DNA from: an uncultured Methylomirabilota bacterium
GTDB lineage: Bacteria; Methylomirabilota; Methylomirabilia; Methylomirabilales; 2-02-FULL-66-22
DNA length: 64,000 nucleotides
Assembly (NCBI GenBank): GCA_963845565.1
Contig: CAWJSJ010000005.1
Location: 256,001-320,000 of the forward strand
Reading direction: 5' to 3'
Part shown: one piece after another, positions 1 to 64,000 of the stretch
How the letters are laid out: every line of letters starts with the position of its first letter
How positions within the stretch are numbered: the stretch's first letter is position 1
The notes under the pieces: generated by a model
Seen by the model: only the letters and a program-made list of their open reading frames with translations
What the model was told of the DNA's origin: nothing
The model's database searches: none
Translations under genes and position numbers: made by a program

Positions 1-267
1 ATCATTCGAACCTTCGCCCCGTTTGTGGCCGGAATCGGCACGATGTCGTATCCGCGGTTTGCCCTCTTCAACGTCACGGGTGGTGCGGCGTGGATTATGT
101 CGTTTCTTTTGGGCGGATACTTCTTCGGAAACGTGCCCGTCGTGAAGCAGAACTTCCACTACGTCATCGTCGCGATCATTGTGATCTCCATCATGCCGCC
201 GGTCCTTGAGTACCTTCGGGCGCGGCGGGAAGGCGGGGCGGCACCCGCCGAAAAAGGGGTAGGGTAA
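1..267 (+). CDS. DedA family membrane protein, C-terminal part (5' end outside window)
   Basis: Open from base 1: [28 protein letters not shown]...W...GYFFGN, the typical DedA/SNARE-assoc signature. Confidence 0.9.
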
Positions 268-271
268 GGCC

Positions 272-892
272 ATGCTGCATTTTCGGTTCTTCTCCCGCAG
301 CAAGAAGTTCTTCGACATGTTCGGTGAGGCGGCGCGCAATGTCCACCAGGGCGCCAAGGCGCTGGAGCAGATGCTGCGCGAGTTCCAGGGAAGCGCGGAC
401 CAGTGGCGCGCCGTCGAAGAGTACGAACACGAAGGCGACAAGATCACTCATCGGATCTTTCAGACGCTCCACCAGAGCAGCGTGACGCCCACGGACCGAG
501 AGGATATCCACAAGCTTGCGGCGACACTGGACGACGTCCTGGACCTCATCGAAGGGGCGGCTTTCCGGATGGCGATGTATAAGGTGAACGAGCCGACCCC
601 GGAGGCGATCCGCCTGGCCGGGATCATCGTGCGCTGCACCGAGCAGATCGTCCAAGGGGTCTCCGCGCTTCCCGACGTGGGTCGCATCCAGGCGCCCTGC
701 ATCGAGATCAATCGGCTGGAAAACGAGGCGGACGAGGTGTCGCGGGCCGCCATTGCCGCGCTGTTCACCGGGGATGCCGCACCGCTGGATGTGATCAAGT
801 GGAAGGAGATCTACGAGACGATGGAGACGGCGACGGATAAGGGCGAGGACGTCGCCAACCTGCTCGAGGAGATCGTGTTGAAGCGATCCTGA
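272..892 (+). CDS. DUF47 family PhoU-like phosphate transport regulator
   Basis: EHEGDKITH...TPTDREDIH.L...LDDVLD, INRLENEAD, IKWKEIYE.ME.ATD motifs. Confidence 0.9.
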   Translation: MLHFRFFSRSKKFFDMFGEAARNVHQGAKALEQMLREFQGSADQWRAVEEYEHEGDKITHRIFQTLHQSSVTPTDREDIHKLAATLDDVLDLIEGAAFRMAMYKVNEPTPEAIRLAGIIVRCTEQIVQGVSALPDVGRIQAPCIEINRLENEADEVSRAAIAALFTGDAAPLDVIKWKEIYETMETATDKGEDVANLLEEIVLKRS

Positions 893-1324
893 ACCCGAAA
901 CTCGTCGGCGATCATGATACGGGTTTCGGAGCTGCTCCGAACGCGCTTGCGCCCGGCTGTCAATGGCAACCGGGCGTTTGCTTTTCGTGGAAACCGAAGC
1001 CAACAGAAACGTCGAAAGGAGTCGCCTGAGAGCGATCCGGCGGTTGGCGAAACCGCTACCCAGCGGGTGCAGTTTTCTACGGCGCTTCTTTGCGATTTGG
1101 CCCGGTACGAGTCTGGGGGGGTGTACCGGGTAGTTTCTGGCAAGGGGATGGTAAGAATTGCCACACTGGGTGTGACATTCTTGATCGAATTCGGGCGGAA
1201 TGCGCCATTTCCTCTCGGTAACTCGTCAACCCGATTCCAGAAAACAACATAGATTTATTTATTTGTTGTGAGTTATGAGTGTGTTAGCCTGATACAAGAG
1301 TACTCCACCCTTGAAACTAATGTC

Positions 1325-1339
1325 TGGCATGCATATTGC
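1325..1339 (+). promoter_or_regulatory. sigma54 (-24/-12) promoter
   Basis: TGGCATGCATATTGC matches TGGCA-N6-TTGC. AT-rich tract upstream (1245-1320) and inverted repeat TGCCACA-N5-TGTGACA at 1159-1177. Confidence 0.7.
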
Positions 1340-1403
1340 CGATAATCGGAGTGTTGGTATCACTGCTGGCAACGTGGTCGAACAGACGACTCCGAGGTGT
1401 GCG

Positions 1404-1598
1404 ATGAATCTAACGTGGGTAGACGCCAGCTTGCTGACTGTGCTCTTCAGCCTGGGCTCCCTCATCGTCCAGAGCGTGACCCGCCGGGAAGCCCAGGAGG
1501 TCGCGGAACGGCAGCAGGCGGCGTGCGTCAGGCACGAGTGGGTCCGAATCGGGTCCCACGGTCTGATCTGCCAGCTCTGTGGAAAAATCCCCGGTTAA
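1404..1598 (+). CDS. Small (64 aa) membrane-anchored protein with C-terminal CxxH...CxxC zinc-ribbon-like motif
   Basis: GAGGTG RBS before ATG 1404; N-terminal hydrophobic helix; CVRHEW...CQLCGK; T-rich terminator-like sequence follows. Confidence 0.65.
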   Translation: MNLTWVDASLLTVLFSLGSLIVQSVTRREAQEVAERQQAACVRHEWVRIGSHGLICQLCGKIPG

Positions 1599-1780
1599 GC
1601 CTGCCGGTATCCGGGACCGATTTTTCGGGTCGCTCAAAACGTCCGGTTTTCTTTTCCCTGCCATACTCCCTCTCGGTTCTTGCTTGCGCCCTTTCCCTTG
1701 CCCTTGAAACGCCCGCAATCCTCGCGTCGCGTCGACGCCGGACGTAGGGGTTTCCCACGGAAAACGCGGGGCCATTTGCC

Positions 1781-1809
1781 TTGACTTTGCGTACCCTGGA
1801 TTGTACCCT
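1781..1809 (+). promoter_or_regulatory. Putative sigma70 promoter of tatAC
   Basis: TTGACT-17nt-TACCCT about 40 bp upstream of the tatA start. Confidence 0.45.
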
Positions 1810-1848
1810 GACCGCTGCCAAAATAGTCGGGGTGAGGGAGCGGCAGGT

Positions 1849-2310
1849 ATGTTTGGCATCGGTATGCCGGAGTTGGTCATCATCTTTGTGATCGCCCTGC
1901 TGGTCTTCGGGCCGAAGGAGTTGCCCAAGATCGGCAAGACCATCGGCAAGGCCATGGGTGAATTCCGTCGCGCCTCGGATGAACTGAAGGAAGGTATTCA
2001 GCGCGAGATCGACCTCGCAGAACGAGAACAGCCCGGGGAGTCCGCCACCACGCCGTCGCCGGAGGCCGCCACCGCCACCGTGCCGGCGGAACCGCCGGTG
2101 CCGACGGCCGAGGCCACCCAGGAGCCACAACTCGAATTGCCGGTCGCCGGAGCGCCGGCCTCGTCTGCGCCGGTCGCCGGCGCGCCAGAGGGGTCGCCGC
2201 CGGTCGTGGCGGCCGAGGCGTCGCCGGCGCAACCCGCTGCAACCGAGCCCGCGGCCACTGTTGCCCCCTCGCCCTCCCCGCCAAAGCCCGCAGAGATAAA
2301 GCATGTCTGA
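1849..2310 (+). CDS. tatA: Twin-arginine translocase TatA/TatB subunit
   Basis: MFGIGMPELVIIFVIALLVFGPKELPKIGKTIGKAMGEFR plus Pro/Ala-rich tail; overlaps tatC. Confidence 0.9.
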   Translation: MFGIGMPELVIIFVIALLVFGPKELPKIGKTIGKAMGEFRRASDELKEGIQREIDLAEREQPGESATTPSPEAATATVPAEPPVPTAEATQEPQLELPVAGAPASSAPVAGAPEGSPPVVAAEASPAQPAATEPAATVAPSPSPPKPAEIKHV

Positions 2311-3082
2311 TGAAGCCAGAATGCCCTTCCTGTCTCACCTCGAAGAGCTCAGGAAGCGGCTGATCATCTGCTTTTCGGTTATCGGCGTTGCGTTCGTCCT
2401 AGCCTTCAACATTCGGGAGTATTGTATCCGCCTATTGCAGTGGCCTCTTGCCACCGAGATCGTGATGGGTCGGAAGTTCCCGTTTCTCAGCTTCATCGAG
2501 AAGCCGCCCATCGCGAAACTCACAGCGCTCGGGCCGGCGGAAACCTTGTGGACGCATTTCAAGGTGGCTTTCATCGTGGGCGTCATGCTGGCGCTTCCGG
2601 TGGTGCTCTACCAGGTCTGGAAGTTCATCGAGCCGGGTCTCCTGGCGAAAGAGAAACGGTTTGCCCTTCCGTTCGTGATCCTCTCCACGATCTCGTTCTT
2701 CATCGGGGTGACGTTCTGTTTTGCGATCGTGTTGCCGATGGCGATGCAGTTCCTGTTGACCTTTGACCCGACGATCCAACAGATGCCCCGGTTCGGGGAA
2801 TACGTGGATTTCACACTGAAGTTCCTCTTGGCTTTCGGGGCGATCTTCGAGCTGCCGCTGGCCATTACCATCGCTGCCCGCCTGGGCCTGGTCACGCCGC
2901 AGTTCCTGTCGCGGAACCGGAAGTATGCGATCTTGGTGATTTTCGTGGTGGCCGCCATCCTCACGCCGACGCCGGATGTCTTCAATCAAGCCTTGATGGC
3001 GGTGCCGATGTGCGTGTTGTACGAGGTCGGCATTCTGGCGGCCCGCGTCGTCGTCCGCCGCCCCAAGCCTGCCGAAGCGTAA
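2303..3082 (+). CDS. tatC: Twin-arginine translocase TatC
   Basis: MPFLSHLEELRKRL, YQVWKFIEPGL..KE, FELP, AAILTPTPD, LYEVGI. Confidence 0.97.
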   Translation: MSDEARMPFLSHLEELRKRLIICFSVIGVAFVLAFNIREYCIRLLQWPLATEIVMGRKFPFLSFIEKPPIAKLTALGPAETLWTHFKVAFIVGVMLALPVVLYQVWKFIEPGLLAKEKRFALPFVILSTISFFIGVTFCFAIVLPMAMQFLLTFDPTIQQMPRFGEYVDFTLKFLLAFGAIFELPLAITIAARLGLVTPQFLSRNRKYAILVIFVVAAILTPTPDVFNQALMAVPMCVLYEVGILAARVVVRRPKPAEA

Positions 3083-3670
3083 TCGGTCCCGGCGCGGCCG
3101 AGCGGCCGCAGCGCTTCCGCCCGTCCAGATCCCGGTCGTCCAAGAGAGCCAATAGGTCTATCGCTGGCAGGCCCTGCGGTTCGGTCCGGGCTCTTGCTTC
3201 GCATTCTTTCAGAAGCCGCTCCGCCTTTCGGGCAGTCTTGCCTTCTGCGGCCAACGTTCGGCCGCTGCACACCCACCCAGCCGGACTCTGTTCAGTGCAC
3301 CTGTCGGGTTCGGCCGCGTCGTGGGGAATGGCCTAATCCTCGGAGTGCTCCTCTTCCTCCTGGTTACGCACGACTCCTTTGCGCCGGCGATCCCAAGGGC
3401 TGACCGGAGGGCATCTTCCTGCGCCCACCCTGGTGCGCCCGCTCGACCCCCCGTCGCTCGGACGCGACTTCTCACCCCAATTGATCGTCGTATCACCGGG
3501 CGCGTTCCGCGTCTCGGTGGAGCTCCGCGTGCGATTCTCCAAATTCTCAGCGTGACGCTCTTCGAGAAAACGCCCATTCATCAAGCCCTCGCGCAAATCC
3601 CCGACACGATTCCAGAGGGCGAGGCGTGTAACCAGTTGTCATTGGTCGATCGATAACCGGACAGTAGTGG

Positions 3671-4396
3671 ATTCCCGCCTATAATGAAGCAGCGAACATC
3701 GGCCGGTGTCTCCAGTCCATCTTCCGTGAACTCGACGAGAAGCGCTGCTCCTATGAAGTGATTGTCGTGGACAACGCCAGCACGGATGGCACCGCAGACG
3801 CGGCTGGTCGGCATCCCGACGTCATCGTGGTTCGGGAGGCACGAAAAGGCATCATATTTGCCCGACAGGCGGGTTTGGTGCGCAGCCGCGGTGACCTCGT
3901 CGCCAACATCGACGCAGACTCGATATTGACGCCCGGGTGGGTCGACACGACGTTGCGGGAATTCGCCCAGGATCCCGCACTGGTCTGTCTGAGCGGGCCG
4001 CAGCGCTACTTCGATGCGCCCGCGTTCACCCGTCTGGCCGCGCGGCTCTTTTACGGGGTGACGTTTCTTACGTATCTCGTCAATCGCTTCATCATCCGGG
4101 CAGGCTCCATGGTCCAGGGTGGGAACTTTGTCTGTCGACGCAGCGCGTTGGAAAAGATCGGAGGGTTCGACACCACCATCCAGTTCTACGGGGAGGATAC
4201 CGACATCGCCCGGCGCCTGCATCGCGTGGGGCGGGTCAAGTTCACTTTCGCGCTTCCCATTCTCGCATCCGGGAGGCGTCTGGTCGGGGAGGGCGTGGTT
4301 ACGACGGGTATCCGGTACGCGGTGAATTACCTGTGGGTCACGGCATTTGGGCGGCCGTTCACGCGGGCATCGCGCGATATCCGCCCGGTGCACTAG
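3671..4396 (+). CDS. Glycosyltransferase family 2; start codon missing or frameshifted
   Basis: IPAYNEAANIGRCL (from 3671), VIVVDNASTDGT, IDAD, GGFD...YGEDTD; in-frame TAG at 3665, with 'VV' one base out of frame. Confidence 0.8.
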   Translation: MPAYNEAANIGRCLQSIFRELDEKRCSYEVIVVDNASTDGTADAAGRHPDVIVVREARKGIIFARQAGLVRSRGDLVANIDADSILTPGWVDTTLREFAQDPALVCLSGPQRYFDAPAFTRLAARLFYGVTFLTYLVNRFIIRAGSMVQGGNFVCRRSALEKIGGFDTTIQFYGEDTDIARRLHRVGRVKFTFALPILASGRRLVGEGVVTTGIRYAVNYLWVTAFGRPFTRASRDIRPVH

Positions 4397-4486
4397 CATC
4401 GCACCGGCCACCGGAACCAGGGCCGCGCGCCTATCGAAATCCATGCGCAACGACACTCCTGAGCCAAGGAGAGCGGACCGTTGAGG

Positions 4487-5071
4487 CTACGCCCCAGGAG
4501 CGACAATTCGGAGAAAGTGTCGATGGAAACGAAGGTCTGAGGTCAGTTCGGGGTGGAAGGCGGTCACCAGGAGGCGCCCTTCCTGGGCGGCCACCGGTGT
4601 CCCATTGGAAAGGCGGGACAGAACCTCGACGTTGGTGCCGACGTCCTCGATGATGGGAGCGCGGATGAAGACGGCGTGGAACGGGACGTCGCCCAAGGTT
4701 GGGACGGACAAATCGGCTTCAAAGCTGTCCACTTGACGGCCGAAGGCGTTCCGCCGCACGGTAATGTCCATGGCCTGCAGGGCGGGGATGCCGGTCTCGT
4801 CAAGCCGCTTGGCCAAGAGGATCATGCCGGCGCAGGTTCCCCACATCGGGAAGCCCTCGCGCGCCAGGGTCTGCAGCGGTTCCAGCAAGCCAGAGCTTCT
4901 CAAGAGGCGGACGATGGTCGTGCTCTCGCCGCCCGGAATGATGAGGCCATCCAGCCCATCCAGGTCCCGGGGGAGTCGGACTTCCCCGGCCGCGACCTGG
5001 AGTCGCTCCATCGCCTCGCGGTGCTCGCGGAAATCCCCCTGGAGAGCCAACACGCCGATTCGTGGCATCAT
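4487..5071 (-). CDS. pdxT: PLP synthase glutaminase subunit
   Basis: IGVLALQGDF, IIPGGESTT, GTCAGMILL, RNAFGRQVDSFE, FIRAP, FHPELT. Confidence 0.97.
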   Translation of the reverse strand: MMPRIGVLALQGDFREHREAMERLQVAAGEVRLPRDLDGLDGLIIPGGESTTIVRLLRSSGLLEPLQTLAREGFPMWGTCAGMILLAKRLDETGIPALQAMDITVRRNAFGRQVDSFEADLSVPTLGDVPFHAVFIRAPIIEDVGTNVEVLSRLSNGTPVAAQEGRLLVTAFHPELTSDLRFHRHFLRIVAPGA

Positions 5072-5087
5072 GTCTCAAATTGCAAAA

Positions 5088-5137
5088 GACCAATGGCCAG
5101 ATCCCAATGCGCGCGCATTGGTCCTTGGCCATTGGTC
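5088..5137. repeat. Heptamer-based palindromic (REP/MITE-like) element between pdxS and pdxT
   Basis: GACCAAT-GGCCAGA-TCCCAAT-GCGCGCGC-ATTGGTCC-TTGGCCATTGGTC forms a long hairpin; related element at 27824-27908. Confidence 0.65.
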
Positions 5138-5153
5138 ATGAGAGGTCTGTTCG

Positions 5154-6035
5154 CTACCAGCCGCGGGCGGCCAGTTGCTCCTCTGGCTTGAGCGTGCGAA
5201 TCTCGATCCCGGGCATCGCCTCGCCCAAACCCCGCGACACCTCGGCGATGATCTTGGCATCCTTGTAGTGGGTGGTCGCCTGCACGATGGCCTTGGCCCT
5301 CGCCGAGGGATTTGCGGACTTGAAGATGCCGGAGCCGACGAAGACGCCGTCCACGCCGAGTTGCATCATGAGGGCCGCGTCGGCAGGCGTCGCGATCCCG
5401 CCGGCCGCGAAATTAACCACGGGGAGTCGTCCGGTCCTGGCGACCTCGGCGAGCAGATCGAACGGAGCGCCGAGCACCTTCGACTCCGCCATCAGTTCTT
5501 CCTTGCCCATCCCTTGCAGCTTTCGGATCTCGCCCAGGACGGCCCGGGCGTGCCGAACTGCCTCCACGACGTTCCCGGTGCCCGCCTCGCCCTTGGTTCG
5601 GATCATGGCCGCGCCTTCGCCGAGGCGTCGAAGCGCTTCGCCCAGATTCCGGCAACCGCAGACAAACGGGACCGTGAAGTCATGCTTCCAGACGTGGTGC
5701 TCCTCGTCGGCGGGGGTCAGCACCTCGGATTCGTCGATGTAATCGATCCCCAGCGCCTCCAGCACCTGGGCCTCGACGAAGTGGCCGATCCGACACTTGG
5801 CCATGACCGGGATGGTGACCGCCTTCTTGATCTGCTCGATGACCGTGGGGTCGGACATCCGCGCCACGCCACCCGCCGCACGGATATCGGCCGGGACCCG
5901 TTCCAGCGCCATCACGGCGCAGGCCCCGGCGTCCTCGGCGATCTTGGCGTGCTCCGCCGTCACGACGTCCATGATGACCCCGCCCTTGAGCATCTGGGCG
6001 AGGCCGACCTTCACCGTCCAGGTTCCCTTGTCCAC
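5154..6035 (-). CDS. pdxS: PLP synthase lyase subunit
   Basis: [54 protein letters not shown]. Confidence 0.98.
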
Positions 6036-6665
6036 GTCGCTCCTCCTTTGCGGTCACAATCGGCCCGGGCGTCGGGCGATCGTGTATAATCCTCGCATCA
6101 CTCGTTCACGGGCAATCCTCTTTACCTTCGGGTACACCCCCGAGGGTAAAGCAGCAATACCAGATCATTATACAGAATATCGCCGGGTAATACCAACAGC
6201 TAAGATATCGAGGCGGTCCGAGCAGGCCCGTCACGCGCACCCGACATCGTCAGGCGTGAGCACAGCCGGGGCGTCACGCCGGCGAAACCGGCCGTGGCCG
6301 TCCGCGGTGCCAACGAGGCACGCCCGCGATTTCTGAGGTGGACGGGATTGCGGTGGGAGTGTGAAGCGAGGTCGCGGCCCCCCGTTCTCCCGGGGAGCCG
6401 CGCTTCGATCCCCCTCCGGGGTGAGGGGACGACCCACCCTATGCGGTGGCCGCGGGGCGCAGGAGGATGCCTATCCGCCTGCAGTGGCGGTGCTAGACAG
6501 GATTAGCTTCAGCAGGTCGTGCCGGCTTACGACGGCCGACGTGACTTGGCGGGTGCCCGACGAAATGGAGGAGGAGCAGGATACACCCGAGCGCCATTAA
6601 AAAAATTCCCCCCCAATGCGAATCCATGAGAGCCTCCCACTCGGTAGGGCGTACGGTCACCGGCA

Positions 6666-7214
6666 CTACTTCTTTGCGGCCAGTTTCTTGGTCGTTTCGT
6701 TTAGGTCGCGAACGATCTGATACTTCGAATCATCGGCTTGGACGAACCCGCCGAAGAAGGCACCACCCTGGACGAAGACCTGGGGCTGCCTGACCTTCAT
6801 ACTGACAAAGGAGTCCTGGATGGCCTGTCGCAGGCCGGCCGGCAAGTCCTTGCGAACGACGACGGGATCGTTCGGGATCAGCTTGGAGACCCAGATGACG
6901 CGCAGCGACGCGCGCGGGACCTTATTCTCGCGAACGAGCTGTTGCATGTCCGGAAGGTTGGTGGAGGCCACATCAACCTTCTTGTTGGCCACGGCGATGA
7001 TCGAGGCTTCGTGAGATCCGGAGAAAGTGAGCTTTGAGAAGTACGTCTTGGGATCGATGCCCATCTCGGTCAAGAAGAAGGTCATCGGCACCAAATAGCC
7101 GGAGGTGGAGTTCGGATCGTTGAAGGCAAAGCTCTTCCCGCCGATGTCTTCGGGGCTGAAGATGTCCGCATCGGAATGGGCGATCAGGCAGGAGCGGCTG
7201 TGACAGCATCCCGG
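6666..7214 (-). pseudogene. phnD: Truncated phosphonate ABC substrate-binding protein (PhnD, C-terminal ~180 aa only)
   Basis: RSCLIAH...FAFNDPNSTSGYLVP, FSGSHEAS, IPNDP; reading begins directly after the phnC stop with no start codon, signal peptide or N-lobe. Confidence 0.75.
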
Positions 7215-8039
7215 TCATGAGGGGACCAATTCGAGCGCGCCAAGCGCGAGCGGAAGGGGCGAGGCGTCCGCCTCCAGGCGGTCGCCGAAGATCTCCTGAA
7301 GGACGCCGTCCGTCAGGTCGGCGGCGGGGCCGTCGAAGATCAGTTGGCCGGATTGGAAGCCGAGCACGCGATCCGCGTAGCGCCGCGCGAAGTCCACGTG
7401 GTGCAGCGTGGCGACGACGGGGAGGCCGGCCTCATGCGCAATGGCGCGCAGCGTCCCCATCACCAGTTCACCGTTGTGGAGATCGAGGCTGGCGATCGGC
7501 TCGTCGGCCAGGATCAGCTCCGGCTCCTGCGCCAGGATCTTGGCGATGGCGACGCGCTGCTGCTCGCCGCCCGAAAGGGTGTCGGTTCGCTGCCAGGCTC
7601 GGTCCAAGAGGCCCACATGGTCGAGACAGCGCAGCGCGATCTCCCGGTCTCCCGCCGGAAACCGGTATGCCAGCGCGGCCCACCGAGCGGCGGGGCCGAG
7701 GTGGCCGAGGCGGCCGACCAGGACGTTGTACAGGACCGGGAGACGCCGCACGAGGTTGAACTGCTGGTAGATCATGCCGACGCGAGACCGGTGGGCGCGA
7801 AGGCCGGCCCCGGCCAGCGCAGCCAGGTCCTGTCCCCGGAACCGGATGGCGCCGGCCGTCACCGGCGTGAAGCAAGCCAGGCATCGCAGAAACGTCGTCT
7901 TCCCGGCGCCGGATCGGCCGATGACGGCCACAAACTCGCCGGGATGCATTCCCAGGGAGACATTCCGAAGGGCCTGGCGGGACCCAAAATCCTTACTGAC
8001 GCGCTCAAGCGACAGCGCGGGGGCGAACGTGTTGTTCAT
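7215..8039 (-). CDS. phnC: Phosphonate ABC transporter ATPase
   Basis: GRSGAGKTT, QQFNLVRRL.VLYNVL.GRL, LSGGEQQRVAIA, LADEPIASLD. Confidence 0.88.
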   Translation of the reverse strand: MNNTFAPALSLERVSKDFGSRQALRNVSLGMHPGEFVAVIGRSGAGKTTFLRCLACFTPVTAGAIRFRGQDLAALAGAGLRAHRSRVGMIYQQFNLVRRLPVLYNVLVGRLGHLGPAARWAALAYRFPAGDREIALRCLDHVGLLDRAWQRTDTLSGGEQQRVAIAKILAQEPELILADEPIASLDLHNGELVMGTLRAIAHEAGLPVVATLHHVDFARRYADRVLGFQSGQLIFDGPAADLTDGVLQEIFGDRLEADASPLPLALGALELVPS

Positions 8040-8064
8040 GATTCGGCCATTCTGGACGGGTACC

Positions 8065-8091
8065 GTTACGGGATCTTGACAGCCGAGTGAA
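8065..8091 (-). promoter_or_regulatory. Pho-box-like array upstream of phnC
   Basis: Minus-strand TTCAC/GTCAA/GTAAC at plus positions 8087/8076/8065 (11-bp period). Confidence 0.65.
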
Positions 8092-8174
8092 TTCTGAAAT
8101 GCTCCGTGCGGCCAACGGGGCGTCGGATGACATACCCGGTGTATGCGCCGCGCGCGGCAGTGACATCCGCTAGG

Positions 8175-9728
8175 TTACACGGCGACAGATACCGGCGGCG
8201 CCTGGCGCGAGGCGACCTGGAGCAGTTGGTCGGCCACCGTGCGGTCATTGGTCACGCGGGGGACCTTGTGCTGGTCTCCGAGCTTGCCCACCGAGCGCAT
8301 CCACTGATAGAACGTCCCCCGGGGAAGGCTCGTCACCATCGGGGCCACCATGCCCACACCCCTCTCGCGTTTGGTGTGGTAATCATGGTTCAACCCCATG
8401 AGGGCCTCGTCGACGCGCCGCGCAAACTCCGCCAGATCGGATGGGGCGTGCTGAAACTCGATAAGCCACTCATGGCCGCCGCGCGCCTCGGCCCGCGAAG
8501 GGTAGCGCGGGGCCACCGTGAACTCGCTCACGGCGGTCTCGGTCGCCCGACAGGCGGATGCCAGGGCCTTCTCCACCTCCTCGACGATCACGTTCTCGCC
8601 GAAGGCGTTGACGAAGTGCCGCGTGCGCCCGGTGATCTGCAGGCGAAGGGGATCCCGAGCGGTGAAGCGCACCGTGTCGCCCAGCACGTACGACCAGAGT
8701 CCCGCGGGAGCCGTGAGAACAATGGCGTATGCGCGATCGAGTTCCACGTCCGCCACGGTGTGCCGTCGAGGGCGGTCGGAGCCAAGATCCTCGATTGGGA
8801 CGAACTCGTAAAAGATGCCATAGTCCAGCATCAGGGTGAGACCGTCGCTGGGCTCGGTCTGGACGGCGACGAAGCCTTCGGACGCCGGGTAGACCTCGAT
8901 GCGGTGAATCGGCCGACCCATCCGCTCTTCGAAGCCCTTGAGATATGGAGCGAAGTGCACCCCTCCGTGAATGAAGACCTGGAGATTCGGCCAGCATTTT
9001 CCGAGGGTGTCCACGGGGCGGCCCGCCTCGCGCCGGGCCTGCGCCACCCGGTCGAGCAGGATGGCGACCCAGGACGGCATCCCCGAGAGCAGGCGAAGGT
9101 CTTGGGACGCGACGTGCGATGCGATGGCGACGATGCGCCGTTCCCAGTCGCCGATGGAAGCGATATCCGGACCCGGGGAATAGCGGCTCCGGATGACCGG
9201 GGGAAGCCGTCGAACCACGAGGCCCGACAGGTCGCCCAGGAGGCAACCGTTCCCGTGCGGCACCAGTGTCGTGCTCCCACCCAGGAAGAGCAGTGGGCCG
9301 CCCAGCAGCGGGCCGGCGCCGACGCGTGCCGCAGCCAGAAGGAAGGCGTCCCATCCCCCTTTGCGGTGGGAGGAAAAAGCTTCCGGTGTGACGGGTATGT
9401 ACTTGTCGCCGGCGGTGGTCCCCGACGTCTTCACCCAATGCCGTGGCCGGTCCGGCCAGGCGACATCCGTCTCGCCACCGGCCGCGCGAGCCCAGAGCGG
9501 GCCGAACTCCAGGTAGGTCCGCAGAGGGACGCGCTCCTGGTAGGCCGCCGCCGACCGGATGGCGTGGAATCCATGGGTCCGGCCGAATTCCGTCTGGCGG
9601 GCTCGTGCCACCATCTGCAACAGCGTGGCTTCCTGCAGGGCCGATCCACGCCGCCACACGGCTTCCAGGGAGCGCCGACGCTTCGCGGCGTACCAGTTGA
9701 GCAGCGATGCAGCCGTCCGCGCGATCAT
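8175..9728 (-). CDS. GH3 family acyl-adenylate/amide synthetase (GH3 auxin-responsive promoter family)
   Basis: KTSGTTAGDKYIP, SGMPSW, HGGV.F.PY, EVYPASEGF, GLWSYVLGDTVRF, GDQHKVPR. Confidence 0.9.
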   Translation of the reverse strand: MIARTAASLLNWYAAKRRRSLEAVWRRGSALQEATLLQMVARARQTEFGRTHGFHAIRSAAAYQERVPLRTYLEFGPLWARAAGGETDVAWPDRPRHWVKTSGTTAGDKYIPVTPEAFSSHRKGGWDAFLLAAARVGAGPLLGGPLLFLGGSTTLVPHGNGCLLGDLSGLVVRRLPPVIRSRYSPGPDIASIGDWERRIVAIASHVASQDLRLLSGMPSWVAILLDRVAQARREAGRPVDTLGKCWPNLQVFIHGGVHFAPYLKGFEERMGRPIHRIEVYPASEGFVAVQTEPSDGLTLMLDYGIFYEFVPIEDLGSDRPRRHTVADVELDRAYAIVLTAPAGLWSYVLGDTVRFTARDPLRLQITGRTRHFVNAFGENVIVEEVEKALASACRATETAVSEFTVAPRYPSRAEARGGHEWLIEFQHAPSDLAEFARRVDEALMGLNHDYHTKRERGVGMVAPMVTSLPRGTFYQWMRSVGKLGDQHKVPRVTNDRTVADQLLQVASRQAPPVSVAV

Positions 9729-10513
9729 CGCACGCCTCCCGCAACCAGGCGCGCGCGCATCTCGCCGGTCCGGCGGAGCCAGCCGGCCAGGACACGATTA
9801 AAGGCCTCCGGCTGCTCCAACATGGGCGCATGGCCGCAGCACGGGAGGAAGAAGAGCTCGGACCGCGGGATCAGGGCGTGAAACCGATGCGCGACCTCGG
9901 GCGGCGTGATCCGGTCATCCGCCCCCCAGATGATGCAGGTCGGCGCCCCAACGGTCGGCAAGCGCGCCTCCATGTTGCGATGCTTGGCCGCCCGGGCCGC
10001 TTGGAGCAGGCGAAGCACAGATGACCGGGTGGTCACCGCGCGCTGGACCGATTCCACCCACTGGGTTGTCACCATGGCCGGATTGTAGAACACCTCTTCC
10101 ATCTTGGTGCGGACCCATGACGGGGTGGGGCGATGCGGCACGCCACGAGTGAAGCTGCGCTCGAAGAGGCCGGACGAACCGGTGAGGACCAGCCCGGATA
10201 CCCGGTCTGGGTGGGCGAGGGCGAGCTCCAGCGCCACGTGGCCGCCGAGAGAGTTGCCACCGATGACGGCACGGGCGATCCCCTGCGCGTCGAGGAAGGC
10301 GCGCACCCAGCCGCACAGTTCCAGGGGAGACACCTCGAGCAGAAACGGCTCGAAGATGGGGAGCGTGAGGGCGATGGGCCGACAGAAGTCGCTCAGGACT
10401 CCCAGCGAGTCCGTCCAGTGGTCCATATCCCCCATCAGTCCGTGCAACAGCAGCACCGCCTCGCCTTTTCCCCGCTCGTGCCACCGGAATTGCGGATGAA
10501 CGTCCTGACTCAC
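9725..10513 (-). CDS. Alpha/beta-fold hydrolase
   Basis: GTG start after AAGGAGG; LLLHGLMG, GGNSLGG (Ser), WGADDRIT (Asp), CGHAPM (His); stop overlaps the GH3 start. Confidence 0.9.
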   Translation of the reverse strand: MSQDVHPQFRWHERGKGEAVLLLHGLMGDMDHWTDSLGVLSDFCRPIALTLPIFEPFLLEVSPLELCGWVRAFLDAQGIARAVIGGNSLGGHVALELALAHPDRVSGLVLTGSSGLFERSFTRGVPHRPTPSWVRTKMEEVFYNPAMVTTQWVESVQRAVTTRSSVLRLLQAARAAKHRNMEARLPTVGAPTCIIWGADDRITPPEVAHRFHALIPRSELFFLPCCGHAPMLEQPEAFNRVLAGWLRRTGEMRARLVAGGVR

Positions 10514-10607
10514 CTGTGCCTCCTTGTCGGCGGTCTGGGGGACCGCGGGTCGCGCCGGTTGCCGGCGCCGCACTGCTTGGAAGATGGCAGAGAGATATCG
10601 GCTGCGG

Positions 10608-10645
10608 GTTGCATTTGGATGACCTGGCGGTGACGCGACCGTGAA
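10608..10645 (-). promoter_or_regulatory. Pho-box-like array upstream of the hydrolase-GH3 operon
   Basis: Minus-strand TTCAC/GTCAC/GTCAT/GCAAC at 10641/10630/10619/10608. Confidence 0.7.
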
Positions 10646-10807
10646 ATCCTCGGCGCGATCGCGCCTCCAGTCAGTGAATCCACGGCCGCCGTGTGCTTTC
10701 CGCTTGACACTCGCCGCCGCCGTACGGCATCCTCCAGACCGCCTTACTGCGCATGAGTATGGGATCGGGTTCAGGCGGGCTCGGGAGGTCATGGAGGGAA
10801 CAGCGGC

Positions 10808-11930
10808 ATGGCCAAGTTCGTCGGTATCCTGACGTCTGGAGGCGATTGCCCCGGCTTGAACGCTGCGATCCGCGGGGTGGGCAAGGCCGCGCTCGGTTTC
10901 TACGGCATGCAGGTGATCGGGTTTCGCGACGGTTTTCGCGGGTTCATGGAGAACCGCACCATGGAGCTTGACGGCGACATGCTCTCGGGCATTTTGACCC
11001 AGGGCGGCACGATCCTGGGTACCAGCCGGGACAAGCCGCATCGCATGCCGGTTGGCGGGAAGGTCGTCGATGTGACCGACGTGATCGTGGACAACTACCA
11101 CAAGCACCACCTCGACGTGCTGGTGTGTCTGGGCGGCGGCGGGACGCAGAAGAACGCCTATCGGTTGGCGCAGAAGGGCCTGAACATCATCACGTTGCCG
11201 AAGACCATTGATAACGACGTGACTCTGACCGACGTGACGTTCGGTTTCGACACGGCGCTCGGCGTCGCGACGGAGGCCATCGACCGCTTGCACAGCACGG
11301 CGCACAGCCATCACCGGATCATCGTCGTGGAGATCATGGGGAACAAGGTGGGCTGGTTGGCTCTGGGTGCCGGCATCGCCGGCGGCGCCGATGCCATCCT
11401 GATCCCGGAGATTCCGTACGAGGTGGAGCGTGTCGCCGACGCCATCCGTAGCCGCAGCCACCGGGGGAAGCGATTCAGCCTGGTTGCCGTGGCCGAGGGG
11501 GCCATCTCCAGGCAGAAGGTGCACGCCCTGCGCGCGGCAGAGAACAAGGTTGCCAAAGCCAAATCGCGAGCAGATCAAGCCAGCGCCGAGGCCGAATTGA
11601 AGCAGCTCGAAGCCCAACACGCCGGCAACACGATGCGGCTGGCGCGGGAACTGGAAGAGCTCACCGGTCTTGAGTCGCGCGTCACCATCCTGGGTTATCT
11701 CCAGCGCGGCGGGACGCCGTCGGCGGCGGATCGGCTCCTGGCCACTCGCCTGGGAACCGGCGTGTGCGGATCTCATCAAGAAGGGACGGTACGGCGTCAT
11801 GGTGGCGGCGCGTGCGGATGAAACCAGGCCCGTGCCGCTTGAGGAGGTCTCCAGGCGACTGAAGTTCGTCCCGCCCGATCACCCGTGGGTCGCCACGGCG
11901 CGCCGGGTCGGCACGTGTCTGGGGGATTGA
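10808..11930 (+). CDS. pfkA: 6-phosphofructokinase (group III-like), frameshift near 11760
   Basis: [48 protein letters not shown]-terminus ([16 protein letters not shown]...GTCLGD) in another frame; TTGACA at 10704. Confidence 0.9.
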
Positions 11931-12061
11931 CCGGTGAACTCGTTGCCGTTGGCGTGCGCCGAAGTGGAGGAAGGCGAACATCCGGAGAGGCCGCGTTCGA
12001 AAGATAAAAGGGGTCCAGGTGGTACCTGGTCCCTGCCGGTATCCTGGTGCGGGAAAAGTGA

Positions 12062-13672
12062 TCAGCCGGCCGTGGTTTCGCCCCGGCCGGGCGTCTGTGG
12101 CGTGGCTTTCAGGGCTCCGAGGTGTTTGCGCACGGAGCGCCTATCAAACCGCGACCACAGCTTGACCAGGCGGCCGCGGCGCTTGCGGGCGATGTCCCGC
12201 TGGACCTGGATGAGAGCGCCCAACTGGAGGAGCGCCTCGGGGCCGATTTGTTCGCGCTGAACCATCTCCTTGGCCAGATCTTGGATCCTGCCGATCGCGG
12301 TCACCGCGTCTTGGTGTTCCCCTAAGCAGTCCTGGAATCGCACCATGGTTCGGATATAGTTCGCCAGCGGGTCGGCGCCGGAGGCCGGGTCGCCGAAGGC
12401 CTCCCGGAAGAACTCGCTGGCGTACCGCAGGCGTTTGCAGAGAATCCGTAATCGGTGGAGGTCGGCCGCGGGCGTCGTGGGGCCGACGGTTCGCCCGAGG
12501 CGAAGGACCCGCCTCTGGGCTTTTTCGAGGAGCACCGGTCCAATCTCGGCGACGGGAAGGGTGTGGGCGCCAGGATGCGGCCGAGGAGGTGGCGAGGACG
12601 CCAATGCGTCCAGACGACACATCAGTGCCTGAAAGCGCCGGGAGGTCAAGGCTGCCGTAAGGGCTACCCGTGCCGGCTGTCGCCGTCGCACCAGTTCCGC
12701 CGTCAGGAGCGCCGCGATAGCATCCGCCTCTCCTAACCGCTGGGCCTGTTCCCGGAGGTTGAGGATGAAGACGTCGAGGTCTCGCACGGTGCCCAGACGT
12801 TGGGCCACCCAACCGAGGTCTCGGCGCAGGGCGTCGGCCCGTCTGGGGCCGAGGGCGCCGGCAAAGAGCCGAAGAGCAGAGCGCAGCCGTCGGGTGGCCA
12901 CGCGCAGATCGTGGAGGTATTCGGGGTCCTCGCCCTCGATGGTGCCCGCGAGGTTGGCCCGCATCTTCACGGCCTGCTGGCCGATCACCTTCCGGGCCGC
13001 CACCGTCAGCGTGTCGTCGGGGCGCATGCGGAGATGATCCGGCAGGGGAGCGCCGGGTTCCGAAAGGTTCAGCGTCAGGAGTGCCACGCGACAGGTGTCG
13101 CCCGCCGCCGCAGAAAGCCCCAACCGGTCGCGCACATCGGTGATGACCCGGAGGAATGCGTCCGCGTCTCCCCCGACGAGGCGTACGGTGAACAGGCCAA
13201 CGGATCGCGCTCCCTTCGGCCAACCCTCGCGTGGCGGCGCGGCGATGAAGCGCTCGGCCCGAAACAAAAACGCCGCCCCGGAAGAACTTTGGACAGGGGT
13301 TGCCGACACGAGCGACCGAAGCCGGACCAAGGGAAGCAGGAGTCGCCCATCTGCGAGTGTGCTTGCCGGCGGAGGGACCCCGGCGGTGTCGGGGGAAAGG
13401 CTCGGGAAAGGGAAGGTGCCCTCGAAAGGGTCCTGACGCTCCCCCTCGGGGCCCGAGAGATGCCAGACCGTGCCTTGTCCGGTCCGCCGGATGGACAGGC
13501 GGCACCCTCCCCTGGCGAGACGCCCATCTTGGGTCTCCAGGAAGAGGCATTCCTCGCGAAAGACGGCCGGCGGACCGCCGCTATAGCCCACACGTCGGAG
13601 GGACCGGAGCAGCGCCGACGGCGACCTCCCAGCGGGAAGACCGAACCAACTCACGACGTGTCCGCTGTCCAT
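12062..13672 (-). CDS. CHAD-domain (polyphosphate-binding) protein with degenerate CYTH-like N-terminus
   Basis: DPEYLHDLRVATRRLRSAL, LGTVRDLDV, LHRLRILCKRLRY, QDCLGEHQD. Confidence 0.9.
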   Translation of the reverse strand: MDSGHVVSWFGLPAGRSPSALLRSLRRVGYSGGPPAVFREECLFLETQDGRLARGGCRLSIRRTGQGTVWHLSGPEGERQDPFEGTFPFPSLSPDTAGVPPPASTLADGRLLLPLVRLRSLVSATPVQSSSGAAFLFRAERFIAAPPREGWPKGARSVGLFTVRLVGGDADAFLRVITDVRDRLGLSAAAGDTCRVALLTLNLSEPGAPLPDHLRMRPDDTLTVAARKVIGQQAVKMRANLAGTIEGEDPEYLHDLRVATRRLRSALRLFAGALGPRRADALRRDLGWVAQRLGTVRDLDVFILNLREQAQRLGEADAIAALLTAELVRRRQPARVALTAALTSRRFQALMCRLDALASSPPPRPHPGAHTLPVAEIGPVLLEKAQRRVLRLGRTVGPTTPAADLHRLRILCKRLRYASEFFREAFGDPASGADPLANYIRTMVRFQDCLGEHQDAVTAIGRIQDLAKEMVQREQIGPEALLQLGALIQVQRDIARKRRGRLVKLWSRFDRRSVRKHLGALKATPQTPGRGETTAG

Positions 13673-13723
13673 TCCGGTCCGCTCCCTTGGAGCGAGGGGC
13701 CTCGGAGAGATCTCTGCGTGTGG

Positions 13724-14059
13724 TTATGCGTCCGGCGGAATCCGCCCGCTCAGCGATTCCAGCAGAGCCTCGATCCGCCCGAGATCCTTGAGGCGGCCCT
13801 TCTTGGGTTTCAGCTTGAGAGTCTGGATGTCGGCCAACATGGCGGAGAGGGCGGGCGTGTGAGGCAGTACTGGGCGGTCGCCGGACACGCCTTCACCGCT
13901 CAGCGAGTGCGCGAGTCCGACCAACTCGCCGTCCAAACGGTCGAAGAGCGCCGTGCCGATGTTTCTGAGGACCGGTCGGAGCTTTGCGAGTTCCCGGGCG
14001 ACCTGCTGGGCGAGTTCCGGACGGGTGGGCAATTTGGTCCGCTTGGATCGCTTCGCCAT
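13724..14059 (-). CDS. Hypothetical basic helical protein in the tmk-tmk-CHAD operon
   Basis: MAKRSKRTKLPTRPELA...LKLKPKKGRLKDLGRIEALLE; co-oriented, short gaps. Confidence 0.65.
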   Translation of the reverse strand: MAKRSKRTKLPTRPELAQQVARELAKLRPVLRNIGTALFDRLDGELVGLAHSLSGEGVSGDRPVLPHTPALSAMLADIQTLKLKPKKGRLKDLGRIEALLESLSGRIPPDA

Positions 14060-14081
14060 GTCGCGCCGACCGGCCATCGTC

Positions 14082-14885
14082 TTAGACGGCTGGCGCTTTC
14101 CTGGTGCGTCGGCGCGGGGGAGCTTGCGGCGACCCTGACGTGTCGGCGTCCCGGTTGGCCGAGGCATGACGTTCCCTCCTCACCTCTCGCGTTGCGGCGC
14201 GGTCCAGGACGAGTTGAATCCTGCCTTGCAGGTCTCGATCCACCGCGGCAATGGTGCGGTTGGCATTGACGAGCTCAAAGTCGTATTTCTTCTGCATCTT
14301 GAAGAACTCGCTCCGTATTCGCCGCTGATACCGGACGAAACTCTGAAACCAGTCACGACTCAGGCCGCAGTCCATCCCGGACTCCCAGTAATCCAGCTCG
14401 GCGTGGCTTTGAAACGTGCGCTGCACCAGGGTCGGGAGGGATGCCGTCAGGTAGAAGACCGCGTCGGGGACGAGCGCCATGGAATACACCGAGGCGACCC
14501 AATCGGGCTCGGCGCCCCGTACGATGGCTCTGGCCATGAGCGTGTAGATGTAGCGATCCGCCAGGACCACGAAACCGGCGCGCAGGGCCGGCACGATGCG
14601 ATTCTCCAACTGGTCGTAAAAGTCCGTGGCGTAAAAAAGGCCCAGGGTACGCGGACTCAGGATGTTCCCTTCCTTGGCGCGCTCCAGCTCGGCGCCGACG
14701 AGGTCGGAACGCCGCAAACCCGCCTGGGCCACGGCATGCCCCTGCTGCTCCAGCCACTGGCCCAGCAGCGCGATCTGGGTGGAGCGCCCAGACGAGTCGG
14801 GTCCCTCGATCACGATCAAGGTCCCCGAGAGCTTGCTCAGGTCCACCCCGGCCAAGGCCGTGCCGTAGGTGTGCTTGGGAGTCAC
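14082..14885 (-). CDS. Thymidylate-kinase-like protein with variant P-loop (second of a tandem pair)
   Basis: IVIEGPDSSGRSTQ, VLADRYIYT, YWESGMD. Confidence 0.85.
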   Translation of the reverse strand: MTPKHTYGTALAGVDLSKLSGTLIVIEGPDSSGRSTQIALLGQWLEQQGHAVAQAGLRRSDLVGAELERAKEGNILSPRTLGLFYATDFYDQLENRIVPALRAGFVVLADRYIYTLMARAIVRGAEPDWVASVYSMALVPDAVFYLTASLPTLVQRTFQSHAELDYWESGMDCGLSRDWFQSFVRYQRRIRSEFFKMQKKYDFELVNANRTIAAVDRDLQGRIQLVLDRAATREVRRERHASANRDADTSGSPQAPPRRRTRKAPAV

Positions 14886-15568
14886 TGGACGTACCTCTTA
14901 TGGAAGAAGCCCAGGTCGACGCGTTCTTGGACCAAACTCCGGACAATGACCTGCTGGCGGTGCACCGATTGGGTGGCATCCAACACGGTGAACCCGAACT
15001 CATCTACCATCTTCAGGTACTCGTCGAGGACCCGCTTCTGAAAGATTCGGAAACTCTCCGTGATGTCGGGGCTCAAGTCCAGGTCCATGCCGGCTTCAAA
15101 AAACTTGAGCTGGGGCCGTCCTTCCAGGATCCGGCCCAGGGCCACGTCGAGGGGAAGCTTGAAGAAGAGCGTGAGATCCGGCATCCTGGCGAATCCGTAC
15201 ATCTTCCTCAACCACCCTCGGTCGCAGCCGCGCACGGCGTCCCGGGCGAAGGCCGTGAAGATGTACCGATCGCACAGGACCAGGTATCCCGCCCGGAGGA
15301 GAGGCAGGATCTGACGCTCGTACCGGTCGGCGAAGTCCGTGGCGTGGATGAGGCTGAAGGTGGTCGGGGTGAGAAGTTGCCGTTTCTTCCCCTTGCGCGT
15401 GGCTTCCCGGACCAGGACCGACGAGTTCCACTCGGAGAAGAACACCCGGTGTCCCTTCCCGAGCAGCCACTGGTGCACCAGGTGGATCTGGGTGGACTTC
15501 CCCGACCCGTCGAGGCCCTCGACGGCGATGAGCTTGCCGGGAAGCTTCTCGTCTCGCTCCAACGTCAT
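14882..15568 (-). CDS. Thymidylate-kinase-like protein (first of a tandem pair)
   Basis: IAVEGLDGSGKSTQ, SEWNSS, VLCDRYIFTAFARD, FEAGMD. Confidence 0.88.
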   Translation of the reverse strand: MTLERDEKLPGKLIAVEGLDGSGKSTQIHLVHQWLLGKGHRVFFSEWNSSVLVREATRKGKKRQLLTPTTFSLIHATDFADRYERQILPLLRAGYLVLCDRYIFTAFARDAVRGCDRGWLRKMYGFARMPDLTLFFKLPLDVALGRILEGRPQLKFFEAGMDLDLSPDITESFRIFQKRVLDEYLKMVDEFGFTVLDATQSVHRQQVIVRSLVQERVDLGFFHKRYVQ

Positions 15569-15679
15569 GCGATCTCCCCTAAGCGGACCCGGATGGCGTC
15601 TACATCGACACGGACTTTTCTACTACGTCCCGCGGCCGTTTGCAAGCCGCTCTCTCTTTGGATTTTTGGCCATTATTGC

Positions 15680-17011
15680 TCAGAGGATGTTGGCGGCCAA
15701 CTCGGCGAGCTCGGACCGCTCACCCTTGATGAGCTCGATGTGCGCCGCGATCGCCTTGTCCCTGAATTTCGAAATGATGTGGGTGAATCCGCTGGAGGCA
15801 AAGTCAAGATAAGGTGTATCTATCTGAGATAGATCTCCGGTAAAGCAGATCTTCGTGCCCGGTCCGACACGGGTCAAAATCGTCTTTGCCTCCAATGGCG
15901 TTAGGTTCTGCGCCTCATCGATCACGATGAATTGCCCCGCGAGACTCCGCCCGCGAATGTAGCTCAGCGCTTCAACCTCGATCGTCCCATTCCGCATCAA
16001 ATCCGAGGTGCGTTGCCCTCCGTTCCCTCCAAGATCCCCCAGCATGTCCAAGGCATCGTGGATTGGCTGCATCCAGGGGTCGAGCTTCTCTTCGAGCGTG
16101 CCGGGAAGGAAGCCCAGTTCCTTCCCCACGGGAACCGTGGGTCGCGCTATGACCAGGCGGCGGAAATCGCGCGTCCTGGCGACCTGGTGCAGGCCTGCGG
16201 CAACCGCAAGCAGAGTCTTTCCTGTGCCGGCTTTGCCCGAGAGTGTCACCAGCCTGACGTCTTCCGCCAGTAGGGCGTCCAAGGCGTAGTGCTGCTCGCG
16301 GTTCTGCGCCTTGATACCTCCGATCGGTTCCTGCGCACGGAGCGGGACAACGCAGCCGCTAGTCGCGTCGACTCGGGCGAGGAGGCTTTGTTTGGGATTG
16401 GCTGTACTTGTAAGTGTACAGTACTCGTTTGGATGCCGGGGCCCATCGCCATTGAGGGAGAGGATGCCCGAACTTCGGAAGGCCGCGAGAGCATCCGGGG
16501 ATACGGCCAACTCGAACGTGCCGGGATAGAGATCGCCGGTCTTGATGTGATCAGTCTCGTAGTCCTCCGCGCAGAGTCCGAGTGCATCGGCTTTGATGCG
16601 GAGGTTGATGTCCTTCGTGACGAGGATCGTCGGCGTGTCCGGATTCTCGGCTTGAATCTCGCGCGTCAAGTCGACGAGGCGGTCATCCACGCTGCCGCTG
16701 TCATTCGCCGGTCGCCCGCCGTTCCGAGGTGGAAGAACGACCTGGAGGCGACCTCCATTCGGAAGCGGAACGCCATCGCTCAGGCGGCCGAGTTTCCGGA
16801 AACCATCCAGGAGCCTGGACACGGTTCGCGCATGGGCTCCGCGGTCGCTCGATTCCCGCTTGAATTTGTCGATCTCCTCCAGGACCTCGATTGGGATGAT
16901 GACCGTATTGTCCTGGAAATCGAGAAGCGAATATGGATTGTGGACGAGGACATTTGTGTCGCAGAGGTATAGCTTGGGTCGATTGACCAGCGTCATCGCG
17001 TCCCTCAACAC
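15680..17011 (-). CDS. phoH: PIN-PhoH (PhoH2) ATPase/RNase
   Basis: YLCDTNVL, LVTKDINLRIKA, GKAGTGKT, LGFLPGTLEEK, YIRGRS, DEAQN, TGD..QID. Confidence 0.93.
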   Translation of the reverse strand: MLRDAMTLVNRPKLYLCDTNVLVHNPYSLLDFQDNTVIIPIEVLEEIDKFKRESSDRGAHARTVSRLLDGFRKLGRLSDGVPLPNGGRLQVVLPPRNGGRPANDSGSVDDRLVDLTREIQAENPDTPTILVTKDINLRIKADALGLCAEDYETDHIKTGDLYPGTFELAVSPDALAAFRSSGILSLNGDGPRHPNEYCTLTSTANPKQSLLARVDATSGCVVPLRAQEPIGGIKAQNREQHYALDALLAEDVRLVTLSGKAGTGKTLLAVAAGLHQVARTRDFRRLVIARPTVPVGKELGFLPGTLEEKLDPWMQPIHDALDMLGDLGGNGGQRTSDLMRNGTIEVEALSYIRGRSLAGQFIVIDEAQNLTPLEAKTILTRVGPGTKICFTGDLSQIDTPYLDFASSGFTHIISKFRDKAIAAHIELIKGERSELAELAANIL

Positions 17012-17260
17012 ATTAGACGAGGTTAGGGTGTGCGGACCGCCCGCGCGCAGCAGTGTAACACTGCGGCAAGATCTTCGCCCGGTAACGCTGTCTGCGGATC
17101 TGTGGCGGTTTAACCTGTATTCTCGGTGGGTTGTCGGGTGTGACGTTTAGTGCGCGGTCGCCGTTTGTGTCCGGAACGTAGTTTCTTATCAAGGTATCGC
17201 TGCTGCCTCCCTGTATGGGGATGAGGGTAGAATCATCCTGTCACCATTACCCTGTTTCAG

Positions 17261-17298
17261 GTGTCCAATAGGTGACAAATCGGTGGCAAAACGATGAA
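17261..17298 (-). promoter_or_regulatory. Pho-box-like array upstream of phoH
   Basis: Minus-strand TTCAT/GCCAC/GTCAC/GACAC at 17294/17283/17272/17261. Confidence 0.6.
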
Positions 17299-17498
17299 AT
17301 GTCTCAGGATCTTGGTCCGCTGCCGCGAACCGAGGGGCGTGGGCACTGGATCACCTAGTGGGGCCTGAAGAAGGAGCGGTGGCAGAATGACAGAGCCTGC
17401 CGGACCGCCGAGCGGTGGCGGTTGCGCGGATCCGGCGGGAGTGCGGCAGTTCCCAACCGACGCCATGGTTCGGTCGAAACCTGGACGCCCGTCATCGG

Positions 17499-17792
17499 TC
17501 ATCTCGCGCTTGGTTTCGCCCCGACCTGGGAAGTGTCGTGACCGATCGTGACGGGAATATCGGGACGTGCCGTGCGCCACGACAACCGGATGTCAACGGC
17601 GCAGTCCTCGTGTCTCTCGTGTGCCTCGATCTCCAACTGCAGGGTCTCGAATACCCGTGGCGCGGGTTGCCGATCCCAGACCGGGATGCTGACGCGATTC
17701 CGGAGGAGGCCGCGTGCCAGCTCACTGAGGTAGAAAGCGGCCTCGTCCTTGCTGATGGTCGAGAGGAGCTTGACCTTTGCCGTGCCAGCCAT
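17499..17792 (-). CDS. Amphi-Trp domain-like small protein
   Basis: 97 aa; SKDEAAFYLSELARGL...LQLEIEA...VDIRLSW pattern; Pho-like repeats at 17884-17910. Confidence 0.7.
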   Translation of the reverse strand: MAGTAKVKLLSTISKDEAAFYLSELARGLLRNRVSIPVWDRQPAPRVFETLQLEIEAHERHEDCAVDIRLSWRTARPDIPVTIGHDTSQVGAKPSAR

Positions 17793-18121
17793 AGTCTCAC
17801 CATACCGGTTCGGAAGTGAATCTGCCGCCGAAGAATGCTTTGGGCCTCATGCCCATGATTCTCCACGCACGCGTGTCTCGGCCGTCACGATCGAATGAAG
17901 AGTGTGTGACAATCAATCAACAGGATCGCACGGCCCGGCGCGAATTCACGGCCGAGTCACGGCGAGGTCACGTGTGGAAGGTGTCCTGTGAGAACCGTGA
18001 GGGGTGGGTCTCGTTGCGGACGGACCGCGCGGGTGACGACATGCTCTTGAGATGCGAAGAGGACCCGGCCGGCGGGCGCATGCCCTCATACGGCAAGACC
18101 GTCAGAGGATCATCGGCAGAT

Positions 18122-18787
18122 CTAGGAACCGGGCTGGGAGGTGTGGCGGATGTTCTTTCCCTCGGCCAAAAACACGACCATTTCGGCGATATTGGTGGCG
18201 TGGTCGGCGATGCGTTCGAGGTAACGGGACACCAGCAGGAGTCGGATGGCTCTCGGGATCGTGGCCGTGTCGCCCATCATGAAGGTGAGGAGCTCCCGGA
18301 ACACCTGATTCTTGAGGGCATCCACCCTGTTGTCGGCCGCTATGACGGCGCGCGCCATTTCCCCATCCTTGCGCACGAAGGCGTCCAGGCTGTCCCGGAG
18401 CATCTTCTGGGACAGCTGGCTCATGATGGGAATGTCGATGTACGGCTTGAGCTGCGGTTCTTCGTTCAACTCAATGGCCCTCTCCGAGATGTTCACGGCC
18501 TGGTCCGCCATCCGCTCGAGATCGGTGATGATCTTCATGGCGGTGGTGATGAACCGCAAGTCGCCGGCAGCGGGTTGGTGCAAGGCGAGCAGGCGAAGAC
18601 AGTCTCCGTCGATCTCCACCTCCAGGTGGTCCACTTTTTCGTCGAAGGCGATAGTCTCCTCCGCCAGTTTCGAGTCACGGTCTACCAGGGACGTGACGGC
18701 GCGCTCGACCATATCCTCGACCAGGCTGCCCAGTCGAAGCGTCTTCTGTTTGACCTGATTCAGTTCGTCGTGAAAATGCCGCTCCAT
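18122..18787 (-). CDS. phoU: Phosphate signalling complex protein PhoU
   Basis: LALHQPAAGDLR, DLERMADQA, YLERIADHATNIAE. Confidence 0.97.
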   Translation of the reverse strand: MERHFHDELNQVKQKTLRLGSLVEDMVERAVTSLVDRDSKLAEETIAFDEKVDHLEVEIDGDCLRLLALHQPAAGDLRFITTAMKIITDLERMADQAVNISERAIELNEEPQLKPYIDIPIMSQLSQKMLRDSLDAFVRKDGEMARAVIAADNRVDALKNQVFRELLTFMMGDTATIPRAIRLLLVSRYLERIADHATNIAEMVVFLAEGKNIRHTSQPGS

Positions 18788-18878
18788 GGCTCCCTCGCCG
18801 GTGCCCCGGGCACCCGTGTGCCGGTACGCCCCATAGGTCGGTCGATCTGGCCGCCGACCGTTTCCAGCGACATCCGGA

Positions 18879-19730
18879 TCAACCGAAGCGCCCGGTGATG
18901 TAGTCTTCCGTCCGACGGTCACCCGGATTGGTGAAGATGCGGGTCGTCTCGTCGAACTCCACCATCTCGCCCAACAGGAAGAATCCTGTGAAGTCCGACA
19001 CCCGCGCAGCCTGCTGCATGTTGTGGGTCACGATCACGATCGTGTACCGGTTCTTCAGGGTATGGATCAACTCCTCGATCTTTCCCGTGGAGATGGGGTC
19101 GAGGGCGGAACAGGGCTCGTCCATGAGGAGCACCTCGGGCTCCACCGCGAGCGCGCGCGCGATGCACAGGCGCTGCTGCTGTCCGCCGGAGATCCCCAGA
19201 CCGCTCTCGTGCAAGCGATCCTTCACCTCCTCCCAGAGCGCCGCACCCTGGAGGCTCCGTTCCACGATCTCGTCCAGGCGCGAGTCTCGGATCCCGTAGA
19301 TGCGGGGACCGTACGCCACGTTGTCGTAGATGGATTTCGGGAACGGGTTGGACTTCTGGAACACCATCCCGACCCGCTTGCGCAACTCCGAGACGTTCAA
19401 CGTCGGATCGGAGATCTCCTGGGTGCCGATCCGAATGGATCCGGTGATCGTCACGTTATCGATCAGGTCGTTCAACCGGTTGAAGCACCGGAGCAGCGTG
19501 GTCTTTCCGCAGCCCGAGGGGCCGATGAAGGCGGTCGCCTTCTTTCCGGGGATGTCCAGGTTCACGTTGAAGAGCGCCTGCTTCGCCCCGTACTTCAGAT
19601 TGACATCTTTGACCTGAATCATCGGGTCAACGATTGTGAGCACCCTGGACCTCGGGGACGCTTGGGGTTGGTCGGGCGGATTATCCCGCCGGACCTCGGA
19701 ACCTGTCAACGGAAGGTTGAGCAGCGACAT
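18879..19730 (-). CDS. pstB: Phosphate ABC transporter ATPase
   Basis: [59 protein letters not shown]. Confidence 0.97.
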
Positions 19731-19747
19731 GGAACCTCTCCCTGGCA

Positions 19748-21367
19748 TCAGAACGACACGCCGGCGAACTTCTTCCGCAGGCGGTTTCGGATCACGATGG
19801 CCGTCAGGTTGAGCAGCAGCACCACCAGGAGGAGCAGGAGTGCGGTGGTGAACACCATCGGCCGGGCGGCGTCCACGTTCGGCGACTGGAAGCCCACGTC
19901 GTAGATGTGGAAGCCGAGATGCATAAATTTGCGCTCCAGGTGAAGGAAAGGGAAGAGACCATCCAACGGCAAAGAGGGCGCCAACTTCACCACGCCGGTG
20001 ATCATGAGTGGCGCCACCTCGCCTGCCGCGCGAGCCATGGCCAGGATGAGTCCCGTCAGGATGGATGGCATCACGGCGGGGAGCACGACGCGCCACGTCG
20101 TCTCGAACTTGGTGGCGCCCAGGGCCAGGGAGGCCTCGCGCGTTATCCCCGGGATGGCGGCCAAGCCCTCCTCGGTGGCCACGATCACCACCGGCACCGT
20201 CAGGAGCGCCAGGGTCAGCGACGCCCACAGGATCCCTCCCGTGCCGAAGGTCGGGGTCGGCAGCACTTCGGGGAAGAAAAGTCGGTCGATGCTTCCGCCC
20301 ATGAAATATATGAAGAAGCCGACGCCGAACACGCCGAAGACGATGGACGGCACGCCCGCCAGGTTGTTCACGGCGATGCGGACCGCGCTGACGAAGGGCC
20401 CCTGCTTGGCATACTCGCGGAGGAAGAATGCGGCTACCACACCCAGCGGCGTCACGACGAGGCTCATGATCACGACCATCATCACCGTGCCGAAGATGGC
20501 GGGAAAGACGCCACCCTCGGTATTCGATTCGCGCGGGTCGTCCGAGACGAATTCCCACACCTTGCTGAAGTAAAAACCCGTCTTGGTCACGGTGCCCATG
20601 GCGTTCGGCTGATAGATCCGGACGATCTGCGCCAGGGGGAGTTCCTTTTCCTTGTCGCCGGCCGCGGCGATCAGGACGGTGGCCGTCTGGCGTTGCCTGA
20701 GCTGTGCCAGCTCCGCCTCGTGAACCTTGTGCTTCTCCTGCGATTGGGCAAGCTCCCGCTGGAGCCGCTCAACCTCGGGGCCGGATGCGATGCCCCGCAA
20801 CTCCAGCCCCCGCAGCCGCAGTCGGACGCGCTCCTGAGCGTAGTTATCTCCGCCGATCTCGTCCTTCTCGATGCGAACGGTTTCCCGGTAGAGGCGGGTG
20901 GCTTCAGGCAATAGCGCCTGGACGCCGGCCCAGCCCGCCTCGGGACCTTGCGCGACGGTTTGGCCGCCGTTCCGGACTTCCTTGATCGTCCCGTAGAGGT
21001 TGCCCCATTCGCGTCGCTCGATCAGGACCGCGTCGGTAGGAACTTCGCGCTTGGCGATCGTGTCCTCGTCCACCCACGCGAAATCGGCGCCGTACAGATC
21101 GCGGTTACCGACCTTGAGCTTGATCCGGTACCGGTCCGGCGTGCCGGGGGCCGCGCCAGGCTGCGGGATCTTTTCCCGGTCCGCCAACTCGCCGAGCAGC
21201 ACCGTGCCGTCCTTGAGCGTCAGGCGGAGGATGTCGGACGGCCAGAAGAACCCCAGGCCGTTCGCGAGGACCAAATACACGAGACCCGCCACCATGATCA
21301 GGCTTAGCGCCAAAGCCCCGCCGGTCAGCCAGACGAACGGATCGCCACTCTTCCAGAATCGGTTCAT
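19748..21367 (-). CDS. pstA: Phosphate ABC permease PstA (long type)
   Basis: [48 protein letters not shown]. Confidence 0.95.
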
Positions 21368-23631
21368 AGGTATCGGAACTTCCGGCGAAGCCTCAAGCGA
21401 ACCAGCTCCGCAACCGTGTTGACGACAAAGGTCATGAGGAAGAGGAGCAGGGCAGCCAGAAAGAGCACCCGGAAGAGCGTGCCGCCCTCGGGGGCCTCGG
21501 GCAACTCCACGGCAATGTTCGCGGAAAGCGCCCGGAACCCGTTGAAAATACTCCAGTTCATCACCGGCGTGTTTCCCGTCGCCATCAGGACGATCATGGT
21601 CTCGCCCACCGCTCGCCCGAACCCGATCATGATGGCCGAGAAAATCCCCGGGCTGGCCGTGGGGAGGACAACGCGGAGTGCCGTCTGCCAGGGGGTGGCG
21701 CCGAGGGCGAGGGAGCCGGCGCTCAGGTGCTGGGGTACGTTGGAGAGGGAGTCCTCGGCGATGGTGAAAATGATCGGAATGACCGCGAACCCCATGGCGA
21801 GGCCAACGACCAGCGAGTTGCGCTGATCGTAATTGATGCCCAGCGCGCTCAATAGCCAGCCGCGGTAGTCGTTCGCCAGGAAGGTGTGCTCGAAGAGCCC
21901 GCCGAGTTGGAAGGAGAACCAGGCGCCCAACAGGACTACCGGGACGAGGAGGCCGATCTCGGTCCCCGCCCTAAACCGGCTGCGAAAGGCGACCGGGGCG
22001 AACCGCCAACCGTACACGGCGAGAAGGATCAGGGCTCCCGTCACGACCGGCATCAGGAAAAGCCCAGGCACGATCCGCTCGACCTGCGGGGCGAGCCAGA
22101 GGCCCGCCAGGAATCCCAGGACGACGCTGGGCAGGGCGGCCATGATCTCCACGATGGGTTTCACGACGCCTTTGAGGGTGGGGTGCATGAACTGGGAGGC
22201 GTACAGGGCGCTCAGGAGCGCGATCGGCACGGCGAAGAGCAAGGCGTAGAAGGTACCCTTGAGTGTACCATAGATCAGCGGCGTGAGGCTGAGCTTGGGT
22301 TCGAAATCGTCGGTGCCTCCGGTGGACTGCCACACGTATTCCGGGGCGTTGTATCCCTCGTACCAGACCCGACCGAAGAGGCTCCGCAGGGTCGCCTCGG
22401 GGTGGGCGTTCCGGATCGTCCATTGTGTAGTCCGCCCCGTGCCGTCGGCCAGGAGGAGGCCATCGCCCTTGGGAGCGAACGTGAGCGCCCGCACGTCCGA
22501 CAGGCCGGAGGGGACCGTGAGCAAAGTCTCACCCGACGTCCCGAAATGGAGTCGGACCGTCCCGGAGGTATCGGCCGTGAGGAACCCTTTGTCGCGCCGG
22601 GAGGCCTCGATGGCCATCACGGGCCCGGCATGGCCGGCGAACGTGTTCATCCGGACGAGTCGTCGGTGCCCGCCCTGACTCGGTTGAAGGACCTGCCAGG
22701 TGCCGACGCCGCCTGACGCGTCGCCCACCACCAGGGTCCTGTCGCCGATCAGGAAATTCATGGCCGACACGGCGATGCCCGGTGGAGCCGTGACCCGGAG
22801 CGGGGCGCTCACCTTGGGTTGGTCGCGGTCCCGGAGGTCCACGCGGACGACTTCGCCGGCTGAGGTGCCCACGAAGAGATCCTCGCCGCGATTGTCCAAC
22901 GCCAGTGCAGTGATCTCGCCATTGCCGGGGATCTCGAGGGTCGTCCGGATCGCTTCCTTGGCGGAAGGACCGACGAGAGCTTTTCGCTCTTTGACGGCCA
23001 CGAGGATCACTTCGCGGCCTCCGATCGTGGCCGCAGTGATCGGGCCCTCCGTCGTGACGGCATGGGCGAGCTGTCGGATGGGACGTCCTTCGGGGTCGGC
23101 CTGGAAAGGACTCCCAACAATCGGATCGGGGCTTATCGTCCGGGTTGTTCCCTGGTGGGTGACGGCGAACTTCACCTCGAGGGGAATCACACGACCGTCG
23201 GAGGTCCCGAGCACACCCGAACCGCGTCCCAAAGCGGACGCCGCGACGACCGTGGCACCGCGGAGTTCGGAAAGGACCGGGGCGGCGATGGGTTTCCCGT
23301 CCTTGGTCGACAGGAACTGCAACCCGGAAGCGGTGACAAGATACGCAATTTCGCGGTACTCATCAACGCCCAGGGCAAGCGGGGCACTTCCTGTTCCAGG
23401 CAACGCGGCCCCGACCGGCGACGCCTCGGGCTTCTTGAACAGCGGGTAGACCTCGTACGCGATCACGATCAGGATAGCGAGGATCGAACCGATAATCACT
23501 ACCCCGCCCAGGGTGACAAGCTGCCGTGTCAATCGGTCCATCCACAACCGACGAATCAACTGTCGCGAAACGGATACCGGGCGAGCCGCGGGAAGCGGCT
23601 CGCCCGGGATGAGAACCCGTGTTTCGTTCAC
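21364..23631 (-). CDS. pstC: Phosphate ABC permease PstC with large WD40/beta-propeller-like periplasmic domain
   Basis: VWYEGY..PEYVWQST, EIMAALPSVVLGFLAGLWLAP, GRAVGETMIVLMATGN. Confidence 0.95.
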   Translation of the reverse strand: MNETRVLIPGEPLPAARPVSVSRQLIRRLWMDRLTRQLVTLGGVVIIGSILAILIVIAYEVYPLFKKPEASPVGAALPGTGSAPLALGVDEYREIAYLVTASGLQFLSTKDGKPIAAPVLSELRGATVVAASALGRGSGVLGTSDGRVIPLEVKFAVTHQGTTRTISPDPIVGSPFQADPEGRPIRQLAHAVTTEGPITAATIGGREVILVAVKERKALVGPSAKEAIRTTLEIPGNGEITALALDNRGEDLFVGTSAGEVVRVDLRDRDQPKVSAPLRVTAPPGIAVSAMNFLIGDRTLVVGDASGGVGTWQVLQPSQGGHRRLVRMNTFAGHAGPVMAIEASRRDKGFLTADTSGTVRLHFGTSGETLLTVPSGLSDVRALTFAPKGDGLLLADGTGRTTQWTIRNAHPEATLRSLFGRVWYEGYNAPEYVWQSTGGTDDFEPKLSLTPLIYGTLKGTFYALLFAVPIALLSALYASQFMHPTLKGVVKPIVEIMAALPSVVLGFLAGLWLAPQVERIVPGLFLMPVVTGALILLAVYGWRFAPVAFRSRFRAGTEIGLLVPVVLLGAWFSFQLGGLFEHTFLANDYRGWLLSALGINYDQRNSLVVGLAMGFAVIPIIFTIAEDSLSNVPQHLSAGSLALGATPWQTALRVVLPTASPGIFSAIMIGFGRAVGETMIVLMATGNTPVMNWSIFNGFRALSANIAVELPEAPEGGTLFRVLFLAALLLFLMTFVVNTVAELVRLRLRRKFRYL

Positions 23632-23642
23632 CGCCCGTCTCC

Positions 23643-24623
23643 CTACATGACCTTGCCGATCTCTTCCTTGGCGATGGAGTTCGGCACGGGGAAGTACCCA
23701 TCCTTGATGACCGCTTCTTGGCCTTCCTTGCTGAAGACAAAGCGGACGAACTCACGCATGAGGGGGTCCAGACCCTTGCCGGGAGCTCGGTTGACGTATA
23801 CGTACAGGAACCGGGAGAGCGCATACTTGCCAGAGTAGGCGTTGTCGGCCGTCGCCTCGACGCACGCGGCCCCGGCCTTCTCGGCGAGGGGAACGGCACG
23901 CACGCCCGCAGTCGCGTAGCCGATGCCGCTGTAACCGATGGCGTAGCGGTCCACGGTGATGCCCTGGACCACGGAGGCCGAGCCGGGCTGCTCCTTCACC
24001 TCGTCCTTGAAGTCCCCGTTCTTGAGGATGTGCTCCTTGAAGAATCCGTAGGTTCCGGAAGCCGAGTTGCGGCCGAAGAGGCTGATCGGCCGGTTGGCCC
24101 AATCGCCCGTCAGGCCAAGCTGGCCCCATGTCTTGATATCTTCTTTGAAACCCTGTCGGCGGGACTTGGAGAAGATGGCGTCTGCCTGCTCGACGGTGAG
24201 GCACTTGAGGGGATTGTCCTTGTTGATGAAGACGGCCAGGGCGTCCACGGACGTCCGGAGAGGGGTCGGCTTGTATCCGAACTTCTTCTCGAACTGATCC
24301 ACCTCGGTTCCCTTCATCTCTCGGGACATCGGTCCGAGCTGGGCCGTGCCGGCGATCAGTGCCGGCGGGGCCGTGCTGGATCCCTTACCCTCGATCTGGA
24401 GCTTCACGTTCGGATAGAACTTGCCGAACCCTTCTCCCCAGAGCGTCATGAGGTTGTTCATGGAGTCCGAGCCGACACTCGAAAGGTTTCCAGAGACGCC
24501 ACCGGTCGCCTTGTAGGACAACAGCGCCGCATCCACCTTCATCGCGTCGCCGGACCACGCAAGCGGGGCCGCGACGAGCAAGAAGAGAACCAGACCGAGA
24601 CCAGCCACCATTCTCGAAAACAT
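23643..24623 (-). CDS. pstS: Phosphate ABC substrate-binding protein
   Basis: Signal peptide; SVGSDSM, EGKGSSTAPPAL, GRNSASGTYGFF, YSGIGY. Confidence 0.95.
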   Translation of the reverse strand: MFSRMVAGLGLVLFLLVAAPLAWSGDAMKVDAALLSYKATGGVSGNLSSVGSDSMNNLMTLWGEGFGKFYPNVKLQIEGKGSSTAPPALIAGTAQLGPMSREMKGTEVDQFEKKFGYKPTPLRTSVDALAVFINKDNPLKCLTVEQADAIFSKSRRQGFKEDIKTWGQLGLTGDWANRPISLFGRNSASGTYGFFKEHILKNGDFKDEVKEQPGSASVVQGITVDRYAIGYSGIGYATAGVRAVPLAEKAGAACVEATADNAYSGKYALSRFLYVYVNRAPGKGLDPLMREFVRFVFSKEGQEAVIKDGYFPVPNSIAKEEIGKVM

Positions 24624-24713
24624 GAGAGAGTTCCTCCTTTGTCAAATCCTGCGTTGTTGAAACATCGTATTATCAGGTTTGGCAACTCGGAAGACGGAAC
24701 ACTTCGTGGTCGA

Positions 24714-24947
24714 TCAGGGAAGCGCTCCGAACACTGTGGTGACAAAGAACGCTGCAGCGCCGAGTAAAATGCCGGTCACCAGAGTCACAAACCACACCCC
24801 CAGGTCTTTTTCGGCTCGGAACCCGCCCTGTCCGGCGACCCCGAGGGCGCGTGTCCGCGCACGTCGGTATTGACCGGCGACATACACGACGCCAAGATAG
24901 GCTGAGAGCCAGGCGAGAATCAGGATGACATCCAGAAGCGGTTTCAT
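24714..24947 (-). CDS. Small two-TM membrane protein, first gene upstream of pstS
   Basis: 77 aa, two hydrophobic segments, AAAGG-like RBS; lies between the Pho box and pstS. Confidence 0.6.
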   Translation of the reverse strand: MKPLLDVILILAWLSAYLGVVYVAGQYRRARTRALGVAGQGGFRAEKDLGVWFVTLVTGILLGAAAFFVTTVFGALP

Positions 24948-25008
24948 GAGTTGCCCGGGTTGCCTTTCTCATTATTAATCTTCACGAGACTGAGCATGGT
25001 GGATCTGT

Positions 25009-25046
25009 GTTACAGTTCGATGACACGCGAGTGAATTCTCGGTGAT
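25009..25046 (-). promoter_or_regulatory. Pho-box-like array of the pstSCAB-phoU operon
   Basis: Minus-strand ATCAC/TTCAC/GTCAT/GTAAC at 25042/25031/25020/25009. Confidence 0.75.
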
Positions 25047-25064
25047 CAGCTTTTTCCCCTGTGT

Positions 25065-25472
25065 TTACGCGGCCATAGCGTGCCGGTGCAGGAATTCCTG
25101 GAGGATGCCTTGAGCGGGGTGTCGGAACACCCGAATGGGCGGGAGGGTCGGTTCGACCTGCCCGCCCTTCACCAGGTACCCGTCGGCCCCGGCGCGGTAC
25201 GCGGCTTCTGCCTGCAACGTGAGCACGGCCACCTTGACCCGATCGCCGCCCGGCATGCGCTTCACCCGTCGGCAGACCTCCCACCCGCTCAATTGGGGAA
25301 GAATGGGATTCAGCAAGACGAGATCGGGCCGTCGCATCCGCGCCTGATAGAGGGCGTCCACGCCGGTGCGCGCCGGTAAGACCCGGTACCCTTCCGCCTC
25401 CAGCAACTGCGTCATTGACCCCAACCAGATCGGGTCACCATCTGCGATGAGGATCGTCGCTCGAGGATTCAT
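25065..25472 (-). CDS. Stand-alone pseudo-receiver domain protein
   Basis: ILIADGD...PDLVLLNPILP (Asn at the phospho-Asp position)...GADGYLVK. Confidence 0.8.
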   Translation of the reverse strand: MNPRATILIADGDPIWLGSMTQLLEAEGYRVLPARTGVDALYQARMRRPDLVLLNPILPQLSGWEVCRRVKRMPGGDRVKVAVLTLQAEAAYRAGADGYLVKGGQVEPTLPPIRVFRHPAQGILQEFLHRHAMAA

Positions 25473-25870
25473 GCGGTCCCCTCCCGTATGCCCTCAGTCC
25501 GCACCGTGCGTCGCAACACGGCGCGGGACCGGGCGATAACCTCTCGGACGCTACACGGTTTCACGATGTAGTCATCCACTCCCTCCTCCAGGAGGTTGAT
25601 GCGGTTCGCCACGTCGCCGTTGGCCGAGAGGACGACAATCGGGATTTCCTTTGTGTCCAGGTCGGCTTTCAAGGCACGGAAGACTTGCTGACCGGTCAAG
25701 CGGGGCAGAAAGAGATCGAGAATCACGAGATCGGGCCGGACCCGGCGGATGACATCGAGACCGACGAGGCCATCACAGGCCGTGCTGACCTCGAACCCTT
25801 CACAGGCGAAGCAATGCGCCAGGAGATTGGCGATATCGGTCTCGTCTTCGATGATCGCGATGTGGCGCAT
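25469..25870 (-). CDS. Stand-alone receiver domain protein (PhoB-like REC, no DNA-binding domain)
   Basis: IIEDE, PDLVILDLFLP, IVVLSA, DDYIVKP, ARSRAVLRR then stop. Confidence 0.88.
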   Translation of the reverse strand: MRHIAIIEDETDIANLLAHCFACEGFEVSTACDGLVGLDVIRRVRPDLVILDLFLPRLTGQQVFRALKADLDTKEIPIVVLSANGDVANRINLLEEGVDDYIVKPCSVREVIARSRAVLRRTVRTEGIREGTA

Positions 25871-25924
25871 GGCCCCCCGCCAGACGAAGGAATCCCACGA
25901 CTTCCATGAAAATAGGCGGGGACA

Positions 25925-25962
25925 ATGACGAGGAGACGACGATGGTGTGACGATTGGGTAAA
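25925..25962 (-). promoter_or_regulatory. Pho-box-like array upstream of the two receiver genes
   Basis: Minus-strand TTTAC/GTCAC/GTCGT/GTCAT at 25958/25947/25936/25925. Confidence 0.65.
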
Positions 25963-25978
25963 TAATCAGGGCGAGGGA

Positions 25979-27817
25979 TCAGGAGGACGGAAGCGGAGAC
26001 ATGGGCGCAACGGGCAGGGCGATCCGGACGAGCGTCCCCTTTCCTTGCGCGCTTTCGATGCTCAACGCCCCGTTCTGCGCGGCGATCAGGTGTTTGACAA
26101 TGGCCAGTCCCAGACCGGTGCCGCCCAGCTCTCGGGAGCGGGCCTTGTCCACGCGATAAAACCGTTCAGTGAGGCGCGGCACATCCTTTTCGGGTATTCC
26201 GATGCCGGTGTCAGCGACCGAGATCTCGACCCACGGGCCGGGGATCGGGGGCCGGGGATCGGGGGCTTGGGCCGAATCGGGCCCTGCCGTGTCGCCCACC
26301 GACCCCGCCCGCGCCGTCACCGTCACCGTGCCGCCGTCGGGTGTGTACTTGATGGCGTTGTCGAGGAGGTTCACCAAAATCTGCACCAGTCGGTCGCGAT
26401 CCGCCAGCGCCGGGGAGAGGTCATCCGGAATGGCGGTGACGAGCTGAATGTTCTTCTTGCCGGCCTGGGGCGCGAGTAGCGCCACCCCTTGCCGTGCCGC
26501 CTCGGCACAAGCGACAGGGCGGAGGTGCAACGGAGTCTGCTCCAATTCGATGTTGGAGAGTTCGAGCAGGTCGTTCAGCAGGCGGCCCAGCCGCTCGGAA
26601 TGTCGGTGGATGATCTCCAGGAACTTCCGCGCGTTGTCTCGATCCGCTAAACCGCCGTCCAGCAGAGTTTCCGCGTAGCCTCGGATGGCGGTCAGTGGCG
26701 TCCGGAGTTCGTGGGAAACGTTCAGGACGAATTCCATACGCATCTCTTCCAGACGCTTGAGCTGGGTGATATCGCGGAGGGCCAGCACAGTGCCCAGTGT
26801 CGCTCCCCGAGCGTCCCGCATGGCAACCGCAGTCCCGGCGAGCGTGCGCCGCTTGGTGCGTACCAGGGCGATCTCGGCGGTCGCGCCCGCCTCGCGGCGG
26901 GCGGCCTCTTTGACAAGGTCATCCAGCTCGTGGCTCCGGATGACCTCCAGGGGCGAATGGCCCAGCGCGGCGCCTTGCTTTAATCCGAACAGCTTCTCGG
27001 CGGCCGGGTTCAGCAGCGAGATCTTCCCGCGTCCGTCGAGCACCAGGAGGCCTTCACCCATGCTCTCCATGATCGTCCGGGAGCGTCGCCCTTCCGCCTC
27101 CAGGCGCTCCAAGGTGGTCGTGAGGTCTGTCGCCATGGTGTTCAGCGCCACCGCCAGGTCGGCGAACTCGTCCCGGGTCGTGGCGGGGAGGCGTTCCGGA
27201 ATCTGCCCCTGGGATACGCCGCGGGCGAATTGGACCATGCGCTGGAGCTGCCGCGCAATGCTCCGTGCCCAGAGGGCCGCGATGACCGACGCGATGGCCA
27301 GGGACAGGCCCGCGATGCCCAGGAAGTCCCGGCGGAACCGACCAAAGCCCTGGGAGGCCTCGCCTACGGGAACCGACAGGCGGAGGAATATCGGGCCGAC
27401 GACTGCGGTTGGGACGCTGCGCGCGAAGTACACCAGATCCCGGTTCAGAGTCGTGCTGAACCGCACGGCGCGTCCCGAACCCGCCGTTCTGGCAGCCGAG
27501 ATCTCGGGACGGCTGCCATGGTTTTCCATCTCCTGCGATGGCTCCTCGGAATCGGCCAGGACCCGTCCGTCCCCCGCGACGACGGTCACCCGGGCTTTGG
27601 TGCGAGCGGCGACGCCTCGCGCCCAGGCATCGCCGAACACCAGGCTCTCCGGGGTTTCGGCCGCCAGGAGTGACGCCTGCGCGTCCAGTCGGGCGATCAC
27701 CTGATCGACGAGCGATTCCCGCTCCCGGTGCGCAAGATATACACCCACGACGGCGAGGCTGAACGCGATCAGCAGGCAGATCGTCAGGACGGATTTGACG
27801 GCGATCGTTACACGCAT
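25979..27817 (-). CDS. phoR: Phosphate regulon sensor histidine kinase (HAMP-PAS-HisKA-HATPase)
   Basis: MENHGSRPE, NVSHELRTPLTAIRGYAETL, NLLDNAIKY, ERFYRVDKARSRELGGTGLGLAIVKH. Confidence 0.95.
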   Translation of the reverse strand: MRVTIAVKSVLTICLLIAFSLAVVGVYLAHRERESLVDQVIARLDAQASLLAAETPESLVFGDAWARGVAARTKARVTVVAGDGRVLADSEEPSQEMENHGSRPEISAARTAGSGRAVRFSTTLNRDLVYFARSVPTAVVGPIFLRLSVPVGEASQGFGRFRRDFLGIAGLSLAIASVIAALWARSIARQLQRMVQFARGVSQGQIPERLPATTRDEFADLAVALNTMATDLTTTLERLEAEGRRSRTIMESMGEGLLVLDGRGKISLLNPAAEKLFGLKQGAALGHSPLEVIRSHELDDLVKEAARREAGATAEIALVRTKRRTLAGTAVAMRDARGATLGTVLALRDITQLKRLEEMRMEFVLNVSHELRTPLTAIRGYAETLLDGGLADRDNARKFLEIIHRHSERLGRLLNDLLELSNIELEQTPLHLRPVACAEAARQGVALLAPQAGKKNIQLVTAIPDDLSPALADRDRLVQILVNLLDNAIKYTPDGGTVTVTARAGSVGDTAGPDSAQAPDPRPPIPGPWVEISVADTGIGIPEKDVPRLTERFYRVDKARSRELGGTGLGLAIVKHLIAAQNGALSIESAQGKGTLVRIALPVAPMSPLPSS

Positions 27818-27823
27818 GACGAA

Positions 27824-27908
27824 TCACCGAACGACCAAGGACCACTGAACGAGAAGGTGCGACCGGTGGGGTGGCACCCGTCGGTCAGTGGGATGTGGTC
27901 ACTGGTCA
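27824..27908. repeat. Heptamer-based palindromic element between phoB and phoR
   Basis: Minus strand GACCAGT-GACCACA-TCCCACT-GACC...CAGTGGTCCTTGGTC, similar to the 5088-5137 element. Confidence 0.6.
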
Positions 27909-28600
27909 TCTTCATCTCGACACTTGTACCCCATGCCGCGAACGGTCAGGATCAGCGTCGGCTTGCGGGGGTCGTCCTCCACCTTTTCCCGCAGCCGGCG
28001 AATGTGGACGTCCACCGTCCGGGGCTCGACGAAGCGGTCCTGCCCCCATACCTGGTCGAGTAAATGCGTTCGGGTGAACACGCGGCCCCGGTGACGCAGG
28101 AAGAACTCCAACAAACGGAACTCCATGGCGGAGAGCTCGATGGGCTGATCCGCCCGGGTCACCTCGTGCCGGATCGGGTCCAGGCGAAGGTGTCCGGCGG
28201 AGACCGGCGCCTCGCTGGGCGTCACGGGGGCGGCGGAGCGCCGCAGAACGGCCTTGACCCGGGCGACCAGCTCGCGCGGGCTGAACGGTTTGGGGACATA
28301 ATCGTCCGCACCCATCTCCAGACCGAGAACCCGATCCACCTCCTCCGCCTTGGCGGTCAGCATGATGATGGGGATGCCCTGCGTCGCGCTGTTGGACCGC
28401 AGACGGCGACACACCTCCAGGCCGTCGGTGCCCGGGAGCATCAGATCGAGGATGATGAGGCTGGGATGGTTGCGGACGATCAGATCCAGGGCCTGTTTCC
28501 CGTCCGCCACGATGCGGGCGGACAGGCCCTCCTTCTCCAGGTGGTACTTGACGAGATCCGCGATGTCCGCTTCGTCTTCGACGATCAGAATCGTGTCCAT
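27899..28600 (-). CDS. phoB: Phosphate regulon response regulator (OmpR/PhoB family)
   Basis: REC (ILDLMLP, KPFSPRELVARVKAVLRR) plus winged helix (RTVDVHIRRLREK, TVRGMGY); adjacent to phoR/pst. Confidence 0.93.
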   Translation of the reverse strand: MDTILIVEDEADIADLVKYHLEKEGLSARIVADGKQALDLIVRNHPSLIILDLMLPGTDGLEVCRRLRSNSATQGIPIIMLTAKAEEVDRVLGLEMGADDYVPKPFSPRELVARVKAVLRRSAAPVTPSEAPVSAGHLRLDPIRHEVTRADQPIELSAMEFRLLEFFLRHRGRVFTRTHLLDQVWGQDRFVEPRTVDVHIRRLREKVEDDPRKPTLILTVRGMGYKCRDEDDQ

Positions 28601-28872
28601 GGCATCCCTTTTTGACTCCCCGCGGGGAGTCTCTTGCGGCCCGCGGCCATCAGGCGGGGAGATTCGCCCGTTGGCCGCTTCGGCGTCGCACCGATATTGA
28701 CCGATATGGCATGATAGAAAGAAAGCGTTCGCCCTAGCAAGGACATTCCGTTCGCGCCCCGCTGACTGCCGCCTTCGGTTTTCTCGAGGCCGGTGCAGGA
28801 TACCAACCGGCTGCGGGGGACGTGACTATCAGTCTATGCACAACCGCCGTGTGCTCCTCCAGGCATCGGTCG

Positions 28873-30105
28873 TCAGCCCGAGACCTTCGCCGACCGTGCT
28901 GCCGCACACCGCGCGCGGAATGCCAGAGAGACGGGATCGATCCCGTTGAACCGGGTCGGCCAAAACGGCGTCAGGTCGAACGAGTTGGGTCGTCCGGCAA
29001 CGATTTCCGCCACGGCCAACCCGATCCCGCCGGAGGCCGCGATGCCCGCCCCGCAACAGCCGGTGGCCACGACGTAGCCTTGGAGGTCGGGCACCGCACC
29101 GAGGACAAACTGGCCGTCCGGCGTATAGGTGGACAGCCCCGCGATGAACCGGACGAATTGCGCCTCGTCGAGCGTCGGGTAGAACGCCAGCAACCGCTCG
29201 CGACCTTCCATCAGGATTTGCCAACCGTCTGCCTCATCACCGAATGACACGCCGGTGATGTCGGTTGGAATCGTTCGGGGGTCCACGCTCAGAGAGACCG
29301 GCTCGCGCAGGCCGATAATCAGACCGCCCAGTTCCGGCCGGACGTATGCGCTGGCGTCGGGAAGGATGACATACGGCATGTCGCGCGGAAAGCCCGACTC
29401 CGGCGCGGTGATCCAGTAGTGGCTGCGAACCGGCGCCATCGGCAGGCCCACCCCAACCCCCCGGGCGAGGAGGCCGGCCCACGCCCCTCCGGCGTCCACG
29501 ACATTCCGGGCACGGATGTCTCCGTTGCTCGTGCGCACCCCCTCGACCGTCCGGCCGCTACACAGCAGACCGGTCACCTCGACGCCCGACCGAAAGACTA
29601 CACCGCGGTTACGCGCCGCGCGGGCATACCCGGTTGCGAGAAGATATGGATCGATAATGGCATCGTCCGCCATAAACGCGAGGCTGCGTGTTGCACCGGT
29701 GTCCAGCCACGGCACCATCCGTGCGACTTCCGATGGGTCTGCCCATCGAAAGGGTATCCCGTGGCTTTCCGCGACCCAGGCCAGATGGACGAGGTCGGTT
29801 TGGCTTTCCGGGGAGGCCGCGACCTGGAGGCTACCCGTCCGCCGCAGGCCGAGCGAATCCGCTAACTCGTCCTGGAGTTCTCGAATTGCCGCGTGCGTCC
29901 GCTGGACCAAGGGTATCTGCGCGGTCTTGGGGCGCACCTGCGTGAGAAGGGCCGCGGCCCGACTGGTGGAACCCGAGGCCAACGCGTTCCGCTCCAATAC
30001 CACCACCGACCGCATGTCCAGCCGCGCCAGATGGTAGGCGATGCTGCACCCGATGATCCCGCCGCCGATCACGGCGGTGTCACAATCCTCGATTCTGGTC
30101 ATCAC
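28873..30105 (-). CDS. FAD-dependent amine oxidoreductase (DAO/sarcosine-oxidase-like), divergent from the AEP cluster
   Basis: [46 protein letters not shown]. Confidence 0.88.
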
Positions 30106-30279
30106 GAGGCGGAGCGTCCTTTTCGGGCCGAGGCCACGAACTATCCGTCCCTCCGCGGAAGCGTGTCACGAGGATGGCATTGTTACCGTCGCTCGGTTAC
30201 GGGAGTGCTTCGTTTCTGTGTCATTTCCGTGTCTTCCCGACGAACAACGTGGATTTGCGCTCTGTGTCTCGGTGAATGA

Positions 30280-30317
30280 TTCACGGAATTGTCACCTTCG
30301 GGTCACCCACCGTTCAT
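30280..30317 (+). promoter_or_regulatory. Pho-box-like array upstream of the AEP transporter
   Basis: TTCAC/GTCAC/GTCAC/TTCAT at 30280/30291/30302/30313. Confidence 0.75.
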
Positions 30318-30382
30318 GCGCCTCTGTCACAAACACTCCGCGAAGCGAAAGCCGTTCCACCACATCGAAAGGGGTAGCGTTC

Positions 30383-31405
30383 ATGGGAAAGCATCGCAGA
30401 CTCACCTGGCTCGGGGCTCTCGTGGCGGTCATCCTGCTGGCCGTGCCGGCGGCGGCGGAAGAGATCCTGGTCTATACCGCCCTCGAAGACGACCAGATTC
30501 CCCGGTATCTGGAGTCGTTCAAGAAGCAGCACCCGGATATCACCGTCAAGATCGTCCGTGACTCCACGGGGATCGTGACCGCCAAGCTCTTGGCCGAGAA
30601 GGCCAACCCCCATGCCGACCTCATCTGGGGACTGGCGGCCACCAGTCTCCTGATCTTGGATCAGGAGGGCGTGCTCGCCCCCTACGCCCCGAAACGGGTC
30701 GAGTTGGTGGCGCCGCAATTCAAAGATGCCCGCAACCCACCGACCTGGGTGGGCATCGACGCCTGGATGACGGGGTTCTGCGTCAACACCGTGGAGAGCA
30801 AGGCCAAGAACCTCCCCATTCCCGCGTCGTTCGCCGATCTCATCAAACCGAACTACAAGGGTCATCTGGTCATGCCCAATCCGGCCTCGTCCGGGACGGG
30901 ATACCTGACGGTGTCGGCGGTGCTGCAGTTGATGGGCGAGGAGAAGGGTTGGGAATATCTGGATAAGCTGCACGGGAACATGGCAATCTACACCCACTCC
31001 GGGTCGAAGCCATGCAAGCAGGCCGCTGCCGGGGAGTTCCCGATCGGCATCTCTTTCGGATACCGTGGCATCGAGGAGAAAAAGAAAGGCGCCCCCATCG
31101 AGACGGTCTTCCCGAAGGAGGGCTCCGGGTGGGATCTCGAAGCCAACGCTCTCATGAAGAAGGCGCAGATCAAGCCGGGCGCCAAGACCTTCCTGGATTG
31201 GGCGCTCAGCGAACCCGTCATGCGGGAGTATAACAAGAGCTATGCCGTCGTTTCGATCCCCACGGGCATGGGCGTGCCGGAGGGGTTCCCCAAGGAACCG
31301 CTCAAGCAGATGATCAAGAACGATTTCAACTGGGCCGCGAAGAATCGCGCCCGGATCCTGGACGAATGGAACAAGCGGTACGGCACCAAGAGCGAGCCCA
31401 AGTAA
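30383..31405 (+). CDS. aepX: Putative 2-aminoethylphosphonate ABC substrate-binding protein (AepX-like)
   Basis: Signal peptide; [52 protein letters not shown]; next to phnX/phnW. Confidence 0.85.
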
Positions 31406-31472
31406 CGGCCACCGGATACCCTGGCGTCTTCGCCACCCGTCCGGCTCAGGCCGGGCGGGTGGCGCCTTCCTG

Positions 31473-32582
31473 ATGAGCGACGCAGTGCAAATCGCCACCG
31501 TTGGAACCCCGTATCTCCTCGTGGAGGGGGTGCAGAAGAACTTTGGGCGCTTCCCCGCCCTCCAGGACGTTTCCCTGGCGGCAGGCCGCGGCGAGTTCGT
31601 CTGTGTCCTGGGCCCCAGCGGCTGCGGAAAGACCACACTCCTCCGGGTCGTGGCCGGCCTCGAGCGGCCCGAGGCCGGACGTGTCATCATCGACGGGCGG
31701 GACGTGTCCCGACTCCCCGTCTCCCGGCGCAACGTCGGGATCGTCTTTCAATCCTATGCCCTGTTTCCCAATCTGACGACGGCACAGAACATCGGATATG
31801 GCCTAACCAGCCTGCGCACCGAAAGGGAGACCGTCCGCAGCCGCGTCGGAGAACTCCTGCGTCTGGTCGGTCTGCTCGGGATGGAATCCAAGTACCCCGG
31901 CCAGCTTTCCGGCGGCCAGCAGCAGCGGGTGGCCCTGGCGCGGGCCATGGCACTGTCCCCCTCGCTGCTCCTCCTGGACGAGCCGCTCTCGGCCCTGGAC
32001 GCTCAGGTGCGGGTCACCCTGCGCGATGAAGTGAGGCAGCTGCAGCGGCGCTTGGGGGTCACGACGCTGATGGTGACCCACGATCAGGAGGAGGCGCTTA
32101 CCATGGCCGATCGCATCCTGGTCATGGACCGCGGCCGCGTGGTTCAGAACGGCACCCCGCTGGACATCTATAACAAACCCGCCACCCCGTTCGTCGCCGC
32201 CTTCATCGGGTCCATGAATTTCCTGCGGAATGCCATCAAGGAGGGGCCGGGGCGCTTCCGCCTCGGCGACCTGCAGTTGCAGGTCGAGAACGGCAGCGCG
32301 GCGCTCGGCGCCGGCAGCCGCGTGGTCATGGCGATCCGCCCCGAGGACATCACCGTGGGAAACGGGCACGCGGATGCGCGGAACACGCTGTCCGTCCGCG
32401 TGGAGAGCCTGGAGTTCCGTGGGCCGCTGTACCGAGCGACGCTTCGGCTCCCGATGGGAGCGGACGCTCCCACCATTCAGGCAGATCTCTCGGCCGATGT
32501 CATCCGACGCCGCGGGATTCGTGAGGCCGCGGATCTTTCCGTTCAGCTTCCCCCAGACCGCATCCGGGTCTACGCGGAATGA
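31473..32582 (+). CDS. AEP ABC transporter ATPase (AepV-like)
   Basis: [41 protein letters not shown]-like C-terminus. Confidence 0.9.
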
Positions 32583-34379
32583 TGCCGCCAGGCTCCGCCT
32601 CGTCCGCGCTCTCCTCCCCACCGCCCACCGCCGGCAGCCTCGGAATCCTGGGGGCAGTCGACACCGAGCGGTGGCTCCGCGCCGCCCTGATCGTCCTGGT
32701 GTGCCTCTGGATGGTGGCGGCCATCGTGCTTCCCCTGGGGCAACTGCTCCTGCTGAGCGGGTACGATCGAGCCGGGAATCTGGTGGGCCTGGAGAACTTC
32801 CGCACCTATTTCCGGACTCCCGCGCTCTCCAGTTCGCTCCTGAACAGCCTCGTCGTCTCGGGCATCACCACCGTGCTCTCGGTGGTGTTCGGGTTCCTGT
32901 ATGCGTATGCGCTGACCCGGACCTGCATGCCCGGCAAGGGATTCCTCCGAGGGGTGGCCATGCTGCCCCTCTTCGCGCCGACGCTGCTGAATGGGATCGC
33001 GCTGGTGTATCTCTTCGGAAAGAAAGGGCTGGTCACCACGGGGTTCCTCGGCGCCACGGAGGCCTGGCTGGGGCCTGCCGCTCAAGGTGGACATCGGGCT
33101 GTACGGACCCGTCGGCATCGTCCTGGGTGAACTGATCTACATCTTCCCCCAGGCGATGCTGATTCTCTCGGTCGCCCTGCGCATGAGCGATGCCCGGCTC
33201 TACGAAGCCTCGAACTCGCTCCGCGCCTCCCGGCTCCGCACCTTTCTCACGGTGACACTGCCGGGGATCAAGTATGGCGTCGTCAGCGCCACCCTGGTGT
33301 CCTTCATCCTCGGATTCACGGATTTCGGCGTGCCGAAGGTGGTCGGGGGAAACTTCAACGTGCTGGCCACCGACATCTACAAGCAGGTGATCGGCCAGCA
33401 GAACTTCGAGATGGGGGCCACGGTGAGCGTCGTGCTGCTCCTCCCCACGGCCGCAGCGTTTCTCCTCGACCGGCTGACCCAGCGTCGGCAGATGACCCTG
33501 ATCGCCGCACGGTCGGTACCGCTCAGGCCGAGGCCGTCCCCGGTGCTCGATCGCCTGGCGCTCGCCTATTGCGGGGTGGTCGCCGTCCTCATCCTGGGGT
33601 TCTTCCTCACCGCGGGGTTCGCATCCCTGGTCAAGGTCTGGCCCTACGACCTCGGCGTGACCTTTCGTCATTACGACTTCCGCACGGTGGGCGGCGGGGG
33701 GTACAACGCGCTGTGGAACAGTATCCGGATGTCGCTCTACACCGCCGTGATCGGGACCATCCTCACCTTCGTGAGCGCCTATCTGATCGAAAAGAGCCGG
33801 GGCCTCGGCCCGCTCCGCCAGGCCGCCTACTTCCTGTCCATCCTGCCGCTGGCGCTGCCGGGCCTCGTCATCGGTCTGGCCTACATCTTCTTCTTCAATA
33901 CCCCGCACTGGTCCCTCCTCGGGCTGTCCGTCCCGAATCCTGGGTATCTTCTGTACGGAACGATGGGGATCCTGGTCCTGAGCAACATCGTGCATTTCGG
34001 CACCGTCGGCTTTCTCACCGCGACCACCGCGCTCAAGCAGCTCGACCGGGAGTTCGAGGCCGTCTCGGAATCCATGCGCGTCCCCTTCTACGTGACCTGC
34101 GTCCGGGTGACCGCCCCCGTCTGTCTCCCGGCGATTCTGGAGATCGGGATGTACTTCTTCGTCAATTCCATGGCCACCGTGTCGGCCGTGATCTTCCTCT
34201 ATTCCGCCGACATCCCGTTGGCGACGGTGGCCGTGGCCAACATGGACGATGCGGGCGACATCGCCGCCGCCGCGGCGATGTCGATGCTCGTGGTTCTGGT
34301 GAACGTGGGGGTTCGGCTGCTGTACGAGGCGGCGACGCGGGGCCTCCAGCGGCGCACGCAAGCCTGGACGTCCGCATGA
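32579..34379 (+). CDS. AEP ABC transporter permease (AepW-like), frameshift near 33070
   Basis: [58 protein letters not shown] motif. Confidence 0.85.
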
Positions 34380-34599
34380 GTGGGGAGGCGAAACCCGCGG
34401 ACGCGTTGTCCGGTTACCATACACGGAGTGTTTCGACGTGGCGACGGGCCGGCCGCGGGATGCGTACCTCGATTTCACGGAACGCGTATGGGCGGAACTC
34501 TCAGCGCTCGGATTCCCGCGCGGGTAGCGGCCTGTCCTTCATGCGCGGCGCGCGCGGATCTGTGTTGTTCGCACATTGCCATTTAACGGGAGGATCATT

Positions 34600-35433
34600 G
34601 TGAACGGTAACGCTGGCAGAATCCCAGATTCCGGCCAAGTCCGAGCGCTCGTGCTCGACTGGGCGGGAACCGCCGTGGATTATGGCTGTATCGGGCCCGT
34701 GGCGGTCTTCATCGAGGTCTTCAGGCGGCAGGGTGTGCAGGTGACAACCCCCGAAGCGCGAGGACCCATGGGGCTCATGAAGAAGGATCATGTCCGCGCC
34801 ATGTGCCGGACGACATCCGTGGCGGAGAAGTGGCGGAGCGTGCATCACCGCGACCCGCAGGAAACGGACGTGGACGCTATGTACGCCGACGTGGAGCCGC
34901 TGATGGTGTCCTGCGTTGCCCGCCACGCCGAGCCGATCACGGGAGCCGTCGAGACCGTCGCCCGCTTCCGACAGGCCGGCCTGAAGATCGGGTCGTCCAC
35001 GGGTTACACGACGCCCATGATGGACGTGCTCGTTCCCGAATCGGCGCGCCGGGGTTATCGGCCGGACTCCATCGTGTGCTCCTCGGATGTCCCTGCCGGT
35101 CGCCCGGCCCCGTGGATGTGCTACCTCAATGCCATCAATCTCCGCGTGTATCCCATGGAAGCGATGGTGAAGATCGGCGACACCGTGAGCGACATCCAGG
35201 AGGGGCGGAACGCTGGGATGTGGACCATCGGGGTAACGAAAACGGGGAACGAACTGGGCCTCACCGAAACCGAAGTCGCCGCCGTGGCCCCCGCGGAGCT
35301 GCGCGCACGTCTGGAGGCCATCGGGGACCGATTGCGGGCGGCGGGTGCCCATTACCTCGCCGAGAGCATTCAGGAGTGTCCGGAGATTGTGGACATCATC
35401 AACGACCGCCTTGCCCGCGGAGAGCGGCCATGA
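34600..35433 (+). CDS. phnX: Phosphonoacetaldehyde hydrolase (phosphonatase)
   Basis: [20 protein letters not shown] (Schiff-base Lys), [19 protein letters not shown]. Confidence 0.95.
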
Positions 35434-36632
35434 CGTCGGGCTGCCACCCGTGCGACCCGTCTCGATTGGAGGCCAACGTGGATATCAATGTGATACCGGA
35501 CAACCCGTATCTGCTCCTCACGCCGGGGCCGCTTTCGACGACCAAGAGCGTCAAGGCGGCCATGTTGCGCGACTGGTGCACCTGGGATGATGAATATCAT
35601 TCGATCGTCCAGGATCTCCGCGCCGCACTTGTCCGCTTGGCCACTCCGGCCGAGGGATACACCGCCGTGCTGATGCAAGGAAGCGGCACATTCAGCGTCG
35701 AGGCCGCCATCGGGACGGCGCTTCCGGTGGACGGGAGGCTGCTGGTCTTGACGAACGGTGCGTACGGCGAACGGATGGTCGAGATTGCCCACCGACTGCG
35801 GATCAGCGTGGTGACCCACGACAGTGGCGAGCTGCACCCGCCGGACCTCGACCGATTGGAGCGCACCCTCGCCGCAGAGCCGGGCATCACGCACGTGGCG
35901 ATCGTTCATTGCGAGACCACCACCGGTATGTTGAATCCAGTGGAGGCGGTCGGCCGAATCGTACAGTCCTTCGGCCGGACATACCTCGTGGACGCCATGA
36001 GCAGCCTTGGGGGCATTCCGTTCGATATCGCCGACCTGGGTGCGGACTTCGTGATCAGTAGCGCCAACAAATGCATTCAGGGTGTCCCCGGTTTCGGATT
36101 CGTCATCGCCAGACGCCAGGCACTGGAGCGGACCAAGGGGCGAGCCCGGTCGGTCAGTCTGGACCTCTACGAGCAGTGGCGCGAGATGGAGATGAAAGGC
36201 GGGAAGTGGCGCTTCACCTCTCCCACACATGTCGTGCGAGCGTTTGCGCAGGCGATGAAGGAACTGGAGGAGGAGGGCGGAGTGGCGGCCCGCTACGCCC
36301 GGTACCGGCGGAACCATCGGATCCTGGTGGACGGCATGCGCGCACTCGGTTTCTCGTGTCTGTTGCCCGACGAGAATCAGTCGCCGATCATCACCTCGTT
36401 TCTGAGCCCGACCCACCCCGGCTACCGTTTCGAGCGTTTTTACGCCGATCTCAAAGCTCGCGGCTTTGTCGTGTACCCCGGGAAGGTGACGTCGTTGGAC
36501 ACCTTCCGGATCGGGAATATTGGTCACGTCTGCCCGGACGACATGCGTCGCTTGATCGAGGCGGTGAGAAACAGCATGTTCTGGCGCGAGGGGCAATCGC
36601 CAGCCGAGCCGGCCACCTGGGCATGGCGTTAG
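35430..36632 (+). CDS. phnW: 2-aminoethylphosphonate-pyruvate transaminase
   Basis: [48 protein letters not shown]. Confidence 0.96.
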
Positions 36633-37159
36633 TGCGGGGGCCTGCCACGCAGGTCTAGCAATGGCTACGTGTGCGCGACCGCACGTGTTGCGAGTTCCAC
36701 ACGACACCCCAAGGCCCCCAAAGGCCTGACGGATACGGCGGAGACGGAAGCCGACTCGTCTGCCATGCTGCGCCTCTTGCCTCCGTCTTCAATTCCACCA
36801 ATCCACACTTCTATCAGCGGAGATACCTCGGACACCTCTGTGGCGCGGCAGGGCGTCCCGCCGCCCGGAACGTCGTCGATCGGGCTGGTGTTCGCCTAGG
36901 GCCGTCGAGGTGTGTCGCGGCGCGCCAAGACTTCACTGACGCGCAATCACGTTGTCATCCGCGGGCGGTATCCATCTGCCATGAATCTGCATTGACTTCT
37001 CGGCTCGCGCGGCAGCGTCCTGTCTGGATTGCACACCGTGGTGCGCCGCCGCCGGCGGGCGCAGGGGGCGGCGCGCGCGAATCGACCATCAGAAAGGAGG
37101 GCGCGTTTCGTAGCACCCGGACCTGAATGAACAACCAGCTAACCGATTGGAGGGAAACC

Positions 37160-38817
37160 ATGAAACGTTGTGCGCGGTCTGCAATCCTTATGTTCGCGTT
37201 GACACTGCTGGCGGCTGGGGCCGCCTCGGCAGAGCCGTGGCGTTTCGGCGTGATGTCCGACACCCAGTGGAAAGCCAACATAGACGGGCAGAACCCAGGC
37301 ACGGTGGCGGTCGGGATCATCAACCAACTTAACAAGCAATTCATTGACCACGATGTGAAGTTCGTGATTCAAGTCGGTGACCTGGTGGACAAAGAAACCA
37401 ACAGCCCGAATGGTCTGCCCAACGAACGCACCATGGGCACCCGGGCCGTTGCCGCACAGGCCCTGTACGATGCCGGCATCGGTTTCTTCCCTGTCCGCGG
37501 TAATCACGAGGCCTCCCAACTCGCCGCGGCGGAGTTTCAAACGCTCTACCCGCAAACCATCGGCGGCGGCGGTCAGGTGTTTGGCGCCAAGAACTTCAGC
37601 AGCCCGTTCGCGAACTTGAACGGGCTGAGCTACTCCTTTGACTACAAGGATGCTCGCTTCGTACTCCTCGACCAGTTCACGCGGACCGATGGCACGAACA
37701 ACCTGGGCAGCGCCGACAACAACATCCTCGACCAGCAAGGTTGGATCGATACTCAACTCTCTACCAAGGGGCGCCAGACGCACGCCTTCGTCTTCAGTCA
37801 TAAGAATCTCATCGGTGGGAACCACACCGACATCCTCTTCGGTGCCAATCCCGCCGCAAACCCGGTTGGCCAGAACGCATTCTATAGCAGCCTCCAGAAC
37901 CACGGCGTTCGGTATCAGTTTGGCGGCCACGACCATATGCACCACCGCGCCGTCATGCGCAGCCCGGACAACAATTCCAGCGTGCAGGAGATCATCGCCG
38001 CGTCGAACAGCTACAAGTTCTACATCCCGCAGATTCCCACCATCGATACGAAGTACAACGTCCCTGCCTTTGGAGGCACCCGGGAGACGCCCATCGCCCA
38101 GGAGTTATTCACGATCGGCTATTACATCGTCACCGTGGACGGTCCCCGCGTGACGGTGGACCACTATGCGTCCGACAACGGATGCGGCGGAACGCTGGGC
38201 GCCGGGGTGGACTGCGATCTTACCGTGACACCCGCCCTCACGTTCTTCAAGCGAGAGACCTTCGGCTACAGCTTGAACGGCCAGGAGTTCCTGATCCCCA
38301 AGGCCATGCGTACACGGACGTGCGGGACAGCTTCGACGGCACCACGGCGAAGATCCTCTGCTGCGTCAACGGGAGCACGGCGACGTTGTACGACAGCCGC
38401 CCCACGACCAAGGCGGTGAATACGGGGTGGGCCCGCAAAGAGGAGCGGCGTTGGGGCCATGGGCAAGATCGCGACCTCGCGAGCAATATCCTGAGCCTGT
38501 GGGGGCTGGCGGACCTCGGAACGGATCAGACCGACACATACGTGCTCTCTATGACCTACGACACGTTGTGGGGCCACCTGCGGGACCTCTTCCGCGGGGA
38601 GTTCGGGCTGGCGGTCCGGAATGAGCATGGCAAGTGGATCAACGCGGTGGACGCGAATGTCGGCGGGACGAAGCGGTTCGTCTTGGGGCCGTGGCGACCA
38701 CACTACACGCTCGGCACCTACGGCGTGGACCTGTTTACGCGCACGGCCTGGGCCGTCGTCAACCATACGGGGGAGTTTGCGGTTGCGGAAGACTTGGAGT
38801 GGGGTCCGCGCAAGTAA
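37160..38817 (+). CDS. Secreted calcineurin-like metallophosphoesterase with C-terminal extra domain; frameshift near 38300
   Basis: Signal peptide; SDTQ, QVGDL, RGNHE, FSHK, GHDHMH; coding-like sequence continues in the 38182-38817 frame. Confidence 0.85.
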
Positions 38818-38863
38818 GCACGGCCGACCTTCCGGCGATGTCTGCGTAGTTGCTTGAGCAAGA

Positions 38864-38900
38864 GGGGGGCACCTCGGCGGTGCCCTCCTTGCCTTTTTCT
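38864..38900 (+). terminator. Intrinsic terminator
   Basis: GGGGGGCACC-TCGGC-GGTGCCCTCC followed by a T-rich run. Confidence 0.65.
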
Positions 38901-39195
38901 TGTTTGTGGTAACGCGACGCCCTTATACACCCGAAGAATCCCCTCGCGTGAGACTCCGAGGAGTGCGAGGTGCAGTCAGGGCAGAAGATGTATGCGGTCA
39001 TCGCCATTCGGCGTTTCGACTGCCCCCGTCCGAATACGCCCCACTCCCGATGGTCGAAGGACCGCTGCGAGAGGTTCGTTGCTCCTTTGCTTCTTTCGGA
39101 TGAACATTCGGCGTCGACGAACGAATGGGTCGGCCGATAGCGCCGATACGCCGAATTGCCCGCCCCGCGCAGCCGCCGCACGACCTCCAGGGCCC

Positions 39196-39233
39196 GTCAT
39201 GGGATCTTCTCGCCGCGTTCACACCGCTGTAAC
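39196..39233 (+). promoter_or_regulatory. Pho-box-like array upstream of the second Pst-like operon
   Basis: GTCAT/TTCTC/TTCAC/GTAAC at 39196/39207/39218/39229. Confidence 0.65.
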
Positions 39234-39327
39234 CGCCTCGGAAGAGAGTCAATCGCTCTTGGCCGAAGAACGCTGTTCCACCGACGACTCCCCAGCGCCG
39301 TGTGGGGACGAACCTTGGGAGGGAACC

Positions 39328-40209
39328 ATGAGGAAGACGACGGGCATCGCGCTGGTGTTGGCAGTCATGCTGTGCGGTATCGGGATTTCCCAGCCGTTCG
39401 CGGCCGAGTTTGACGGGACGCTCCGCATCGGCGGGTCGACGACGCTGCTCCCGGTCGTCGCGGATGCCGCGAGCCAGTTTATGGAAAAGTATGGCACCTG
39501 GGACAAGGCCGACGCCTCGCTGCCGAAGAAGCAGGCCCTGATCTTCGTCACCGGCGGCGGTTCCGGGTTCGGCGTCAACGCGGCGATCAGCGGGACCGTC
39601 GACCTCGGGATGAGCTCGCGCGATCTCAAGGATGCCGAAAAGACGAAGCTCGGCGATCACAAAGAGGTCCTCGTCAGCAAGGACTGCATCGCGTTCGCGG
39701 TGAACAAGAAGAGCCCCCTGGCCAAGCTGGACAACCTGACAAAGGCCGACGTCGTCAAGATCTTCTCGGGCGAGGCGAAGACGTTCAAGGACGTCCGATC
39801 CGACCTTCCCGCGAAGCTGATCGTCGTTCTGATGCGCGACATGGCCGGCGGCTCGACCGAGATGCTCCAGGGGATGGTCCTGAAGGAGAAGTCCTTCTCG
39901 CCGTCGGCGATTCAGGTTCCGTCACAAGGGGCCAACATGAAGAAGGTCGAGGAAAACACGTGGGCGATCACTTACATCTCGTCCGTCATCGCGCTCCAGA
40001 ACCCGAAACTGAAGGTCCTCAAGTATGAGGGGATCGCGCCGACAAACGAAAACGTGGTCGCGGGGACGTATCCCCTCACGCGCCCGCTGCTCCTTCTCGC
40101 GAAGGGCGCGCCGTCCGCCGCGGGGCAGCGGTTTATCGATTATATGCTCAATGAGGGGCAGTCGGTCATCCTCGAGCACGGGTATGTTCCCGTCAAGAAA
40201 GCGATGTGA
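39328..40209 (+). CDS. PstS-like substrate-binding protein (second system)
   Basis: Signal peptide; RIGGSTTLLP, GGGSGFG, DLGMSSR, YPLTRPL. Confidence 0.88.
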   Translation: MRKTTGIALVLAVMLCGIGISQPFAAEFDGTLRIGGSTTLLPVVADAASQFMEKYGTWDKADASLPKKQALIFVTGGGSGFGVNAAISGTVDLGMSSRDLKDAEKTKLGDHKEVLVSKDCIAFAVNKKSPLAKLDNLTKADVVKIFSGEAKTFKDVRSDLPAKLIVVLMRDMAGGSTEMLQGMVLKEKSFSPSAIQVPSQGANMKKVEENTWAITYISSVIALQNPKLKVLKYEGIAPTNENVVAGTYPLTRPLLLLAKGAPSAAGQRFIDYMLNEGQSVILEHGYVPVKKAM

Positions 40210-41135
40210 GACGGGGGTCGGGTTGCGGTCTAGGGCCGTTTGTGCCGCCCGGCGATCTGTCGGTCCGGGACCGGCTCCTCCGGTCGGCGTGCCTGGTGTC
40301 CCTGGCCGTCGGAGGGGGGACCCTCTTTCTGACCGTCGGGTATCTCTTCCTCGAGTCGGGGGCGGCGTCCGGGCTCTCGTCCCGCTTCGTCGACTGTTTC
40401 CGGGGAACGTGGAGGCCGCTGGCCACGCCGCCGTCGCTGGGGCTAGCGCATGCGTGGGCCTCGACGCTGGTCGTGACGGGAATCGCGCTCGCGATTGCTC
40501 TCCCCCTCGGCGTCTCGATCGGCCTCTTTCTCGCGGAGGTTGCCCCGCTGTGGCTCCGTCGGGCACTGACCCCGGCCATGGAGCTTCTGGCCGGCATCCC
40601 GGCGGTGGTGTTCGGCTTCTTCGGGGCGGTCACGTTGGTGCCGCTCGCCGAATGGCTCTTTGAGCTCCCCACCGGGGAGACGCTGCTCGGCGCGGGGATC
40701 GTCCTGTCGGTCATGATGGTCCCCTTTGTCGCGAGCACCTCGGGCGAGGCGTTCCGCGCGGTGTATCGCGAATACCGGGAGGCCGCGTTCTCCCTCGGCG
40801 TCGACGCGTTTTACGCCTTCCGCCGCGTGGTTCTCGTCCGGGCGATGCCGGGCCTCATGGCGGCGGCGGCGCTGGGACTGGCGCGCGGCCTGGGGGAGAC
40901 GCTCGCAGTCCTCATGCTCTCGGGGAACACGACCGAGTTTCCGGCCTCGGTGATCAGTCGCGGACAGCCCCTCACGGCGCTGCTCGCCACCGAGGTTGGC
41001 GAGACGGCGGTGCACTCGGCGAAGTACCACATGCTCTTCACCGGGGCCCTGGCGCTGATGCTGATGGTGCTCCTCGTGAACCTGTTGATCGCCCTGCTGA
41101 AGAAGCGGCTCTACCGAGGACTCCATGCGGTCTGA
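40206..41135 (+). CDS. PstC-like permease
   Basis: ELLAGIPAVVFGFFG, LARGLGETLAVLMLSGN. Confidence 0.88.
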   Translation: MRRGSGCGLGPFVPPGDLSVRDRLLRSACLVSLAVGGGTLFLTVGYLFLESGAASGLSSRFVDCFRGTWRPLATPPSLGLAHAWASTLVVTGIALAIALPLGVSIGLFLAEVAPLWLRRALTPAMELLAGIPAVVFGFFGAVTLVPLAEWLFELPTGETLLGAGIVLSVMMVPFVASTSGEAFRAVYREYREAAFSLGVDAFYAFRRVVLVRAMPGLMAAAALGLARGLGETLAVLMLSGNTTEFPASVISRGQPLTALLATEVGETAVHSAKYHMLFTGALALMLMVLLVNLLIALLKKRLYRGLHAV

Positions 41136-41980
41136 ACCCGCGTCCGTCGGGAGGCGCCGTCTCGGAAACACGGTGTTTCTCGGCATGATCTGGGTCTCCG
41201 GCGTCGTCGGGATCCTTCTCCCGGCGAGTATCGTGGTCCACCTGCTCGCCAACGGGGGGAAGCTCCTCGATCCGTCGTTCCTGCTGGACCGGCCCCGAGG
41301 CACCCCGCTCGGCTCCGCCGGAGGCATCTTCCCGGCGATAGCAGGCAGCGTCTCCCTCGTGGGCATCGGCCTCGCCGTCGCATTCCCCATGGCGATCGGC
41401 GGCGCGCTCTACCTGTCGGAGTTCAGCCGCTCCGCGCGCGGGACCCGGGCGGCACGGCTCGTCATCGAGTCGCTCGCGGCCGTCCCGTCGATCGTCTACG
41501 GCCTCTTCGGCTACGCGTTCTTCGTCGTGCTCCTTCGGATGGGGACGTCGCTGGCGGCGGGGAGCCTCGTGCTGGCCATCGTGATGTTTCCGATCATCCT
41601 GATCACAGCACAGGAGGCGTTCGACGCGGTTCCGCGGGACTACCGCGAGGCGGCGCTGGCACTCGGCGTCGACCGGTACGAGTGGGTCCTCCGCGTATTG
41701 CTCCCGAAGTCGGCGACGCGCATATCTGGCCGGCGTCGTGCTGGCGGTCGGGCATGCGGTGGGGTCGGCCGCCCCGATCCTGTTCACCGCGGCGGTTTTC
41801 TTCTCGGCGGGCGGAATCCAACTCGACCGCCCGGTCATGACGCTGCCGACCCATCTCTACTTCCTGGTGTCGGAGGCCGTGTCGTTCCCGAACGCCTATG
41901 GGACCGCCTCGGTCCTGGTGGTCGGTCTGTTCCTCTTCAACGCCGCGGCGATGGCGCTGCGAAACATGGGCCGGGAGTGA
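41125..41980 (+). CDS. PstA-like permease, frameshift near 41725
   Basis: GGIFPAIAGS, LAAVPSIVYGLFG, then AVGSAAPILFTA, MTLPTHLY in the shifted frame. Confidence 0.85.
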
Positions 41981-41984
41981 GGCG

Positions 41985-42749
41985 ATGAGAAACGGGTCCC
42001 TGTTCGAGGTCCGAGAGCTCCAGGTAAACTACGGCGAGCGCAAGATCCTGCACGAGGTCAGCACCGACATCCCCGAAGGCGCGGTGACGGCGATCCTCGG
42101 GCCCTCGGGGTGCGGGAAGTCGACGCTCCTGCGCGCCATGAACCGCACGCTGGAACTGATCCCGCACGCCCGCATCGCGAAGGGGTCGATCCGGTTCCGG
42201 GGCACCGACCTGATGTCGCATCCGGCCGGCCCGCACCGGATCCGCAAGCGGATCGGCATCGTCCAGCAGCGCCCACTGCCGTTCCCGATGTCGATCCAGG
42301 ACAACGTGCTCTTCGGTGCCCGCTACCACGAGCGGCTCGCGGCCGGGGAGAGGCGGGAGCTGGTCGAGACGCATCTCGCCCGCGTGGGGCTGTGGGAGGA
42401 GGTGAAGGACCGCCTGAAGGCACCCGGCAATGCCTTGTCGATCGGCCAGCAGCAGCGGCTCTGCATTGCGCGCTCCCTCGCCAACCGGCCCGAGGTGCTG
42501 CTGATGGACGAGCCGTGCTCGGCGCTCGACCCGGCCTCCACGGCGAAGATCGAGGAGCTGATCCTCGGGCTGCAGGACGAGGTCACCGTCGTGATCGTCA
42601 CGCACAATCTCGCGCAAGCGCGCCGCGTCTCCTCGCGCTGCCTGTTCTTCCTCGCCGGCACGCTGGCGGAGCAAGGGGACACGGGGCAGGTCCTGACCGC
42701 CCCGTGCCACCCGGGCGTCCGGGCGATCGTCAGCGGGCAGGAGGGATGA
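41985..42749 (+). CDS. PstB-like ATPase
   Basis: [51 protein letters not shown]. Confidence 0.9.
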   Translation: MRNGSLFEVRELQVNYGERKILHEVSTDIPEGAVTAILGPSGCGKSTLLRAMNRTLELIPHARIAKGSIRFRGTDLMSHPAGPHRIRKRIGIVQQRPLPFPMSIQDNVLFGARYHERLAAGERRELVETHLARVGLWEEVKDRLKAPGNALSIGQQQRLCIARSLANRPEVLLMDEPCSALDPASTAKIEELILGLQDEVTVVIVTHNLAQARRVSSRCLFFLAGTLAEQGDTGQVLTAPCHPGVRAIVSGQEG

Positions 42750-43882
42750 CCATGCGCCTCGAACGCGGGCAGTTGTGCGTTGTGGTGATGATCGACGGGT
42801 TCGGGATGGACTATTATCGCGCGTCGGAGATGCCGGTGCTGAAACGGATGGCCCGGGACGGCTTCTTCCGCGAGGGGTCGGCCGTCTTCCCGACGCTGAC
42901 GAACGCGAACAACCTCTCGATCGTCTGCGGCGCCTTTCCGGAGACCCACGGCGTCACGACGAACTGTTACCTCGATCCGGCCACCAACCGACCGGCATTC
43001 CTGGAGGACCCGGGGTTCCTGAAGAGCCCGACCCTGTTCGACGTCGCCGCACGTCGCGGGATCCGCTCGGCGCTGGTGACGTCGAAGTCGAAGACCGTGC
43101 GCATCCTCGGCCCGTCGGTCGCGGTCGGTGTTGCCGTGCAGGACCCCGACCCGGCGACGATCGCGCGATTCGGGACGCCGCCCGACATCTACTCCGTCGA
43201 GGCGAACGAGTGGATCATGCGCACCGGCCTGCGAATCCTCGAGGAGGAGCCGGACATCGGGGTCCTGTACGTCCACACGACCGACTACCCGATGCACATG
43301 TGGGGGCCGGACGCCCTCCAGTCGCTCGACCACCTGGCGCGGCTCGACTGGCTGATCGGGGAGATGGTCGAGCGGCATCCGGATGCTGCCTTCCTCGTCA
43401 CGGCCGACCACGGGATGAACCCGAAGTCGGATTGCCTGGACCTCGAGACGATCCTCAGCGCCGCTGGGTTCCCGATCAAGGCCGCGATCTCGCCGGTAGC
43501 CGACCGGCTCGTGAAGCACCATGGCGGCCACGGTGGGGTGTCGTACGTCTACCTGTCAGACCGGGGCGCCCGCGCCGACGTCATTGAATTCCTCAGGGGC
43601 CTTCCCGGCGTCGACCGGGTGCTTCCATCCGAGGCGGCCGCGGTCGCGTACCGTCTGGACGCGGACCGCATCGGCGACGTCGTCGTCGGGGCCGACCACG
43701 ACACGGTGTTCGGCTCCGTCGGCCACGACCGGGTCTCCCTTGATCCCGGGTATCGCAACCACGGCTCCCGGTTTGAGGCTGAGATTCCGTTGATCGCGTG
43801 GAACGCGCCGCTTCGCCCCGGCGACGACATCCGGTTCAACCTCGATCTCACCCGGGCGGTTTTCTTCGATGAAACCGCCTGA
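42746..43882 (+). CDS. Alkaline-phosphatase-superfamily hydrolase, phosphonoacetate hydrolase (PhnA)-like, copy 1
   Basis: MIDG, PTLTNANNLSIVCG (Thr nucleophile), TTDYPMH, TADHGMN, RNHG. Confidence 0.85.
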   Translation: MTMRLERGQLCVVVMIDGFGMDYYRASEMPVLKRMARDGFFREGSAVFPTLTNANNLSIVCGAFPETHGVTTNCYLDPATNRPAFLEDPGFLKSPTLFDVAARRGIRSALVTSKSKTVRILGPSVAVGVAVQDPDPATIARFGTPPDIYSVEANEWIMRTGLRILEEEPDIGVLYVHTTDYPMHMWGPDALQSLDHLARLDWLIGEMVERHPDAAFLVTADHGMNPKSDCLDLETILSAAGFPIKAAISPVADRLVKHHGGHGGVSYVYLSDRGARADVIEFLRGLPGVDRVLPSEAAAVAYRLDADRIGDVVVGADHDTVFGSVGHDRVSLDPGYRNHGSRFEAEIPLIAWNAPLRPGDDIRFNLDLTRAVFFDETA

Positions 43883-45020
43883 GGGAGGCATAGCGCGCAT
43901 GCAACACCAGCGGCTCGTCATCGGGATGATGGATGGACTAGGGTTGCCTACGTATCGGGCGTCCCGGATGCCGACGCTCAACCGCATGGAGCGCCACGCC
44001 AACCTGTTCGCCGCCGTGGCGGGCGTCTTCCCGAGCGTCACGAACGTGAACAACGTATCGATCGCGTGCGGGAGCTGGCCCGTGGAGCACGGGATCACCG
44101 CGAACTCTTACTACGACCCCACTGAGGCGCGGGCCGTCTACATGAACGACGCCTCGCTGATCCTTGTCAAGACGCTCTTCCAGCGCGCGGCCGAATGGGG
44201 GGTTCGCTCCGCGCTGCTCACGAGCAAGCGGAAGACGGCTGAGCTGTTTCGCGCGGGGACGGAGATCTTGCTGGCCGCCGAGGCGCCCGATCCGGCGTTC
44301 GTCGAGCGGTACGGGCCGCCCGCCGGAATTTACAGTCGCGAGATCAATTACTGGCTCTGGGACGTCGCCGTCGATTTGCTACGCACCCGTCCGGACATCG
44401 GACTGCTCTACGTCCACACGACGGACTACCCGATGCACGCGTGGGCGGAATCCGCCGCCGAATCGCTGGAGCATCTGGAGGAGGTGGACCGTCGGGTGGG
44501 GGAGGCGATCGAGGCGGCGCCCGACGCGGCCTTCCTCGTCACCGCCGACCACGGGATGAACAACAAGACGCGCTGCTACGACCTCGAGAAGGTCTGCCGC
44601 GACGCGGGGCGCCCGGTGCGCTTCGTCCTGTCGCCGGAGCGGGACTACTACATCGTCCATCACCGGAACTTCACCGGCTGCTCGTGGATTTGGCTCGAGC
44701 GGGAGGAGGACCGGGAGGCCGTCCGCGGGGTGGTTTCCGGTCTGCCGGGCGTGGAGCGCGTGGTGGACTCGGCCGACGCGGCGCGCGAGTTCCGGACCGA
44801 CCCCGCCCGCATCGGCGACCTTGTCGTCTTCGGCGACCGCGACACGATGTTCGGCGAGATGGAGCGTGCGGTCGAGGAGTTACCCGCGACGTACCGCGCG
44901 CACGGCTCGATGCACGAAATGGAATTGCCGCTCATCATCTACAACTACCGGCATCCGCTCCCCCCGCCGGCGTTCTTCCGCCACAACCTCGACCTGACGC
45001 GGTTCCTCTTCCGCGCGTAG
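43869..45020 (+). CDS. PhnA-like hydrolase, copy 2
   Basis: MMDG, PSVTNVNNVSIACG, TTDYPMH, TADHGMN, RAHG. Confidence 0.85.
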   Translation: MKPPEGGIARMQHQRLVIGMMDGLGLPTYRASRMPTLNRMERHANLFAAVAGVFPSVTNVNNVSIACGSWPVEHGITANSYYDPTEARAVYMNDASLILVKTLFQRAAEWGVRSALLTSKRKTAELFRAGTEILLAAEAPDPAFVERYGPPAGIYSREINYWLWDVAVDLLRTRPDIGLLYVHTTDYPMHAWAESAAESLEHLEEVDRRVGEAIEAAPDAAFLVTADHGMNNKTRCYDLEKVCRDAGRPVRFVLSPERDYYIVHHRNFTGCSWIWLEREEDREAVRGVVSGLPGVERVVDSADAAREFRTDPARIGDLVVFGDRDTMFGEMERAVEELPATYRAHGSMHEMELPLIIYNYRHPLPPPAFFRHNLDLTRFLFRA

Positions 45021-45198
45021 CGGCAGGATAATCGGATCTGCGCGGGCGGTACACGCCCGCGTGCCTTGCCGCCTCGGCCTGCCGCAATGAATGACAAGTG
45101 CTTGCGCCGTCGTGAAGAACCACACCGCCAGAACGCTGTCTGCGGTGGCCATGGGCACGGCAGACAGCGGCTGGCTTACCGTTGGCGACGATTCACTA

Positions 45199-45253
45199 TT
45201 GACATCGCGAGCGACACTGCGGTACCGTTTCCACATTGGGAAAACGATTTACC
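45199..45253 (+). promoter_or_regulatory. sigma70 promoter with LacI-type operator-like sites
   Basis: TTGACA (45199) and TACCGT (45223); imperfect palindromes GGTACCGTTTCC and GGAAAACGATTTACC. Confidence 0.5.
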
Positions 45254-45304
45254 GACATGCGAATCTGCTGTGATCGGATGGATGTGGAGGAGAGAGGGGC
45301 CGGC

Positions 45305-46630
45305 ATGAAGATCACGTTTGTGGGCGGAGGCAGTCTGGTCTGGGGAACGATGCTCCTGACAGATCTGGCGCTGACGCGGTCACTCCACGGGGCCACGATC
45401 GCGCTGCAGGACGTGGATCAGGCCGCTCTGGACCTTATGGCCGGGATGGCACGCAAGATCTCGGAGCAGGCCGGCGCCCGTTTTCGGATCGAGACGAGCA
45501 CGGAACTGGACGCCGCGGTCTCGGAGGCAAGCTTCGTGCTCGACTCCGTGGGAGTCGGTGGCTTGGAAGCGATGCGTGCGGATCTGGAGATTCCTGCCCG
45601 GTATGGCGTGGCCCAGCCCGTGGGCTGCAACGTTGGACCTGGCGGCATCAACCGGGCGCTGCGCCACATCCCTCATATCCTTCGCGTCTGCCGGACCATG
45701 GAGACCGCCTGTCCCGATGCCTGGCTGCTCATCCTCACCAACCCCTTGACCCAGTTGACCCGCGCCGCCACCCGGGAGTCCGGCATCAAGACCATCGGAC
45801 TGTGCCACGAGATGCTCCACTCCCGGTACCGGATCGCCCAGGGCCTCGGGGTCGCCCCGGAATCCCTCTGGTTCCGGGCGGGCGGCATCAACCACCTTCC
45901 CTGGATCACCGAAATGCGGATCGGGGAACAGGATGGGTTCACCTTCCTGCGGAAGTGGCTGGCCGAGCACGGCGCCCTCCGATATGCCAAGGAGGGGCTC
46001 CTCAACACGTGTGACAGCGTCTTCGAGGACCGGCACGCGGTGAAGTTCAGCCTCTTCGAAGCCTACGGGATCCTGGCGGGGGGCGGGGATCGCCACGTGG
46101 CGGAGTTCTACCCGCACTTTATCCGGCGCGAGACCAACTGGGGGTTGGACTACGGCGTGGAGCTCACCACCGTCGAGCATCGCCTGGAGCGCCATGCCCG
46201 GGAGCGGAATCGTCTGCTGCGCTGTCTCCGGGGGGAGGAGCCGCTTCCCCTCGAGCACTCCATCGAGGAGGTGGCGGAGCTCGTGGCCGCCCTGAGTGGC
46301 GGCGCGCCTGGGCGATTCATCGTCAATCTGCCGAACCAGGGGCAGATCCCCAATCTTCCGACCGGCGCCGTGGTGGAGTGCTATGCAGGGATCGACGGCT
46401 GGGGGGTCCGCCCCGAGTTCATCGGCCCGCTGCCTCACGGACCCGCCGAGGTCTGTCTGAGCCATCTGGCCGAACAGGAGTTGACCGTGGATGCCGGGAT
46501 CCGGGGGGATCGCCATACCGCCCTCCAGGCTCTCCTGATGGATCCGGCGATCCAGACCTGGTCCAGCGCCGGCCCGATGCTGGAAGAGATGCTGAAGGCC
46601 ACCGCAGCCTTTCTGCCGCAGTTCCGGTAG
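45305..46630 (+). CDS. Glycoside hydrolase family 4 (NAD+/Mn2+-dependent; MelA/LplD-like)
   Basis: KITFVGGGS, DLEIPARYG, GPGG, TNP, IGLCH, GINH, NLPNQGQIPNLP. Confidence 0.92.
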   Translation: MKITFVGGGSLVWGTMLLTDLALTRSLHGATIALQDVDQAALDLMAGMARKISEQAGARFRIETSTELDAAVSEASFVLDSVGVGGLEAMRADLEIPARYGVAQPVGCNVGPGGINRALRHIPHILRVCRTMETACPDAWLLILTNPLTQLTRAATRESGIKTIGLCHEMLHSRYRIAQGLGVAPESLWFRAGGINHLPWITEMRIGEQDGFTFLRKWLAEHGALRYAKEGLLNTCDSVFEDRHAVKFSLFEAYGILAGGGDRHVAEFYPHFIRRETNWGLDYGVELTTVEHRLERHARERNRLLRCLRGEEPLPLEHSIEEVAELVAALSGGAPGRFIVNLPNQGQIPNLPTGAVVECYAGIDGWGVRPEFIGPLPHGPAEVCLSHLAEQELTVDAGIRGDRHTALQALLMDPAIQTWSSAGPMLEEMLKATAAFLPQFR

Positions 46631-46639
46631 GGACGAGGT

Positions 46640-47700
46640 ATGGGCCGACCGACGATCCTGGACGTGGCGCGCCGCGCCGGGGTGTCCCCGCCGTGGTGTC
46701 CCACGTGATCAACGAGAACCCCGCGCACGTCGGCGAGGCCACCCGGCGCCGGGTGAAGGCCGTGATCGCCGAGATCGGCTATCGCCCATCCGGCGTGGCG
46801 AAAAGTCTCCGACGCCGCCACACCCGGACCCTGGGTCTGGTGATCTGCGACGCCACCAGTGCGCTCTTCGCCCCGGTGGCGCGCGGGGTGGAGGCCGTGG
46901 CCAGCCGCGCGGGCTACCAGGTGCTGCTGGTCCACGCGCCTGATCCCGCGACCGAGCGGGAAGCCCTGGCCGTCCTGGCCGCTCATCCGGTCGAGGGCGT
47001 GATCCTCATGGCCGTATCCACGCGGCAGAAAGCCCCCCACCTGGCGGAGGCCGGGGAGCTGCCGATCGCTGTCATCAATCGCTACGGGGTGGGCCCGCGC
47101 TTCACGCGGATCCGTTGGGATGACCGTTCCGGGGCCCGTCTCGCCGTCGAACACCTCTTCCGGCTCGGTCATAGGCGCATCGGCTTCATCGGAGGTCCGC
47201 GCACGGGGCCCGCGGCACGCCTCTCGGCGATCCGGAGGTTGGAGGGGTTCCGCGCGGCTCACCAGGCGGCGGGAATCCCGGTTGCCGAAAGCGTGATCGT
47301 TTCGGGGGATTATTCGGTTGAGGCCGGCGTACGCGGCGCGGAGCGGTTGTGCCGGCTGGCGCAGCGTCCGACGGCAATCGTTGCCTCCGATGACACCATG
47401 GCCATGGGGGCGCTTCGCGGTATTCGAGATTCCGACCTGCGCTGTCCGGAGGATGTCGCCGTGGTCGGGATAGGGGACCCCCCATTCATGGCCTTCGCCC
47501 ACCCCCCTCTCACGACGGTGGCGCTGCCCGTCGAGGAAGCGGGGGCCCTGGCGGCGGAGTGTGTTCTGGAGCAGGTTGAGGACTCGGACGAGAGACCACG
47601 GACCGAGATCCTTCCCTGCCGCCTCGTCGTCCGCGCGTCGTGCGGGGTGGCGCGCCTTCCGACGGATCGGATGGTGCGTCTCACCGGAAGGCGCCGGTGA
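46640..47700 (+). CDS. LacI family regulator, frameshift near 46690
   Basis: PTILDVARRAGVS / VSHVIN...YRPS..A.SL; GHRRIGFI, PPLTTV. Confidence 0.9.
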
Positions 47701-47815
47701 TGAAGGTTCCTGTGCCTGCTGGTGCGATACGTGAGGTCCCGCCCCGTCCGGTGTGGCGGGAGCGCGGTGAGTCAACTACAACACGTTGGGAGCCCGTGGA
47801 CGGGCGGAGGGCACC

Positions 47816-49066
47816 ATGAGACATCGAAAAATTGGGATCCTGCTGTTGGTGGCGGGGCTGCTCATCGCGGTGGTCGGTCAGGCCGACGCCCAGGTGCAGA
47901 CCCTGCGCTTCCTCTGGTTCACGGACGGCCCGGATAGGCCGGCCATCGAGGGACTGGTCAAGAAATTCAACGACACCAACCCGGACGTCAAGATCGAGTT
48001 CTCCATCGTGCCGTTCGCCGAGCTGAATCAACTCCTCGTGACGCAGGCCTCCGCGGGGCAGGCCCCGGACCTGGCGCGCGTCACCGAGCCCTACCGGTTC
48101 TTCCAGTACGCCCTGGATCTGCGTCCGCACCTCAAGAATGCCGGCTTCGCCAAGGAGTTCCTCGACGAGCCGATGAAGATGGTGCTCGGCCAGGGCGGGG
48201 AGGTGTACGGCATCCCGCACGACCTGACGATGAACGGACCCTTCGTCAACGTCAGTCTGTTTAAGAAGGCCGGCGTGGAGTTGCCCAAGGGTGAGCGGGT
48301 CACCTGGGAGGAGTGGATGGACGCGGCCGCCAAAGTGCGGAAGGCCACCGGGGTGCCCTTTGGCGCCACCGCGGACCGCAGCGGGCACCGGCTGGACGGC
48401 TTCCTTCAGTCTTACGGCGGCGGATTCTTCACCCCGGATGGGAAGGACGTCCGCATCAACAGTCCGGAGACCAAGAAGGCCGTCGAAGCGTTCGTCAAGT
48501 TTCACAAGGACGGCATCATGCCGCTGGACATCTGGGCCGGCGGCACGGGCTACGTCGGCGCCAACCAGCAATTCGTGAACGGCCAGTTGGTCTTCTACCT
48601 CTCCGGGAACTGGCAGGTGGCTCAGTTCAATGACGCCATCGGCACCAAGTTCGAGTGGAAGGCGGTCCCGAACGGTTATAACACCCAGGCCGGCGGCATG
48701 CCGGGCGGCAAGTTCCTGATCGCCTTCAAGAACAGCAAGGTCCCGGACAAGGTCGCCCGGCTCATGGAGTTTCTGGGCGGTGCCGACGCCATGACCGAGT
48801 ACGCCACCAAGGCGATGTTCCTCCCCACCCGGAAGGACCTCATCCGGCAGGGCGTCAAGTTCCCCGCCCGGAATGAAGACATGAACGTGTTCCTCAAGGG
48901 TGTCGGGACACTGCCGCAGTCCGCCTATGTGGACAACTACAACCTGCGGTTCGGGCCGATCGCCAACGAGGTCCGCGACCGCGTGACCCAGGCGATCGTC
49001 GGAGAACTCGGCGTCGACAAGGCGCTGGAGATGGCCCAAGCCAAAGCCAAGGACTTGATGAAGTAG
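47816..49066 (+). CDS. Carbohydrate ABC substrate-binding protein
   Basis: Signal peptide; APDLARVT, FVNVSLFKKAG, SGNWQ, MPGG. Confidence 0.9.
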   Translation: MRHRKIGILLLVAGLLIAVVGQADAQVQTLRFLWFTDGPDRPAIEGLVKKFNDTNPDVKIEFSIVPFAELNQLLVTQASAGQAPDLARVTEPYRFFQYALDLRPHLKNAGFAKEFLDEPMKMVLGQGGEVYGIPHDLTMNGPFVNVSLFKKAGVELPKGERVTWEEWMDAAAKVRKATGVPFGATADRSGHRLDGFLQSYGGGFFTPDGKDVRINSPETKKAVEAFVKFHKDGIMPLDIWAGGTGYVGANQQFVNGQLVFYLSGNWQVAQFNDAIGTKFEWKAVPNGYNTQAGGMPGGKFLIAFKNSKVPDKVARLMEFLGGADAMTEYATKAMFLPTRKDLIRQGVKFPARNEDMNVFLKGVGTLPQSAYVDNYNLRFGPIANEVRDRVTQAIVGELGVDKALEMAQAKAKDLMK

Positions 49067-49178
49067 TCTCGCCCTCGGGCCGCCGCACGGCCCGCCCTTC
49101 GAAACGCGCGCAGACCCCGCCCGTTCCTGCGGGTGGGGTCTGCGTCGAGGGTCGGAGGGTGCTCCGAAAAGAGGTTCC

Positions 49179-50073
49179 ATGAAAAGGGCCAGCCCCGGCC
49201 AGTCCATGCTCGCCCCATACCTGTTCCTCGCGCCGAACGTGGTGATGTTCGTGATCTTCATCATCGTCCCGGCAGGCTACAACTTCTATCTCGAGCCTGT
49301 ACCGCACGTCGCCCTTTCGGCCGCCGGCGTTCGTCGGCGCGGACAATTTCCGGTACCTCCTCCAGCAGGACGATCTCTTCTGGCGCGCGGTCTGGAACAT
49401 CGGCGTGTTCGTGGTCGGGGACGTGACGCTGATGACGGGCTTGTCCGTGCTGGTCGGCGTGCTGTTGAACCAGAACGTCCGGTTTCGCGGGTTCTTCCGG
49501 AGCGCCTTCTTCTACCCGGTGCTCCTGTCGCCGTGGTCGTGGCCCTCGTCTGGCAGTGGATCCTGAACAGCCAGTTCGGCGTGCTGAACGCGATCCTCCA
49601 GGGCCTCGGGCTCCCGCGGCAGCCCTGGCTGCTCCGGGCGGACTGGGCCATGTTCTGGGCGATCTTCGTCCACGTGTGGGCCACGCTGGGCTTCTTCGCG
49701 ATGATCGTGCTCGCGGGGCTGCAGGCGATCCCCGCCGCCCTGTACGAGGCCGCCCAGATCGACGGCGCCGGCCGGTGGGAGACCTTCCGCCACGTGACGG
49801 TGCCCATGCTCATGCCGACCTTGATGGTGGTCCTGATCCTCGGCATGATCCGCAGCTTCGAGGTCTTCGACCACATCTACGTGCTGACCGGCGGCGGACC
49901 GGCACGGCGACGCTTCTGATCGTCCAATTCATCTACCGCTCGGCGTTCCAGCTGGACCAGTCGGGGCTCGCGGCCGCGGCGTCGGTGGTGCTGTTCGTGG
50001 TCATCTTCACGCTGACGGTCGCCCAGTACCTGCTCGGCCGCTGGCGGGAGACGATCTCGCTGGACGACCTTGA
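49179..50073 (+). CDS. Carbohydrate ABC permease, several frameshifts (end approximate)
   Basis: PYLFLAP, FRSAFFYP, LAGLQAIP..LYEAAQIDGA, FDHIYVLTGGGP spread over frames. Confidence 0.8.
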
Positions 50074-50948
50074 GCGATGCCGTCACCTTGGGACCATTGC
50101 CCGGTCCCCGCCTCGGTCGCGGCCGCGGCGAACGAGTGGACCAGGCACGGTCGGCGTACGGCTGCCTCGTGCTCGGCGCGGCGGTGATGTTCCGGCCGGT
50201 GCTGTGGATGGTGCTGTCGTCGTTCAAGGACCTGAGCGAGATCTACCGGTTCCCGCCTACCTTCCTGCCGGAGCACTGGATCCTCACGGAACTACCCGAG
50301 GCGCTCCGAGCGGTTCCCGTTCCTGCGGTACCTGGCGAACAGCGTGACGGTGACGGTGGTGGCCACCGCGATCACGCTCGACGATCAACTCGATGGCGGC
50401 CTTCGCGTTGAGCAAGTACCGCTTCCGCGGCCGGGACGCCATCTTCCTGGTGATCCTCGGCACCCTGATGATCCCGCTGCAGGTCATCATGCTGCCGGTG
50501 TACCTGGTGATCGCCAAGCTCGGGATGGCGAACACGCTCTGGGGGATCATCATCCCGCCGGCGGCGACGCCCACCGGGGTGTTCCGCTCGGCAGTACATG
50601 CTGACGCTGCCCGACGAGCTGCTCGAAGCGGCGCGTATGGACGGCGCGGGGGAATTCGGTATTTACTGGCAAATGATTCTGCCGCTGACCGCACCGGCGC
50701 TGGCGGTGCTCACCGTGTTCTCGATCATGTGGCGCTGGAACGATTTTCTCTGGCCCCTGATCGTGATCAACCAGGACCGGCTGTTCACGCTGCAGCTCGG
50801 CCTGGCGCGATTCCGGGGGGAGTTGGTCACCGACTGGCACTACGTCTTCGCCATGACCGTGCTCTCCATCGTGCCCATCACGCTGGTCTTCGCCGTGCTC
50901 CAGCGATACCTCGTGAGCGGCATCGCGGCCACCGGGCTGAAAGGCTGA
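50070..50948 (+). CDS. Carbohydrate ABC permease, several frameshifts (start approximate)
   Basis: WMVLSSFK, AAFALSKYRFRGR, LPDELLEAARMDGA, WNDFLWPL. Confidence 0.8.
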
Positions 50949-50962
50949 GGAGGAGGATCAGG

Positions 50963-51969
50963 GTGCGCGCCACAGGCCTGCTCTTTCCCGAGATCAATCG
51001 CACTGCGTGGGAAGAATTCGAGGTTCCCGAGACGCCCGCCGCCCACGGCGCGGCTGTCCACTCGATCTGCAGCCTGGTGAGCCCGGGCACCGAGCTGGCG
51101 ATCTACACCGGGGCGCACATGGGGTTCAGCCTGCCCGAGCCGCCGTTCCCGCTCATCCCGCACCGGCCGGGCTATGCGCTGATCGGCGAGGTGGAGGCCG
51201 TGGGGTCGGCGGTGCAGGGAGTCGCGGTGGGGCAGCGCGTACTCATGGAGGCCGGTCACGGTACGGTGGGGGTGGCCGACACCCGGACGCACGCGGTCGT
51301 TCCCGTTCCGGCAGGAGTCCCCTCGGCCTACGCACCGCTGGCACGTATGGCGGGGATCGCCTTCACGGCCCTGCGGCTCGCGCCGCCGCACTCGGCGACC
51401 AGGTCGTCGTGATGGGGCTGGGGCTGGTCGGGTTGCTCGCCGGCCAGCTCTTTCGCCTCGCCGGGGGGCGCCCGGTGCTGGGAGTCGATCGGTTGCCCTC
51501 TCGGCTGAAGCTGGCCGAGGCGCTCGGCATCGTCCCCGTGGACACCTCTCGGGAGGAGCTGCTCCCGGCATTGCGGCGGGCGGTCGGATCGCGCGGTGCG
51601 GACATCGTCGTCGAGGCCACTGGCAGCCCGGCCCTGGTTCCGCCGGCCCTCGACAGCGCACGACAGGGGGGCTCCGTCGTGCTCCTCGGTTCCACCCGCG
51701 GGCTAGTGACCCTCGACGCGTACAGCTTGCTCCATCGGAAGGCCGTGCGCGTCGTCGGCGGCCACGAGACGGCGCTCCCCTTCAGTAGCGGTCATGCCTG
51801 GCCGCGCCTCCGCAACCTTGGTCTCGCACTGGATCTGATGGCCGCCGGCGACCTCCGCACGGACGGAATGGTCACCGACGAGCTGACCGTCGCGCAGGCC
51901 CTGAAAGCCCACGACATGTTGCGAGAGAACCCGGAGGCGCACCTCGGGGTGGTGATCCACTGGCGGTGA
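50963..51969 (+). CDS. Zinc-binding alcohol dehydrogenase family protein, frameshift near 51390
   Basis: SLVSPGTE, PGYALIGEV; GLGLVGLLA, DIVVEATG. Confidence 0.82.
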
Positions 51970-52062
51970 GCCTGGTTTCTGCGCTGCGCGAAAGAACCAA
52001 AAACACAATTCAAGCCTTTCATTTGGCTCTTGCGCGTACCGCAAGAGACCAGGAGGCATGAG

Positions 52063-53082
52063 ATGCCGGACCTTGCGCCGCTCAAGTTCGCCGTCATCGG
52101 AATCGACCACCCCCACATCTATGAGCAGGTGGCTCACCTGCTCGAACTGGGGTGTGAGTGCGCAGGATGGTACACGGATGGCGAGCCGCGCCCGCTCGAG
52201 GGGTTTCGGCGGCAATTCCCGCAGCTCGAACGGGTCAATGACCGCCGACGGCTCCTCGAGAATCCCGCGGTCGCGCTCATCGTCACGGCGGCCGTCCCCG
52301 ACCTCCGTGCGGGCATTGCCGTTGACGCCATGGCGCATGGCAAGGACGTGATGACGGACAAGCCTGGCTGTACGACGCTCGGACAACTGGACGAGGTGCG
52401 GCGCACCCAGGCCGCGACCGGGCGCATCTGGTCCGTCTGCTTTTCGGAGCGTTTCGCGGTCCGCGCCGTCACCCGAGCCGCCGAGCTCATCGTCCAAGGC
52501 GCGATAGGCCATGTCGTCAATGTGGTGGGGCTCGGTCCGCACCGCCTGAACAAGCTTCAGCGACCAGCCTGGTTCTTCGACCGCGCGCGCTACGGCGGCA
52601 TCCTCTGCGACCTGGCGTCGCATCAAATAGACCAGTTTCTCTATCTGACCGGTTCCGTTGGTGCCAGCGTCGTCGCCAGCGCCGTGGCAAACTACGCCAA
52701 CCCGGATTGCCCCGGCTTGGAAGATCTCGGAGAGGTCTGGCTGCGGGGCGAGCGGGCCACCGGCTACGCGCGCGTCGATTGGTACACACCCAACGGTCTC
52801 AACACCTGGGGGGACGGCCGGCTGACGATCCTCGGAACCGAGGGCTTCATCGAAGTGCGGAAGTACGTCGACGTCGCCGGTCGCGAAGGCGGGGACCATC
52901 TGTTCCTTGCCACCCAGAAAGAGACGCGGTACATCAATTGCGCCGACGCCTCTCTACCCTACTATCCCAGCCTTGTCCGCGATGTGCGTGAGCGCACAGA
53001 AACGGCGATGGCACAATCGCATTGCTTCAAGGTGATGGAACTGGCACTGACAGCGCAAGCGCAGGCCACCCGCCTGAACTGA
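52063..53082 (+). CDS. Gfo/Idh/MocA oxidoreductase
   Basis: IGIDHPHIY, DKPG, FSERF, GGILCDLASHQ, WGDGR. Confidence 0.9.
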   Translation: MPDLAPLKFAVIGIDHPHIYEQVAHLLELGCECAGWYTDGEPRPLEGFRRQFPQLERVNDRRRLLENPAVALIVTAAVPDLRAGIAVDAMAHGKDVMTDKPGCTTLGQLDEVRRTQAATGRIWSVCFSERFAVRAVTRAAELIVQGAIGHVVNVVGLGPHRLNKLQRPAWFFDRARYGGILCDLASHQIDQFLYLTGSVGASVVASAVANYANPDCPGLEDLGEVWLRGERATGYARVDWYTPNGLNTWGDGRLTILGTEGFIEVRKYVDVAGREGGDHLFLATQKETRYINCADASLPYYPSLVRDVRERTETAMAQSHCFKVMELALTAQAQATRLN

Positions 53083-53191
53083 TTCGGCCGCGCCCAAGGA
53101 CAGTTCCGACATCGACCGGACCCGCTGTGGCTCTGAGGTCTGCTACGCACGGCATTCTAGCGTTGCTCCGCTCGATCCGTCGTCAACAAAC

Positions 53192-53218
53192 TTAACGCCT
53201 TTGTCACGGCGCGCTAAC
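53192..53218 (+). promoter_or_regulatory. Pho-box-like array upstream of the 812-aa gene
   Basis: TTAAC/GTCAC/CTAAC at 53192/53203/53214. Confidence 0.6.
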
Positions 53219-53297
53219 ACTTGCACGCTCAAATACGCGTGGCAATTCGGGACAGAGCTCGCCTAGTCGCGAACCCGGGAGATTGGCGGGAGGACGG

Positions 53298-55736
53298 ATG
53301 GGAGACGACGCGTTCGATGTGGCGCCCGGACGGCATCCCGTATCGGCGCAGGCGGCGCTGACGATCCTCGGCGTCCGCGGGAATGACGCCACGCATCTGC
53401 TGCAGGCGCTGCCATTCTCGCGGGACGACGCCACGGCGGGAGTCGAGAACGAGCTCCAGGCGGTCGTGCTGGGGGGCACGGGGGATGTGGATTTGCCCTG
53501 CACTATCCGCGAGTCCAATTACTACGCCAACTGCGTCAAGCGGCGCGCGGCAGGCACCATCGGACGCCAGGGCATTCGCGGGTTGGAGCGCTACCTCGAC
53601 CAGAACCCGGACGGCGTGTGGGAGAACAGTTGGGTCCGATTTCCGGCGCGGGTCCTCAGTCCCACCGCGCGGGACACGCTGGATTTCGACCTGCTGGCCG
53701 ACAAGACCAATCCCGGCCAGGGGCAGCGGGACGATGCCGGTCGCTTCTTCTTCCACGCCGCGGGGGAAGAGTGGATTCGCGTTCCGATCAGTTACCTCCT
53801 CAAGCTGTCGCTGGCGGACGTCCTGGGCTCCGGCCCCGGTGTGTCCGCGACGATTCAGCAGGCCGGACGCGGGCTTCTCGATCACTTCTCCAACGACAAC
53901 ACCTCGCCGGAGATCCAGTCCTTTTTTGTCATTCCTCTCTCTGCCGCCGGCGGCATGGGGAAGGCGGTGGCGCGCGAGACGGCCAAGCGCTTCCTTCTGA
54001 CGCAGCTCCTGACGTCCTACGCGAATCTCAAATTCGAGTTGGCCGCCCGCGGCCAGCGGGCCTTGGTGTATTTCGCACCCCATCCGCCCGTCCGCCAGCG
54101 GGAGCTGAACGATTGCGTGGCCGACGCGTTCTACCGGGACCTCTTCATGAGTCCCTGCCTTTCCGGGTGGAGCTGCGGGGAAGCCAAGCAGCAATACATG
54201 CACATGTGCCACCGGGTCTTGAGCCGGAGCCAGCTCAACGCCGTGGCGAAGCTTCGCGAAGCCGGCATCATCGTGAATGACCTGATCGTGCTTCCGACCA
54301 CGTCCAACATCAGCCTGGCCAACAACGGGACGCACGTCAGTCTGGGCAGCACCATGCTCTCCCGCGCCCTGGGTGAGGCCGGGCGTGGTTTCACGCCCGC
54401 CCACGAGAAACTGCTCGGGGATCTGGCGATCAAAATGGTCGAGCACTTCCTTCCGCTCTTCGTCGGAACCTACACCGCCGATCCCTACCGCTTGGCGTTC
54501 TCGGACTTTCACCCGGAACGCGTCCTGGGATACCTCCCCCACGAGCTGGATTACACGCACCTTCGCATGCTCTGGCAGCGGTGGCGCAAGAAGGCCAAGC
54601 TGCGCGTCCTGGGTCGTCCGCTGACGCCGTTTGGCCCGCGATGGATTGACGACCTGTTGGCGCGCGTGTTCCGCCTCCGGGGCGACCTGGTTACGGATTT
54701 CCGGCTGCTGGACTATCTGGTGGCGCTGATGAGCACGGATCGGAGTCCGGGACTCGATGGCCGCCTCGGAAACTGGGACCGCCTGAAAAAGGATCTCGCC
54801 GACCTGGGGGTGTTTGACGGCCGGATGGCGATGTATGTCCCCTACCGGCTCCGGGAGCACGCCCGTGTGGGTTTCTCGGGGTTCGAAGGCCGTTACTACA
54901 GCCAGTTCGACGGTTTCGCGCAGGACCTGGGGCAGGCGGTCAATCTGCAACTGCTCGTGACCGCCCTGGCGTTCAAGTATATGGCGCAGGGACGGTTCGA
55001 CCACGCCGATATCCCCGACGATCCGACCCTGGAGAGCGAGCGCCGGCAACTCTTCTTTGCGACGGCGATCGGAGTGCCCAGCGTCTTCGTGCATGTGAAT
55101 ACGCGTAACCGGTTTCTCCGGGCGATCCTGGAGCGAGCCAAGGGGGTGCGGGCGAGCCGGCGCCACGCGGGGTACCTGCGGGTGCGGACGCGAGAGTATC
55201 AACGCGCCCTGCTGCGAATCCTTCGATCGGATGCGGCGGACCTCGCGGAGGCCTTGGGCCTGGAGTCCACGCTTGACGACCTGGCGCTCCGGCTGGAATA
55301 CCCCGAGGAACGCTCCGCTGCGGGCCGGTTGACCCGCGGCATTCTCGACAAGGCGGGCGCGGCCTCGGCCCTCGGCCTCGACGCGCGGGAGTTCAACCTC
55401 TGCGCCGAGTCGCACTACCGCGAGGATCTCCGTCGGCGACAGATGGCAGAAGCGCTGGAAGTGCTGGCGGAGGACCTCCGGATGCTTGACCGCCGGGCGG
55501 TCGCCGTCGGCCAGGCGGGGGGCCTGCGCGCGGCGGCCGGCGAGCGAGGCGGCGCCGCGTTTGTGGCCGGAGTTCGCGACGACATCCTGCGGGAGCGAGC
55601 GTCCCTGGAGGACGTGCAGCGCCTGGTCGCACTGCTGGTGCTCAGCGTTCACCATGACACGAAAGAGGCGGAGCGACATCTTCATGCGCCGACACCCGTG
55701 GCGGCCTCTGCGCCATCAATATATCGAGCGGCATAG
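53298..55736 (+). CDS. Large uncharacterised protein; putative glutamate-cysteine-ligase / GS-fold carboxylate-amine ligase
   Basis: Long ORF, GGAGG RBS; motifs TAGVENELQ, NNGTHVSLG, GFEGRYYS in the order of the ExE, H, E-x-R motifs; function inferred. Confidence 0.75.
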   Translation: MGDDAFDVAPGRHPVSAQAALTILGVRGNDATHLLQALPFSRDDATAGVENELQAVVLGGTGDVDLPCTIRESNYYANCVKRRAAGTIGRQGIRGLERYLDQNPDGVWENSWVRFPARVLSPTARDTLDFDLLADKTNPGQGQRDDAGRFFFHAAGEEWIRVPISYLLKLSLADVLGSGPGVSATIQQAGRGLLDHFSNDNTSPEIQSFFVIPLSAAGGMGKAVARETAKRFLLTQLLTSYANLKFELAARGQRALVYFAPHPPVRQRELNDCVADAFYRDLFMSPCLSGWSCGEAKQQYMHMCHRVLSRSQLNAVAKLREAGIIVNDLIVLPTTSNISLANNGTHVSLGSTMLSRALGEAGRGFTPAHEKLLGDLAIKMVEHFLPLFVGTYTADPYRLAFSDFHPERVLGYLPHELDYTHLRMLWQRWRKKAKLRVLGRPLTPFGPRWIDDLLARVFRLRGDLVTDFRLLDYLVALMSTDRSPGLDGRLGNWDRLKKDLADLGVFDGRMAMYVPYRLREHARVGFSGFEGRYYSQFDGFAQDLGQAVNLQLLVTALAFKYMAQGRFDHADIPDDPTLESERRQLFFATAIGVPSVFVHVNTRNRFLRAILERAKGVRASRRHAGYLRVRTREYQRALLRILRSDAADLAEALGLESTLDDLALRLEYPEERSAAGRLTRGILDKAGAASALGLDAREFNLCAESHYREDLRRRQMAEALEVLAEDLRMLDRRAVAVGQAGGLRAAAGERGGAAFVAGVRDDILRERASLEDVQRLVALLVLSVHHDTKEAERHLHAPTPVAASAPSIYRAA

Positions 55737-56715
55737 CGCCGCAGTCCGGACCGAGCGTCTGTACGGCGACCGGATCGTCTCCTTTCTCTACGCCGACCTC
55801 TGGGAGAAGGGACCGGCGCTCTATTCGCTGCTCACGGCGACCTGGACGTCGCGCCTGCTCGGTTTTCTCAACTACGATTCCCTGCTGGGGGCGAGGGCTG
55901 GAGGGACGGGGGAGTTTTTGAAGCGGAGCGGCGTGGACCTCGGCGAGTGTCTGGAAGCGCCCGACCGTCTCGATACGGCCCGCAAGCTGTTCGAGCGCCA
56001 GATCCGCTATTGGGACTGCCGCCCCATGCCGGACCAGCCCGACATCGCCGTCTGTCCCGCCGACGCCCGGGTCTTGGTAGGCTCGCTGAGCGAGGTGTCG
56101 AGCCTGTACCTCAAGGACAAGTTTTTCGACCTGGAGGAACTGCTGGGAAGAGACCGGCGGTCGTGGTGCCGGGTGTTCGAGGCGGGAGACTTCGCCATTC
56201 TGCGTCTGACGCCGGAGAAGTACCACTACACCCACGTGCCCGTGGCTGGACGCGTGGCGACCATCTACGAGATCCCGGGCCGGTACCATTCCTGCAACCC
56301 GGGCGCAGTGGTGGCGGTGGTCACCCCACACTCCAAGAACCGGCGCGTGGTGACGATCCTCGATACGGACGTGCCCGGCGGATCGGAGGTCGGGGCGGTG
56401 GCGATGATCGAGGTGGCGGCCCTGATGATCGGCGACATTGCGCAGTGCTACAGTGCCGAGCACTATCGGACGCCACAGTCGGCGGCACCCGGGATGTTCC
56501 TGCGGAAAGGGGCGCCCAAGAGCTTGTTCCGGCCGGGCGGCAGCACGGTGGTGCTGCTCTTCGAGCCTGGGCGCGTGGTCTTCGCCGAGGACATCGTCCG
56601 CAACATGTCGCGGGCGGGCGTCGAGAGCCGCTTCGCGGCCGGGTTCGGGCGACCGTTGGTGGAGACGGACGTGATGGTGCGCTCCCCGCTGGCCCGGGCC
56701 GCGCGCCGTCGGTAG
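55684..56715 (+). CDS. Phosphatidylserine decarboxylase family protein
   Basis: FERQI, CPADARV, RLTPEKYHYTH.PV.G, NRRVV, EVAALMIG, PGGSTVVLLF (pyruvoyl cleavage site). Confidence 0.88.
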   Translation: MRRHPWRPLRHQYIERHSAAVRTERLYGDRIVSFLYADLWEKGPALYSLLTATWTSRLLGFLNYDSLLGARAGGTGEFLKRSGVDLGECLEAPDRLDTARKLFERQIRYWDCRPMPDQPDIAVCPADARVLVGSLSEVSSLYLKDKFFDLEELLGRDRRSWCRVFEAGDFAILRLTPEKYHYTHVPVAGRVATIYEIPGRYHSCNPGAVVAVVTPHSKNRRVVTILDTDVPGGSEVGAVAMIEVAALMIGDIAQCYSAEHYRTPQSAAPGMFLRKGAPKSLFRPGGSTVVLLFEPGRVVFAEDIVRNMSRAGVESRFAAGFGRPLVETDVMVRSPLARAARRR

Positions 56716-56753
56716 GCCGGGAGACGCGGCGACGCACCGACAGGAGGCTCGTC

Positions 56754-57806
56754 ATGGTCAACGATCTGTTCCTCTTCGTGGTGGCGGCCCTTTCGATCTG
56801 GGTGTTGATCTGGGGGTTCCGCACCCTGCCGCAGGAGCAATGGCAGATTGCGGCGGCGATTCCCGTCGCGAAGACCGCGGCGGGGCAGTGGCAGGGGCTC
56901 AATCTGACCTACTACGGTTTGTTCCATGCCGGCGCCTACGCCGCGGGCGTCGCCATGATGCTGGTTCTGCTGGGGGCGGTGGGGGTCTCGCTCCCCGGTA
57001 TCATCACCATGGTCCTCCTGGTCTTGGGGTGCTGCATTCCTGCGTCGAAATTGGTGGCGCGTGTCGTCGAGCGAAAGGCGGCCACATTCACGGTCGGGGG
57101 GGCGGTGTTCGTCGGGATCCTGGTGTGCCCCTGGTTGCTCTTGGGAGCGAATCGCGCCCTCGGGCCGTTCCTGGGGTTCGAGATCCCCGTGACGGCCGGG
57201 CTGGCGGCGGCGTCCATCGGGTACGCCCTGGCGGAAGGTGTGGGTCGCCTGGCGTGCGTGAGCTTCGGCTGCTGCTACGGCAAGCCCGTGTCTCAGATCT
57301 CGCCTCGCCTCCGCCGACTCTTCGAGCGGTACAGCTTCGTCTTCACGGGACAGACCAAGAAGGTGGCCTACGAGGGAGGTTTGGAAGGTGAGAAGGTCGT
57401 CCCGGTCCAGGCGATCACGGCAGTGCTCTTCGTCACCACGGCGCTCATCGCTGCGGAGGTCTTCCTGCGTGGACACCACCGCACGGCCCTGGGCCTCTCC
57501 TTGGCGGTCACCCAAGGCTGGCGGGCGGTATCCGAAACGCTCCGGGCGGATCATCGTGGAGGCGGCAGGGTCAGCGCGTATCAGGTCATGGCAATCCTGG
57601 CCATCGTGTACCTATTCACGGCGCTGCCATTCATCCCTGCCGGGTCCGGGCTCGAGGCCGACATCCTGACGGGGCTTCGAGTGCTGTGGGATCCGTGGGT
57701 GATTCTCTTTCTGCAGGGTTTGTGCCTCGCCATCTTCCTGCGCACCGGCCGAAGCGTGGTGACCGGGGCGACGCTGTCCTTTCACGTCCGGCGGGACCGA
57801 ATCTAG
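56754..57806 (+). CDS. Lgt (prolipoprotein diacylglyceryl transferase)-like membrane protein
   Basis: Multi-TM; YYGL, TVGG, GRLACVSFGCCYGKP, VPVQ, RAVSETLRAD. Confidence 0.8.
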   Translation: MVNDLFLFVVAALSIWVLIWGFRTLPQEQWQIAAAIPVAKTAAGQWQGLNLTYYGLFHAGAYAAGVAMMLVLLGAVGVSLPGIITMVLLVLGCCIPASKLVARVVERKAATFTVGGAVFVGILVCPWLLLGANRALGPFLGFEIPVTAGLAAASIGYALAEGVGRLACVSFGCCYGKPVSQISPRLRRLFERYSFVFTGQTKKVAYEGGLEGEKVVPVQAITAVLFVTTALIAAEVFLRGHHRTALGLSLAVTQGWRAVSETLRADHRGGGRVSAYQVMAILAIVYLFTALPFIPAGSGLEADILTGLRVLWDPWVILFLQGLCLAIFLRTGRSVVTGATLSFHVRRDRI

Positions 57807-57827
57807 GTCAATGCATCCCCGTCCCGT

Positions 57828-58697
57828 GTGATGTCGTTGCCCATCTCACGCGAAACGCACCCTACGCGCTGGAGCGATCGCGCGCGGCGCGCCCGACGCG
57901 CCGGGATGCTGTTGGGCGCCCTCTTGTCAGGTTGCCTCGAAACCGACCTCGCGCACGCCGATCGGGGATCGCACATCCCCCCGGTCGCGGCGGTCGAAAC
58001 TGGAGAGTACCTGGCCCGCGACGACCGGACCGGGGTGGAACTCTGGCGACATGGCTGGACCATCGAGCGGCACATCCAGCCTGACGGTGCAACCCTCCGG
58101 GTTCACCAGGAAGGACGGGGCCGCCGAGGGCGCTCGGCGCCGACGGCATGGGTCGCCGAGACGCATGTGACGCTCCTCGGCGGTGGTTACCGGCTTTCGT
58201 CTTGGCGCGAGGTCCGCGACGCTCAGGGCGCGCTCGTCGAAACGGAGAAGCGGGATCTGGACTCGACCACGGGCGCCGGTCTGGTCGCCATCCGGGACGC
58301 TCGCTCCTGGCGCACTAGCGTTCGCCGCGTCCACGTGACGCGAGGCTCCGTCGATCTGGAAATGCTTCCGGTGGAATTACGTCTGCTCCCCGGCCGGGCG
58401 GACAAGCGGTTTCGATTCGAGTTGATCATGGCGGGGGGAGAGGTGGTCGGCATGGAGGCCACGATCGTGGGCCGCGAGGTGGTCGAGGCGCCCGCGGGGA
58501 CCTTCGAATGCTACCGCATCGAGCTCACGGCGACCGGGGCCTTGGGCCTCGTGGCAGGTCTCGTGCTTCCCAAGACGACACTGTGGCATACGGTGGCGCC
58601 TCCCCACGTCTGGGTGAAGCACCGGGGCCCCGAGGGAGGCGTGGGTTCTCGGGTGATCATCAGGGAACTGACGCGGTTCGAACGGCAAGCCGAATGA
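57828..58697 (+). CDS. Hypothetical exported beta-rich protein (DUF3108-like C-terminus); start uncertain
   Basis: RR..MLLGALLSGC N-terminus; VGREVVEAPAGTFECYRIE motif. Confidence 0.65.
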   Translation: MMSLPISRETHPTRWSDRARRARRAGMLLGALLSGCLETDLAHADRGSHIPPVAAVETGEYLARDDRTGVELWRHGWTIERHIQPDGATLRVHQEGRGRRGRSAPTAWVAETHVTLLGGGYRLSSWREVRDAQGALVETEKRDLDSTTGAGLVAIRDARSWRTSVRRVHVTRGSVDLEMLPVELRLLPGRADKRFRFELIMAGGEVVGMEATIVGREVVEAPAGTFECYRIELTATGALGLVAGLVLPKTTLWHTVAPPHVWVKHRGPEGGVGSRVIIRELTRFERQAE

Positions 58698-58714
58698 CCT
58701 CCGACCCGGTCATG

Positions 58715-58741
58715 GTCACGGAATCTTCACAGGTCCGTCAT
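58715..58741 (+). promoter_or_regulatory. Pho-box-like array upstream of ppx
   Basis: GTCAC/TTCAC/GTCAT at 58715/58726/58737; TAGCAT -10-like element at 58764. Confidence 0.7.
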
Positions 58742-58776
58742 CGTCTTCTCCCTGAGCCGCTGTTAGCATCCACGAC

Positions 58777-59763
58777 ATGACAAGATTGCTCGCTCTCATT
58801 GAGTTGGGATCCAACGCGACCCGCTTGCTGCTCGCGGAAGTGACGATGGGCGCCGGATACCGGGTGCTACAGCAGAAGCGGGTACAGACTCGCCTCGCCG
58901 GCGGCCCGGAGCGCGAACTTCCTCGTCGGGCGGTGCGCGACACCTTGGCGGCGGTGCGGGGCTTCGTCCGCTCGTTTCGCAGCGGGAACGGGGTCAGCAC
59001 GATCGCCGTCGCGACGGCAGCCGTGCGCGACGCCGAGAATCGGGCCACTCTCCTGAATCCCCTGATCCATAAGTACGGTCTCAACGTGGTGGTCCTCAGC
59101 CCGCACGACGAAGCATGCCTCGGGACGCTCGCCGTCCTCCACCATCTGCCGATGCGGGATGGGCTCGTGGCCGACCTGGGAGGCGGGAGCCTCCAGCTCA
59201 CCAGCGTCCGCGCGGGCAGAGTCGAGGACACCGCGAGTCTGCCTATCGGGGCAGTTCGGATGACCGAGCGCTTCCTCCGGGGTGATCCGCCAGCGGCAGC
59301 GGAAGTCAAGGCGCTGCGGTCGGAGGTCCGGGAACGGCTGCATCGGGCGATGCCATTCCTGGAGTGCCGCGGACGCCTGGTTGGCATCGGCGGCACCGTC
59401 CGGGCTTTGGCGAGTTTGCAGCTGGCCGCGCGGACCGACGAGGCGATGCGACATGGACTCCGCCTCAGTCAGGACGACATCGTCGCCGTGCGAGCGCGCG
59501 TGGAGGCGCTACCGTTGAGCCGTCGCCAATGCGTCCCGGGCCTCAGGCCAGAACGAGCCGACATCATCGTGGCCGGGGCCCTCGTCGTCGAGGAATTGGT
59601 CCGGGCGTCGGGATACCCGGAACTTACGGTGTGTACCTTCGGCGTGCGAGACGGTTACCTGATCCGTCGCACCTTTCCCGACTCCTGGCCGCTACATGGC
59701 CCGGCACCCGTGGTCGCCGAGGCAATGGCGGCCGCGGGTTCGGGCGCTCGACGGTGCGCCTAA
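58777..59763 (+). CDS. ppx: Ppx/GppA exopolyphosphatase (short form)
   Basis: IELGSNATRL, VATAAVRDAEN, DLGGGSLQ, GIGGTVR, RADII, GVRDG. Confidence 0.9.
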   Translation: MTRLLALIELGSNATRLLLAEVTMGAGYRVLQQKRVQTRLAGGPERELPRRAVRDTLAAVRGFVRSFRSGNGVSTIAVATAAVRDAENRATLLNPLIHKYGLNVVVLSPHDEACLGTLAVLHHLPMRDGLVADLGGGSLQLTSVRAGRVEDTASLPIGAVRMTERFLRGDPPAAAEVKALRSEVRERLHRAMPFLECRGRLVGIGGTVRALASLQLAARTDEAMRHGLRLSQDDIVAVRARVEALPLSRRQCVPGLRPERADIIVAGALVVEELVRASGYPELTVCTFGVRDGYLIRRTFPDSWPLHGPAPVVAEAMAAAGSGARRCA

Positions 59764-59941
59764 ATTCCACTCGGTCGGCGCCGAACGTGGGCGGCCGAGT
59801 GGCCTACCCACCGCGGGAATCTCCTCATAATCATAAGGGCTCTCGGCGGCAAGCTCCTTCCTGTCGGGCATGGCGCACGTTCCGTTGAAGACGGCGCCTT
59901 CTTGAATCACCAGCAGAAGCCGGCGCGAGCCCGCGCCGCGT

Positions 59942-60217
59942 TCATCCTGGCGGGTTCCGCCGAAACGAATGTTCCAAGTGCTTGCGCAGCGCAGCGATCA
60001 GCGCTTCGTCAGGAACCCTCCTCAGGATCATCTGTACGGTGAAGCCGCACACGCGGCAACGCTTGTACACGTATTCCCATCGCTCTCCGCGCTGTGCGTC
60101 GCCGATCTCTTCCATGGCAGAGAAGCAGCACGGTCCCGAATCCGCCGGGGAGACGATGTGCCAAGGGTAGAGGTTTTCCGGCAGCTTCTTGTTGGTGTAC
60201 TCGACGATGGTGGGCAT
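59942..60217 (-). CDS. Hypothetical 91-aa Cys-containing protein (CC...CxxC)
   Basis: Strong AGGAGG RBS; PCCF...KRCRVCGFTV. Confidence 0.7.
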   Translation of the reverse strand: MPTIVEYTNKKLPENLYPWHIVSPADSGPCCFSAMEEIGDAQRGERWEYVYKRCRVCGFTVQMILRRVPDEALIAALRKHLEHSFRRNPPG

Positions 60218-60373
60218 GGCGTCCTGCCTCCTTGTTGCTTTCGCGGGAAGTGCGTCCGCCGGGGGCGAAGCATGGGTGGAGCGTGAAGGTTGACGCTGTA
60301 CCGCGCCTCAGGCGCCATCCGGTCGTCGCGTACCCGGTCGTGGTATACCGCAACTCCAACCCTTCTTTCAGGG

Positions 60374-60790
60374 TCAAGAAAGCGGGGCGAAGGTCTGGGC
60401 TCCGAGCGGGCTGTCGCATTCGCCACGCACTAACCCCGTGATGATGAGGTCCGCGGTTGCGAGGTTGGTGGCCAGAGGCACGTTGTGCACGTTGCAGACG
60501 CGCATCAGCGCCTGGATGTCGGGATCGTGGGGTTGGGCGGTCAGCGGGTCCACAAAGAAGAAGACCGCGTCGATTTCGTTCGAGCCGACGCGGGCGGCGA
60601 TCTGGACGTCACCGCCCTGCGGGCCGCTGAGCACGGTTTCGACCTCGATTCCCACCTTCTCCTTCAGAAATCGCCCGGTGGTCGCCGTGGCGACGAGGTG
60701 GAAGCGTCGGAGTGTCTCGCGGTTGTACGTCGCCCAGGCGAGCAGGTCCACCTTCTTATGGTCGTGCGACACCAGCGCAAGTGCTTTCAT
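60374..60790 (-). CDS. mgsA: Methylglyoxal synthase
   Basis: ALVSHDHKK, ATATTG, SGPQGGD.QI, DPLTAQPHDPD, PLATN. Confidence 0.95.
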   Translation of the reverse strand: MKALALVSHDHKKVDLLAWATYNRETLRRFHLVATATTGRFLKEKVGIEVETVLSGPQGGDVQIAARVGSNEIDAVFFFVDPLTAQPHDPDIQALMRVCNVHNVPLATNLATADLIITGLVRGECDSPLGAQTFAPLS

Positions 60791-61049
60791 GGCAGTCCTC
60801 CTTCGTGAGAAGGGTGCAATGGGGCAGGACTGTCGGGGAAACATCGATCCGGTCGAACGCCCCCTGGCACCCCTCGAAAGATCGAGCAGGGCCCGCGAGC
60901 ACCAGCTTCGCTTCGCTTCGCAACAAGGGTATGACGGAGGAATGAATTTTCCGACCGAGGACCATCACCGCGGGGGGCAAGAAGCCTGCCACGCGATGCC
61001 GGGGAATCCGCGGCAGGCGTTCAGCGCCCGTTCGTTGGATGCCGTCGCC

Positions 61050-61709
61050 TCACCAGATGGACCCGCTGTAGAGATACCGGCCGAGGCCGACCGTGAAGAG
61101 AAAGTTGCCCCACAGCCCATGCTCCAGACTTACGGCGAAGACCGAGCCGGTGCGGTGATAGCGGTACGCGAAGAGCCAACCACCGAGCGTGGACAGGGCC
61201 ATCGCCGTCCAGTTCCCACAGACGGCATGCGCCAGGCCAAAGCTGAGTCCGTTGCATGCGATCAGGATGACGGGATTCGAAAACAGTGAGCCATACCGTG
61301 CGAAGAAGAGGGCGCGGAAAATCACCTCCTGGGGGAGAGCCGACAGTAACGGGTAGAGCAACATCACCACCGCCCAGGTCCCGGGCGTACGGCGTGGGAA
61401 GGCAAGGAAGCGGATCGGGAGGAATACCACCGCGGCGCTCGCAATAAGGGTGCCCGCCAGGACGAAGACCGTCAGGATGCCGGGCAGGTAGGTGCGCAGG
61501 CCGGCCGGGCACCACAGAGACCGAAGGTCCATGGCCCTCGTCCGCACCAGATGGAAGACGCAAACCGCCCCCAGGACAAGGAGGATGGGGACCACACGAA
61601 ACGCGAGTTGGTGTCGGAAAAAGTAGAGGGACGGCGGGAGGGCAAAGAACAACACCGCGCATTCCAGCAGGCGGAGGACCTGTCTACGCGACCTGTCGGC
61701 ATCGAGCAT
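61050..61709 (-). CDS. CPBP (CAAX/Abi) family intramembrane metalloprotease
   Basis: PQEVIFR, FGLAH, EHGLWGN; multi-TM. Confidence 0.85.
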   Translation of the reverse strand: MLDADRSRRQVLRLLECAVLFFALPPSLYFFRHQLAFRVVPILLVLGAVCVFHLVRTRAMDLRSLWCPAGLRTYLPGILTVFVLAGTLIASAAVVFLPIRFLAFPRRTPGTWAVVMLLYPLLSALPQEVIFRALFFARYGSLFSNPVILIACNGLSFGLAHAVCGNWTAMALSTLGGWLFAYRYHRTGSVFAVSLEHGLWGNFLFTVGLGRYLYSGSIW

Positions 61710-61717
61710 CCTGGTCG

Positions 61718-62947
61718 TCAGCTCCGCAGACCGGCAGATACGGATTGCCGATAGCTTGACCAGGACGGGATTCCGGCGAGGAGCATGCCGATGACGACCA
61801 CAGCCGCCGCCATGAGCAGTTCTTGGCGGGCGAGCGTCGCGGAAAGAACGATCCCGGTGCGTGCGGAAAAGACCGCAGAGAGCGCCGCGGCTCCTGCCCA
61901 CCCTGCCAACAGGCCCAGCACGGACCCGAGGGCGATCATGAGGCTGACGTGGGTCCACACGACTGCGAACACGTACCGGCGGGACGCCCCGAGGGCTCGG
62001 AGGATGGCGAGTTGCCGGCGCCGCAGGGCCAGCGAGGCCAAGACGGCGAGCAGGACAGCAGCGATGACCAGCGCCTGGGTCGCAACGGAAATGGCCGCCA
62101 GGAGATCGCGGGCGTCTCCGAGGAGACTGTAGAGATCGACCAACACTTCGGCCGGGAAGAGGGCCGTCGTGCCTTCCGTCCGGTATTTCCCGCGGAGCTT
62201 GTACGCGTCCGCGACTGTCTTGGGTTTCACGACGATCGCGGGAACTCCGGCGACCTCGGCACCGTCCCACGGAGGACCAATAACGTTCCGCGCCCTCCGT
62301 GTGGCCGTTGGAGAGACCGTGGACTTCCCAGACCGCTTCTATGGGTGCGACGATGGCGCGATCCCAGGGGGTGCCGGATCGAGCCATGCGACCGACGACG
62401 ACGTACTCGACATCGTGATGGTCTCGATCCGAGGCCTTGTCCTCCGGCTCCGCCTTGGGGGCGGCCACCCCGTGACTGGGGCGAAGCGGGCGCCGAGCGC
62501 CAAGCCGACATCCGCCCCCACGACGACCTCGCGCTCGGATGCAAAGACCCGGCCCTCTGCCGGTTTGCGCGTTCCGCCCAGGGTGACGAAGGCCGCGGTC
62601 GAGCCGACGACGGGATAGTCCCGGTAGCGATCGCCAAAGGCGATGGGGGCCACGTAGACGGCGCCCGACTCTTGTTGGAGGCGTTTGAGCACGGCGCCGG
62701 GCACCAACGGCAGCGCCGCCGGCTGCAGGTAGACGCTGGTCAACACAAGCTGGGTCGGGCTCCCGGGAGCGCCGACGAGAAGGTCGAAGGCGTCGGCGGC
62801 TCGCGCGCTCCCGGTGCGCAGCGCCCGCTCCTGGGCGCTCACCGAGACGCCAAGGGCCACGGCCACGGCGATCAGCCCGACCACCGCCAGGAAGCCGGTC
62901 CGGGATCGCCGGATATCCGCCACCACGACGGGCAAGGGGTTCAACAT
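61718..62947 (-). CDS. FtsX/MacB-like ABC permease, frameshifts near 62470 and 62280
   Basis: FDLLVGAPGSPTQLVL, PIAFGD, GTPWDRAI..PIEAVWEVHG, LAILRALGASR across three frames. Confidence 0.8.
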
Positions 62948-63642
62948 CGGGAGACCGTGTCCTGGGCGGTTGTCGTCAGGCGGCCGCCCACCAGCGTGTG
63001 CACGGCATCCAACCGTCGGAGCACCGCGGCATCGTGGCTCACGATGACGACGGTGGTCCGCGCTTCGCGACACGAATCGAGCAGGAGCATGGTCACTCGC
63101 TCGCCACTGGCACCGTCGAGGCTCGCGGTCGGCTCGTCGGCGAGAACGATGGACGGGGCGAAAAGAAGGGCTCGCGCGACGGCCACGCGCTGCATCTCAC
63201 CTCGGGACAGCGTCTCGACACGCTGGAGGCCGCCGGGCACCCCCACGTGTGTCAGCAGGGCTCGGGCGCGATCCTTCACCCGGCCAGATAGTACGAAGCG
63301 ATCGAACGTGGCAGCCACCAACACGTTCTGCAGGGCGGTCATGCCGGGCAAAAGGTGGAAGTCCTGGAAGATCATTCCAACGTGTCCGCGTCGCCAGCGG
63401 TCGCACTCCGTCTCAGTCAGGCGGCAGAGATCGTCCCCGCCCCAGCAGACCGACCCGTACTGCGGTCGCTCCAGGCCGCCGAGCACGTGAAGCAACGACG
63501 TCTTCCCGGATCCGGATGGCCCCGTGATGCCGACGACCGATCCCGCCGGGACGACCAATTCTTCGAGGTTGAGAACCGTATGGATGCCGGCAGACATCCG
63601 GTAGGCAAGAATGAGGTTAGTCGCTTTCAAGCCATTCGTCAT
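62941..63642 (-). CDS. ABC transporter ATPase (LolD-like)
   Basis: GPSGSGKTSLL, IFQDFHL, LSRGEMQRVAVARA, LADEPTASLD. Confidence 0.9.
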   Translation of the reverse strand: MTNGLKATNLILAYRMSAGIHTVLNLEELVVPAGSVVGITGPSGSGKTSLLHVLGGLERPQYGSVCWGGDDLCRLTETECDRWRRGHVGMIFQDFHLLPGMTALQNVLVAATFDRFVLSGRVKDRARALLTHVGVPGGLQRVETLSRGEMQRVAVARALLFAPSIVLADEPTASLDGASGERVTMLLLDSCREARTTVVIVSHDAAVLRRLDAVHTLVGGRLTTTAQDTVSRC

Positions 63643-63644
63643 GG

Positions 63645-64000
63645 CTACAACCGACGGAGCCTGGCGTCCACGATGCGCAGCAGGCTCACGAAACCGGTCT
63701 TCGGGTCGGTGGCAGACCCCACCTCCAGGCTCCCGGTGACCTCGATCGGGTCCGTGTTGCGCGTCAGCGTGCTGCCGTTTCGCAGGTGCACCACGATGAT
63801 GTCCGAAGGCCAGTCGGCGTCCGTCTGGCAAAATGGACAAAGGGACACCGGCTCTCGGGTCATGACGAAGAAATCCGCCTCGGGCTTGAGCGGCGGCGCC
63901 ATGAAACCGCGCATGGCCACCGGTTTGCCCTTCAAGCTGTTCACCTTGTCGGAGAATTGGAGGCCGAGGACGCCGATGGACTTGTACAACTCCGTAAAGG
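63645..64000 (-). CDS. Conserved ABC-associated protein with CPFC motif (OB-fold/DUF3299-like); 5' end outside window
   Basis: MRGFMAPPLKPEADFFVMT...CPFC..DADWP, TGFVSLLRI. Confidence 0.7.
   Translation of the reverse strand, partial: FTELYKSIGVLGLQFSDKVNSLKGKPVAMRGFMAPPLKPEADFFVMTREPVSLCPFCQTDADWPSDIIVVHLRNGSTLTRNTDPIEVTGSLEVGSATDPKTGFVSLLRIVDARLRRL

Follow-up and report, generated by a model that had tools for sequence, protein, structure and literature searches.

What might be made by a GCS-fold ligase, a paralogue of the decarboxylase Psd and a membrane transferase of the Lgt fold when their genes stand together behind a Pho box? The window, by which we mean the whole 64,000-nucleotide stretch of DNA analysed, is a Pho island holding a phoB/phoR-like pair, two pstSCAB sets, phoU, phoH, phnWX, phosphonate ABC genes and ppx. 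Within it, four genes (A to D) lie co-oriented on the plus strand downstream of a periodic Pho-box-like array (Table 1). The first-pass annotation of this DNA had described such a set of overlapping or closely spaced genes, and the coordinates confirm it: A and B overlap by 53 bp, C starts 38 bp past the end of B, and D starts 21 bp past the end of C. A separate Pho box before ppx is the probable end of the A–D unit. That annotation had also pointed to a Psd homologue without a neighbouring pssA. There is indeed no pssA beside the trio A-B-C; a canonical psd-pssA pair sits on contig C1, and a canonical lgt is likewise present elsewhere in the same genome. From a membrane lipid that contains phosphorus, the three enzymes A, B and C probably make one that is cysteine-linked and phosphorus-free.

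Table 1. Features of the locus, in positions of the window.
Feature	Position	Strand	Description
Pho-box-like array	53192..53218	+	Three half-sites, 11-bp period; ~106 bp 5′ of A start
Gene A	53298..55736	+	812 aa; GCS/GS-fold ATP-dependent carboxylate-amine ligase, unnamed family
Gene B	55684..56715	+	343 aa; pyruvoyl-type decarboxylase, Psd paralogue
Gene C	56754..57806	+	350 aa; Lgt-fold membrane transferase
Gene D	57831..58697 (start 57828/57831)	+	Exported DUF3108-like protein
Separate Pho box	58715..58741	+	Before ppx
ppx	58777..59763	+	ppx family match

Pho boxes at the locus and in related genomes

The half-sites of the array, TTAAC at 53192, GTCAC at 53203 and CTAAC at 53214, are spaced by exactly 11 bp. 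Upstream regions were scored for a three-repeat Pho half-site, with weights that were taken from the consensus and fixed before scanning. By this score the array before A ranks third among 3191 upstream regions genome-wide and the ppx Pho box ranks first, whilst seven of the ten top-scoring upstream regions of the whole genome fall in the window; this genome-wide ranking is the control on which we rely. Pho boxes also recur before the trio in related loci, 18 of 27 of which carry Pho-box-like arrays 5′ of A (shuffle p ≤ 0.05), a figure to be read against a comparison list that was not a clean negative, many of its entries being Pho genes or sharing the intergenic region of A. The locus yielded neither a match to a sigma-70 promoter nor a convincing terminator, and RNA-library contigs from four runs, which span the whole 20-kb stretch patchily, are uninformative on transcription, strand or induction. 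The arrays make the trio a putative member of the Pho regulon, reasonably likely to be switched by PhoB.

Folds and active sites of the three enzymes

The first-pass annotation had read the first three products as a GCS-like ligase, a PS-decarboxylase-like protein and an Lgt-like transferase, and all three assignments hold. For gene A, no family match was found in Pfam (E ≤ 1) or NCBIfam and none among PDB sequences; Atlas returned unnamed clusters only, and hhalign comparisons with single GshA and YbdK sequences were not significant. The AF2 model (pLDDT 93) matched GshF, YbdK, GshA and PafA with VIA Z scores of 16.5, 15.8, 15.2 and 14.5 respectively. Ranks 1–19 all have the GS/GCS/PafA-Dop fold and the next, unrelated structure scores Z 5.5; alignments to the GCS-fold relatives (Z 14.5–16.5) cover 339–417 residues with an rmsd of 3.5–4.3 Å and 9–15% identity. 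Foldseek gave an E of only 1.3e-3, yet the same top families.

In members of the superfamily, strand 1 bears a GhExE motif, strands 2–3 carry acidic residues and strand 5 has an Arg (PMC2588565). In gene A these features are represented by G48/E50/E52 (kept in 107/107 alignment rows having the residue), D200/E205 (114/114) and R519 (113/114), accompanied by H346 on strand 4 (118/118) and by E530 (113/115) and R532 (111/113) in the ExR of strand 6, the motifs being placed on strands by the secondary structure of the model and motif order rather than by residue-level superposition. The fold and these residues are shared with GshA, the GshF N-domain, YbdK (GCS2) and PafA-Dop. Gene A differs from these in its length, with large inserts, in giving no match to PF04262 or PF04107, and in its strand-4 and strand-6 motifs, which read HxS and ExRxxS against [HD]x[NH] and Ex[RK]xxD, the last positions being Ser (S348, S535). 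It is also tied to lipid enzymes, unlike its known relatives, and not to gshB or pup. Judged from the model, gene A belongs to the carboxylate-amine ligase superfamily, with a GS/GCS fold and most active-site motifs present, and we predict that it is a gamma-glutamyl-cysteine (or gamma-glutamyl-amine) ligase. Since it lies about as near to PafA/Dop (Z 14.5–14.6) as to GshA, its fold leaves the identity of the amine acceptor undecided. Neither GshA nor GCS2 (PF04262, PF04107) was found in its own genome, which is 98.7% complete, and the pathway would accordingly call for a dedicated ligase.

Gene B matches PF02666 with an E of 6.8e-38 (130.8 bits against a cut-off of 22) and scores under all four NCBIfam psd cut-offs. 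Its catalytic residues were aligned to E. coli Psd 7cnw, in which family the triad is D90-H144-S254 (PMC7952604); D127, H181, H184 and S287 are kept in 18/18 sequences. By sequence it is a Psd-family member with an intact catalytic triad. In common with Psd and the soluble offshoot PsiD, which is among its matches, it has the Asp-His-Ser self-cleavage triad and a G-S-T-type site. It differs from both in that the site is PG(G/S)ST rather than LGST (GGST in gene B itself, mostly GSST in its family), in having no pssA partner, and in occurring always with A in the genomes searched. Gene B does not match the canonical PE-making Psd in its scores, which are under the equivalog cut-offs, in its missing LGST site or in its neighbours, pssA being paired with the other psd.

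Gene C aligns with E. coli Lgt (5azc) over 228 residues at a VIA Z of 12.8, the next match being at 6.8. Foldseek gave an E of only 1.1e-2, yet the same top family; hhalign with a single canonical Lgt gave a weak match (probability 2.7), and a search of PDB sequences with the gene C profile did not find Lgt. Residues G164-R165, R257, E261 and R264 are kept in 19/19 sequences, and through them gene C retains equivalents of Lgt G142-R143, R239, E243 and R246. As modelled, it is the Lgt membrane fold (PDB 5AZB/5AZC; PF01790) with the R143/R239/E243/R246 network. The differences from Lgt are nonetheless considerable. His103 of Lgt, in the motif H103GGL, is the proposed thiol base; in gene C this motif reads V-G-G, with Val in 18/19 sequences, although the loss of His is not unique to C, as a near-canonical Lgt (L053) also lacks it. 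Arm-2, the peptide-binding region, is deleted, and N146 is replaced by Cys. Canonical Lgt has seven helices and a periplasmic catalytic face (PMC4728403), whereas the model and hydropathy together assign nine to gene C, one extra at each end. The positive-inside bias is also reversed: the K+R density of gene C is 0.164 on the catalytic face versus 0.061 on the other, and it is higher on the catalytic face in 128/128 rows of relatives, these rows being related to one another and the membrane-helix limits set by hand. All 13 canonical Lgts used as controls show the opposite pattern (0.03–0.10 on the catalytic face versus 0.22–0.33). From this reversal we predict that the catalytic face points into the cytoplasm and not into the periplasm, gene C being apparently inverted in the membrane.

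Co-occurrence of A, B and C

Among 301 genomes of one order, 83 carry A, 76 carry B, 78 carry C and 75 have all three; B or C without A was seen in 0/301, and in 4/4 lone-A genomes tested B and C lie together elsewhere. The trio is patchy in other phyla beyond this order. Cultured carriers among the matches include Citrifermentans bemidjiense (Gbem_1868), Geobacter pickeringii and Desulfosarcina ovata. That B and C might simply be spare copies of psd and lgt, the trio having no pathway of its own, we regard as very improbable. Both do belong to these families by fold or profile, but canonical copies are found elsewhere in the genome, B and C score under equivalog cut-offs, the topology of C is opposite to that of canonical Lgt, both genes are tied to A, and PE synthesis saves no phosphorus.

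The proposal of a four-gene operon stands in part: A-B-C is a conserved module, and D lies outside it. Gene D, which scores 0.92–0.93 in Atlas and matches PF11306 at an E of 1.6e-4, under the cut-off, is missing from 28/28 related loci and follows C in two close metagenome loci; on this distribution it is a lineage-specific add-on outside the conserved core. It carries a lipobox-like LSGC, with the Cys in 4/8 aligned proteins, and was rejected as a substrate of C on both counts, its absence from the related loci and the inconstant Cys. The lipobox-like motif and the likeness of A to PafA/Dop would suit modification of a protein or peptide, in which a PafA/Dop-like ligase and a dedicated Lgt lipidate a protein, possibly D. 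The same observations on D make this quite unlikely, as does the inverted topology of C, which faces away from exported lipoboxes. Apart from a DksA-like gene, no conserved small ORF was found near the trio (ORFs ≥70 aa), and B would be left without a role.

Another unlikely possibility is that C is mainly a cytoplasm-facing enzyme that cleaves PG, recovering glycerol phosphate and supplying DAG, whilst the product of A and B is a thiol or amine in soluble form. C does lack His103 and the peptide-binding region, soluble amino acids can be substrates for enzymes of the Psd fold (the PsiD matches), and GT4 and OlsF-like lipid genes adjoin A in 2/28 loci. However, C never occurs without A in the 301 genomes, and a stand-alone phospholipase would not require A.

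A candidate pathway to a phosphorus-free lipid

The folds, motifs, conservation and Pho boxes support the earlier suggestion that the three enzymes yield a phosphorus-free amino-acid- or peptide-linked DAG lipid and free glycerol phosphate, which can now be sharpened, as a lipid of the predicted formula is already known. Aminolipids are the subject of a review (PMC11631085). According to a 2024 report, Desulfatibacillum alkenivorans PF2803 makes phosphorus-free N-butyramide cysteine glycerol (BACys) lipids only under Pi limitation, rising from <1% to ~65% of lipids, with a structure of butyramide and cysteine that is tentative, being assigned by MS2 only, and a head fragment of 205.064 (PMC11181052). 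BACys is a lipid class and not, as the trio is, a gene system; no genes are assigned to it in the sections of that report that were consulted, and none, nor any description of the trio, was found in the literature searched. The class resembles the predicted product in being phosphorus-free, in its link to Pi limitation and in elemental formula. Decarboxylated gamma-Glu-Cys is C7H14N2O3S, its RS+ ion of 205.064 equals the BACys head fragment, and the predicted product formula fits 11/11 BACys-DAG rows entered.

In the pathway that we propose, A would use ATP to join the gamma-carboxyl of glutamate to cysteine. C, facing the cytoplasm, would then take the whole diacyl- or dialkyl-glyceryl unit of phosphatidylglycerol and attach it to the thiol of cysteine; glycerol phosphate would be freed within the cell, making its phosphorus available for reuse. 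B would remove the alpha-carboxyl from the gamma-glutamyl residue, the one free alpha-amino acid that remains, yielding S-(diradylglyceryl)-N-(4-aminobutyryl)-cysteine, of the BACys class. We infer the order of the steps, as we do the substrates, the linkage and PG as donor, and B might precede or follow C. Ether cores, too, are found with the BACys head (PMC11181052), in keeping with a glycerol core that is transferred intact.

The same enzymes could make another phosphorus-free lipid, a possible but distinctly less probable outcome: C would form S-DAG-cysteine and B S-DAG-cysteamine, whose amine A would gamma-glutamylate, or a different thiol or amino acid might be used. S-DAG-Cys resembles PS, the substrate of B's family; its decarboxylation to S-DAG-cysteamine comes nearer to the conversion of PS into PE; the fold of A leaves its substrates unfixed; and the formula match fits too, because gamma-Glu-cysteamine-S-DAG, like an ester-linked form, has the formula of BACys. 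Against it, the only matching lipid found in print is the one assigned, tentatively, as butyramide plus cysteine. We count against any link to BACys that A is present in only 83/301 genomes from the related order; Desulfatibacillum is absent from the best 120 of 1240 matches to the Desulfosarcina C protein, which is no evidence on whether it lacks the gene. The partly divergent strand-4 and strand-6 motifs of A and the lack of His103 in C also weigh against the pathway proposed here.

We favour, with fair though not strong confidence, a PhoB-switched, cytoplasm-facing pathway that swaps phospholipid for a phosphorus-free zwitterionic lipid of the BACys class. The trio may be the missing genes for BACys lipids, and the full route, with a thioether-linked head, a flipped Lgt recycling PG phosphorus in the cytoplasm and a gamma-glutamyl dipeptide trimmed by a Psd, seems to us slightly better than an even chance. 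The trio resembles the Pho-regulated phospholipid replacement systems OlsBA/OlsF, BtaAB, PlcP-Agt and SqdBX in its Pho box and in the proposed replacement of phospholipid by a phosphorus-free lipid. Their chemistry differs, since they acylate amino acids or glycosylate or alkylate DAG, and to our knowledge none uses Lgt, a GCS-fold ligase or Psd; the trio's own genome yielded no GNAT domain of the OlsB/OlsF type.

If the proposal is correct, the trio would assign concrete genes to an orphan lipid amounting to ~65% of the lipids in a phosphate-starved sulfate reducer, and the phosphorus-sparing lipid systems would gain a new chemical route. It would give a function to the unnamed family of gene A, with at least 2922 protein clusters, and an example of the Lgt fold acting from the side of the cytoplasm on a small molecule. 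About a quarter of the genomes examined from one large anaerobic order have all three genes. In anoxic sediments, these genes may also be useful for marking phosphorus stress.

Conservation and predicted Pho control of the module

Genes A, B and C, which encode a GCS/GS-fold ligase, a Psd paralog and an Lgt-fold membrane transferase, form a real, conserved, Pho-boxed three-enzyme module. The first-pass annotation had described these genes and gene D, which encodes an exported DUF3108-like protein, as four co-oriented, overlapping or closely spaced genes behind an 11-bp-periodic array, and both features were recovered (table): TTAAC, GTCAC and CTAAC lie upstream of A with an exact 11-bp period from 53192. 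All upstream regions with a gap of at least 60 bp were scored genome-wide for three half-sites, using weights set before the scan from the Pho consensus, and by this score the array ranked third of 3191. The window holds seven of the ten top-scoring sites, including those in front of ppx, pstS and two phosphonate transporters; the ppx gene 3′ of D has a separate Pho box of its own. The window is indeed dominated by Pho genes, as described: it has two pst sets, phoU, phoH, phnWX and ppx, together with phoB/phoR-like genes whose best matches, PhoB and PnpS/PhoR, score slightly below the cut-offs. The Pho box also recurs in other genomes: 18 of 27 loci have an array in front of A (shuffle p ≤ 0.05), and pst, phoU, phoH or phn genes lie within 8 kb in 12 of 28.

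The survey of synteny covered 28 related loci from named genomes. A, B and C are adjacent and in the same order in 17, interrupted by phoBRU-like genes in one and present as A-B up to the contig end in another; two loci end inside A, five have A alone and two are fragments. Four of the five lone-A genomes were examined, and in all four B and C lie together elsewhere. Among 301 genomes of the order of a Desulfosarcina record, A occurs in 83, B in 76 and C in 78, with the full trio in 75 and none of the genes in 218; B or C without A was found in none of these genomes, which as kin are not independent. The four-gene operon first proposed therefore stands for A-B-C and not for D, which is absent from all 28 related loci and lies 3′ of C in two close metagenome loci. 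Since only 2 of 251 genomes of the window's own phylum carry A, the trio is rare there and was probably acquired; the second of these genomes has the full trio beside phosphonate-type genes.

Several neighbours deserve mention. A DksA-like gene may connect the trio to the stringent response; it lies either between B and C or just 3′ of C in four of the 28 loci, and likewise in all four split B-C loci. An OlsF-like gene and a GT4 fusion each stand immediately 5′ of A in one locus, so other phosphorus-free lipid genes cluster with the trio. Within the window, the Pho-boxed phoH run is probably linked to polyphosphate, the site at methylglyoxal synthase (rank 14 of 3191) fits Pi release from DHAP, and the GH3-family synthetase and hydrolase fusion, immediately 5′ of a phosphonate ABC gene, possibly belong to a further lipid or amide pathway. 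Related contigs differ from the window by single-base indels at 50960, 51389, 62282 and 62480, so that part of its frameshifts may be assembly errors.

Coordinates of the module and neighbouring features (L-numbers, related loci in other genomes)
Feature	Location	Strand	Remark
Gene A	window 53298-55736	+	overlaps B by 53 bp
Gene B	window 55684-56715	+	38-bp gap to C
Gene C	window 56754-57806	+	21-bp gap to D
Gene D	window 57831-58697	+	last of four genes
GH3-family acyl-amido synthetase, alpha/beta-hydrolase fusion	window 8175-11800	-	within Pho island
Small unknown gene, phoH, two thymidylate-kinase-like genes, CHAD protein	window 12062-17792	-	Pho-boxed run
Sugar ABC, dehydrogenase, permease genes	window 49179-51969, 62230-62620		look frameshifted
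Methylglyoxal synthase	window 60374-60790	-	Pho-box-like site
DksA-like gene	L002:12494-12886
DksA-like gene	L012:11429-11833
DksA-like gene	L025:4186-4587
DksA-like gene	L037-L040, about 2200-2960
OlsF-like ornithine-lipid synthase	L003:4569-6422		below cut-off
GT4 fusion	L027:5509-7926		805 aa
First 150 codons of A fused into B fragments	L026:7968-8548		remnant, a deleted and decayed copy of the module

The three enzymes

Gene A has no Pfam, NCBIfam or PDB sequence match. Among 8000 candidates 2922 clusters match it, the best 120 of which share 56–78% identity and are unnamed or 'hypothetical'. The annotation had nevertheless called it a GS/GCS-fold ligase, and its AlphaFold model (pLDDT 93; alignment of 118 rows) bears this out, as ranks 1–19 of the structure search belong exclusively to that superfamily: GshF (Z 16.5, rmsd 4.2, 398 aligned), YbdK (Z 15.8), GshA (Z 15.2–15.3) and Dop/PafA (Z 14.5–14.6) are among them, and the next match outside scores Z 5.5. 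Measured against the superfamily features set out in sections of PMC2588565, the motifs are largely kept, with GhExE (48–52), D200/E205, H346, R519 and E530-x-R532 invariant or nearly so and Ser at the final position of both the strand-4 and the strand-6 motif. From its fold and motifs, A is very probably a gamma-glutamyl ligase that depends on ATP, although its amine substrate cannot be read from the fold. Family searches of its own genome (98.7% complete) found no GshA or GCS2.

Gene B matches PF02666 (E 6.8e-38), yet falls under every psd equivalog cut-off; its match to PsiD, a Psd-fold soluble amino-acid decarboxylase, is weaker. D127, H181, H184 and S287 are present in 18/18 rows, and the conserved residues align with the E. 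coli Psd triad (from sections of PMC7952604). The pssA gene, noted as missing beside B, sits with a canonical short psd on a different contig.

Gene C scores below the Pfam LGT cut-off. The Lgt-like assignment was upheld by its model, which strongly resembles a single structure, that of E. coli Lgt (Z 12.8, with the second match at Z 6.8), and by equivalents of R143, R239, E243 and R246 in 19/19 rows (residue roles from sections of PMC4728403). Unlike Lgt, C has Val at the His103 position in 18 of 19 rows, lacks arm-2 and carries one extra helix at either end. His103 loss and GCCYG are not unique to C, because a near-canonical Lgt (L053) shows both; it has a normal topology bias and is possibly a sister type. 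Loop K+R density in C is 0.164 on the catalytic face and 0.061 on the other, and the catalytic face is the denser in 128/128 rows (query, 18 loci and 109 of 120 listed matches of 335–390 aa), whereas in 13 canonical Lgts from carrier genomes (partial paralog L057 excluded) the bias is reversed (0.03–0.10 against 0.22–0.33). Applied here, the positive-inside rule strongly predicts that C sits inverted in the membrane with a cytoplasmic active site; the helix limits behind this prediction were set by us, and the rows are related to one another. Such an active site would lie on the same side as ATP and the product of A.

A predicted cysteine thioether lipid

The Schiff base of a Psd can form only on a free alpha-amino acid, and an Lgt can act only on a thiol. 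If A makes gamma-Glu-Cys, its cysteine would supply the thiol for C and its glutamyl unit, the only free alpha-amino acid, would be the group on which B acts; the product would therefore be 4-aminobutyryl-cysteine S-linked to DAG, a zwitterion.

Sections of PMC11181052 describe, in phosphate-starved Desulfatibacillum, lipids that yield a C7H13O3N2S+ fragment (205.064) and have DAG, AEG or DEG cores. Their share climbs from <1% to about 65% when phosphate is scarce, and they are tentatively named N-butyramide cysteine glycerols (BACys); those sections assign no genes to them. The predicted head group RS+ is 205.0641. The product formula fits 11/11 of the BACys rows compared, although the prediction was not blind, as BACys was known while it was derived, and the undecarboxylated form fits 0/11. 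Of the 16 supplement rows, five were omitted, namely a duplicate, three hydroxylated species and a species with two extra hydrogens, which a plain DAG does not explain. An ester-linked isomer or gamma-Glu-cysteamine-S-DAG would match equally well. In the literature searched, which lay largely outside subscription journals, we found neither the trio described nor genes proposed for BACys.

Taken together, the product of the module is most likely a phosphorus-free cysteine thioether lipid. We are rather confident that it is some phosphorus-free aminolipid, and lean modestly towards BACys itself. Systems that replace phospholipids under the control of PhoB are known; to our knowledge, the trio's chemistry has no counterpart among them. 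As a zwitterion, 4-aminobutyryl-cysteine-S-DAG could act as a stand-in for PE.
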